From positions 8,990,001 through 9,054,000 of the forward strand of contig JBHGNT010000005.1 of NCBI GenBank assembly GCA_043228905.1: 64,000 nucleotides of DNA. Direction: 5' to 3'. Numbering within the stretch: position 1 is the stretch's first letter; each line of letters begins with the position of its first letter. Shown here piece after piece: positions 1 to 64,000 of this stretch. The DNA comes from Azolla caroliniana (Eukaryota; Plantae; Polypodiophyta). The translations under genes were made by a program, and so were the position numbers. The notes under the pieces are model-generated. The model saw nothing but the letters and a program-made list of their open reading frames with translations. It was not told the origin of the DNA and did no database searches.

Positions 1-580
1 GTCGGGACGAAGAATCCCATGTAAATCGGGATTTATCCCACATCGTAACGCATCCCTCTCCTTGTTCTATAAAAGGAAGGGATGGTCCCTTGTAGAAGGG
101 TTGCCCATTTTGAGTTAGGAGGGTATACCGTTAGGTTTAGTATTCCGTTTATCTTTTCTTCTTCTTCTTCTTCTTCTTCTTCCCCTTCGTGTTTGCTTAG
201 GGTTTGCTTCCGCTCGGCCTCCTGTGCAAGACCCCGCTCGGCGCGACGAGCCCCAGAGCTCCCCGACGGCGGCTTGGCAGCAGACGACTGCTATAACCTA
301 CCTTGGTCTGGCTTGAAGTCGGGGATGTATTCTTTTTCCCTTGTAATATACATATTTGCATCTGTCTGTGCATATCGGTGTATTTGGTGGTGTCGGAAGC
401 ACAACCCCTTGCTTCCTATGCATAAGAGTCGATGTCACGCGCACGCTCTCCCTCTCCTTTGTCTCTCTCTCTCGCGTTCGGTTGCCTCCAGAACACGTCC
501 GCAGTCGGTTTCTCAGCACCCCTTTTCTCCCTAGTCCGAGACCCCTGTGGTCCCCCCCTTCTGCACGCACGCGCATAACA
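1..580 (+). mobile_element. Right part of an LTR from an element extending left of the window, inserted into the RT of gypsy A
   Basis: TATAAAAG at ~68, pyrimidine tracts, ends ...GCGCATAACA at 580; RT coding sequence (TPATFQQIIMEIF) resumes abruptly afterwards. The other end and TSD are not visible. Confidence 0.6.
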
Positions 581-1346
581 ACGCGACACCGGCAACCTTC
601 CAACAAATCATCATGGAGATTTTCAGAGAATTCATTCTGGCATTCATGCAGGTGTTCCTGGACAACTTTGTTGTTTATAGCCGGGAAGGGGATCACCTTC
701 AGCACCTCCAACTATGTCTGGAGAAATGTAGGGTTTACCAATTAAGCCTTAACCCGGCAAAATGCGTGTTCGGAGAGTCCAACGGAGCGTTACTTGGCCA
801 CATCGTGAGCAAGGACCGTATTATAGTGGATCCAGACAAGGTCAAAGCTATTTTGGACACACCAGCACCAACCACAGCAAAGGCATTAAGCCGGTTCTTA
901 GGACAAATTCGGTGGCATAGCCGAATGCTCCGGTATCTGGCAGACCCGGCTACACCATTGCATGCCATGGTAAATCGGACACCGTTCCAATGGACGGACA
1001 CAGAAGACAAGGCTTACCGGGCACTAAAAGTAGTATTGTCACAAGCGCCGGTGGTGCAACCTCCGGATTGGTCTAAAGAGTTCCATGTGTTCGTTGACGC
1101 GTCCGACATCGCAATCGGGAGCGCGCTTATGCAACTTACAGAACCTAAGTGGTACCGGCCAATGTATTATGCCAGCCGGAAGCTGTCCCAAGCAGAACGT
1201 AATTATTCCACAACAGAAAGAGAGGCCTTGGGCATTATCTACAGTGTCACCAAGTTTAGACACTATCTGTTGGGAAGGAAATTTTCCTTTCACATAGATC
1301 ATTCGACGCTCCTCTATTTGGTGTCCAAAGCATCACTCACCGGTAT
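581..1346 (+). pseudogene. Element A RT C-terminal half and RNase H
   Basis: FLDNF, LNPAKCVFG, FVDASD, NYSTTEREAL motifs in ORF 547..1383; close match to ORF 9468..11717. Confidence 0.92.
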
Positions 1347-1801
1347 TATTATAGATCTAGGTACTAAAGTAAGCTTAAGATAAGGATAAAGTAATGATAG
1401 ATAGAAAGGAGAAAGAGAAAGAAGGGTGCCGATCCACCCGACCACCCCCGAGCGAAGGGATCGAGATGGACTCGAGCCTCGATCGGCGTCCCATACCACC
1501 GCCGTGGCGTCGAGTCGTACCTGGTGCTGGCGCGCTCGCTACAAGAGTTCACCCACCACAAGAGCAGAGTCTCGATGTAGTCAAAAGATGATCAAATGAG
1601 GGTAGCTAGGCCTCTTATTTATAGCGACACCCAAGGCCCCCAGGCAAGTTCACACTTGACCTAATGGGTTGTCTCAATCTCGAGGATTAAAAGTAATCCT
1701 CCCCTTCTTTACACTCTCGTTTAACCCTCACACTTATCCACGTGTATAGAATACTACGGTAAATTCTCACCACGAAATATTAAATTGTCATGCTCGTAAC
1801 A
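1347..1801 (-). repeat. 3' LTR of element B
   Basis: Direct repeat of 23441-23895, about 16 differences by eye; PPT adjacent. Confidence 0.95.
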
Positions 1802-2924
1802 TACTCCCCCTCTTTAAAACATTGCACTCTTGCAATGGAAAGTTAGGGAAATTAGTTCTGAGAGTATTTTCGCGTTCCCATGTGGCATCTTTTATTGATT
1901 TATCCATCCATTTTATTTTAAATTCTCGGATTTCTTTAGTACGTAATTTTTTTGTTTTAATATCGAGAATTCTTTCTGGTACATGTGGTTTAGAAGATAA
2001 TTCTTCAGAAGTAACCAGAGTTTCAGTTGTAACTATATTGTCGCCAGAACCTAGAAGTTCTTTTAGATGACTCACATGGAAGACTGGATGAATTCCAACA
2101 CCATCGGGAAGAGCAAGACGGTAGGCTGATGACCCAATGCATTTGAGGACTGTAAAAGGTCCACAAAACCGTGGGGCTAACTTAGCACACTTACCCATAG
2201 ACAATGTCTTAGAATTGTGAGGTACACGTAAAAATACCTTCTGTCCAGGGTTGAATACACGAGGTTGCCTATGATGATCGGCATAAAAACGCGCTCTATC
2301 TTGAGCTGCTTTTATATTATCTCATGCAATATGCAACATATCTTGCATATCCCGAAGAAAGTTTTGCGTACTTCGTAACTCATCATGATGTATATTAACA
2401 TCAATCGGGGCTCGTGGCTGAAAGCCATACATCAACATAAAAGGACTATATCCCGTCGACGTATGCTTGGAGCTGTTATAAGCAAACTCCAAAATTGGGA
2501 GATAACGTTCCCATTTTGTTGGTTTTGCAACAACGTATGCTCGAAGCATGTCCTCAATAATTTGATTTACTCGTTCTGTCTGTCCATCGGATTGAGGATG
2601 ATCCGTGGAGCTCATGCTCAACGTAGTTTCTAACTTCTTAAAGACTTGCGTCCAGAAGTCACTAGTAAACTTTGGATCTTGATCACTCACGATATCCATC
2701 AGTAACCCATAAAAACGAAATAATTCGTCAACGAATTGGTAAGCCAATTCAGGAGCTGTTACCGTGGTTTTAGTAGCAATAAATCTGGCCATTTTAGTTA
2801 GTCGATCAACGACAACCCAGATGGCATCATGACCTTTTTGGGTGCGAGGAAGGCTAACAATAAAATCCATGGATATACTTTCCCACTTATTATTGGGAAT
2901 GTCCAAGGGATGTAAAAGTCCTGC
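1788..2924 (-). pseudogene. Element B integrase core, GPF region and chromodomain
   Basis: WESISMDF, VVVDRLTK, IVSDQD, SDGQTERVN, LAPRFCGPF and PERILD…FKIKW…DATWE; an in-frame stop splits ORFs 2322..2960 and 1788..2204. Confidence 0.93.
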
Positions 2925-3996
2925 GAAGATCTCAAAATGTGAGTTCTTCAAGAAATCCATTACTTATCTTGGACATCTCATAACCGAACGAGGAGTTGAA
3001 ATTGATCCTTATCGCATTGAGAAAATCAAGCTTTGGCCCACTCTTCGGAATATTCGAGAAGTTCGATCATTCCTTGGTTTTGTCAGGTTTTTGCGAAAGA
3101 CTCTTCGTAATTACTCCCAATTGATGACGCCGTTTACTGATCTTTTAAAAGGTCAAACGCGTAAGTCTACAAAACCTATTGTGTGGAATGCTACAGTAGA
3201 CCTCGCCTTTAAGGAACTCAAGGACCTGGTTTGCAAGGCTCCTTCACTTCTTTTACCTGATCCTTCAAAACCTTTTGAGGTTGAAACCGATGCAAGCGAT
3301 TATGCTATAGATGTTGTCTTGTATCAAGATGGTAAACCAATAGCATTCGAGAGTAAGAAACTTGATTCTGCTCAATGTCGGTATACCATTCAAGAAAAGG
3401 AATTATTTGTAGTTATACATGCGCTCAAAACATGGCGCCATTATCTTTATGGAAATCGCTTTGTGGTAACTACGGACCACGGGTCCTTGAAATATTTTTG
3501 TGACCAACAAGACCTGAAAGGTCGTAAGGCACGATGGGCTGATCTCATCCAAGACTTTGATTTTTCCATACAATATCGTAAAGGTTCCATGAACACTGTC
3601 GTTGATGCACTAAGTCGCATCCGTGAAGTTAACACGCTTAGCTTCACTGAAATAACATCAGATCTTTATGATCACCTTCGAGGAAAGTATCCTGATGACA
3701 GTTATTTCGCAAAATATTGGGCAAGAGTTGAGTCTGGAACAAACACCACCACATCCTCGAAGGAATACTTCCACATTGCTAACGGTTTGCTCTACCGTAA
3801 TGGGAAGCTTTGTGTTCCAGATTTACCCGAGGTCAAAAAGAGGATTCTTTTTGAATGCCATGATGCACCCTCAACAGGGCACCCTGGAATACATCGTACA
3901 CTCGTTCTCATCTCCACTCAATTTTATTGGCCTAAGATGCGTCCTGACATACATAGCTATGTGACTAAATATCACCAGTGTCAGGTTAACAAAGCT
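2923..3996 (+). pseudogene. Inverted segment of element B pol: RT end, RNase H and integrase HHCC region
   Basis: KCEFFKKSITYLGH, VETDASD, YTIQEKEL, HDAPSTGHPG…QCQVNKA on the + strand while the rest of B is on the - strand. Confidence 0.92.
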
Positions 3997-4131
3997 ACGG
4001 GCATGACCATTTAATATCCCGTGGTGAGAATTTACCGTAGTATTCTATACACGTGGATAAGTGTGAGGGTTAAACGAGAGTGTAAAGAAGGGGAGGATTA
4101 CTTTTAATCCTCGGGATTGAGACAACCCATC
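3996..4131 (+). repeat. Internal inverted fragment (~135 bp) of element B's own LTR 5' end
   Basis: Reverse complement of ~23757-23892 and ~1663-1798. Confidence 0.92.
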
Positions 4132-5172
4132 AGGTAGTTCACTTGGAAAAACATCATGAAAATCATTTAAGATTTCATCAAGTTGTTGTTGTTCAAAATA
4201 TGTTAATTGAACCGAGACATTATCGATATTATAAACGTGAATGTCCGGATCAAGTACACAATAAAATAGAGTAGAACAAGACAACTCAGATATTGATGGA
4301 CACGAGGAAACAATCGAGAGGGATTGTTTTTTAACACATTGAATAAAATGCGTACTATCGTTCAGTACAAAAGAAATGGAATGGCGAACCCAATCTATAA
4401 ATAAAGAAGAGTTTTTATTATAAAACCAGGGATAACCCAGTATTACATTGGTGGTACAAAGATTCATTACATGGAAGTCTACTTCCTCTATATAAGTATC
4501 AATAGAAATTCCTAATGAATGAATCGCCCCGTTGATGTATTGTACTCTTCCATCAGCAAAGTGCACCGTGTAGGTGTGATCACTTACGGTTGGTTGGATT
4601 CCCCATATCTGAACCAAACGATCATTCACAAAATTGTGTGAGCTTCCCGAATCAAATAAAAATTGTACGGGAGATCCATTGATATACCCGTTTGCACATA
4701 GTAAATCATTGGGACCCAATACATAGTGAGGGAAAGAACATTGACAATTACTTAAATGATGTGTATAGACCTGAAGGACATTAGGAATCTGACCTTTATG
4801 GTCTATAGCTTTAGCTTTGTTGTCGTGCTCTTTCCGTTGGAGCTTTCGACATTGATCTTTTGTATGACCCTTCTTTTTGCAGAATACGCAAAAAGGATGT
4901 TATCGCTTACAATCGTGATCCAGGAATTCGTTGGGTGTCTTGCGTTTCCCAACAAATTGTGATTGCTTAGTCCCAGGCGCTTCGTTGGGTTTGTTGTGGT
5001 CCTTCTTTGAAGTGCGTTGATAGCGAAGAACTATTTCAATGGCCTCTTCGAAGGATTTTGGATCCTTATCGTGCACTATCCAGTGATAGTCCGAATTGGG
5101 GATGCCATTGACAAAACAAGCTATCAACCAATTGTCCCCTTCTAGACCTGATTTTTGGATTTGGGTTCTAGC
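4125..5172 (-). pseudogene. Element B gag C-terminus (zinc knuckle), aspartic protease and start of RT
   Basis: CVFCKKKGHTKDQC knuckle at ~4848-4890, LFDSGSSHNF protease motif, FHDVFPSELPDGL. Confidence 0.88.
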
Positions 5173-5691
5173 TGTTGAGAAGCAAGCTCAACATGGTATG
5201 TGATGCTTATTAGGAAATAAGCTATAGTAGCTATTTAGCTACTTGTGAACATAAAGGAGAAACAACTAATTAGCTACTGACAGCTATTTAGCGACTGATA
5301 GCTAATTAGTTACTAACAGCTATTTAGCGACTGACAGCTATTTAGCTACTGACAGCTATTTAGCGACTGACAGCTAATTAGCTGCATACGTAAGTAACTT
5401 ATTACTTAGGTAAAAAGTAAGAGAGTAGGTAAGTAAGAAAGAAATACAAGAAGTAGAACTCTGAGAGAGAGTGAAGATAGAGAGGTAGAACTCAGAGAGT
5501 GAGAGCAAAAGAGAGAAACAGACGAGAGCAAGTAGAGCTCCGTGGTAATGAAATAGAAGAAGTTTTGGCTGCTACAGAGGTAAGTCTCCTTCCCCCTTCC
5601 CTTCTGTGTTTGAGCACCAAACGATCCAGCACACCACGATCCGTCGCGCACATAAGAAGAGCCCGAGTGCCTTCTTCACGTTTTCTTAACA
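5173..5691 (+). repeat. 5' LTR of copia C (519 bp) with six 18-bp tandem units
   Basis: Unit GC(T/G)ACTGACAGCTA(T/A)TTA; matches 20635-21191. Confidence 0.96.
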
Positions 5692-5830
5692 TGGTATCAT
5701 AGCAGAGTTGCTCATAAAGAAGAGTACAAAAGTGCATAGATCTGAGAAAGGTATTTCTCTATTTGCTGATCTGAATCAGAAAGTTACTTGTTGAAGTAAT
5801 CGTAGCAGAAACCCTTGTTTGGAAGAGATA

Positions 5831-6330
5831 ATGGCTGCAGAGAATGTGGGTCAAATAGTTACAGAGAAACTAGATAAAAACAATTTCCCGGCGTGGAAAT
5901 TTAGAATGACAGATTTCCTAATGGGGAAAGGATACTGGGATTACATTGAAGGAGACCTAGAAGAGGCTCCGGAGATCCCAGAAGAAAATGCCACAGCAGC
6001 ACAGATTAAAGCATTCAAAGACTGGAATCAAGGGGCAAGGAAGGTAATGCATTGGCTCTCACTTAGCATCTCAGATTCGATGCTTGGGCACATACAGGAT
6101 GCTATGCTCCCAAAAGAAGCTTGGGACAATTTGGTAAAACTATTTGCAGTAAACACAAAAGCTAGAAAGCTACATTTGAAGACTGAGCTAAATACCTTAG
6201 AAAAAGGTAAGATGTCAATAAATGAGTATGCCTTGAAAATAAAGAGCATATGTGAATCACTTGCTTCTATCAATGTAAAGATAGAAGATGATGATAAGGT
6301 AGAAATATGCTTAAGAGGCTTAGGACCTCA
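5831..6330 (+). pseudogene. Copia C gag, N-terminal part
   Basis: EKLDKNNFPAWKFRM…PKEAWDNL…CLRGLGP; continues as (Q)FKSFKTSM after 16765. Confidence 0.92.
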
Positions 6331-6646
6331 TATCGACTCGACCAGTCGAGACCGGAGAAAGCGACACCGGTAACAGAACAGAGCCAGGAACGGAGGGAGA
6401 ACAGGAAGAACCCGGACGAAGCGGTGAGGAAGCACCGGCACCACAGAATCAAGCAGAGCCGGAGCAGCAAATTTTTACGGAACAGCCCACCCAACCGGAG
6501 GTCGGAGACCAGGCAGGCAAGGAACAGGAACAGGAGGAAGGAGCACCACTTGACACCATCGAGCAGAGTGTGCTCGATATTTTGGAGGAAGACTGAGGCC
6601 GGGAGTGGATTCGAAGTGCAAGGCACTTTCCCACGGGCGTGCCATG

Positions 6647-7034
6647 TGTTGGCCGGTCAGAAGAGCAAGGACAAGTGGGAAGGCGGAATCGGATCGGATA
6701 ATAGGAAGTAAATAATAGTAGAATTATTATTCGGAGGGACGGATCCGGTACAGTTGTACCGATCCGGATCCGGACCGATTCGGATGTCGGTTGCCTAAGC
6801 GCACCGATTGTAACCTTGCCGGATGCCTATAAAAGGATCCGATGATTTGTAAAGGGGACGAAAAAGTAATACAATAGTAATTATTGCGTGTTTATCTGTA
6901 TCTCGTATTGTTTACCGTCTGTGCTTAATTGTAATCATCTTACACGTGTAACCTAGCATCCAATCCTTACCACCCCTTTGGAGAAGTGTCGGATAGACAC
7001 CTGTGTTGAGGCTAGTCCAGCCAGACAGACAACA
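6647..7034 (+). repeat. Canonical core of D 5' LTR (388 bp, TGTTG…CAACA)
   Basis: 5-bp terminal inverted repeat; start aligns with the true terminus of the related LTR of element E (TGTTACCCGGTCGG); TATAAAAG at ~6828. Confidence 0.8.
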
Positions 7035-7040
7035 CTATTT

Positions 7041-7050
7041 TGGCGACCAC
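7041..7050 (+). promoter_or_regulatory. Primer-binding site of D, probably tRNA-Arg type
   Basis: TGGCGACCAC 6 nt after the LTR end; resembles the complement of a plant tRNA-Arg 3' end as recalled, not searched. Confidence 0.6.
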
Positions 7051-7086
7051 GATTCCTGCAAAGTGCAGAGGACAACCGGGGGATGG

Positions 7087-10000
7087 ATGTCTAGACCAAA
7101 CAACGACCACATCACCGAACGAGGGAGACGATATACCGAACGCGAGCAACGACGGGAAGCCCTGCAGCAAGCCGTCGACGAGATCCGGCGGGATCGGTCA
7201 TTCTCCAAAACTCTTCGGAGAGTCGCAGAAGAAGCACTGCAGTTCCGGGTTCTGCAAATCCCCGACGAAGGCAGTAGCATAACAAGCCTGCAAGAGGCAG
7301 AAACGATACTGCAGACGCTCGCCGCGGGCGACGGGGACTCGGAAGCATTCGCAACACTTGAGGCGGAGTCGGAAAGCGACGGAAGCGTTGCGTCCCGGTA
7401 TAAAAGCAGCCACGACACACCAAACGACCGGGAGGACGAGGGGTCGGAAGACTCAGTAACACCGGCGCCAGAGGAAGAAATAACCCTGGAATTCGGTGAC
7501 CGGCAATCGCCGAGGAAGGCTGACCGGATACCGACAACAACCGCGAAGGAACTGAAGGAGCAGATACCGACAACACCCGCGGAGGAACCAACGGACCGGA
7601 CACCGGCAACACCCGCGGAGGAACCAAAGGTTCTCACACCAACGCCAACAGCGGACAGAGAGCGGAGGAAACAGGAGAGTCAGTTGGACGACACGATGCC
7701 GTACCCATACCCAAAGTATCGGGATGAGGCCGACGCGGAGGCACACGTGTACGCATTCCTCCAAACATGGGAAGCCAACCATATCTCCCAAAGACTGACG
7801 GAGCCCGAAGCCGAACGATCCAAAGTCGCCGAATTCAGCATAACCTTAGAAGGACCGGCGGCCCAATGGCACGCAAAGCACTTACCGGGCAGCTTTGCCA
7901 CATTCGATGCCTTGAAGGCCAGATTCCTCAGGCTTTTTTACAGAGAATTTGAGCAAAGGGAATTGGTCGGGCAGTTCTACACCACCCGGCAGGAAGAGAA
8001 CGAGACTGTGCCACAATTCATCATTCGGTTTCAGACCCTGCACAGCCAACTGACAAGAGCACCACCCGAAGACGAAGCCAAAGCAGTCTTTTTGGCCGCA
8101 CTGAAAGAGTCACTTCGAACAATGTGCGGAGTCCTTGATTTCCAAACCAGCACAATGGACCAAGTTATTGATCGGGTTTTAGAAATGGACAAGACTAGCC
8201 CCTTCTTGTCGATGGGGATGTTACACCGGGCACTCCCAAAGGAGGAAGACCTGAGGTTCCGACAGGCCTTACAATGTACAACATGCCTAAATTCGGGGCA
8301 CTCAACAGTAGACTGCACCCTGCGGACACAATGTGTGATCTGCAACTCTCGAGCCCATACAACGGACCGATGCGAATATAACCTATTAAATCGGCAGGCA
8401 GCACCGGTTCGACACATAGAACCGCGCAATCAGAACCCGGACGAGGATCGATTCCGGAGAGACGACCGCTACCAACGCGAACGTGGTAACAGATACGCTG
8501 ATAAAAGACGCGACAACTATGACCGAGAGGAGAGACGCAGAGATAGCTACCCCCGGGACCGGTACGACAGAGACGAATCCCCGGAATACGACCGACGCAG
8601 AGAAGAGAGGCAACAAGGATACGCTGATAGAAGACGCGACAACTATGACCGAGAGGAGAGACGCAGAGATAGCTACCCCCGGGACCGGTACGACCGAGAC
8701 GAATCCCCGGAATACGACCGACGCAGAGAAGAGAGGCGACAAGGGAACCGAAATTTTCGACGGAATCAGAAGCGTGGATTTTTCCGAAGAGAGGAACATC
8801 GGGAGGCAGCAAGGAATGACAACCCGGTATCGGTACCGGATAACCGAAAAACCGAAGACGACCGCCACAGCATACCCACCCTCCAAACCGGGGACAAAGG
8901 AGAAACGAGCAACAGTCACAAGGTGTACTGTTATTACTGCCGTAAGGAAGGCCATTATAGTAACCAATGCCCAAGCAAAACCAATGACAAGCAGCCGGAA
9001 GTCAACATGGTTACAGCCGAAATAACAGAACTACAGCAGGTCACAACCCGGTCAAAGGGAAAGACTGCCGAGTGGGAAGCCCAGGAGGCAATCAGAAAAC
9101 AAGCGGCACAATGGATCAAGGAGGCCAATGAACAGAATGCGGCAGAAGTAAGAGACCAAAATATGCCAAAAGACGAAGAAATCATACAGCCAAGAGAAAA
9201 CCCGACGTGGCAAGCGCTACAGGACTGTCAAATCATGCTGTCGTTAGCACGACTACTACAGTTAGTGCCACGATTTACGGCAGACCTACAGGCATCCGTC
9301 GGCAAACCGAAGCTGACGCCAGCACCGGCATTCTTCTCCAACCCGGAGGAAGGACCAGCGGTGGTCGATACAAGTAGCCCGGCGATCACGGCAATCGTGA
9401 AAGGAAAGGAAATTGCTGGAACGATTATTGACGGAGGCTCCGGGGTAAATGTCATCAGCCAATAGACATGCAACGACCTGGGCATCCGGGAATGGGAACC
9501 ATGCCCTTCTGGTTATGCATGGCGGATACGAGCTCAGTCCGACCGACCGGGCTTATCCGGGATTTGGAAGTAACGATCGGAGGCCACGTATTCCGGATAT
9601 CGGCCGTGGTGCTGCAGCTGAATGTACAAGGCGCGTACCCCCTACTGCTAGGAAGACCATGGCTGCAAACGGCGCATATCAAGCAGAACTGGCAAAAGAA
9701 CATGATCACATTCCGGCGAGGGAAAACAAAGGTACGAGTAACGACACAACCACGGGTGATCACCAGTAAGGAAGCAACTCCATTATATGCGGAAAGCATT
9801 AACATGTTGGAGGGATTACCGGACGAGGAAGTCGAGCGGTACCTCGAGGAACACCCACGAATCGTCCCACTATTTGAGGTGGATATCACGGCGGCAGTAG
9901 AACCGTACATTACGACGCCGGATGAACCGGACCAAGCGGCGATCCGGGAACTGCGACAAGCGCAGGAATCCCTAGAGAGGGAAATGACGATATCCCAGAG

Positions 10001-13000
10001 GGTAAAAGCATCCCAACTCGAGGAGGTGGACCTCGGCACAGCAGACAAGCCCCGACCGGTAAATGTTGCAAAGGAATTGCCGAAGGAAGAAAAGAAGGCA
10101 ATGGTAGCATTATTAACAGACTTCAAGGATGTGTTCGCGTGGTCGTACGAAGACATGCGAGGGCTGGACCCCCAGCTCTATCAGCACCAAATTCACCTAA
10201 GTACGGACGCGAAACCGATCGCTCAACGCAGGTACCGGATGAATCCGAATTATGCGGCAAAGGTGAAGGAGGAAATTGATAAGCTCCTCCGGGTTGGATT
10301 TATCCGACCGGTCAAGCAGGCAACTTGGCTGAGTCCGATAGTGGTGGTCCCGAAAAAGAACGGAAAAATCCGGGTATGCGTGGACTACCGAAAACTAAAT
10401 GCCGCAACAGTGACCAATGCGTTTCCACTACCATTTACGGATGGGGTGTTAGATGCGGTAGCCGGCCACGAAGTTTACAGCTTCCTGGATGGATTTAGCG
10501 GCTACAACCAAATACGAATGAACCCGGCCGACCAAGAGAAGACAGCGTTCGTGACGGAATGGGGAGTGTTCGTCGCGGTCGTGATGATGTTCGGACTAAA
10601 GACGGCTCCAGCGACCTTTCAAAGGATAATAATGGAAATTTTCGGGGAATATATCCCCGGTTTTATGCAGGTCTTCCTTGACGATTTCGCGGTCTACAGC
10701 CGGCACGGAGAGCATCTCGATCACCTCCGGCTGTGCTTGGAGAAGTGCCGCGAGTACCGATTGAGCCTGAACCCGGCCAAGTGCGTCTTTGGAGTGGCAA
10801 GCGGCAACTTGCTAGGGCACGTGGTGAGTAAGGAAGGAATCGCGGTAGATCCGGATAAAGTCAAGGCGATTCTCGAGGCACCAGCACCAAGTAACGCAAA
10901 GGCTTTAAGCCGGTTCCTGGGCCAAATAAGGTGGCATAGCCGGATGATACGGCACCTCGCGGACTTCGCTACACCGTTACATACCGCCGTACATAGGGTA
11001 CCCTTCCTATGGGCGGAGACGGAGGAGGAATCCTACAAAGCGTTGAAGGTTATGCTGTCGCAAGCCCCGGTGGTGCAACTACCGGATTGGAGTAAAAGCT
11101 TTCACGTCTTCGTCGACGCGTCGGACGTAGCAATCGGCAGCGTTCTGATGCAACTCACGGAGCCGAAATGGTACCGACCGGTGTACTACGCAAGCCGGAA
11201 ACTCTCAAAAGCCGAACGGAATTACTCTACGACGGAACGCGAGGCATTGGGAATGGTGTATAATGTCACAAAGTACAGGCACTATCTGCTCGGAAGGAAG
11301 TTTTCCTTCCATGTCGACCATTCGGCACTACTCTACCTGGTCTCGAAGGCATCCCTGACGGGAAAAATTGCACGGTGGACACTGCTGCTACAGGAATTTG
11401 AATTCGACATTTTCCACCGACCCGGGGCGCAGCATGCAGTAGCGGACTACCTAAGCAGACTCGAATCCGGAGAAGCAGGGGACGGCGTCCAGGATGAGTT
11501 TCCCGACGCCGAATTGTTCCGGATCACGACGAAACCGGCAACGGATACAACGGTAGCCGATGAAGACACATGGCTAACTGAGATGCATCAGTTCCTGAGC
11601 ACCGGAATTCCCCCGGAGAACATGGACCGCGATGAAAGGAAAAGGGTAGCAGTAAGAAGTAAACATTTCTGCTTGGTTGGAGACACCCTCTATCACAAGG
11701 GGGCAGATGGTATCTAGAGACGAGCAATGCGGAGCGATGAGAAGGATCTAATCCTCAGGGAAGCCCACTGTGGAATTGCCGGCGGGCATTATGCCGGCGA
11801 CGCAACCGCTCGGAAAATATGGCAGAGCGGACTGTGGTGGCCGACCACCCTAAAAGATGCCGTGAAGTATAGCAGAGAATGCGATTTGTGTCAACGACTG
11901 GGCCAACCCACAGAGCAGGCCCGGATGCCACACCACCCGGTCTTGCCCTTAGAACCGTTTCAAAAGTGGGGGTTGGACTTTGTCGGTCCCTTCAAACCAC
12001 CGGCAATGCGAACCGGAAATCGGTATGTCATAGTGGCGACCGACTATTGCACCAAATGGGTAGAAGCAAAGGCCTTACGGGACAACACGGCCGCGTCCAC
12101 GGCAAAGTTTCTGTACGAGTGCATATGGTGCCGGTATGGATGCCCGATCGAGCTTATAAGTGACCAAGGAGGACATTTTCTCGGGCAGGTAGTAGAAAGC
12201 CTGACGTCATTTTACGCGGTGGTGCATAAAAAGAGTACTCCCTACTACCCTCAAGCCAATGGACTAGCGGAATCAACGAACAAAACTTTGCAGAACATCC
12301 TACGAAAAATCGTCAACGAGAACCGGACCGACTGGGATACGAAATTGCAAAGCACGCTATGGGCGTACCGAACAACGTACAAAACCAGCATCCGGACAAC
12401 CCCGTTCCGACTAGCATTCGGGTTAGAAGCGGTCATGCCGGTAGAGTTCCAGATCCCAAGCTTACGGATTCAGGTGAAGGAGCGCTTAAGTGAGAACGAG
12501 TCCGAACGAATCCGGCTGGCGACGTTGTTGGAATTAGAAGAAAACCGAATAGCCAGCTTACTACAACTCGAACTGGAGCAAAGGAGGAGAAAAGCTTTCG
12601 TGGACCGACACCGGCGTGGCAATGAAAAGGAGTTCGAAGTCGGGAAACCGGTGCTACTATTCCAGACACGGATGGGGAACATGCCGGGAAAGTTGCGGTT
12701 TCGATGGACCGGACCGTTCTGGATCACCAAGGAGTACAATGGGTCGTATCAGCTCGACACGTTGTCTGGAGATGTCATCGGCAAGTGGGCAAATGGATTT
12801 CGGCTAAAGCCGTATAAGGGAAATATGCCAGCCAACCCGTTCAAGCGAAACCCGGAAATCCGGCAAGATGAGGAACCGACACCGACAGACGCTGCTGAAG
12901 ATAGTCGGACCGAGGAAGAACCGACACCAATACTGACGAAGACTATCCCGGAAAACCGACAGAAGGATCCGGTATCCACACGAACCGACCCGAACAAATC

Positions 13001-13019
13001 GGGGGGGACCAGCAAATGA
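7087..13019 (+). pseudogene. Element D gag-pol with about three lesions (TAG 9463, frameshift ~9505, TAG 11715)
   Basis: Gag capsid region, three CCHC knuckles, IIDGGS protease, CVDYRKLN/FLDGFSGYNQI/FLDDF RT, RNase H, H-H-C-C and WGLDF…ISDQG…NGLAE integrase, WTGPF. Confidence 0.95.
8492..8743 (+). repeat. In-frame 126-bp tandem duplication in D gag (42-aa R/D/E-rich unit)
   Basis: YAD(K/R)RRDNYDREERRRDSYPRDRYDRDESPEYDRRREER(Q/R)QG occurs twice. Confidence 0.95.
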
Positions 13020-13428
13020 CGTGGTCCAAACAAAGAAAAAAAAAAAAAAAAAAGATGTGGGCAAAATCGACGCGAATCATAGTAATGATGGGGAGATCAC
13101 AAAAGGTGGGAGCGCCACCATGCAACGAAGAGGCGCCATGCATTAAAGAAGGACGTGCACGTACTTGCTATTTAAAGCATGGAACGTGGGCACTCACACG
13201 CGGCAAACAAGAAAGGACATACTAATTATGGCGAGAGAGGAACATGCGCGAGAAACGAAAAAGGGCGGCTCGAGGCACAACCCACTATATAAGACACAGG
13301 CCGGCGAAGGGCTCACTTTTTACGAATTTTCCTACATACAGGCGCAGAAGCACAGAAGAGCGACCCGACGCACAGAGCACACACAGCGCAATCCCGAACA
13401 ACAGGCAGCAGAAGAAGAATTCGAAACA

Positions 13429-16327
13429 ATGGTACTGTCAGAAGAGGCACGCCAATGGATGAGGGAGAACGGGTTAAAAGGATTGTTGCGGATCGCCGAC
13501 GCTCCACCACACGCAGAACCAGAGCAGGCGGCAGCATCGATTGATTTATCAGAAGTCACGGAAGGAGCGGTGCAGGCGCTCACGGGGATAAAAGCAGGAG
13601 GACTTCAAACAATCGAAAACCCTTCAAGTGAAATCCTGTTCGAATATTTCGGGGAGTACTCTATCAGCAGCAAGGCGTATCGAACGCAGGGTGGAGAGAA
13701 CCTGTTGTTCGGAGAAGTGGCCCGCGCCATGATGGAATACGGATTCGTGAATCCCCGTCCCCCGGCCATAGCCAAGTACCGGGCAGCGTTCTTAATAGCA
13801 GCGTACGAAGGCTTACAAATAGAGTGGCTCCATTTCATAACCGAAGGATTGAAGGAGGCCATCAAAAATCCTGTGGAAGGAAAAAAGCCATGGGCCGGGA
13901 TAGCACAATGGCTAACGGTGTTAGTCCCACCGGTGCTCCCCATCACACAAAAGAAAAGAGGTCGGCAGGAGACGACGCCGAAAAAGGTCACAAAGCGCCG
14001 ACAGATCTTGGAGAAACACACCCCCGGATGGACCCAGCAAGAAGCAGAACAGCAGGGGGAAGGACCATCCCGACAGCAACAGGAACCGGCAACAAAGGCA
14101 AAACCGGCATGGTAAAGGCAAAGGGAAATCGGCCGAGGAGGAACCGGTAGCGCGCAAACCAATCCATATAACGCTGCGACGGCCGGAACCGGAACCAGAG
14201 GTCTTTATACAAAAGGTCCGTCTGGTAACCGCACCGGAGGAGGAAGCTGAAACAGAAGACTCATCCGAACCACTGGTAAGACTCCCAGCAAGCAAAGGTC
14301 GGGAGAAACGGGCGAAAGGACCGGCTCCACCAGTGGACAGAACTCAGCAGAGGGCGCAAGGACCATCTCCAGTAGCCGAGGCGGAAACAGCACCGAAACC
14401 CGTACCGAGGGAAGCAGCACCGACACCAGTTGGGCCGAACTTCAGAGAACCGGTTATCCCAGAGAAGAAGAAGGAACAAGCGTCGGAGCCGGAGCCAGAG
14501 AAGAGGCCAGAAAAACAGCCTGAGTTAAGTGAGCAAGGCCACCCCGACACAGGAAGAACAAAGCCACAATGGCTGAGATGGCTTTCGGAGCAGTTATTGG
14601 GAGTAGCGGACCAGTTAGAAAAAGAAGAAACGTGTAGGCAACAGCTGACGCATACAACAACTCAGGAGTTGGTCGCGCTCCGAACACAGATCGAGGAAAT
14701 GCAAGGGGAGCTGTTGCATGCAAGGGAAGGAATTCAACAAGCACAAGTTGTCACCGAGCCGGTCGGGACAACAAGGAAGCAACCAGAACCGGAACCGGTA
14801 GCCTTGCAAACCGGCCCTGAGACCGAAAAAATAATAGAAACCTTACGAGAGGAGTTAAAAGCTCAGGAGGCATTAAGGGAAAGAGAAAGGGAGCAGCGGA
14901 AAGTAGTGGAGGACGACAGACGAAAAATGGAAGAAGGCCTCCGGAAAGGTCGAGCCGCTAATGACCAACTGCAAGAAGAAAAAGAGAAGCTGCAAAAGGA
15001 GAAGGACAGACTACGTCGACATGCCGAGCAAGAGATAGAACGACTGCAGGAAGAACTCCGACAACAGAAGGACCAGGACGATCGGTTAAGAGCTCAGGCA
15101 AACCGACGCCTGAAGCAGAAGTCGGAGGACTTCGACCGTCTCTACCGAGATCACAAGCAGGCCGAGTCGGACAACAAGAAACGGACAGCAGACTACGACC
15201 GGCAAATAGAGAAGCTGAAAGAACAGCTCAAAGAGACCCGATTAGACCTGGCTAAGGCAATGGATGAGGTCAGTGCCAACAAGGAAGCATTGTCGGCGGA
15301 AATAGCCCAAGCAACGGAGAGAAGGAAGGAATTAGAGGCGCTAAGGCGGGAAAAGCTGGACCTGACCAAGATCAGGAATGAAGAAAAGGAAAATTCGACC
15401 TTCACGATCAGCAAACTGCAAAGTACCTATGAAAAGCAGAAAGCGGATTACGAGGCCCAGGCTCAGATAATGGCCGACATTATAAAACGAGCAAGGAAGG
15501 AAAAACAGGAAGCTTATGCGCATGCTAAGGCAGGGGTTGACCGGATCAAGCTCATCATGTCAGGATGGAGTACCCGAGCTAAGGCAAGCATCAACGAAAG
15601 TACGGAAAAGCTATGGAAGGAGTGGTCACAACAGGCAGCCGAGCTGCAGACACTCCGAGCGGATGCCGAGAATCGGAGGAAGACCGGTGACAAGTTCTAC
15701 AAGATGGATGAGGAATGTATCGTCGCCATTCGGGAAGAATTGTCGGAAGATTTCTACACTTTAGCGGAAGAACATCTCAAAGAAATCCGAGGGTTGGTAG
15801 AGAGGTTGGATGACGGGCAGCTCGCAACTTAGTTGGAGTTGGAGAGATACGAGCAGGACCGGTTACGACAGGAAGCTAAGGGAAGAACGACGCCAATCAC
15901 TATTGGTGAGGGAACGCGACCGGCTGAAGATGAACCAACCGACACCGAACAACCCCGACGAGGAATACCCGAAGACGAACTTGAAGAAGAGCAGGAGCGG
16001 ACCGATGCCGGAGAAGAAGAAGAGCTGAGACCGGAAGACACCAGAGCAGAGGAAGGAGGCATATCGAGTCGACCAGTCGAGACCGGAGAAAGCGACACCG
16101 GTAACAGAACAAAGCCAGGAACGGAGGGAGAACAGGAAGAACCCGGACGAAGCGGTGAGGAAGCACCGGCACCACAGAATCAAGCAGAGCCGGAGCAGCA
16201 AATTTTTACGGAACAGCCCACCCAACCGGAGGTCGGAGACCAAGCAGGCAAGGAACAGGAACAGGAGGAAGGAGCACCACTTGACACCATCGAGCAGAGT
16301 GTGCTCGATATTTTGGAGGAAGACTGA
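13429..16327 (+). pseudogene. Element D extra 3' ORF (~960 codons): globular N-terminal domain, P/E linker, long coiled coil, acidic tail; one frameshift (~14105) and one stop (15830)
   Basis: ORFs 13165..14115, 14333..15832 and 15833..16327 join up; homologous to A 26753-28353 (LSEEARQWMRENGLKGLL vs LSEAAKKWLRQHGLEGFL; YFGEYS..SKAYRTQGGE). Confidence 0.82.
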
Positions 16328-16377
16328 GGCCGGGAGTGGATTCGAAGTGCAAGGCACTTTCCCACGGGCGTGCCATG

Positions 16378-16765
16378 TGTTGGCCGGTCAGAAGAGCAAG
16401 GACAAGTGGGAAGGCGGAATCGGATCGGATAATAGGAAGTAAATAATAGTAGAATTATTATTCAGAGGGACGGATCCGGTACAGTTGTACCGATCCGGAT
16501 CCGAACCGATTCGGATGTCGGTTGCCTAAGCGCACCGATTGTAACCTTGCCGGATGCCTATAAAAGGATCCGATGATTTGTAAAGGGGACGAAAAAGTAA
16601 TACAATAGTAATTATTGCGTGTTTATCTGTATCTCGTATTGTTTACCGTCTGTGCTTAATTGTAATCATCTTACGCGTGTAACCTAGCATCCAATCCTTA
16701 CCACCCCTTTGGAGAAGTGTCGGATAGACACCTGTGTTGAGGCTAGTCCGGCCAGACAGACAACA
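16378..16765 (+). repeat. Canonical core of D 3' LTR
   Basis: TGTTGG…CAACA, copy of 6647-7034. Confidence 0.85.
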
Positions 16766-19700
16766 AATTCAAAAGCTTTAAAACCTCTATGCTTACAAGG
16801 GATAGTATCCCAAGCTTTCCAGATCTGGTTTCAATGCTTGTAGTAGAAGAAAGGAATCAGATGGATGATGTAAATAAAGGAAATCTTGAGAATGAGGGGC
16901 AAGCCCTACATAATAGTGCTGGAAGAGGCCGAGGAAGAGGCCATGGAAGATTTGGCTCAGCAAGAACCAACAATAATGGTTATCAAGGAAGAGGACAACA
17001 AAGCATTAGAGGAAGAAACAACAACAAAGGCAGGGGGAGCAACCAAGGTAGAGGTAAGCAAACATATGTAAATGATGATGGTTGTTGGTATTGTGGAAAA
17101 CCTGGCCACACACAAGCTGAATGTTACAAGAAGCAAAATGATGAGCAAAGAGGAAAGAGACAGCAGAATAACTATGCCCAAACTAGTGAAGATTGTGAAA
17201 AAGATGGTGCATTTGTGGTACAACATGAGATAGCAGCAGTGGCTGAAAGCTCACAGAAATGTAATGAAGAGTTTATATGGTATGTAGACTCGGGGGCATC
17301 TAACCATATGACTGGACATGCAAACTGGTTTGAAAGGTTGAGAGAACCAGATATTCCTGGCTATGTACAGACGGGTGATAATAGTACTCACCAAATAGAA
17401 CATGTTGGAGATATCCCATTGTGGGAAGAAAAAGGAAAGACTAAGTATATGTTGAATGTAATGCATGTTCCAAATCTTGCTAAGAATCTGATTTCTGTTG
17501 GACAGATAGTAGAGCAAGGTATGCAAGTAAAGTTTAAGCAAAGTGGATGCTATATAGAAAAGAATGGGAAGCTCATTGCAAAAGGAAAACGACAAGGAAG
17601 AATGTTTATTTTGGATGTTGACATGCCTAGACAGATTTCAGCTATGTTTGCAAATGGAATGAGTGTAGTCTCAGATGTGGAAATGGGGCATAAAAGGATT
17701 GGCCACATAAGTATGCAAACCCTAAAGAATATGTTGAGAAAAGATGCAGTGGATGGACTGCCAAAACTGAAAAATTGTGAAATGGGAAAGATGTGTGAAG
17801 CATGTCAATATGGAAAGCAAAATAGGTTGTCATTCCCTCATGAAAGACATGTACGTAAAAATTTGTTGGATTTGGTACATACGGATGTATGGGGACCAAC
17901 TAAGAATGCATCTATCGGTGGCTGCAGATTTTATGTAACTTTTATTGATGATTGCTCAAGGAAAACATGGGTGTATTTCATGAAAGAGAAAAGTGAAGTG
18001 TTTGAATGTTTTCGTAAGTTTAAATGCATGGTAGAAAAGCAGGCAGGTACAAGAATAAAATGTTTAAGATCTGATGGAGGAGGAGAGTATTTCTCCAATG
18101 AATTTTCTGATTTTCTATGCAATCAGGGAATACGAAGACAGTTCACATGTAGATATACTCCACTGCAAAATGGAGTTGCTGAGAGGAAAAACAGAACATT
18201 GGTGAACATTGCAAGGGCTTTGATGACAGAGAAGAATATGCCATTGTACTATTGGGCAGAAGCTGTAAATACAGCAAATTATATTCTAAATAGATGTATA
18301 ACATCGGGAGTACATGAAACAACTCTTGAAGAGTGTTTCTATGGAAGGAAACCTAGTTTAGAACACTTAAAAGTGTTTGGATGCCTTGCATATGCACATC
18401 TGCCTGCAGAAGTAAGAAGTAAGCTGGATCCAAAAGCAGAAAAATGTATTTTTGTTGGCTATTCAGAAGAACAAAAAGGGTATCGATGCTATAACCCTAT
18501 AACAAAGAAGATTGTGACAAGTAGGGATGTAATCTTAGATGAGTTAGCCAGCTGGTATAGTCCAAAACAGAATCCAGAGACTGATGAAGACAATGAGATT
18601 GAAGACAAAGACAAATCTGAAAATGTAGAAGACTGCCACAGAGATGGAAGCAAGGTTGGACAGCAAAGTCCAACATCAACAGAATGTTCTGGACCATCAA
18701 AAAGCTCAGATGGTAAATCTGATTCGAATTCTTGGAGTGGAAAAAGTGGAGGACACAAAAAATGTGATGATAAAAAAGGAAAACAGAAAATGCCAGAGTA
18801 TGAAATGTTGGATGACTTGTCTAAAAACATGGAAGATGAGGATTCAGATGTGTCATTGGATGATCTTCTTGGCATAAGAGGATTGAAAATCCCTGGTATG
18901 GAAAAAGCATTGAAGGATGCAAATCAGAAACTGAGAAGATCAGATAGAGAGAAAAAAATTGTTGAAAGATTTGGTTATGATACATATATGGCTATGCATT
19001 ATGCATATATGTCTAAGGTGGTACAGATCCCTGATCCAAGTAGTTTTGATGAGGCTAAAACTGAGAAGAAATGGGTGGATGCAATGCAAGAAGAGATTGA
19101 TGCATTGGTTGAAAACAGAACATGGGATTTGGTGAAGTTACCAAAAGAAAAAAATGTGGTAGGTTGCAAATGGGTCTACAAGACAAAGCATGATTCCAGT
19201 GGGAATATAAGTAGACATAAAGCAAGATTGGTTGCAAAGGGATATGCCCAAATGCAAGGAATTGATTATGATGAGACATTTGCACCGGTTGCAAAGATGG
19301 CAACATTGAGGACATTACTGGCTGTAGGTGCAGCCAGAAGATGGTTTCTTCATCATATGGATGTAAAAAATGCCTTCTTACATGGTAACTTGGAAGAAGA
19401 AGTGTATATGTGTCAACCACTAGGTTTTGAAGATAGGAAGCATTCAGATTATGTATGTAAGCTGAAAAAGGCTCTCTATGGACTAAAACAGGCACCAAGA
19501 ACATGGCACAGAGAACTTTCAGATTATCTGAAAAAACTTGACTTCAAAATGTCAAAGGCTGATTCATCATTGTATGTTAAAAGGGAAGATGATTGTATTG
19601 TTGTGATTCTGATTTATGTTGATGATCTCATCATTGGAGGTGATTTCATGGATGAGATAAGTAAGCTGAAAAGAAATTTGGAAATGAAATTTCATATGAA

Positions 19701-20526
19701 AGATTTGGGAGATCTGAGATATTTTTTGGGTATTGAAATCATCAGATCTGAAAGTGGTATATGTGTGTTGCAAAGACAATATGCAACAACTATGTTGAAA
19801 AAGTATGGTATGCTTGGATGCAAACCTATTGGAGTACCACTAGATAAAAACTGCAAATTGAGGGCTGATTTGGGAGCCAAAATAGAAGATGTAAACATGT
19901 ACAGGTCTATGGTGGGCAACCTTATTTATTTGACCATAACAAGACCTGATTTGAGTTATGCAGTTGGATTAGTTAGCCAATTTATGCAACAACCAACAAA
20001 GCCGCATTTGGATTGCATTAGAAGAATTCTGAGGTATATAAAAGCTACTCAGAACTATGGATTGTTTTACAGGGCTGATTTGGACATAAATCTAGAAGGA
20101 TATACAGATGCTGATTGGGTTGGAAGCCAAACAGATAGAAGATCCACAAGTGGATATATCTTTACATTGGGAAGTGCAAGTATTTCATGGAGTAGCAAGA
20201 AACAGGCTACTGTTGCATTGTCTAGTACTGAAGCTAAGTACAGAGGAGCTGCCATAGCCACTTATGAAGAGGTATGGATCAGAAGATTGCTTGCTGATTT
20301 GGGAGAGTTTATAGATGGTACTGTCACAATCTGGTGTAACAATATGAGCAGCATTCAGTTTGCAAAAAACCCAGTGTTCCATGCAAGAACAAAGCACATT
20401 GAAGTGCATTATCACTTTGTTAGAGAAAAAGTGATTGAAGGAGAAGTTGATCTGGTGTATGTGAATACAAATCAGCAGGTTGCTGATATTCTCACAAAGG
20501 GATTGAGTGTGGAAAAGCATACATAG
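16766..20526 (+). CDS. Copia C gag C-terminus and pol (PR, INT, RT, RNase H): open frame of ~1250 codons, separated from its N-terminus by D
   Basis: [81 protein letters not shown]. Confidence 0.95.
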
Positions 20527-20634
20527 TTTCGGAACATGATGGGAGTTGTAGACACTGATATGATGGCTGAAAAGCATCATGGAAAAGAAGTGGTAGATAA
20601 CCCCAAGAAAGGATAAGTTGAGCTTGAGGGGGAG

Positions 20635-21191
20635 TGTTGAGAAGCAAGCTCAACATGGTATGTGATGCTTATTAGGAAATAAGCTATAGTAGCTATTTAG
20701 CTACTTGTGAACATAAAGGAGAAACAACTAATTAGCTACTGACAGCTAATTAGCTACTGACAGCTATTTAGCGACTGACAGCTAATTAGCTACTAACAGC
20801 TATTTAGCGACTGACAGCTATTTAGCTACTGACAGCTATTTAGCGACTGACAGCTATTTAGCTACTGACAGCTAATTAGCTGCATACGTAAGTAACTTAT
20901 TACTTAGGTAAAAAGTAAGAGAGTAAGTAAGTAAGAAAGAAATACAGGAAGTAGAACTCTGAGAGAGAGAGTGAAGATAGAGAGATAGAACTCAGAGAGT
21001 GAGAGCAAAAGAGAGAAACAGACGAGAGCAAGTAGAGCTCCGTGGTAATGAAATAGAAGAAGTTTTGGCTGCTACAGAGGTAAGTCTCCTTCCCCCTTCC
21101 CTTCTGTGTTTGAGCACCAAACGATCCAGCACACCACGATCCGCCGCGCACATAAGAAGAGCCCGAGTGCCTTCTTCACGTTTTCTTAACA
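20635..21191 (+). repeat. 3' LTR of copia C (557 bp) with eight 18-bp tandem units
   Basis: Copy of 5173-5691 plus two units and one extra GA. Confidence 0.96.
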
Positions 21192-21196
21192 CTAGC

Positions 21197-21750
21197 ATGG
21201 TGAACATAGTCTTCTAGCGAGGAAAATTTCCTGCTAGAGAGGTTCATTAAAGCTTGAGCTGCCTCGGTTCGAGAGGGAGGTTGCAGAAATTGGCCCTTAA
21301 AAACCGTGACAAAATCTGTAAAGTATCGGGCAATTTCCCCATAGTACGGAGCCCATGCCACCAGGCGGCGGCCTTACCCCCGAGTTCTCGGCCGACATAT
21401 GCAATCTTCGTACTATCTGGCGTGGGATAGAGCTCAAAATGAGACTCCCATCGTCCCAGCCATGTGCAGATTGCTTCTTCGGTTCTTTCCTTTTTGTCTC
21501 CCGTAAATGGCTTAACGACAAATGATGGTTCACCTTGTCGCTCATCAGGTCTATTAGTCTCACGTTGTAGACTAATGACACGTGCCTCAAGAGCACTTTG
21601 AGATTGCCGAAGTTCGGTCATCTGTTGAGCGGTGAAACTAAGGTATTGGGTTATTTGTGCCAAATACATCTCAGTGGACATTTGTCCAGGAGGATTCCCT
21701 TGAGTTCCTTCCGCTTGAGCGGATGACATCGGGTCATTAATTTGAGCCAT
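21197..21750 (-). pseudogene. Element B gag N-terminal part
   Basis: ATG at 21750; KPFTGDK…WLGRWESHF…LGGKAAAWW retrotransposon gag motif; frameshifted. Confidence 0.85.
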
Positions 21751-22929
21751 TAAAGATTATTTCTTGAAAAGAAATAGGATAAGGTTAGAGAGATAGTCAT
21801 AACATCATGTCGTGATGTAAACACATCATGGGCAAACATTAATCGATATCATGATCTCACGTCAATACCCCTCTAGATGTATGAGATGAGGTTCAAGATC
21901 AGGTTACTATGGTAACACAAAGGTGTTTTAAAAACCATGGGGGTGACAAATAAATGTCTTTCCCTAATCTCTATATCGATTTTTTCATGGTGGCTCCCCG
22001 AGGCTCAATGATGTATGTTCGCGTCATGAATTGTTTATACACGAAAAAAATGTTGACAATAAACTATGTTTCGATGCCCACATATGTGGTTTCGGCTCTT
22101 TAAGTCCTATTACGAGGACCCCGAGGTGCACTTAGACCTTAAGTCTAAACATGTGTTATAGTCATATGTATCAAGGATGTTGTATGGTCTTGGTCATATT
22201 TCAACTCGAGACCTCAAGAACAAATACATTAAACACTTGAGCCAACCAAGTAAGTTGCTCTTCTCGAATGCTTAATGTTTGATGCATATAAGAGATATGC
22301 GAGGCAATTGATCATATATGTTTTTTTTTAAAAGAACATATATTTCAAGGGTCCTTATTTCGCCCTCATTTACCAAAACTATGTTGGTACGTTACCTAAC
22401 CTCAAGTCTTGTAATTACGATGGCATACGCCAAATTGCAACCTAATGCTCAAGCCAAATGAGCCTTCGTTTCGTAGTAGGCCCACGTGGCCCATCACATG
22501 GTCACGTCATTACGAATGCCTCTCGTAAGAACGAGCTCATGGTGGCATCGTATCCATGTAACGAGGGAGGGATGTTAGATACGTGCGTCATTGGAGCGAC
22601 CTCACTTGAAGTGGGTCAAGCCCTACGTACTCAACATCATTATGGCTATTGGCATTTCTTTACGTAACAAAATCGAGGTCATCAACGGGGTTGTCAACAA
22701 TAAAAAATTGTTGAAAAAGGGATGGTGACAACGCCATTCTCACAAAAATGTGAGGACAACCACCAACATCCTTTTCCCGACAAGGACAACTTTCGATATA
22801 ATCACGTAATAACGAATATACACATATGTTTACTTATCACATATATACGATCAAATACGTATATATATGACCACATATGCCTATATTAAATATATCGTTA
22901 TATTAAATAGCCACAAATGATGTGAGGGA

Positions 22930-23195
22930 GATACGTAATCGAGGTATATACCTCTACGCACACGAAACATCCTCAAATAAGAGATCATCGTAATACGCAA
23001 TTGAGGTATTGACCTCTTACGCATACGAAACCAACCGCATATCGTTTACAACAAATCAAGGTATTAAACTCATACGCAAACGTAACATATGTTCGTGAAC
23101 GTAATACGTAATTGAGGTATTAACCTCGTACGCATACGACACTCATCACATATTATTAATATGTCAAACGAGGTATTGACCTCGTGCACATATGT
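22930..23195. repeat. Five dispersed copies of a ~30-37 bp hairpin-bearing repeat with unrelated spacers, in the 5' leader of element B
   Basis: Consensus TAATACGTAATTGAGGTATT(G/A)ACCTCGTACGCATACG at ~22931, 22990, 23053, 23102, 23166. Confidence 0.8.
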
Positions 23196-23440
23196 AAACG
23201 TTTTAGATAATCAATTAAAGACCACTACAACATCATTGACTTAATGAAAAAAATTGACATATAAACTAAACACATGATTAGATGGAAGAAGAGAGAATAA
23301 AAAAAAAATTATGGAAAGAGTTACCGAAGTTCCTTGTTGATCGTTGTTTGGATCAAGGCCGACCGCACATCGATCGATCAGCATCAATCAAAAGACAAAT
23401 GAAAAACAAAGAAACATTAGTACATAAATCTGATACCAAA

Positions 23441-23895
23441 TTTTATAGATCTAGGTACTAAAGTAAGCTTAAGATAAGGATAAAATAATGATAAATAGAA
23501 AGGAGAAAGAGAAAGAAGGGTGTCGATCCACCCGACCACCCCCGAGCGAAGGGATCGAGACAGACTCGAGCCTCGATCGGCGTCCCATACCACCGTCGTG
23601 GCGTCGAGTCTTACCTAGTGCTGGCGAGCTCGCTACAAGAGTTCACCCACCACAAGAGCAGAGTCTCGATGTAGTCAAAAGATGATCAAATGAGGGTAGC
23701 TAGGCCTCTTATTTATAGCGATACCCAAGGCCCCCAGGCAAGTTCACACTTGACCTAATGGGTTGTCTCAATCTCGAGGATTAAAAGTAATCCTCCCCTT
23801 CTTTACACTCTCGTTTAACCCTCACACTTATCCACGTGTATAGAATACTACGGTAAATTCTCACCACGGGATATTAAATGGCCATGCCCGTAACA
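23441..23895 (-). repeat. 5' LTR of element B
   Basis: PBS adjacent at 23429-23438; TSD GGTAT follows. Confidence 0.95.
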
Positions 23896-25379
23896 GGTAT
23901 GCTGGCCCGATGGACGTTACTATTACAAGAATTTGAGTTCGAGATATTCCACCGACTCGGCATACAACATGCGGTAGCAGACTATTTGAGCCGGTTTGAT
24001 TCCGGCGAAACCTGTGACGGCGACCCAAACGAGTTCCCGGATGCAGAGCTATTTAGAGTCACAACTGAAAAGACAACGGATGGTACGGTCGCAGAGGAAG
24101 ACAAGTGGCTCACCAACATGCACCAATTTCTGAGCACCGGCTTACCTCCGGAGGAGATGAACAAAGACGAGAGGAAACGCTTAGTTGTTCAAAGCTGGCA
24201 CTTATGTCTATTACAGGACACACTATACCACAAAGGTGTAGATGGCATATGGCGGCATGCAGTGCGCAGCGACAAAAAGGACATAATATTGCGGGAAGCA
24301 CACTGCAGAGTGGCTGGAGGACATTGTGCCGAAGACGCTACGGCAAGGAAAATATGGTAGAGTGGACTATGGTGGCCAACAACATTCAAGGATGCAGTCC
24401 GGTACGCTAAAGAATGTGACCTATGTCAGCGAATGGGCCAACTAACCGAACAAGCCAGGATGCCTCACCAACCCATGCTACCGTTAGAACCATTTCAAAA
24501 ATGGGGGTTGTATTTTGTTTGTCCATTCAAACCACAAGCAATGAGAACCAGCAACCGGTACGTGATTGTCGCTACGGATTATTGCACAAAATGGGTGGAA
24601 GCCAAAGCACTACGCGCTAACACCGCGGCATCCATGGAAAAAAAATTATATGAATACATCTGGTGCCGGTATGGATGTCCGATAGAGCTAATAAGTGACC
24701 AAGGTGGCCACTTCTTAGGGCAAGTGGTGGAAAGTTTGACGACATTCTATACGATGGTGCATAAACGGAGCACTCCCTATTATCCGTAAGCCAACGGATT
24801 AGCTGAGTCAACAAATAAAACATTATAGAACATCCTTCGAAAAATCGTCAATGAGAACCGGACAGATTGGGATACAAAGCTGCACAATGTACTCTGGGCC
24901 TATCGAACAGCATATAAGACAAGTATCTGCACAACACCGTTTCGCCTAGCATTCGGATTGGAAGCAGTGATGTCGATCGAGTTCCAGGTACCGAGTTTAC
25001 AAATACAGATTTGGGAACACCTAAATGAGAAGGAATCGGAAGCGATCCGGTTAGCCACGCTATGCAAATTGGAAGAACACTGGCTAGCCAGCGTCATGCA
25101 CCTAGTGTCAGGAACTACACGCTCTCGACGAATCAACGCTCGGCCACAACCGAGTCTAAGATCAAACACAGAAAACAGATAATGAACGCACGACACAAAG
25201 GAGAGAAGAGTACACAGGATGTTTAACGTAGAAAACCCTGAGAGGGAAAAACCACGAGAGTCCACAGACTCCAAACTATCACTATATCACAATGATTACA
25301 ACAGTGAGCTCACGGAGGCAACGACCTCGCGCTCATGATCTTCGCCACAGGCGGCGGTTACAACAGAGGCAACGACCTC

Positions 25380-25435
<56 letters not shown>

Positions 25436-26361
25436 TACATTGTTACGCGCTCTCTGATCTAGCGCCAACAAGAATGACAACAACTTACTTTACTAAGTTT
25501 GCCCTAAGTCATATTTATACTAATATGAATTTTCGGCTATTTACAAATATAGTCCCGATGGACTCTCAGAAACATATTTACGAATATGTCCCTTCATCCG
25601 GTGAGCACTCCTCATCGGGCCTGCATCATCCGGCGCTTGCCGGGCACACGTCATCCGGTTCACCGGGTCTTCCATTGTCGGGTACTCCGCATCCGGTTCT
25701 CATCGGGTCTTCACCATCTGGCTCTTGCCGGGTACTCGTCATCCGGTTCTCACTGGGTCTTCCGTTGCCGGGTACTTGTCATTCGGTTCTCACCGGGGCT
25801 TCCGTAGCTGGGTTTCGGTCTCGGCCGAGTTTGCTCATCAGTATTGTTCTTCTCACTTCCCATCCGGAGGGACCTATTTCCTAACACCTAGAACTAGAGC
25901 AGCGACGAAGGAAAGCGTTCGTGGATCGTCACCGAAAAGGGAACGAAAAGATGTTCGAAATCGGTAAGTCGGTACTAGTATTCCAGACTTGGATGGGTAA
26001 GATGTCGGGGAAGCTACGGTTTCGATGGACCGGACCATACTGGATCACGCGTGAGTTCAACGGTTCCTACCAGTTAGGGACACTCGCCGGCGAGGTTCTG
26101 GGTAAATGGGTCAATGGGTTCCAACTCAAACCATACAATGGACCCATGCCAAGAAACCCATTTGAACAAGTAAAGGCCGACACAGAACCAGACACGGGTA
26201 AGTCGGAAGAGACGGCAACACGTTTAGGAATTGGCAAGCGCGACGCCGGTAAGAGTGAGCACGAGCCGGCAAACGGCAAGAACGACGCGACGGCAAGCAG
26301 TCCAGTGGCCGGCAAGTCCCACAATTCGGATAGGGGTCCAGTGGGACTGGATGTGAATTAA
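23896..26361 (+). pseudogene. Element A RNase H end and integrase (several stops), split by a solo LTR
   Basis: ARWTLLLQEFEF, ILREAHC, PFQKWGL, ISDQGGHF, LRFRWTGPY. Confidence 0.92.
25106..25886 (-). mobile_element. Solo LTR (781 bp) with TSD CCTAG
   Basis: TGTCAGG…CCTAACA, CCTAG at 25101-25105 and 25887-25891; internal ~41-bp imperfect tandem repeats and (CT)n; related to 29981-30580 in the opposite orientation. Confidence 0.93.
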
Positions 26362-26752
26362 TCAAACAGTTTAGGACTGAAAAAAAAAAAAAAAAAAAAA
26401 ATCAAATCAAATCAAAGTAAATCATGCAAGGGCGACGTGTGAACGGACACATGCAAGAACAAGGAGTGAACAGGCACTTTGAAAAGGTACGTAGTGGGCT
26501 ATTAATAGGGTATTAAACCGCCGCCACATGGCACGTCATTCTATTCTAGTACACGACGTGCAGACGCGTGGGTAAGAAAAAAAAGGCGCCAACATGCAGC
26601 AAGAAAACCCCCATTGCATGGAGGTCTTCACATTTTGCGAACAGAGGAGCAGAGGTGCACACAGGCAATTGAAGATCATCAGACGCGAGCCCACGCACAC
26701 AAAGCCTCCTCACACACATCCCTCACCAGCGCTCACCGACCTCGAAGAAGCC

Positions 26753-28353
26753 ATGGACTGCCAAGCACTCTCTGAAGCAGCCAAGAAGTGGCTAAGGCAA
26801 CACGGGTTAGAAGGTTTCCTCACGATCATGGAGGCACCACCGCACTGGGAGGCGGAGAAGATAGTAAAGGAAATCGACACAGAGCTGATCACGGAGGAGG
26901 CCATCCATGCTTTGATTGGTCTTCCAGAGGGGGGCATCTTCACTATCGACAACCCTACCCCGGAGCAACTCCGAAAATATTTTGGCGAATACTCTCTGGC
27001 CAGCAAGGCCTATAGGACACAAGGCGGCGAAGATACATTATTTCAAGAGGTTTCCCGTGTGCTCCATGAATTTGTACATGTATACCCTCGACCCCCGTGC
27101 ATGCCTCAGAACTGAGTCGGCTTAGTCATAGCAATGTATGAAAGCATGAAGGTGAACTGGCCGGTATTGATTGCTGACGGCCTTTGTGCGGCCATCAACT
27201 CTATAAGAGGCAAGGAGGGTCGGAAAATATGGACTGTAGTGGCGCAATGGCTCACCCTATTGGCGCCACCTATCGAGCCCGTCAAGACCACGAAGCGGGG
27301 GAGAACGACCGAAGGCACCCCAAAAACGGCTTCGAAACGGCAGCAGTTGTTGGCCTCTAAGGCACCCAAAGGGAAGGCGCCCGACACGGACAAGGCGGTA
27401 AAAGAGCGCGCCAATAGGAAGCGGTAGGTAGAAATGTAGGAGGAGACACCGGCACGGCCAATCAAGATCATATTTCACCGACCGGTTCAACAAGCGCCGG
27501 ACCCCCTAGCAGCAAAAGTCAACATCGGAACTCAGGAGGAGGAAGCGGAGGAGGAACCGTTACAGCACCTCTAGCAGCGCCAAAAGGCAAGCACCGTAGA
27601 ACAGGCTGGGGAGCGTTCGGACCCAAAGAAGGATGGAACGCCTCTACCCCACACTGAGCATCCCGCACCAAGGGTGGAACCGGAACCGGTTTGGGCAGAA
27701 CCGGTCATAGAGCTCCCTGCACAACAAGCTATACCGGCAGGTCAGGATACGGCAAGACCCGAAATTCAAGCGCCGGTAGTACAGTTGCCTCCCTCACCGG
27801 CAAGTCAAGAGAAATCAGAGGCGGAGCGGCCAACAGAACCAGAACGGCAAAGTGGTTACCAACCAGAGACAGAGTTGCAGCTCGACGCAACCGGACAAGA
27901 CCGACCACTGGCTAGCGGAACCAACAGCCAACCCTCCGTGCAGACGCAACAACAGGACACCGGTAGCCAATGGCTCCAGTGGATTGGAGAACAGATTTTC
28001 GGAGTGGTGCACTACATAGAGGCGGAAGAGAAAGCGCAGATGGACCGGTTGCTAGTCACAACCGAAGAACTAGAGACGGCCCGGTCGAGGATCCGGAGCC
28101 CAGAACAAGACTTGGACCTGGCCACAGAAGAATTGGCCAAAATGGCCTTAACCGGACCACAAATCCAAGCACCGGTGACTCCGGTAGATGTACAGAATAA
28201 AGACACACCAGCACTTGTACATAGTAATAAGACCCCGGAGATGGAACCAGTCCTAGAGGCAGTGGCGGCACAAGCAAAAGAGCTTGCTGAATTGAAAGAT
28301 GAACTAGCCGCACAAGAAGCATTACGCACCCGAGAAAGGGACTTGAAGAAAGC
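26753..28353 (+). pseudogene. Element A copy of the extra 3' ORF, truncated early in the coiled coil
   Basis: Homology to D 13429-14900 (AQWLTLLAPP vs AQWLTVLVPP; QWLQWIGEQ vs QWLRWLSEQ; ELAAQEALRTRER vs ELKAQEALRERER). Confidence 0.85.
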
Positions 28354-29980
28354 GATTTCTTCTTTGAATTTTGCTGCATAATTCAGGTTCATCTGGTAGC
28401 GTCGTTGCGCTACCGGTTTGGCGTCTTTACTCAGATGTATCTTGTGTTGATACAACTGAGGATCGAGTCCCCGCATGTCCTCATAGGACCAGGCGAACAC
28501 ATCGCGAAATTCTTTTAGGAGTGTGATCATTGTCGTTTTGTTCTCCGGGGTCATTTCCTTGGCGATGTGAACCGGTCTTGCGTCCTCTGTGGTACCTAGG
28601 TTTACCTCTTCTAGTTGGGATGCTTTTACGCGCTGCGACACTACCATTTCTCTTTCCAGTGCCTCTTGTCCTTGCCGTAACTCCCGGATCGCTTCTTTAT
28701 CCGTTTCCTCGTCGGTCCCATCCGGTTGCAGTATGTACGGTGATACTGCTTCGGTTACATCAATTTCGAACAGAGGTACGATCTTCGGATTTTCCTATAA
28801 GTATTGATCGACCTCTTCGTCCGCCAATCCTTCCAGCATGTTGACACATTCCGCATATAGCAGCGTCAATTCCTTGTCGGTACCGAACCGTGGTTGAGTC
28901 GGTACTCACACTTTCGCTTTTCCACGCCGGAACGTAATTATATTCTTCCTCCAGTTTTGCTTGATGTGTGTTGTTTTTAACCAAGGGCGTCCCAACAATA
29001 GTGGGTAAGCTCCTTGAGCCTGTAGCCGGAGAACTACTGCCAAAATGCGAAATGCGTGACCCTCGATGGTCACTTCCAGATCACGTATTAATCCGGTCGG
29101 CTGTACTGAGCTGGTGTCCGCCATCCGAAGCCAAAACGGGCATGGTTCCTAGTCATGGATTCCTAGAGTGTTACACGTTTGGAGGCTGATCACGTTCATG
29201 CCGGATCCTCCATCAATAATCATGTCGGGTAGCTCTTTTCCTTTCACGATGGCTGTGATTGTCGGACTGCTCGTGTCTACTACCGCCGGTCCTTCCTCCG
29301 GATTTGAAAAGAATGCCGGAGCCAGTGGTGTGTCGTCTACCGTCATTCCTGTCTTCAGTCCTTCCGTGAAGCGTGGTACCAGTTGCAATAGCCGGCCTAA
29401 CGGCAGTGTTATTTGGCATTCTCGTAACGCCTGCCATGTTGGGTTTTTAGGCTGCCCTATGCCGATGAGCTCTTCGGCATTCTCCTTTTGTTGTTCAAGC
29501 TCTGCTACATTCCACTTGTTTGCCTTCTTCACCCATTCGGTTACCTGCTTCCGAATGGCTTCTTGAGTTTCCCACTCCGTGGCTTTGCCTTTTGATCTTG
29601 TAGTGACTTGTTGTAAGTCCGCGACTTCCACGACTACCATGTTCATCGTTGGTCGCTTGTCGTAGCTCTTCGTCGAACATTGGTTACTATAGTGGCCTTC
29701 TTGCCGGCAATAATAGCAGTACGTCTTCTGGGTGTTACTGGATTCGGCGTTTGTGCCCGCACCCGGTTGAGGTCCTGTGGTAAGTGCTTGGTTTTGGTCC
29801 GGTTGGCTGCTGGGAGCACCCTTTTCCGATTCCCGTGGATGACCCCCCTTTTTGTTGAAATGACTTTTCTTGTTGAAATTATTTTTGTTTCGGTAACCTT
29901 GATGGGGTTGGTCGTCATACTTGCCATAGTCGTCCCGTCGTTGGTTGTAACCAGGGGAGTGATCCCGATTGTATCTCTCG

Positions 29981-30580
29981 TGTTAGGAAACAGGTCCCTC
30001 CGGATGGGAAGTGAGAAGAACCGTGTTGATGAGCAACTTGGCCGAGGCCGAATCCGGATGTGGCGTACCCGGCAACGGAAGACCCGGTGAGAACCGGATG
30101 TGGAGTACCTGGCAACGGAAGACCCGGGTAGAACCGGATGTTGCAGGCCCGGTGAGAACCTCTCATCGGATGGAAGGGACATATATGTAAATATGTTCCA
30201 GAAAGCCCACTAGGGCTATATTTGTAAATAGCCCGAAAGTCATATTAGTATAAATATGACCTAGGGCAAACTTAATAGAAGATGATAGAGTTATTTGTGG
30301 GTGTAACTCCTGTACAGTGCGTAAGAGAGGTAGAGAGAGCGATATACAGAGATTGTTGCCTCTGTTGTAACCGCCTGGTGGCGAAGCGAGGGAGCACGAG
30401 GTCGTTGCCTTTGTGCCCCATTGTTGTAATCTTGATATAGTGATATTTTGCAGTTTGAGGGCTGCCGTGGTTTTTCCCATATTTGGGTTTTCCACGTTAA
30501 CATCCTGTGCACTCTCTTCTTTACTGTTTCGTACGTAGATACATCGCTCCACATCCCTGTTTTTTGTGACTGATCCGACA
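29981..30580 (+). mobile_element. Solo LTR (600 bp) with TSD TCTCG, inside E gag
   Basis: TGTTAGG…CCGACA, TCTCG at 29976-29980 and 30581-30585; TATAAAT at ~30249. Confidence 0.93.
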
Positions 30581-32168
30581 TCTCGGTTGTGGCCGAGCAT
30601 AGTTGGAGACAAGTATCCTATCATCTCGTACCGTCCATTATAGTCCCGGTATCTTTCCTGTCTGTCATACCGGTCATAAGCGTCTCTTCGATCGTTGTAC
30701 CGGACATCTTATGCCGGCCGGTAGCGCTCCTCTCACCGCCAACGTTCTTCTTCTTCCTCCCGGTTGCTTCGTGGTTCAATTTGCCGGACCGGTGGTGCTT
30801 GCCAATTTAACAAGTTATAGTCACACCGTTCCATTGTGTGACTCCTAGAGTGGCAGAGCAAGCATTGGGAATGCATGGTGTATTCCAGCGCCGAATGTCC
30901 GGCATTCAGGCATGTCGTACATTGAATTGCTTGCCAGAAGCGGAGGTCCTCATCTGTCAGTAGTGCACGTTGAATTGTGCCCAAGGTTAGCCATGAACTT
31001 GTTTTTTCCATTTCCCGAACTCGGTCGATCACTTGATCTATGCTGCTGGTGCGGAAATCAATGACGGTGCACACCGTTCGTAAGGGTTCCTGGAGTGCTG
31101 CTAAGAATATGGCCTTTGTTTCTTCCTCCGGTGGTGCCCGGCTGAGCTGACTGTGTATCCGTTGGAACCGGATGACAAATTGTTGAATGTTCTCCGTTGG
31201 TTCCTGCCAGATAATGTAAAATAGGCCTACCATTTCCTGTTGGTCCATCTCCTTGTGAAAGAAATGCAAGAATTTGGTCTTTAATGCTTCAAACATGGGG
31301 ATGGTGTTGGGATCTTGTGTTCGGTGCCATCTGGCGGCCGGTCCCTCCAAGGTCATGCCGAACTCTGCCATTTTTTAGCGTTCCTCTTCGGCCGCATTTA
31401 AGTGTAGGGACACATGGTATGCCTCCCAGGTTTGCTGAAATGCATGAACGTGGGCTTCCGTGTCTGGATCATCCCGGTATCTGGGATATTGGAATGGCAT
31501 ATCGTCGTCTGGTGTCGGTACGCGGGCTAATGGTGTCGGTAGTCTTTCCTCCTCCTCTATCGGCGTCCGAGGTCTTTCCCGCTCCTCTGTCTGCGTCAGA
31601 GCTCTTTCCTACTCCTCTTTTGGTGTTGGAGGCCTCTCCTCCTCGACTTCCGGTGTCGGAGGTCTCTCTTCCTCGACTTTTGGTTCCGAAGTGTGCTTGA
31701 CTTTCAATGTTGGAGTTTCCAACCTTGTCAATTCTGGTTCCGGTGTCGGCAAGGTATCTGACTCCTCGTCCTCCGGTCCATCTGGGGTGTCGTTACTGCT
31801 GCGGTAGTTCGTATGCGCAATGTATTCCCCTTCCGAACCCAATTCAAAAGCCGAAAATGCTTCGGATTCGCCTTCGCCCGCTGCTAATGCCTAGAGAAGG
31901 GATTCCGCTTCCCGGAGGCTGCTTAGGCTGCTTCCTTCGTCCGGGTAGTTGTTTTGTTGTAAACGAAGTGACTCCTTGGCCACTCTCCGAATCACCTTGG
32001 AAAATGAGCGATCCGCTCTTATTTCTTCTGCCGCTTGCTGGAAATCCTCTCGCTTCCTCAATCATTCAGCAAGTCTCCTTGCTCGCTCCGTAACCGGGTC
32101 GTTCGTTGGTCTAGTCATCCATGCCCGTCGCTGTTCCCTGCAATTGTGCAGGAATGGCCTAAAAATTG

Positions 32169-32611
32169 TGTTATTCCTTAGGGCCGGACAATGGCCTAAC
32201 ACAGGGTGTCTACGGAAGACACTTCACTAAACGGGTGCTACGGCGAGATAACTTAAGACTCAACGATTAATCAGGCTTTAATTGGTTACTTAACAATATG
32301 GCATTAGACTTGATACACGCGTATGATAGAACAATTAGCACAGAACAGTAATCAACACTTAAAGATAAAACAAGAAGCTCTATTAATTATCCGTCAAAGT
32401 TTTACATTGTAACCAGGGCTTTATATAGGTCACCGGTGCTGAGTACAAAACGGTGCCAACCAGCACCTGTTCGGAACTGATCCGGATCCGGATCGGCATA
32501 CCTATTCCGGTCGGTCCGTTGACGTCTCATAAACTACTTAATTATACTAGATTCTGAATATACAATCCCTTCCACATTCTGTTCTTTAACTCCTTTGCCG
32601 ACCGGGTAACA
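32169..32611 (-). repeat. 5' LTR of element E (443 bp)
   Basis: Homologous to the D LTR core (shared CCGATCCGGATCCGGA, TATA and AGACAC..TGTGTT blocks); borders copia RT at 32612. Confidence 0.85.
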
Positions 32612-35600
32612 ATCGCAACCATCGTGTACATAAGGGAGCCGATTGCCGGTGCATACGGTACTGACTTCATATCTTCCCCCTCCGGACCGGATGTCGGGTA
32701 GTCTCGCTGAGACAGCCGAACGAGTTCAGTGAGCTCTCTGGCATGTCGTCCGGAGAGTAGCATGTCGTCCACGTAAATGATGAGGAAGACGGGAGACCCA
32801 TCTTGAGTTGTTTTGGTGAAGAGACAGTGGTCCTCATCGCTCTTGGATGAAGTCATCGAACTTCTTATACCACTGTCGGGGTGCCTGTTTCAGGCCGTAT
32901 AAACTCTTCCTGAGTTGGCAGACTAGATGTTCCTGGTCGGATGCCACAAAGCCTTTCGGTTGCTCCATATAGATTTCCTCCTATAGGTCACCGTGGAGGA
33001 ATGTCGTTTTTACATCCAGTTGAATCAGCTCCAAGTTGTCGGCGGCCACGACGCCGAGCATGAAACGAAGGGTTGTCATTTTCACCACTGGTGAAAAGAT
33101 TTCGTCGAAGTCGACGTCATGTTCTTGTCGAAATCCCTTCGCAACTAATCTGTCCTTGTACTTTCGGTTGGTCGAGTCGGACGTCTCTTTTAGTCAATAG
33201 ACCCACTTACACGAAAGAGCACGTCAATTCTTCGGTAATTCAACCAAGTCCCAAGTCTTGTTTGCGCAAATGGAGTGCATTTCTGACTCCATCGCCAGAT
33301 GCTAAGTGGCTGAGTCGGCAGATGCCGATGCTTCTTCGTAAGACGTCGGTTCGCCGGCATTGGTAAAGAAAATTCCGGGAGAGTACCTTTCCGGAGGTTG
33401 TGACAGTCTCTTGGATCTTCGAGGTATGACTGGACTGGTCACATTGGGTATAGGTGTCGGATGGTCGGAAGCCGAGCCATTTGGATGTGCTGAATCCATG
33501 GATTCAAGACGGGAGGTGTCGGTTACCCGTGAAACCGATCTCGTGTTGTGGGTTGGGCCTTCATGAAGGGTTGGCACTTCGGAAAATATTACCCTTCGGA
33601 CTTCAATAGGCCTTTCAGCCGTTTTATGCATAGCCGACTCGTTGAACATGACGTCCGAACTTCGGATGATTTGTCTATGCTCGGGGTACTAGAGTCGGTA
33701 TCCGATCTCGCCGTCGGGTCCATATCCAAGGAAAACGCATTTCCTTGATCTTGGTTCGAGTTTCTGGCGGTCATCTTTCGATATGAGGGCATACGCCTCG
33801 CAGCCGAAGATCCTCAACTTGTCATAATTCGGCTTACTGCTGGTCCATATTTCCTGAGGTATTTTAAGTCCTAGAGGTCTACCTGGCGACATATTTATTA
33901 TGTGTATTGCCGTAAGTAGAGCCTCCGCCCAGAAACCATCCAACAGTCCGAAGTATTGGAGCATGGATACTATGCGTTCTTGAATTGTCCGATTCATGCG
34001 TTCGGCAATTCCGTTCTGCTCCGAACTATAGGGTGCCATATATTCATGTCGAATGCCGCGTTCCTGGCAAAATTTGACGAATTTGTCAGACTTGAATTCT
34101 CCTCCATTATTGGTTCAGAGACATTTTAGTTACCAACCGGTCTGGTTTTCGACCATTGCAAGCCATTCGGAGAAGATCGAGAACACCCGATCTTTGGTTC
34201 TAATGGGGTAAGCCCACACCTTCCAAGTCGAGTCGTCAATAAAACTGACGAAGTACGAAGCACCGCCGAGAGACTGATGTGGCATCGGGCCACAGACGTT
34301 CGAGTGGACCAAATTGAGGGGACTCGATTCTCTTGGTGATGATGTCGGGTGTGATGCGGCTACCTGTTTGCCACACTGGCAATGCTCATAGAATTGGTGA
34401 TTTGAGAAGGAGAGCTTGGGGATGTAACCGGCTTTGGATAGGTGCGTTATGTCGGCCTTGCTGAGGTGTCCAAGTCGTCTATGCCATAACGATGACACGG
34501 GGATATCAACCAAAAATAAGTCACCCTCTTTGAGTGTGACATATAAAGGGTACAAATACAAAGAGTGTACCTTTGGTCCTCGAGCAAGCAGGAGGTTCCC
34601 TTTGTGGAGTGTCCACCCTCCTGATGAGAACCCGGCACGGATGCCGGTTTCGTCAGGTTGTCTGACTGATATCAAGGGTCTTGAAAGCTCAGGAACGTGT
34701 CAGACGTTGTGTAGTACGAGTGTAGAGCCACTTGGAAGGTTGAGCTCTACGGTGCCGATTCCGATTATGGCACAGTGTTGTGAGTTCCCGACTCGAACTG
34801 AGTCAGAGTGCCGGTCTGAGTATTGCCGAAACTGAGATTGGTGAGGTGTCACATGATACAATGCGCCCGAGTCCAAGAGCCATGTGCTCGATTCCTCAGT
34901 CATAAGCAGAACTTCTGATTCGACTAGGTTCTCTATGGACAGTATGTTCCGGTCGGTCATCAAAATTTCGGTTGAAGAGCCGACATAGTTGACCTCCTCA
35001 TGCCGGCTACTCTTCTGATCCTCTCTCTGAGCTTTGTCGGTTTTTGCTTTGAGTGCCCAATAGTTAGCTTTGATGTGTCCCGGTTTCTTGCAGTAGTTGC
35101 AGATTCGTTTGTCCCGGGACTTGCTCCAGCTTCGCTGATTGTTCGGCGGTCGGGAAGAACTTCTTCCCCGGTTGTTCAATCAGTCGGTCGAACCTTGTAC
35201 TACGTAAGCTTCATCTGCCAAGTCTTTGGCAAAAGACTTTCTCCGAGCTGCTTCAGTCAGGATTGCGCTCGTGATTTCGGAGTACTTAATGGTAGTTGTT
35301 GAAGCATTGCACACGATTGTGACGAAAGTTTCCCAAGAAGAGGGGAGACTACTCATGAGTATCATTGCTCTGAGTTCATCCTCTATTGCCGTCCCCTGAG
35401 ACGATATGACGATATTTGGGAGCTTAGGCTTTCGTACTCGTTGAGGTGTGCCTGAACCGAATCGGATTCTTTCATCCGCAAGTTGTAGAGGTGCCGGATC
35501 AGATACATCTTCGTTGCGGCGACCTTCTTTTCATAAGTTTCCAATAGTGTTTTCCAAAGTTCAAAAGTTGTCGAACATGATTGCACTGTGAAGTACACTA

Positions 35601-36674
35601 ACTCCGACAAGTGCATCCGAATCGTGGCGCGGACGATTCTGTCCAACTTTAGCCACTCGTTTCCCTTGTATGCTTCTGGAGCATTTTCATTCTCAATTGG
35701 GTCTATCTGACCCTTGACTATGAGATAGTCTTGCATTTGTTCCTTCCAGAGTTGAAGTTCAAACCGTCGAACCTCCTTAGACTCATCTTCGATGAGCCGG
35801 ATGTTGATGCCATCTGATTTGGTTTCGGTTGGTAAGACTCTGTTCGGAGTTTATTAGGAACCTTAGTGGGGTGCAGCCGGCCGGCTCACCTGATATCGTT
35901 CTAGTCGGTCTTGAACCCGAGTCGTTTTGGTTTCGGATACTTGTTTGTTGAACCTTCTTGGAGTGACTCCAGTTAGCTTCCGATTGTATGCCGAATACCG
36001 ATCACAAGAAACCGATTGTTTAGGCCGATTCTGCTTCGGATGACTGCAGCAATGAGAGGGACGGATCCAACTAATCCTCCCGAATGTCGATCAGCCGAAT
36101 GAAGCACGAATTTGGTTGTTGCCTAGAGACCAATCTCAGGTGGTTACAATCACAGGGACAAAGTACAGCCGGCTAGCTTACTCCAATTAGTGATTTAACA
36201 CAGTGAGATGCAGACTTCTTGTTTGTCTTCTCTCTTCTCTGGGACAGAGTACAGCCGGCTAGCTTACTCCAATTAGTGATTTAACACAGTGAGATGCAAA
36301 CTTCTTGTTTGTCTTTTCTCTTCTCTGTTCTTCAAGAAAAACAGAAACAGAATGTTGTGTGGTGTACTATGACGGCCAGCAGCGAGTTGAAGAACCTCCA
36401 ACACTCTGATACCAAATGTTGGGGACAAGGTCGTCAATGTAGAAGAACAAACAACATCTGTGATGTTGAAGGACTTGCGTATGAGAATGAACAAGATACA
36501 CACAGAGAGAGAGAGAGAGAGAGGCATAAAGAAAAGTTTTTTTTCTTAATAGCAACAGTTACAAATGACCACAACCACCACTAAAGGTTACAAAGTCACT
36601 ATATATAGTGACTATCCTAGGGCAACTGCCCTTTATGCTATTTACAGAAATAGCCCAAACTTGGGTTCTCCAAA
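32612..36674 (-). mobile_element. Element F: degenerate Ty1/copia, 5' LTR through RT, 3' part missing
   Basis: PBS TGGTATCAGAG at 36404-36414; LTR begins TGTTGGGG at 36417 (far end ~36674 uncertain); CNYCKKPGH, WLLDSGA, QNGIAERMN, YVDDML, VPYAPAIGSLMY. Confidence 0.88.
36155..36326. repeat. 86-bp tandem duplication in the leader of element F
   Basis: GGGACA(A/G)AGTACAGCCGGCTAGC…CTCTTCTCT twice. Confidence 0.9.
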
Positions 36675-38858
36675 GGGACGGTGTGAATACGGCCATTATA
36701 CACTCGTATTCGACACTCGCTTGCACAAGGGTTCAAAGCGTTTTGGATGTAGTTTTCATTTGAATGTAAGAGTGAATGAAGGGGATAAACATGGGATCAT
36801 GAGCATTATGTATACGGATGCCATTCAGGCCATGTCCCAAGAACGAGACCTGATGTGTACCACTTGCCGGTCCATCCTAATGTAATAGAATGTTGTAAAG
36901 ATGACCTTTTTTATGTTGGTTGTGCAAGGCATGTTGCACGGATGAGCATGCGAAAAGAAGCATATCACAAGTCCAAGGCTACTCCATTAGAACTTGTCAC
37001 TTTTAGATTCTTTATGATACCAAAGGAGGTACATAACATGGCCAATACGTTAAAAATAGGTATCACATTGTCGGAAGTTGATTGTTCTTTGATGATGCAA
37101 GATGCTTATGCACTCCGAGATCTAGGCAAAGTAGCACATGTCCAACCATACTTGCCTGGTCCAAAGGGGTCTCTAGCTCGACAACCATTTATCTTCATAC
37201 ATCAAGATAAGTGGATATTGGAAATGTGTGAGTGATTGTCACAAAACAACTCTTGGGCAATCGACTCCACATTTTAAACTAATCAATTTGGGTTCCCATT
37301 ATATGCAGTTGTTGCACCAAATGCCATGATGATAATAGGTATCCCACTATGGTATATGATTTGTAGTTATGATAAGGGCTCAAATCATGAGCAATTGGCA
37401 TTAGAAACTTGCTTGAAAGTCATATTTGCTAGGATGCCTAGGGTAAGGCCAAATGCGATAGTCATTGATAAATCGTGGACATCATATAATGCCATATCTA
37501 ATGTAATTGCTCAAGACCGTGAATCTTGGATTGTCACAAATGGTGAATGCTCACAGACACATTGTCGTCTTTTATTGTGTCAGTTCCATGCAAAAAAATC
37601 ATAGGTTGACAACTTGTTGCCCAAAATGAGTGTTGCCGAAAGAAACCCCCTCTACCAAAGGATGTGCCAACTCATGCATTGCATTAGCGAATCATCCTTC
37701 AATGCTATGTGTGAGGAGGTAAGACAAGAATACTCAGATAAACCTGGAGTTTGGCAAAATATCGAATGTGGATGGTGTGGACAAACTTGTGTTTGGAGGA
37801 GTCTATGGCCAAAGTTTGGTAGACTATTCAATTATGGACTTGTTGACACTACCAATCTTGTGGAGAGACATTGGCAATTTCTCATGTACACTACCAATCT
37901 TGTGGAGAGACATTGGCAATTTCTCATGTACACTACCTTGTGGGGGGGGGGGGGGGGGGGGGGGGGGCGTGGTAGAATGGTACATGCAACGACAAGAGAT
38001 ATGTGAGAGTGGTAGATTCCAACCCCATGCAAATTGTAAGGATCAAAGGTCAAGACTTAAAGAAGCTGAGAGGATACTAGAAAGATATGTGACTTATAGC
38101 AACTCAGTGCATATTGTGGACGAGGCTCGATATTGGTTTCGAATATTGAGCATGACCACTCCCACTGTATGGTACGATGTCTCACTCCAATGTTCATATT
38201 GTGATTGTCAAGAGTTTGCAAGTAAATGTAAGCATTTGCTTGCCATTCGGATGATCGTTGAGTGACATATGCCATCACTATGTGGATCACTACCATATAT
38301 AGATCATGCAACCCAAATGCAAATGGATGATGCCACAATGGATAGAGAACTAGAGTCGACACAAGAAGTAGAAGTCAAGATGAATGTAGAAGTTGACGAA
38401 AGGGAAGAAATAAAGTTAGAAGCACATCAAACTATGGATTCAAAGCACTTCAACTTCTCGAGCAAGGATGGGGAGCAATGAATAGTGCAGCTCTTGAGCA
38501 TTGTCGGCAACTCATGGTAGATTTTTGAAAGGAATTGCTCTTATCTATGGGTGCATCGGCAACAACCAATATGGCATCGGGAGTTTCAATATGTTGGGAG
38601 CAACAAATTGGTGTGAAAAGAGGAGCCATGCCCAACATTTCACAAGAACTTATTGGCAGCTCCCCAAACACAACCAAAACACACACTAGCAAACTACAAA
38701 GAGGTGCTCATCGTGCTAAGAGGCGGTTGCCAATACGTGACACTGAGAAGGTTCGGTGTTTGCATTGTAATGGTTTGACATTGACTTCAAGAGGCTCCAA
38801 TGCAAACTGTTGCAAAAATTGTGGGTGTATCTTGCCATCCTTTGAACAAGAGCCTTGA
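36675..38858 (+). pseudogene. Decayed Mutator-like (MULE) transposase with SWIM zinc finger
   Basis: SKRFGCSFHL, IDSTF*TNQFGFPLY, IVIDK, LLLCQFHAK, TTNLVERHW, CDCQEFASKCKHLLA; multiple stops and frameshifts. Confidence 0.85.
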
Positions 38859-38997
38859 TCTCATAGTTTTTTATTACATTGTATCATGTGATTTTTATAT
38901 GTAAAATCATGCAATTTTGTATTTTAAAAAGAGTTTTTGATATTTTTGAGTAATCTGAGCATCTTTCTTAAACAATGATCTCTTCAGAAATTTTAAT

Positions 38998-39190
38998 CGG
39001 GTACCCCGGGTTAGGTGCATGCACCGAGTTAGGTTCGTGTACCCGGGTTAGGTTTAAGTATCCGGGTTAGGATCATGTACCCGGGTTAGGTTTAGGTGTT
39101 ACAAAATAGCTTGTCAGACTTGGGTTAGGTGTGACAGACCCGGGTTAGATGTGACAGAGGCTCGTCAGACCCCAGGTTGGGTTTTAGGCG
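38998..39190. repeat. Cluster of ~8 (A/C)CCGGGTTAGG(T) motifs, probably MULE subterminal repeats
   Basis: Motif recurs about every 20 bp just after the transposase remnant. Confidence 0.65.
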
Positions 39191-39315
39191 CGCGATTTTT
39201 GTGGATAGAGATTGAACGGTGCAGATCACACGCGCCATTCAAAACGTGTCCTGCACCGTCCGTGTCTGCGATTTCCTCACCGGGCCTAATTATGATTTGG
39301 CTCCAACGTACTCTC

Positions 39316-39346
39316 TACATACATACATACATGATACATATATACA

Positions 39347-39381
<35 letters not shown>

Positions 39382-39458
39382 CATTACATACATACATACA
39401 TACATGATTTGATTTGTTCTAACTTCTTATGTGTGCAAAGCACAAAAGAGTTTTAGCC

Positions 39459-39508
<50 letters not shown>

Positions 39509-39510
39509 CT
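39316..39510. repeat. (TACA)n and (CT)n/(GT)n microsatellites upstream of RLP24
   Basis: Directly visible. Confidence 0.9.
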
Positions 39511-39567
39511 GTATCTGCGTTTCTGCTGCTTCTGTGTCGCGGCGGCGGCAGTGACGACGACGAAACC

Positions 39568-42095
39568 ATGAGATTAGAGAAGTGTTGGTTCTGCTCTTCC
39601 ACCATCTACCCTGGCCATGGCATCCAGTACGTCCGCAATGATGCCAAAGTAAGCCTCTGTTCTCTGCTCTCCTCTCCTCTACACGTCTCTTAAACCCTAA
39701 TTGCATCCCCCTTTTTCTCTGGTTGTTTCTCTTCTCCTCCCCACCCTCCTCTTCCTATTCTTCTCCATTTTTTTCTATCCTACTTTGTTTGTTCATACGT
39801 CCCTTCCTCGTCCTTGTAGATCTTCAGATTCTGCAGATCGAAATGCCATAAGAACTTCAAAATGAAGAGAAATCCTCGAAAGGTGAAGTGGACGAAAGCT
39901 TACCGCAAGCTTCATGGTAAAGAACTCACTCAGGTATGTTTTACTGGTTCGAAAACATCCCGACCAATTTCTGTTCAAATCAGAGTTCTCAGCTCAATTG
40001 ATGAAAAGATTAAGTGAGAAGAAAGAAGATTAATTTCTATTTAACTGATAAAGGTTATGCGGGAAGAAAAAATTTGTGAGGATGCCATGTTCTGCCTTAT
40101 TCTTCAGTCTTATTTGTATTTATTATTTCCATCTCTAGCAATAATTATGGTTTTACCTAGTCCAACCTTTAACCAATAAAGGTTATGAAGAAAGATTTTA
40201 GTGAGGATACTGCATTATTTTATAATCGAAACTCGCATCTAATTTTAGTTGCACAGAAATAGGATGAATTGCGATCAGTAGATTAATGTTTTAACTAGGA
40301 CGATGATAAGCAGATTTGGTTTTTTTTTTATACCAATCATTGAAATGGTCGACTTGCTGCAGAGGAATAATCATAAGAAATCTACCAGGGAAATATAAAT
40401 TTCATTCTCCAAAGGGAATATAACACTAGTGTTATTTTTCCTCATGTGCTAGGCAAACAGAATTCCCTAGGAAAATGGATTCTTCATTCTCCTAGGGTTC
40501 TCTTAGATTATAATACTAGTATTGTTATTCGACATGTGCCAATGAAACCAACTTCCCACACAAAGCAGGTCACTGCTATTTATGTAAGATTATCACCAGG
40601 ATATCTGGCATAAGAAAGGAACCACAATAGAAACCATGATGAAATAGCATTGAGATATTTACTTAGTTCTTGCAGAAGTTTTCTGGTATTATGCCTTTTT
40701 GCTATAGTGTTGGTTGTAAATTTAAATTGACACGGATGGTTCTTCATTATCCTAGGGTTCTCTTCGAATATAATACTAGTATTGTTATTCGACATGTGCC
40801 AATGAAACCAAACTTCCCTCACAAAGAAGGCCACTGCTATTTATGTAAGATTATCGCCAGGATATCTGGTATAAGAAAGGAACCACAATAGAAACCATGA
40901 TGAAATAGCATTGTGATATTTGCTTAGTTCTTGAATTGTTCTTGCGGAAGTTTTCTGGTATTGTGCTTTTTTGCAATAGTGTTGGTTGTAAATTTGAATT
41001 GACGGGGATGGTGGAAAAGAGGTTTCGAACTTTATTCCTAATTTGGTAAATGGGGGAAAGATGAGATCAATAAATCAATTTGTTATGCTTGTTATTGAGC
41101 TTTATAGATGATGAATGTAATTATAATTCTTGCCATACAATTAAGAAGTTAAATTGCTAATTGTGTGCATTACATCAGGATGCAACATTTGAGTTTGAGA
41201 GGAAACGCAATAGACCAGAGCGCTATGACAGGAACGTTGTTGCCAGTGCTGTTAAGGCTATGAAGAAGATTGAAGAGATTCGACTTAAGAGGGAAGAGAA
41301 GTTCTGGGAGAGCAGGTAACATTTGTGCTAGCCATTAAAATTTAGATGGTGGTAGTTTTGTTGGATAAAGCATAAAGTATTGTATGATTAAGTTCAAGTG
41401 AACAATTTGATTTTTGGAGGTTTTAAATATTAATTACTGTAACCTGAAGGATGTCTATAGAGCCTCACTTGCTACAGTGTCTAATAACTATTACACATCT
41501 GATAATCCATACATCAATATTTATACAGTACACACATAATATGTGCAGCATGGGTGTATATGTGTATGCACATACAACATATAATGCATTGAAGCATGTG
41601 TATGTATGCTTATACTAATGTGCATACATATCACATACTTGATTGTGCTATACGTGTACGTGTATGTATGTGCATACCACATTATAAATGTATGTACATG
41701 TGTATACATATACATATTTTAAAAAAGCTCTATGTGCATGTACTTTTTTGAGAGGCCTAGGCCTAGGCCTTTCAGTTGAGACCAGTGTATGGGAATCTTT
41801 GAGAAACGATCCACCTTCGATGATGCTATTGCTTCCTGTCAAAGTTCACCCAATGGCTATTCAAAGAAGCATGTGTGAACTTATTATCTTGTTTCTTAAT
41901 TTCATTCATCACAGGATGAAGGTGAAGAAGGAAAAGAAGGCAGCTGCTTTAGAACTGGAGCAAAATATACATTTGGTGAAGGCCCCACTTGCCTTGCAAG
42001 AAGACCCAAGCTTGACCCTTCCAAAGAAGAAAGAGAAGTTAAAGGTGCGAGTCGAGGCTTCAAAGGTAGAGGAGTCCAGATCGATGGAAGAGTGA
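39568..42095 (+). CDS. RLP24: Ribosome biogenesis protein RLP24 (eL24-like), 170 aa; exons 39568-39648, 39820-39933, 41179-41315, 41915-42095
   Basis: [18 protein letters not shown]…[28 protein letters not shown]…[16 protein letters not shown]; GT-AG introns; 513 nt in frame. Confidence 0.95.
40481..41010. repeat. ~260-bp tandem duplication in RLP24 intron 2
   Basis: Units start TCTTCATT(C/A)TCCTAGGGTTC at 40481 and 40741. Confidence 0.9.
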
Positions 42096-43686
42096 TCTTT
42101 ACTCTCATTTGTTATTTAGGGTGTAAGACCAATGTTTCCCTTACACTTTTGAGAGGATAAATCATATGGCTTGATTCTCATGTAAGTTGGCAGAGCATTA
42201 GAATCTGTTTGCTCTTTCTCCAGGTCAAACTGTCAAGCTGTAAACACAGGGAATGTACTCTTTTTACACATGGATGTGGGGAAACACATTGGTTAATCAA
42301 TCCAGAATTGAGATTTTTGTTTTGGTTGGTAGGATACAAGTTTGTTTACATAAGATTTTTGCTGAGTTTATGGGTTTTTTACTTCCCACTTTTTGTCACC
42401 TAATTCTTTAGAAGACATTCATTTGTATGTTTTATCTATTAAAATGTGTTAGTTAAGATTTTTTATGAGGACAGTCATTAATGCATCTATTAAAATGTGT
42501 CAATTAAGGATTTGCATGAGAGAAGTCCTCAATAAATGTATCTACAGATAAAAATCATCTAGAAACTAGTTTTCTGAAATTCTTGGAAAAGAGGGATTTT
42601 TTAAAATGTGCACATATTGTATCTATAGATAGATGGATGGAGATATATCTATCAATCTACAGATGTATCCACCAATATATCTATGTCTATTTGTAGAAAC
42701 TTGATCAAAAAATCTGTGTAAAGAATTGTGAAGAGTGTCGTTGAAAATATGCTTGCTCATCACATGTAGCTTTGCAAGAAGTGAGAAGAGGCAAATTGCA
42801 ATGACAAACGTCACTGTGGTGCCCATAAAGCTAGTTGCTAGGATTCAATATGCAAGTCGTGATTCAAGCATGACTGACTAATGAACCATGGTACAAAATT
42901 GATTTACCTGCAAGATTTGTCTGACTTGGTTATGAGGATGGTTGTCTGATTTGGTTATGTGCCTGGGTCTGTGGTCATTTTATAGATGCACTGCATCTAT
43001 TTTTGGTGAACAGAACAAATCTACAGGCTTTATAGTAACAAAACATATGACAGGAAAAGAGTACTCTCAATGCTTTCAGTTTCATTATTATAAGGCACAA
43101 TGTCAACATTGATGCGGCTAGCAACTACTCCTATATACTTGATTGAACAGGGGTTTTAATGTTTGATTGTATGATTTAAAATGGTTGTTTGTTAATTTCA
43201 AATTTTCAGCTTTTCAGTAAAATCCATCCTTTTATCATACCAAACAAACATTTATACACACACTGGAAAGCATCAATAACATTTTACTAACTAATCTCTC
43301 AATTGAGTTGTCCTCTCTTATATTAATGTGAAACCATCCTCTCTGCATAAGGTAAATCCCCCTAACATGTCATTGAACAATTGCAATTAAAAAGTTGCAA
43401 AGTAACCATTTTACACAACCATTGCACCAGTAAGAACTCAACATATCCATCAAAAAATTGGAAGTGACATTTTACTCAATTGCATAAAAAAACTTGTAAA
43501 AATCATAGGCCATTTTCACTCACTTTATTCATTGCAAAAACTTTAACATTGATGCCAAAGGTAACTTTTTACAGACTTTTGTTTTCAGAAGGACTTTGAG
43601 GCAGTAACATTGTTGACTTCCCATTATATCCAGTTAAAACAACTCTTGTAATTTTCAAATTTGAGCTAAAGAATTCCTTGGCCCTT

Positions 43687-46414
43687 TCAGACTGAGCAAC
43701 ATAGCTTTGAGTCAATGGATGCCAGGCAAATGCCAAAAGCTTGGTATGCATTCAGTGGAAAGCTGTTAGAAATCCAAATCCATCTTTAGGCACAAAAAAA
43801 TCTAACTCCCCTATCATGAGGGGTCCCATTGGAATCTTATTAGTATTAGAAATACATCAATATGATACACTTAGCAAGAACTGTGTTTATTACCGGTATT
43901 CCATGACATATTTGGAGTTTCCGACCTTTCCATGTTGCAAGATTACTTGTTTCCCATGTTCCTGAATGAAAAATTATAAAAAAATACTTACCAAAAAATT
44001 ATGTCCAATAACAACAAAAGTTTGGTAAAATGAGCACCTCCATGACTAGTTGGAAGTTCTTCGATGAGGTTTGAATCTTGTATCCACCTCTGGTTCGATC
44101 TCGATAATCTAATTCATATCGTCTCAATAGCTGTAAGACATGAGAAAAAAGCAGCAGCAAGTGATCTCATACATAAGCTTTGGTAGACTCAAAGTCATCA
44201 ACCGCTAGAATATGAGAGCATGATAGCTTGGTTACCCTATTATAGTGAGGTTTTCGTGAACAAAGCTCATATGCTTGGCTAGAGTTTCCCTCCCAACCTT
44301 TAGGAAGCCCCACAGGATCATGCTGCAAGTTAGACAATCAAAAATTATTCACAGAGACACAAACTACAATGAATAAATTTCATAAACATAGGATTTCCAT
44401 TTGCCAGCTTCTTATCTCACTCTTGCTACTCTCTCATTGGCCAATTTTGGCCTTAGAAGATGTTAATATACCTTTCTTTCTTTCTCATAATAGCCAGGAA
44501 TGGCTATATGGTTCGGTAACCATTTGCAACATCCCCCCCTTCCCATCTGACTACAACATCAACAATATCTCCACATTCTCTCATTTAAACATGAAAAGTT
44601 TACCTGGGTGGTTCCACTAGTATTCATATATAGAGATTTGTACTTCGGAACATAAACCCGCATGACCTTAAAGGCACCCGTAAATGTAGTTATGGTTGGC
44701 TCAAACCTGGTTCAAATAAAAGATTAACGAATGGCCAATTAAATCATAATGCTCCACATATCACATTACACTAAAGAAAACATCAAGTACTGTAATATAC
44801 ATTACGACACCAAGTTGATGTCTGCATCCTTGATATTTACGCTCTGAAGAAGACATCTGCAACAAATTCTTCTTGTTACATGGAAACATGATTTATGTCA
44901 TGTAGACATTATTATTGTTATACATAATCCGCACGATAGAAAGATTGGTCCTGATACATACCTCATCCCAAATGGAATAGCGCGAACCGACAATGTTCGC
45001 TGTGACTTGTCCAAGTAAGCCTTCTTCACACTTGGAACCAAGAAATACTCTGGCCCCATGCTGGCTGATGACAAACTCAGACCGCCCAGATCTCCATCTA
45101 TGCCGAGCAACAGCAAGCTTCCTGTCTTGTCTCCCATGTCCTTCCTGTATAAAGAAACAACCATAACTATAAGAGAACAATCATGAGAATACCAACAATT
45201 CATTCCCAAAAAATGTGAAAGCTATGTATATATAATACATCTGTATAAAGAGAGTAGACTATAGGGCCATCTCCAGCTGATCCCTCTCTTTCACGAACTA
45301 TGTAGCATGCGCATCGGCCAACATCTAAAGGCAAGGGCCTACATAGTAAGTACCTGGTGAGTAAACATAAAACCGAACATCAATGATGGATTGAAATTCC
45401 ACTAATGCATGCATGTGAAATAGACTAAATCCATGAAGGAAAAGAAACTATTATAACTGTCACAGGAAGTTCGGGGCATTTCTCATTCCCAATTTCTTAC
45501 ATTGTTCAAAAATATGAGCTTTGACCTCAGATGGAAAACCAAAGCAAATCCATTAATTAATATAAAACGTTTTTGGACATTTTCCATGTGGGAAAGAGCC
45601 CACGTTCTCTCATATTTCTCTTCAATCTTCAACATTATGAGCTTCTACAAGCAACATCTGCACACTGTATGGTCTGCCTTGCCTTCAGAAGCTCATAATG
45701 TTAGCGAGCAATCAGCAGTATGAGAGAAACAGTTGGAAAATATCCATATCTAGAGTTCTTGTGAATATTCCAATTGTAATACCGATTTCCAAGAGAAGAC
45801 CAAGAAGATAATGGGGCAGCATCACAACTAGAATCATCGTCCCAAACATGCCGAGGACACAGAGGAGTAGGAGATTTGATGAGCAAAGAATTAGGTTCTT
45901 CTTTGTTGTTGTGTTCACGCTTCCCACACAAAACATGTGAATGATGTTGCTCTTTCGGGATACTAAATGCCGAGGAATTCAAATCACGTGCAATACTATT
46001 CCACGTAGGCTTTACTGATGCAATAATATTCCCTGACAATGCAGTCAGTGGCTCTCTTGAGCCTACGCTTTGGGTTTCTAATGAATTCATAACATCGCCT
46101 GTACTCCGGCTATATTCTATTGCTATAAAGCCTTTAGGGCAAGGCTCTTCTTCTTCTACAATATACTCTAAAATGGATCGTTGAGTATGGGCTCTATTAC
46201 TACGAATGAGTATAGGTGGCTTGTTTTCTTTTGCCACCTCTAATCTTTCGCATACCACTGAAGTTCCCCTACAAAGATGAAGACCTGACGATTGAGTGGC
46301 TGGCTTGTTGTAGTTCTCTGGCATCGAAGAATCAGCACTAAGAGATGGGCTTGTGGTATACAATGATTTGTATATCTGCTGAGGGGAGAAGAAAGATCTC
46401 TTGAATTTTGACAT
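43687..46414 (-). CDS. TLP8: Tubby-like protein of the TLP8 (F-box-less) type, ~470 aa; exons 46414-45783, 45353-45239, 45144-44962, 44856-44801, 44706-44604, 44322-44236, 44130-44038, 43961-43894, 43762-43687
   Basis: LLCRPLPLDVGRCACYIV, EGHGRQDRKLAVA, TANIVGSRY, SSKNFQL, QAFGICLASIDSKLCC; all GT-AG, 1413 nt in frame. The start codon is inferred. Confidence 0.9.
44432..44488 (+). mobile_element. ~50-bp 3'-terminal fragment of the LINE family, in a TLP8 intron
   Basis: GGCCAATTTTGGCCTTAGAAGATGTTAATATA plus (CTTT)n matches the reverse complement of 55785-55836; TCTCAT on both sides. Confidence 0.75.
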
Positions 46415-46564
46415 TTCAGGATTCTTGATTAATTTCAAGAAAACTGCTGCCCAGACAAAATGCAATCCCTTAATGAAATCAACCTAAATTCAAGAACTCT
46501 GATTAATTTGAGAAAATGTTTCTTTGACCAACACTCAATTTAATCTATGTTCAGGAAATATAAC

Positions 46565-46870
46565 ATTTTTTGCCCAAACCCTAATTCTCTCTGAATTTAA
46601 CTTAAATTCGAGGCCTTAGATTAAATCAGGTAATATTTTTCTGGCCAAACCCCAATCCTCTATGAATTTAACCTGTATCCGACCGTATTTTCCCCAGCCC
46701 TAATAATGCTCTCTAACCTAAATTGCAATATCTCCTCTTGGCCAAACCCTAATCTTCTCCGAATTTTAACCAAAATTCAATATTTTGGGGTGCTAACCCT
46801 AATCCTCTCTGAGTTTAACCCACAATTCCAAAACATATTCCTATCCGAATTTGATCCAATATTCTAAAAC
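46565..46870. repeat. Degenerate 50-70 bp repeats containing telo-box-like AAACCCTAAT, upstream of the TLP8 CDS
   Basis: CCAAACCCTAAT(T/C)CTCTCTGAATTTAAC-like units at ~46574, 46644, 46742, 46794. Confidence 0.65.
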
Positions 46871-47351
46871 CTATCTCTGGAATGAATATTACTAATAATG
46901 GGCTCCTTATGTAATAACCAACCAATGTCTGCACAACAAATCAAGGCTAATCTATATTATATCATACTATGATCGATAACAACGTAGCAGACTAAACCTT
47001 TCCAACATGAAAGTCCTACATTCAATGCTTAACAACAGAAAATGATTATGGCTTACAGGTTTTTGTATTTATTTTTTTTGTCTGAATACAGCAATAATAA
47101 TTGTATATTTTCGTGGTCACGACTCACGTGACTCTCAAATGGAGAATAGGAAGTCTACAGTGGATGAAGGGGGTATCACGTGACAGTAGAAAAGCTTTTC
47201 GAAAAAACTGGACATGAAGGTACATTTCGATACAGAAAAACACAGAGAGAGAGAGAGAGAGAGAAACAGAAATCAAATAATAGTTTACAGAGAGAAGAAA
47301 GCAGAAGGAGACAGAGAAAAGAAAAACATATTTACAGAGGGAAGAAAGAGA

Positions 47352-47389
<38 letters not shown>

Positions 47390-50026
47390 GATCTTGTTCC
47401 TTCTCTGTTTCTGATGCGACGCGTGGATCGAGGATGAATCAGAAATGCAGAGAATGGATTCTCGTGCCCTGCAGCAGGCAGCAGCAGCAGCAGCAGAACC
47501 TCTGTTCTCCTTCTGCTTTTCTTTTTCGTTTTCTTTTCACAGGGTGAGGAATTTAGGGTTTCAGGCGGGCTAATAAACCCTAAAAACAGGACCTGTCACT
47601 TTATGCATACATACATACATATGTATATATATCAATATGTAATCATGTATATGTATGTAAGTACATACATGTGTTTCAACAAGAAGACCAAAAGCTAAGA
47701 ATGAATGGGCTAAGCTTTTATCTCAATGCCATGGCAATGGGCAGGCGGGCAGGCGGGCGGACAAACAAACAAACGCAGCCATGAGCCCTCCTCCTGACCG
47801 TGTGCTTCTACCCTCCATTACATACTTACTTATATGTGTCCCATGGCCTTCCTGGAAGGACCATGCACTCCATTTTAATGGCATATTAGACGGACCACAC
47901 TCGCACGCGTGCAAGCTTGCCATTATTTGTGCCGACATCTGCCTTTTCAAAGAGCGATCCCTCTTATCACTTCTGATCTCTGTAGCGTGGGAAATGTGTC
48001 CATTTCGATGTCAAAGAGTAAAGTGCTTGTGTGGTGGAACTTGTAACTAGAAGAAGTTAAAATGAGTCAACCCAAACCTAGTGGTTTAAACTTGAACCCA
48101 TGAGCTTTACCACCACATCCTTTTAATATATAAAATTTGGGCATGTTTACTTGGGAATGTAGAGTAGTTAATGATACATGGAAAGTTAAATATTAATTAA
48201 GGCCTATGTTTTCATGTTTTGCTTTGGCATGCAATGTCTTGTTTTAACACCATCCCATCGTTTTGTTCTCGAGAAACTTGTGTGGAGAGCACACTTAACT
48301 TAAGTTTCATGGGGTTCTCCATTGATCTATACTTCAATACCTGCTTTTGCTTCAATTAAGCCAATAAATTTCTATTTTTTAGACAATGTTCAGCTCCCAA
48401 TAAGCCCCCATCACAAGATGTGGTTAGCTTTTGCCCCATTGTTTTTTATTTCAAGCAATGTATTCATGCTATTAATAAAATATTGTAAGATTTTATTGGA
48501 GATGCACTACAATATACCTTGTTTTGGATTTTGTGTTGATCAAGTCACACCTTACTTATTCTATAGATATGGGGGGATCCCGAATGTAGAGAATCTTTAA
48601 CATAGTTTAAGCACTTCTAGAAAGATTTGAAAAGACTTTGGGTGTTAGGATTAAGATTCTGCGAAGAGTACTTTCGAAAAGGCTTCTTGGTTTGGTTTAT
48701 GGGTATATTGTCTGAATTTGAAGTTGGCGTCATATTCTAAGCTAGGCTTGCAACAAAATATCTCGATTCTCAATATTTAAAAATGTGATTGTGAGCGTGT
48801 ATTGATCTAATCACCATTCAAATAGCAAACATGTGGAAATAAAGAAAGAGAATGTCTGCACTATAAGTCAAGAGTAATATATCCTATTAATACATATCCA
48901 GACAACACACCATGATTGTGGTGACCCTTTTTGTACATGAGGACCACTAGTTCTCCTTCTCATACTTATGTGATATGTACATGCATAATCAATCATTTTT
49001 TAAACTTGGTCGACTCTTTGTCGTCCACATATGTACTCATTGGAAAAGCCAAACCTAGTCATGTGCAAAGAGAGTGTACTCATGAACATTAAATGACCCA
49101 TCCACAAAAATTCTATTATAGTGATGACAATCAATGTTTAGAAGAGGACTTGGAGTAAAGATAAGATTATGTTGAGGTTCACGAGCCACCCCTTTGATTT
49201 TCACCCCTATGTAAACCATACTCATTGTTTCTTGTTATTATTAACATAGTGCCCATAGTCCGAAATTGTCATCATTCATACACATGATATCAAGTTTTAG
49301 CCTCTCGAATCATGTTCATGTTCTATGATTCCATGGCACAATAAATCATCATCACCATTTTAAACTTTTATCTAAGTCTTTATTCCTTACTTGAAACGGG
49401 TAGCTTGTTTATGGTCACGAGTCACAACCATGAATCATTATTCCAATCCACAATCTTGAAAGTTCCATCGTAACTCATCAAAAGCTTCATGACTTTTGTT
49501 GCTAAATCTTTCCTCAAATATCATATCATGATCAATCACATGGCAAAATATATGTTTTAATCAAGTTGATTAAGGAGTAACACTTGACAGACAACTCATA
49601 TTATATGTATCCCATGTTAGTGCATCTTTTTGAAAATGCCAAAACAATACTTAAAGTTGAACAAAGTCAATTTACTTTTTGCCATATTCTTTGTTAATCT
49701 TATATCGGAAGTTATAGTTGTAACGGGTTTACATGAGCCAAGGTCTGTAAACAACAACAAACTATAATTAAAGAGGACCCAAACTTTGAAAGCTCAAGAC
49801 ACGAATCATCCAAAATTTCCTTAGTAATCTATTGGTCGCTGATTTTTTACTTTTTGTAAGGACAAAATATTTTGCAACTTTATTTGTAGATGTTGTAACT
49901 TGTTATGCTTACACTGCTATGTGTTCTTGAAGTCATATTCCATGGATTCCAAAATATTCGAAATATTGACCTCACAAGGCAAAACAAACAAAGTTGTATG
50001 GGTGGCATGGGACAATGCAACATAGA

Positions 50027-50060
<34 letters not shown>

Positions 50061-50899
50061 CACATGTGTGGGGAGATTATTGAGATAAAGGGAGTACAAA
50101 ACATAGGGAGATTAAATTGAAAGGAAGATTTTTTTTAAATGCTTCATATAAGGGTAGCATCAAAAGAAATTCTTGTGATTGCTAAAGAATATCATAGGTT
50201 GTCAAAAGGAACTTGAAGAAATGCCAAAGGGTGCAAAAACGATTTGACTCCATATTAAAATCTAGTAGTTTGTATACATCATTTACGATAGTAATAGTCA
50301 ATCATAATTAAAATATACTTATGTATAGATAATTTGTAACGATCCGAATCCATTTAAAAAAATTCAAACCTCAATGGTCTAGTACAAAAATTCTCGTGAA
50401 ACATTGCCCTAGGTTTAAGCCAATATCCAACGTCTCATATATAATAAGTTCCGCTTGACCTCAAGTTTATGCTAGAGAAAAACATTATTTACAAATTCAA
50501 TGCAGCACCAAACATCACATACTAGAGTATGTATATACATGCGAAACTATGTTTGTTCCTTGTATATTTATTTCAATGAGCACTTCCTTACACATAAAGA
50601 GTTGGGCTCAACTATATATCCCCATTCGTGTATGTTTGTACATGTGAAACTATGTTCATGCATTGTATATTTGTTTCTATTAGTAAGTACTCCCTTATGC
50701 ACAAATAGTTGAACTCAACTATATTTCCCCATTAGCAATATACACAAATATGGCCAAACCAAATTGCCATGCTTTTTCCAAGTGTAGTATCCATTGGCAT
50801 GCATAAATAATATCAAGCCACCTTTAATAGTAAAATATAATAGGTAATAATCAAACATTACCCAACAATTAGCATACAAAAAATCACTACCAAGTTTAT

Positions 50900-51938
50900 T
50901 GTTACGGACATAGCCATAAATTATCCCATGGTAAGTTATATCGTAGTATTCTACACACGAGGATAAAGTGTGAAGGAGGGATCGGCAACAGTTCGGTTTA
51001 GGCTTAACCGGTTTGGCCTTATCGAAGCCAAATCGGTTAAGCCTAAACCGTTTTGGGGTTCTCAAACCTGAACCAAACCAAACCAATCCCTAAACCGGTT
51101 TAGGCTAAATCGGTTTGTGAACCGGCTTGGGAACTGGCTTGGAAACCTCCGTCCCTCCGCCCTTCTCTCTCTCTCTCACGTTAGTGTAGTCTCCCTCTCC
51201 CTCCCTCCCTCCCTCCCTCTCTTCTCTTTGTAGTCTCTCTCTCTCTCTCTCTCTCTCAAAGTTTATAACTAATTTCTAACTTTGAAGTTTTTCTTTAACC
51301 TAACTAGTAAACCACATAAACGGCTTAACTGGTTTGGCAAAGCTCAAGCCAAGCTGAACCGAGCTCAAACCGTTTAGTCAAGCTCAAGCCCGAGTCGAGC
51401 CGTTAAGCCGTTTTAAACCGTTTTAGCTCAACAGTTTAGGCTTGAGCAGAGCTGTTGCCGATCCCTAGTGTGAAGGTTAATTGAGACAAGCTCAAGCCCG
51501 AGTTGAGCCGCTAAGCCATTTTAGCTCAATGGTTTAGGCTTGAGCCGAGCCGTTGCCGGTCCCTAGTGTGAAGGTTAATTGAGAGACTAAGGAAGGGAGG
51601 ATTACTTTTAATCCTAGGAATTGAGACAACCCATGAGGGCCAAGTGTGACTTGCATGGAGTCTAGTTATAAATATGAGGCCTAACTACCCTCATTAGGCA
51701 TGTCATGTAACTATGTTGAGACTGTGATCGAGTGGTGATCAAACTCTTATAGCAAGTGCGCTAGTACCAGGTATGACTTGATGCCAAGGCGGTGGTATGA
51801 GACGCCAATCAAGGCTTGTGTCCGTCTTGATCCCTTCAGGGTGTTCGTGTGTATCGACACCCTTCTTTCTCTCTCTTTTCTTATCTATCTATATTATATT
51901 TCCTCATTTCATGCTTACATTAGGATTAAGCTCTAACA
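50900..51938 (+). mobile_element. Old solo LTR related to the element B LTR, TSD TTTAT, interrupted by a MITE
   Basis: TGTTACGG…CTAACA; TTTAT at 50895-50899 and 51939-51943; shares GGAGGATTACTTTTAATCCT, GAGACAACCCAT and GAGGCCTA.CTACCCTCATT with the B LTR. Confidence 0.88.
50976..51467. mobile_element. Non-autonomous hAT-type element (MITE), 492 bp
   Basis: TIR (T)AGGGATCGGCAACAG / CTGTTGCCGATCCCTA, 8-bp TSD GTGTGAAG (50968-50975, 51468-51475), AACCG/GAGCCG subterminal repeats. Confidence 0.88.
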
Positions 51939-52887
51939 TTTATGTTGGATCAAGCATCACTCACTAGCTTCATGTGACACCAAATACGATATACTCTGGT
52001 GTATTTGTTGCATGATGGTAACTGTGGTGGTGAAAATGCTTAGCTAAATGAAAATGGAGTTGTGTTCTAGCATTCAGATGAAGTCTCCATCATTATCTCA
52101 AATGCCAATTGAAAATTGAACTTGTTGACGGGAAATATTAGGTACAACATGATATAACAAAAATAGAAAGAAATATGGAGGTTTTTTGCTAAATATCGAC
52201 GATTGCTTATTAATGTTTCCAACTATTTGCATACATGAAAAGGCAACTTGGACAATAGGTAAAGATCACTTCAAAACTTTCCTTTGTGTGAAATCGTGAA
52301 ATTTTTGACTTGTTTTGGACACTAGCTATGTTAGATCAAGGGTCATATTCATGGTTTAAAGTTAAATACAATGATAACTAGAGAATTTGTGAGACAATGC
52401 AAGAAACTATATTAAAATACAAAGGAGTTAAATTGTTGACTCTTGACCTATCACTTAAACAATTTTTACAGTAAAATGTTCAAATTACAATAATGACCAC
52501 ATATATAGATATTCTATGTCCACATGTAGGAGGTAGATGCAAGGCTATTTCCCAAATTTTGGCTAGAATGTGAATTGTGATATGCTCTCCACTAGCTTTT
52601 CCTTGAAAATTTTCTCATCTCTTGGTGCCAAAATTTATTTTTATGTTCATATGTACTCCTCATTCTTTGAATTTTGAGTTCAGTGCCTAACTTGTTTCAA
52701 ATACATTTTCGTCTCTCCTTGTGATAGTTTCTTGTCAACCCCTAATTTAGAGGAAGAGTCTTTCAAGGGTTTGAAAATAGTACCATGAATGACATTGATG
52801 GTAGCTTGGTGAGCATTTTTGTTATCATATTTGGCTCATTGTTATATTTCAAAATTCTTTTTATCATATGACATTTCCCAGGATGAA

Positions 52888-53160
52888 TTATTTAGCATTA
52901 TGTTAGGCTTATCCTATGATACCATTGTTGCAATTGACATATTCCTATTGTTTTTTTAAAAAACTAAAGAGATGCATTATTTTGGCCTCATTCAAGTATG
53001 GCATTGTTGCAATTGACATTCATATATATATTTTTTAAAACTAAAGAGATGCATGTTTGAGAAGAAGTTTGAATAATTAATTTAGCATTATCTTAGGCTC
53101 ATCCTTCAATGGCACGGTTGCAATTCGTATATTCCTATTGTTTTAAAAAAAACTAAAGTT
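52888..53160. repeat. Three degenerate 80-110 bp units downstream of the PPR gene
   Basis: GTTGCAATT…TTTTAAAA(A)CTAAAG recurs three times. Confidence 0.65.
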
Positions 53161-53509
53161 ATGCTAGCATGACAATGAATCATAAAAATACAGAATTAAG
53201 TATAAGCTATAGAACAAACCAAGATTAAAAACTTGATCTCTTTGACCAATTATGTATTGTCATACGATAGATATCATTATTATGGTTATTGGAATCTATG
53301 CCATAAAAAAAGCATCAAGTGATTTCCTTCCTATATTAACCATATTTGTTTAGACATTAAATTCTTTAATCTACCATCAAGCTATTTTAGTGTGGTGAAG
53401 TGTATAATCACAGAGCTACCTTTTCGATTTTCTCCTATGATTAAATACTCCTTTACATTTGGAAGTATATATGCCTATACTATCTATTGCATGTATTATA
53501 GACATCAGG

Positions 53510-55570
53510 CTATATACCCGAAGAGATTGTCGCAATTGCATAGATATTAAATATTGATATGAATGAGCCAAAATGTGTTTCATCAAGAGTCCTAGCAAAA
53601 TTATATGCTCGACTAGCTATCTCTACATTACCCCACTTGTGACATGCACCAAGAACGGTACTCCACAAAGGAAGGTCAGGTTGAAAAGGCATATTTTGAG
53701 ACACTATTATCGCATCATCTAATTGGCCGCATCGACCCAAAAGATCGACAATACACCCATAGTGCTTTAGGGATGGGAAGAAATTGTACATTCCTCTCAT
53801 GATCTCAAAGACAGTGTAAGCATACTCTACATGCCCTGAAAAGCTGCATATGGTGAGAATACAAAGAAAGGTTATGGCATCGGGTTGTATTGATTCTCTC
53901 ATCATTCTCTCCAACAAGTAAAATACTGTCTCACTATTACCCTGGTGGGTATATCCTGTCATTATTGCATTCCAGGTCACAAGATGTCTATGAGGCGACA
54001 CATCAAATATCCACTGAGCTTCACCTATCATACTACACTTGGTATACATATCAATCAATGAAGTTTCGAGAGATGTTTTTGAGTTTCTATTATGAATAGC
54101 AGTACATTTGTCTTCACAACCTTTCTTCAAAATCTCTGAATGTATCGCTTGTCCTCCTTCCAAAGAACCAACAATGCAACAAGCTTTCAAGGCACAAAAA
54201 AATGTTACTTCATTGGGTGGCACACTATCAGCCACCATAGATCCCAAACACTTTAATGTCTCTTCGCCAAGTTGGTGTTCTACATACCAAGACATAAACG
54301 TGTTCCATGAAACTACATCACGAGCAGGAAGATCAGTAAATATGTGAAGGGCTTCTTCGAGAAGGTCATGTTTGATATACATGTCTATAAGAGAGTTCCC
54401 TACAAACAAATCACTCTCAAAACCCCCTTTCACAATCTCTACATAGATCTCTTGACCTTTTCCTAAACCAGCTTTTACATTGCCACAAGCTTTCAAAACA
54501 ATGTTAAATGTTGTCGTATCTGGTGAGGCACCATTCATATGCATTTTCTCGAAGCATCGTAGACCTTCATTTTCTTCATTATTTTCAACATATCCACCCA
54601 TCAATGCATTCCATAAGGCAACATCACAGTCTGATACCTTACTAAAAACATACTGTGCTTCTGAAAGCAAGCAGAACTTTGTGTACAAATCTATCAATGC
54701 ACTACCAACAAAAGGATGTATTTCGAAGCTCTTTTTAGTGGCCTCGATATGGATTCCTTGGAATATGCTAATAGGCAGAACATTATCATGATTACAAGAT
54801 TTCAAAGTAGGGAATACTGATCCAAAATTGGAATGACAAGCTTTCAAAATAGCTACAAGTGTAAAAGCATTAGGAGAAACACCATCTTCAATCATGTTAT
54901 CAACACAACACAATGCTTTTGAAGCATCACCAAATTCTGCATAGCCAATAATTAACACTGTCCAAGTGACAACATCTCGAATGTGAAGTTTATCAAACAC
55001 GGTTTGTGCTTCAAAGAGAAGACCACATTTGGAATACATATGCACAAGAGAGCTAGCAAGGAAAGAATCTTCCTCAATGTTGTTACTCACGACTTCATGA
55101 TGTATAAATAACCCTCCCATCATGAATAGGCTTTGACGACAAGCTCTTAACAAAGCAAGCAATGTGCATTTGCTAGGAAGGACATCATCTTTCTTCATAT
55201 GTTCATACATTTTAAAGGTTTCATGTACATCAAAGAAATCCACATACCATGATTCAATGACAGAAGTCCACGCATATTCATTGCGGCGGGGAGTCTTATG
55301 AAAGATCTGTATGGCTTCAAGAAAGAATCCATTATCGAAAAAGATTGGAACAAGGTAATTGCAGAGATCAGAGTGGCCATCTAATCCTAGCTCACATATG
55401 GAGAGATGGACATATCGTAGGTGAGCTAAAAACCTCTGCGTATTCTTCTCTTTGCTCCTCTTCTGTCTGAGTTCCTGCAATATGTGAAGGAGATCATCCA
55501 CAGAAGGAAGAGTGGCGTCGCGGAGACACGCAGAAGGCACTATTTCTCTGCATCGGCTCGCGACAACCAT
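53510..55570 (-). CDS. Intronless PLS-class pentatricopeptide repeat protein with E-type C-terminus and no DYW domain, 686 aa
   Basis: Repeated LVHMYSKCG…RDVVTWT…PNAFT units; HYGCIVDLLGRCGQL and MPFQPD..LWSTVLGAC. Confidence 0.92.
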   Translation of the reverse strand: MVVASRCREIVPSACLRDATLPSVDDLLHILQELRQKRSKEKNTQRFLAHLRYVHLSICELGLDGHSDLCNYLVPIFFDNGFFLEAIQIFHKTPRRNEYAWTSVIESWYVDFFDVHETFKMYEHMKKDDVLPSKCTLLALLRACRQSLFMMGGLFIHHEVVSNNIEEDSFLASSLVHMYSKCGLLFEAQTVFDKLHIRDVVTWTVLIIGYAEFGDASKALCCVDNMIEDGVSPNAFTLVAILKACHSNFGSVFPTLKSCNHDNVLPISIFQGIHIEATKKSFEIHPFVGSALIDLYTKFCLLSEAQYVFSKVSDCDVALWNALMGGYVENNEENEGLRCFEKMHMNGASPDTTTFNIVLKACGNVKAGLGKGQEIYVEIVKGGFESDLFVGNSLIDMYIKHDLLEEALHIFTDLPARDVVSWNTFMSWYVEHQLGEETLKCLGSMVADSVPPNEVTFFCALKACCIVGSLEGGQAIHSEILKKGCEDKCTAIHNRNSKTSLETSLIDMYTKCSMIGEAQWIFDVSPHRHLVTWNAIMTGYTHQGNSETVFYLLERMMRESIQPDAITFLCILTICSFSGHVEYAYTVFEIMRGMYNFFPSLKHYGCIVDLLGRCGQLDDAIIVSQNMPFQPDLPLWSTVLGACHKWGNVEIASRAYNFARTLDETHFGSFISIFNIYAIATISSGI

Positions 55571-56053
55571 GATTCCTCCGGATCAGGGGAGGCTTATTTT
55601 ATGAAGCTACACAAAGGAAGGTCTCTATTTCTCTGTAATTTACATATATGCCCAAGTTTTGGTTTATACCAAGATAAGAGAAGTCCAACTTAACAACGAA
55701 CCGAACCGAACCGAACCGTTTAAACCTGTTGAGAATCGGATGGATTCTGTGCAGCGGAGGAACTGTGTGTGTGTACAGAGAGAGAAAGAAAGAAAAATAT
55801 ATTAACATCTTCTAAGGCCAAAATTGGCCCATGAGACAAATGGTTTACAACAAAAAATGGGATATTTACCCATTCATCGAAAGTAAAAAATAAGAATAAA
55901 TAAAAATAGAGTTTTAAGCTAAATAGTTCTAGTAAAATAAAATAACAAACATGTTCTACAATGAAAAATGATGTTATACTAGGTCTAATTTCATTTCCAT
56001 CCAAGTCTCTCGAAGAGAAACGAGAGGTCAAAGGGTTTCGATGTGGATGTGGC

Positions 56054-59000
56054 CTATGGCCCCAATGTAAAAGGTACCCCAACCATAGCTTCTAGTCGAC
56101 GTAGCTCACGTTCCCTTATCTTCTTAATCCTTTCTACTCCATGTCGACTTGTTTTGAAGCCTAACATCCGAGGGCGTTTGGTTGTTCTTTGCGTTTCGGC
56201 TTCCTCAAGAGAGAGGCCGAGCGGCGTAAGTGTATCCACATTCATCGTCTCCCCTTGTTCTTGAAAAATTACACTAGTTACAAGTTGATGAATAGTAAAA
56301 GGGTTATGGTTAACACTTTGTAATTTATTTTCCCTATGTTGTTTTAGCTCTAAGATATACCTACTTAATCTCTTTACATTCGGGGTATTTAATAGTTTGG
56401 AGAGGGTGGGAGAGGGTCCTAATATGTCTTGGTATTCTACTCGTATCTCAGCATAAGTTGGGCACTTGCATGTGAAGTGATACTCATCCTCTATCTCTAT
56501 GAGGCACAACCTACATAGCCTTTCCTCCCTAGGGACTCTATTAGCCTGACCATTCTCAATCTCAAGTTGGTGAGATGATATCCTAAGTTGTCTAATGGCA
56601 ACCCTTAGTGCATTTGATAAGAATGTATCTAGATATCTTGGTCGTGTAATAAAACTTAACTGAGAGAAGTGCAAGAAGTGTTCCTTATAGTACAACATTT
56701 TAGATGGGAGTGGCTCTCGTGGGGTGATCCATTTTTATTGAGTGTAAATCTGCGATATTTCTTGGCGTATCACTTTATTACGGTCTTCATGAGATATTAA
56801 AGTTTGGTCAGTCCCATGGTTGTACTTAAGGGGGGGTAGGTTATTAATGTCTATGCTGTTTGCAAGTAACCGACTCACCACAGTGCTATACCAAGAGCCA
56901 GTGTCTCCAGACGCATGTAGGGATCGAGATGCCTCAAAGGCTCGACAGGATATCCTATCTTGTGGTTGGCTATGTATCCAATAAATAAAAACTACCACTT
57001 GAAATAATGCTTCTACTAACATCGGGGGCAGACTGAACTCTGCTCTAATAATGTCATGTGCTATTGTCAATTTGCTTCGAAGTTGACGTGATAACATCGT
57101 CACCAAAGGTCACTCTAATTGCATCCACATGAAAGATGGTAGACCTAGAGCCCATACTATTGATGCATACATGAGGGAAGGGGTCACTAATGAGTTGAAG
57201 AGCCATCCCTTAGTCCGTGGCTCTTGAAAGTATGCTTGGTGGCATTGTCTCTCTAAGAGTGAGAGGGATGCATACCCTCTCGTTAGCCTATCTTTGGCTG
57301 CCTGGGTCATTGAGAATTTACCTGAGCGAGCACTAAAAGTGACGCCCAAGTATACATATGATCCAACTACCTCAACTAGTTTATGAGAGAAGATTAGGTG
57401 ACATTTACTCCTAACTCAGGATGATGTATGAAAGATAAGGACTTTAGTTTTCGCTAGATTCACTACGAGTCCTCGTTGTGTACAAAAGTCATCTAGGGCA
57501 TTAAGATGCTTTTGTAGGTCGTGTTCTGACTCCGAGAGCAAGACAATGTTGTCTGCGTAGAGTAAGAGACTAACTTGTGTATCCCCAATAGCTACTCCCT
57601 AGCCTCCCTTATGAGCAATAAAATCAATGATCTCATCAATGTAGATCCCAAAAAGAGTCGGTGATAGGGGGCACCCCTGTTTTACACCAATGGTGCTAGT
57701 GAAACAATCAAATAGGCCACCTGGGCATCTTACACACCTAGAGACTTGCTCATATAGGGCATAAATGGCCCAGATCATGTCATTTGGTATCTCCAAGCTC
57801 TTAAATCTATCAAAAAACTTCTCCCTAGGAACTGTGTCAAAGGCTTTGCGGAAGTCCAAAAAGCAACAATATAGTTTCTTCTTACGAGCCTTCGTCTGGT
57901 CAATTAAGCACTGAAGTGTGAAGATATGGTCAATAGTGGAGAAGGCTCATCTAAAGCCAACCTGCTCAGGTGCTTGAAGACTTATTGTTTCCATATAATC
58001 GCTAAGCTCCGCTTCCATTACCGCACCATATAGTTTAGCGAGCGTATGGCCTATCATAATGGTCCTATATGTATTTGGGTCCATTGGGTCCCCTCCTTTA
58101 TGTATAGGGGCCATTGTGTTCATGGTCCATTGTGGTGGAAAACCCTCGGCAAGGGCGCGGTTGAATATTAGAGCGAGAAAGGGGGCTAGGCACTCTTGAG
58201 CATTTATGATGTGCTCAGCTCGCAATCCTGTGTGGTCCATGGATTTCCTATGTTGTAAATTTTTTATGACCTTTGTGACCCTAGAGGTCGTGAAAAGTGT
58301 CCCCATGTTAGGTCGGGATGTGGAAGGCATTGGGATGGGTAGTTGGTTCGGGACATGGTAGAGTCTCTCGATATATGTGTGCCAAATATTGGGATCCTTG
58401 ATGGGTGTTTGTGGTCGCGGTTCCCGTAGTCTCTTCCATGCAATGGCACAATCCCTACTCATGAGCATATGATAGAGTTCCCAATATTGGGATGCGTCCC
58501 AAGCTCATCTTTTACGACGTGTCATCTTGTGCATCTCTTTTCGAGCCTGTATTGAGGAAATAGTACCACTAAGTCGCAACACTTTAAGTTGTCTATACAA
58601 GTCTTTAGAATCCTCGTCATACCACTTGTTCTATGGCATAGACCCTATTCTACTATGATTGGAGTGTTTTGTGTATGGGAAGCTACTAATTGCTGCTGAG
58701 TGAAGGGTGTGCGAGTTCTGTAGTGAGGTTCTCTAAAGGCAAGGAAGAATCAAAAGAGGAGAGATGGGCTTGAACATGTTGAGAATAGATGTCAACGAGC
58801 TCATGCGTGAAATGTATTATGGTGTGATGGTTTGGTTGACTAGAGTTGGTGGCGTGGGAGGTGTCACATTTTAGCTCAAAGTATAGGAAGCTATGGTCTG
58901 CACCAATGGGGCATGGGGCCACCCAGAAGGAGTTAACCATGTGGGTAGCTTTAGGACGTCCAATTAGGTAATCAACTGTGCTTTCCCCTCCTCCATGTGG

Positions 59001-59735
59001 GAAACATGTGAGCGCTTCCGAGCCCGGCCACTTAGCTAAGCCATTATATATGATCATCTGGTGTCGGCTTCCAAGTTCAAGCAGATGATGGCCAAAGCTT
59101 GTGGCGTCCGTACCTTGATCCTTTGATGTACGTGTTATGTCTAAGTCTAAAGGATCGACATTCACCATTTCAAGGGTTTCTATCCATCTAAAATATTGTG
59201 CATTGTCGGGATTGGGTTCTCGCATTGAAATCTCCGACAAGGAAGACTTCCCCTTGAGAGAAGAATATCGGATTATGTCATCCGATAAAGGTTCGTATGG
59301 AGAAGGCCCATGCGGCGTTCCTTCATCAATTATACTCGCCTCTCCAACCATATTATATTGGGATCCTTTCGGGGGGAAGTAACACACGACGATAAATATC
59401 GCCTAATCCTTGTTAGTGAGGACTTTCACCCACATAAAATGGCCTTCTAGGTCTTTCTTTAGTATTTCTATCCTATTTTGTATCTCTCTCCGAAATAGTA
59501 TTGCAACCCCTCCAGACCCTCTAGTAGTATGTCGATGTGAGGTTTGTCTAAAGACAGATTCCCAACGAAAACCATCAACTCGTGGCAGTCCTCGATTCGG
59601 GCTCTGATGTGTTTCTACTAAAAAAAGTATGTTAGATACCTTCAAAATCTCCTCTAGACGGCCAGGGTGTGTCCAAAGTGCACCGTTACAGTTCCATAAA
59701 GTCATCCTAAGTTTATTGTCTATGACATGGACCAC
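56054..59735 (-). pseudogene. LINE ORF2: endonuclease, reverse transcriptase and C-terminal zinc finger, with stops and frameshifts
   Basis: WNCNG, ETH, GSGGVAIL, VDYLI, ADH; DFRKAFDTV, GVKQGCPLSPTLF, LYADN; RLCRLC…EDEYHFTCKC. Confidence 0.92.
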
Positions 59736-59741
59736 ACGCCG

Positions 59742-60535
59742 TCAATTGGCGGCGTGATCATTTATTATCACACGTCCGTCTCGGTAAATAGCACGATGCC
59801 CCTCTTTACGACCTTGTATGACTTGTGGCATACAAGTTTTACGATGCTCAATTTGCATCTTGGTCAGGTCTTCATCGAGGTAGATAGGGTCCCCGCCCAA
59901 TCCTCGAAGAATTGGTCTCTTTTTAAAAAATGCGATTCTAGATTCTGAGTCCTTAAACTGAAGGGCCAACGCTCTTTTCCTAGTGGTGTCATGTCCTACC
60001 CTCCAAGTTTTAGTGATTGATAGGGCTTCGTACCCCAACATTTTCCCTAATGTTTGTGCATCTTCGTCAGGAGATGCCCCTTCCTTGAGCCTAGTAACTT
60101 GTACATTTAGGCGTCGATCTTGACGCATTTTTTCCTCCTCAAGGGTAGTGTTTACAATATTTTCATTCTTTAGTTCCTTTTTAATATTACGTTTTACTAC
60201 ATCAACCCACCTAGTTTTTGCTAATTCCATATCGCTTTTAACCTCTTCCTTAACCTTTTTGATCTCGTCCTTAATATCCTCTAGGGAAGATATTTCACCA
60301 TCTTCCCTAGATGTCTCAAGGTCCTTAACTTGTTTCTGAAGGTTCGTGTTGTCTACTTTAAGATTCGTTATTTCACCAATAAGCACTTCTTTTTCTTCCT
60401 TATCTTTTTGTTTTTCAGCTTCAATCTCTTTCTCCCATTTTTCTATTTTAACTAAACGGTTAAGGACATCTAAAAATTCTTTCTTACTTATAATTTCTTC
60501 GTTTGTTTCCTTATGGTTTCGTTTAGAAGTCATGT
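59742..60535 (-). CDS. LINE ORF1 (coiled coil plus putative RNA-binding region), open
   Basis: K/E-rich heptads, RRLNV, IYLDEDLTKMQ…AIYRDGRVII, immediately upstream of ORF2. Confidence 0.8.
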
Positions 60536-60813
60536 TGTAAATCAAAAGATAAAAGAAAGAAAAGACAGAGGACAGAAAAAACTTAGCCGAGCATCGATGC
60601 CTTGCGCGCTAGGTTTGAGTGTAGAAGGACATGTATGCTGTCTCATATTCAATCGATTACATCGTTAGAAGCATAGGTGATAACGGACAACGACGACAAC
60701 GGCAATGACGACGACCAAGAACTGACAACAACGGTGACAACGACGGTGGCAGACGAAAAACAACGACGGTGACGACGGCAGCAGATGGCGACAACAATGG
60801 TAGAAAGAGCCGT

Positions 60814-60885
<72 letters not shown>

Positions 60886-61333
60886 CAAAAAAAATAGAAA
60901 AACTGTATTACAAGGAAACAAGAAATGACCAACATTACAAAGAGAAGGAGAAGGTGCTTATGTAGTCACCTTCTCTCTAAGTTCTCTCACTAGTACTGCC
61001 TCTTGGGAAAGGGGTTGTATCTTAACTACTTAAAGAATATGTGTCATTGAACATTAACTTCTATGACACACTAGTTACTATCCAAGGAGGTGGGATGTTC
61101 ACACACTTGAGTATCCTAGAGTGTGTTCCCACATACGGGAAGTTGAGTTTGGTTCTCAACACGCCCCTTCAACACAACTTCCGGTCGTTGGATGGTTGGT
61201 TCGGATTGGTCTAGTCTTCGAGTCGGCTTTGAGTCTACTCCGGCTTTGGCTTCGAATGGTTGGTTCACTCCTGCTCTGTACTCCCCCTCAAGCTCGACTA
61301 GTTGACGGTCGAAAGACCTAGGTTTGTTGTGAA

Positions 61334-63838
61334 CTACCGCAACTTGTCGACTCCCAGGGCCTTGGTGAAGATGTCGGTTGTCTGTAGGTTTGTGTTGATG
61401 TGTTGCAGATCAACATCTTCGGCCAGAACACGCTCTCGGATGAAGTGATAGTGCACTTCGATGTGCTTAGTCCAAGCATGGAATACTGGTTTCTGAGTGA
61501 GGTGAATACTGCTCATGTTGTCGCAGTAGAGGAGAATCGGATCCTTGATGGGAACACCCTGATCCTTTAATAGTCTCTTGAGCCAAATTGCTTCACATGT
61601 GGCGATGGCCGTGCCCCTGTATTCGGCTCGGTGCTCGACAGTGTGACTGTCGGCCACTTTTTGCTGCTCCAGGAGATGGCTCCACTGTAGAGGGAGAAGA
61701 CGAATACTTAGGTTGGTCGTCTGTCGGCTTTGTAGCCAGCCCAGTCACCATTTGTGTACCCTTCGAGTCGTATCGGTGTGGCTGATTTGTAGAGGAGGCC
61801 AAAATCCATGGTTCCATTCATATACCTTAGCACTCGCTTAGCATAGTCGAGATGGATGTCTCGCGGAGTTTGCATGAACTGGCTAAGGAGGCTAACCGGG
61901 TAACTCAGGTCGGGTCGGGTAATTGTGAGATAGATGAGGCTTCTGACTAGCTGATGATAGAGGGTCAACTCACACTCTCTTGTGCTTGATTCGGCATCTA
62001 GCTTTGGATTTCGATTGAGAGGGGTAGTGACGGGCTTATACTGTGTCATCCCAAACTTGTAGAGAAGATTGAGGATATTGTGCCTTTGAGAAAGCATGAT
62101 ATTGTTAGGAGTCTGAATTACTTCTATTCCTAAAAAGTAATGAAGCTCCTCCATGTCTTTCATTTCGAATCGGCGGGAGAGGAGCTTCTTGATGTGCTCA
62201 ATATCTGCTAAATGCTATCCTCCTATGACCAAGTCATTCACATAAATGATGATAAATACCTGTCCTCTAGAGTCACTCCGAATGAACAGAGAGTTGTCAG
62301 ACTTGGACATTCGAAAGTTGATTTGGTGAAGATATTGCGTTATCTTCGAATGTCATGCTCTCAGTGCCTGCTTGAGATCGTAGAGAGGCTTTTTGAGTCG
62401 GCAGACATCAGTTGGATGCGTAGTTGACCCGAATCTGGCCGGTTATATCATGTACACCTCCTCTTCTAACTCGCCTTGGAGGAAGGCGTTCTTCATGTCC
62501 ATTTGGTGGAGGTGCCACCCTTTTGTTGCTACAAGCGCTTTCACGGTTCGAATTGTAGTCATATTTGTCACCGGGGAAAAGGTCTCTTCATAATCGACAC
62601 CGTACGTCTGTGCATAGCCCTTTGCCACAAGCCGGGCCTTGTACCGATTGACAGTGCCGTCGGCGTTGTGCTTCACTTTGAAGATCCACTGACATCGAAT
62701 TGCCTTTTGGTGGTGTGAAGAAGGGATGAGATCCCATGTCTCGTTCTTGGAGAGTGATTGCATCTCCTCATTCATCACTTCGACCCATCTAGGGTCCTTC
62801 GCGGCTTCGGAAAAGGTTCTCGGTTCTCGGGCTGTCACCACCTTCATCATGAATGCATAATGATATACCATGTAGTCGTTGTAACCGAATCGGCAGACTA
62901 CGTTCTTCTCTAGGGTGGAGTGACGTGGCGCTCCTGGTGTCCTCATGAAGGGCACATTAGTCCACTATACTCATTGTCGTGTGAGTGAGTTGATTCATTT
63001 CCATCTGGGTCTTCGTACTCATGTATTTTGGCTTACCTTTGATATTCTTCATTGGACTTGGCCGTGACGTGCTTTGGTCGCTTGGAGGCTCTTGTGGTCC
63101 ACTCAACCTGGTTGAGATTGGACTTTCCTCTGATGTGGGCTTCAATCGATCATCCTCCCCCGCATTTGTGTTGAACTCGGTTTCGACTATGTTGGATGGG
63201 GCTGATTTGATTGTATACCAGGATGCCAACTCGTCGAATACGACATCCCTACTTACTCGTACCTTCTTGGTGGAAGGGTTAAAACACTTATACCCTTTTT
63301 GCTTGAGTGAGTACCCTACGAGTATACATTTCCCCGACTTGGGATCAAGCTTCTATCGCTTCTCGTCGGGAATATGTACATATGCTATTGAACCGAATAT
63401 CCTGATGTGGGATAGATCTGGTTTCTTCCCATAGAACTTTTCGTGGGGGGTAATATCGTGCACTCCTGATGTTGTGCAACGGTTCATTAGATAGATGGTC
63501 ATGTTCGCCTCTTTAGCCCGATATGATTTTGGCAGATATTTTTCTTTCATTATTGCCCTTGCCACCTCGAGTATGTGCTGATTCTTGCGTTCGGCTACTT
63601 CGTTCTGCTGAGGTGTGTGTTGGCAAGTAAACTCCCGCCAGATTCCTTCTTGTCGAAGGTATGCAGTAAAGGCATCAGAGAAGTACTCTTTGTCGTCGTC
63701 CGATCGAAGGCATCGTACATGATGATTGGTTGCCTTTTCGACTTCGTTCTTGAATTTCTAGAAGTGTGAGAACACTTCACTCTTTTGGCGCATGGGATAA
63801 ATCCAGGTATGTTTGGAGAAGTCATCGATGAATGTTAC
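61334..63838 (-). pseudogene. Copia J integrase, RT and RNase H remnants
   Basis: [46 protein letters not shown]. Confidence 0.93.
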
Positions 63839-64000
63839 TGTAAAGAAAGGAGGGTGATTGTATGCAGTGGTAGGACTATGTGTGTGTGTGTGTGTGTGAA
63901 CGCTTATGAGAAACGGAGAGAGAGAGAGAGTCTTAAGATGAGAAAACTATGTATTACATCCAACAATAACAAAGTTACAAAAGGTTGGTTTAAATACCAA
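63839..64000. mobile_element. Start of another LTR inserted in copia J integrase
   Basis: Integrase sequence breaks at TGTAAAG…; (TG)n/(AG)n layout resembles the J LTR. Confidence 0.7.

Follow-up and report, generated by a model that had tools for sequence, protein, structure and literature searches.

The feature of chief interest in the 64,000-nt stretch of the Azolla caroliniana genome analysed here (contig JBHGNT010000005.1, positions 8,990,001 to 9,054,000 of the forward strand; hereafter the window) is a lineage of Ty3/gypsy LTR retrotransposons that has no PPT and carries at its position what appears to be the 3' end of a tRNA-Arg. One copy with an aberrant left end, element D, and the resolved empty site of that copy are secondary additions to this picture. 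To judge from its letters and those of its relatives, the block before the LTR of D is a lineage-wide copy of a tRNA 3' end, conserved rather than damaged. Whether this site probably serves to prime the second strand, with the left end of D being a one-off, is a reading on which we stand evenly balanced.

Element D is nested inside the gag of a copia element, C, in a window that is full of nested LTR elements. Its RT and RNase H precede the integrase (Pfam), which is the Ty3/gypsy order, and its core has direct LTRs of 388 bp (TG...CA), while the left terminus reaches beyond this core. The terminal repeats, 6329–7034 and 16060–16765, are identical in extent and measure 706 bp with a CA that is shared with the host and 704 bp without it, each consisting of 318 bp of ORF tail followed by the 388-bp LTR. 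The LTR starts with TGTTG at 6647 and 16378 and ends with CAACA at 7034 and 16765, and its start aligns with the terminus of the relative E (~32611), which abuts copia RT sequence. Both the coordinates and the alignment agree with the first-pass annotation of this DNA, which had described repeats of ~704 bp around a canonical 388-bp LTR whose start is aligned to that of E. The 316-bp extension that it had placed after AGAGCAGAGGAAGGAGGCA, as the tail of the extra ORF, was also confirmed; it occupies 16062–16377, directly 3' of AGAGCAGAGGAAGGAGGCA (16043–16061), inside which the pure purine run is 12 nt long (16048–16059). The two repeat copies differ by seven substitutions, three in the 318 bp of the extension and four in the 388 bp of the LTR. 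The features of D and its host are as follows.

5795..6329, + strand: 5' portion of the host copia C gag, ending at the insertion (Pfam Retrotran_gag_2; empty-site contigs end at 6329)
6329..6330, + strand: CA microhomology (2 bp) at the left junction, common to host and element
6331..6646, + strand: left-end extension, a copy of 16062–16377 (3 mismatches in 318 bp), with the tRNA-like block at 6604–6644
6647..7034, + strand: 5' LTR, 388 bp, TGTTG...CAACA, with a TATA-like TATAAAA at 6828
7041..7050, + strand: 10-nt primer-binding site (PBS), probably for tRNA-Arg, at a distance of 6 nt from the LTR
6997..9465, + strand: gag frame (Retrotrans_gag, zinc knuckle)
9432..13019, + strand: pol with RT, RNase H, and integrase; one in-frame stop at 11715–11717
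13147..16327, + strand: extra forward ORFs (charged region, acidic tail); one in-frame stop at 15830–15832; kept in relatives
16048..16059, + strand: 12-nt purine run whose 3' edge is the start of the left-end homology; candidate fallback plus-strand primer
16335..16375, + strand: conserved block in place of a PPT, putatively a tRNA-Arg 3' end in sense orientation, made up of T-arm, a hairpin insert, acceptor strand, and CCA
16376..16377, + strand: 2-nt spacer from CCA to LTR (TG two bases past CCA in 36 of 37 D-like loci)
16378..16765, + strand: 3' LTR, 388 bp, its canonical CA end joined to the host
16766..20526, + strand: host copia C gag-pol, resuming after the insertion

The extra forward ORFs (13147..16327) match no Pfam family, and the tRNA-like motif occurs only twice in the window. 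A reversed orientation, with the genome RNA on the minus strand, was considered and disfavoured, as the ORFs and the TATA-like box lie on the plus strand and the other end is PPT-less as well. Elsewhere in the window, a PPR protein finds its best named matches in lycophytes and ferns, at 25–38% identity, from which a spore-bearing plant is the likely host.

An exact search among metagenome contigs for the 22 nt at 16354–16375 gave 54 contigs from 14 assemblies, which may belong to one campaign, and all 54 matches precede an LTR-like TG start by 2–5 nt. These loci comprise 37 that are D-like and 17 of a second group, in which the spacer after the motif is 4–5 nt with the LTR start being inferred. 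Sequence of 140 nt or more is available past the motif in 36 loci; of these, 21 have an LTR resembling that of D (71–91%) and 15 show no such likeness. Coding likeness to D was found in only one of the 17 loci of the second group, yet this group retains the tRNA-like block and the same PBS, and it may do so in the way that non-autonomous elements keep the cis sites they require. Outside the search pattern, conservation at 16335–16353 is 0.83–1.0 versus 0.28–0.72 upstream (one column, 0.94), as calculated from 36 distinct contexts out of 52 loci. The longest purine run inside the block is 4–5 nt in 54/54 loci; nothing before the 3' LTR of D qualifies as a PPT, and the elements C and B in the same window have normal tracts. 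At two positions, 16335 and 16340, D carries a letter found in none of the 36 relative contexts. The family is highly abundant, and in three of four sequencing runs more than half of the depth at 16340 has the letter of D, from which it follows that the D subfamily was amplified with that letter. The pre-LTR sequence had been quoted correctly in the first-pass annotation and is identical in both copies as stated there, but its description as damaged does not hold, since it is conserved in the 54 contigs. A motif scan and an integrase scan of viral contigs gave no match, and an RT alignment scan gave 66 distant loci at 24–42% identity.

The order of parts within the block is that of a tRNA 3' region, namely, the T-arm 5' strand and loop, a 14-nt hairpin-forming insert, the T-arm 3' strand, the acceptor strand, and CCA, with one tRNA base lacking; the insert follows the position of the usual m1A58. 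A pattern built on the block yielded 17 matches (16 prokaryotic and one viral), in 15 of which ARAGORN called a tRNA gene, all Arg (2 TCT and 13 TCG), and the CCA, absent from the search pattern, comes next in 14 of the 17. For plants, the comparison is limited to 16 Arabidopsis tRNA 5' ends taken from the supplement of PMC5389709, and the acceptor strand of the motif pairs at 7/7 positions with those of Arg-TCT, two Arg-CCT, and Gly-TCC; for the remaining 12, pairing extends to 3–6 of the 7 positions. The last 9 nt of the motif also form the end of a published PBS primer (PMC7798630). Read on the minus strand, the block has the form of a second PBS whose primer would point into U3, the match to the non-plant tRNAs including the CCA. 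In cofolds (RNA parameters), 26–27 of 29 tRNA bases are paired with the hairpin looped out in a three-way junction; the tRNAs used were bacterial and phage ones fetched by the motif-derived pattern, and the cofold is therefore partly circular. In a duplex scan, a second site in D reached −31.3 kcal/mol versus −33.4 kcal/mol for the motif. The motif itself was called by neither Rfam nor ARAGORN, a tRNA-Arg gene is absent from both the window and the 54 loci, and no complement of the last 9–10 nt of the motif was found at long range in D.

The normal PBS of D also points to Arg. Its 10-mer at 7041 was found nine times, in 8 of the 54 loci, and the tRNA end that it implies pairs at 6/7 positions with the Arabidopsis 5' ends of Arg-TCG and Arg-ACG, Val-AAC reaching 6/7 as well; Arg is likely the best fit, as judged on these 10 nt only. 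D gave no Chromo match at E up to 1, and no additional RNase H was found among its Pfam matches. The element fits a non-chromovirus Ty3/gypsy type and is set apart from Tat, Athila, Phygy, and Selgy by the features described for them. It resembles the OTA elements (Athila, Tat, Ogre; Phygy, Selgy) in the order Gag-RT-RH-INT, the absence of a chromodomain, the presence of an extra ORF, and a length of ~10 kb, and shares an Arg PBS with Ogre and TatIII (PMC6317226). It differs from Tat (TatIII, Ogre, Retand) in having no additional archaeal-type RNase H, from Athila, whose dominant PBS is Asp/Asn/Ala, from Phygy and Selgy, which are short with a Trp or Ala PBS and no extra ORF, and from OTA elements in general in having no PPT (PMC6317226). 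In the text consulted, the classification by Neumann et al. 2019 (PMC6317226) mentions no tRNA-like sequence at the PPT position.

Based on these likenesses, we lean slightly towards the view that the plus strand is primed at the block by a host tRNA-Arg. In this mechanism, RNase H would clear the genome RNA and free the minus-strand DNA at the block, to which tRNA-Arg would anneal over ~26–27 nt with the hairpin looped out, and the annealed tRNA would then be extended across the 2-nt spacer into U3. In the cDNA of D, the plus strand would have started instead at the purine run 318 nt upstream, giving rise to the left end; the integrase would have joined the normal right end only, and host repair would have closed the left end via the 2 bp of microhomology. 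The account as a whole, that a high-copy Ty3/gypsy lineage primes both strands with host tRNA-Arg and has abandoned the PPT, and that D records a purine-run fallback with a cDNA joinable at one end, is put forward tentatively, as somewhat more likely to fail in some part than to hold throughout. Priming might also dispense with a second tRNA, if the tRNA-like hairpin of the genome RNA survived RNase H, was cut after the CCA, and itself primed the plus strand. The predicted fold of the block is indeed a stem enclosing an inner hairpin, at −12 to −17 kcal/mol, the least conserved position within 16335–16353 is a base in the hairpin loop, and the change found in the second group makes the outer stem longer. 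On the other hand, such self-priming leaves unexplained the identity to tRNA-Arg, including the letters of the T-loop, across unrelated LTR families, and the change of D at 16340 weakens the self-stem but amounts to a wobble against the tRNA. The local fold of D is also no better than that of shuffled sequences, and the GGCAC/GTGCC fold proposed for it in the first-pass annotation is not the predicted structure (z, −0.3). We consider self-priming unlikely, at roughly one chance in three or a little under.

Turning to the insertion of D itself, no TSD of 4–6 bp was found, whether the left end is taken as the canonical or as the extended one, whereas a 5-bp TSD is present in 4/4 other insertions tested in the window. 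Among the resolved somatic insertions described in PMC12312487, 119 of 122 have a TSD, so that TSD-less events are rare there. The empty site was identified in contigs of two of the four runs, among the loose ends listed, as host sequence 6300–6329 running directly into 16766. Accordingly, 0 host bases were lost and 0–1 duplicated, and the left junction uses the CA common to host and element. These results bear out the earlier statements that D has no TSD while other insertions have one and that the host gag rejoins with 0–1 bp duplicated; they go against the possibility, also raised there, of a tandem remnant with host sequence lost at the junction, as no host base is missing. The host break is the exact point at which the normal right end was joined, i.e., the integrase cut, suggesting that the left end was probably formed at integration, and D therefore likely integrated with one aberrant end. 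Judged by family contigs, derived letters are present at 16112, 16464, and 16504 in the right copy and at 6337 in the left copy; such changes in both repeat copies speak for a genuine duplication, roughly as old as the LTRs. The host flanks are contiguous, and recombination between two distinct insertions was rejected on this ground.

The homology of the left end starts at the 3' edge of the 12-nt purine run 16048–16059. By chance, adjacency to such a run is expected for 1.5% of positions in the last kb and for 3/76 CA sites (4/76 for purine runs of 10 or more), under a purine-edge criterion that was set post hoc. Another 12-nt purine run lies nearer (16263–16274) and was not used as a left end. 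That plus-strand priming at the purine run set the left end of D thus stands, in our estimation, at an even balance. Fallback priming with one-ended integration and copying during repair predict the same structure. In the latter case, the left junction would have broken during or just after integration, and the free end would have gone on copying for 318 nt beyond its homology to the 3' LTR before it was rejoined on CA; the purine run would then be coincidental. The same host break, the microhomology, and equal divergence are all expected from such copying, and divergence is indeed equal in the extension and the LTR. Relatives also depart from internal sequence at scattered distances without a purine-edge pattern: homology ends before the contig start in 16/37 D-like loci, 112–3639 nt from the motif (some of these being short partner contigs), and the closest to D in this respect, L008, departs ~325 nt before the motif, ~45 nt from the point of D, on a contig that ends 12 nt past the motif. 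Against copying during repair are the exact position of the junction at the 3' edge of the 12-nt run (3/76 CA sites) and the CA at the junction, which mirrors the normal 2-nt spacer; we regard it as unlikely, to about the same degree as self-priming. Of the earlier proposal of priming at an alternative tract followed by one-ended integration, the single aberrant end at integration is upheld, and the priming is plausible but shares its predictions with repair copying.

A normal insertion followed by unequal crossing-over and later deletion of the first unit except for 318 nt has parallels in tandem or collapsed arrangements among the relatives (L022 and L034) and in known complex elements sharing an LTR (PMC1950507). 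This course would nevertheless require the deletion to begin inside the 4–5 bp TSD without removing a host base, and two further events within ~1% divergence, and is improbable. Still less credit is due to a PPT damaged by mutation that forced upstream priming and opened a route to longer LTRs. The departures of D at 16335 and 16340 could mean that its site is weaker; a PPT is absent from 54/54 relatives, however, the 16340 letter belongs to an amplified subfamily, and a foreign flank at 16060 was seen at 0/12 loose ends in four runs, whose low-coverage contigs can drop single copies. With no recurrence there, the suggested route for LTR growth and capture of coding sequence was not borne out. 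An assembly error at the left junction, the own sequence of which was not found in contigs of the four runs, is just as improbable as a damaged PPT, because the repeat copies differ at seven sites with derived letters on both sides, which a collapsed repeat would not give. The lengthened left end without a TSD is thus likely a one-off product of integration. With the extension placed upstream of the TATA-like box and the normal site still intact, progeny of D would revert to a 388-bp LTR, and the extension would not be inherited.

LTR retroelements are generally taken to prime the second strand at a PPT (PMC6894440, PMC10886601). D is similar to these canonical systems in that its putative priming site is directly before the 3' LTR and would set the U3 edge, and differs from them in that this site is poor in purines and agrees in sequence with a tRNA 3' end (PMC6894440, PMC10886601). 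A tRNA-derived sequence in an LTR element is also found in the Helenus TRIMs (Kojima 2024, PMC10886601). In Helenus (TRIMp3), which is under 1 kb, the tRNA-like sequence forms a Pol III promoter within the LTR and the PPT is kept (PMC10886601), whereas the block of D, with its terminal CCA, stands outside the LTR and takes the place of the PPT. The literature searched, which largely excludes subscription journals, yielded no account of a tRNA end situated where the PPT should be. If the present reading is true, an abundant lineage with a tRNA-end site in place of a PPT would represent a second solution for starting the second strand, such elements would be doubly dependent on tRNA, and the manner in which RNase H and integrase define the U3 edge would become testable. 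Annotation tools that demand a PPT can miss the lineage of D.

Integration of retroviral DNA with an aberrant end has reportedly been studied in RSV. D resembles half-site or aberrant-end retroviral integration in having one good end and the other joined by short homology, and in HIV-1 3'-PPT mutants a changed plus-strand primer alters the cDNA ends, as proposed for D (PMC11054761, PMC11042837). Unlike the retroviral cases, D is a natural germline copy without host deletion. Integrase-independent insertions of Tf1 use PBS/PPT homology (PMC11054761, PMC11042837), whereas the right end of D is a clean CA joint. The odd left end of D is minor by itself and would matter only if such ends were commoner in this lineage than in PPT-bearing neighbours. 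Like D, the complex LTR insertions formed by template switching (Sabot and Schulman 2007, PMC1950507) represent abnormal cDNA structures that became fixed in a plant genome; they contain three LTRs and retain their TSDs (PMC1950507), whereas D has two repeats and no TSD.

The Ty3/gypsy retrotransposon D lies at the centre of a nest of four levels that spans positions 1-28357 of the window, with a relative of D as the outermost level and D itself as the innermost one. The LTR divergence across the nest is 3.5%, 1.2%, and 1.0%, in the order expected for nesting. The elements between these levels, and other features of the window, are as follows.

1347-23895, chromovirus B, inserted in the relative of D
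5173-21191, copia element C, inserted in chromovirus B and itself holding D
25106-25886 and 29981-30623, two mutually related solo-LTR-like insertions with 5-bp TSDs
53510-55582, minus strand, PPR protein frame

The right end of the insertion at 29981-30623 is ambiguous, with two possible positions. Within B, an RNase H-integrase stretch (2833-4135) lies on the strand opposite to the neighbouring parts and is bounded by a 140-bp inverted copy of the LTR end of B (3996-4135); this arrangement looks like an autointegration-type inversion. A single junction at 28354-28357 truncates two D relatives lying on opposite strands, one in its extra ORF and the other, E, in RT.

The distance between the LTR CA and the PBS is 5-6 nt throughout the lineage of D (window 7035-7040; metagenome loci L004, L014, L022, L025, L034, L037, and L052). 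Because this spacing is longer than usual, U5 end processing may differ in the lineage. Relative E lacks the PBS 10-mer and retains, in the region 32120-32190, the short hairpin-like sequence downstream of the PBS position.

Among the loci carrying the tRNA-Arg-like motif that precedes the 3' LTR of D, a D-related copy in L008 meets unrelated DNA at position 1093, ~325 nt upstream of the motif and near the corresponding point of D itself; it may be an extended left end, on a contig that stops early. In a second group of loci (including L022, L034, L050, and L025), the LTRs are unrelated to those of D, both primer sites are in common, and the internal regions are 2-3 kb long, with the units being tandem or collapsed. 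Two tRNA-Pro calls fall on the same locus, L034.
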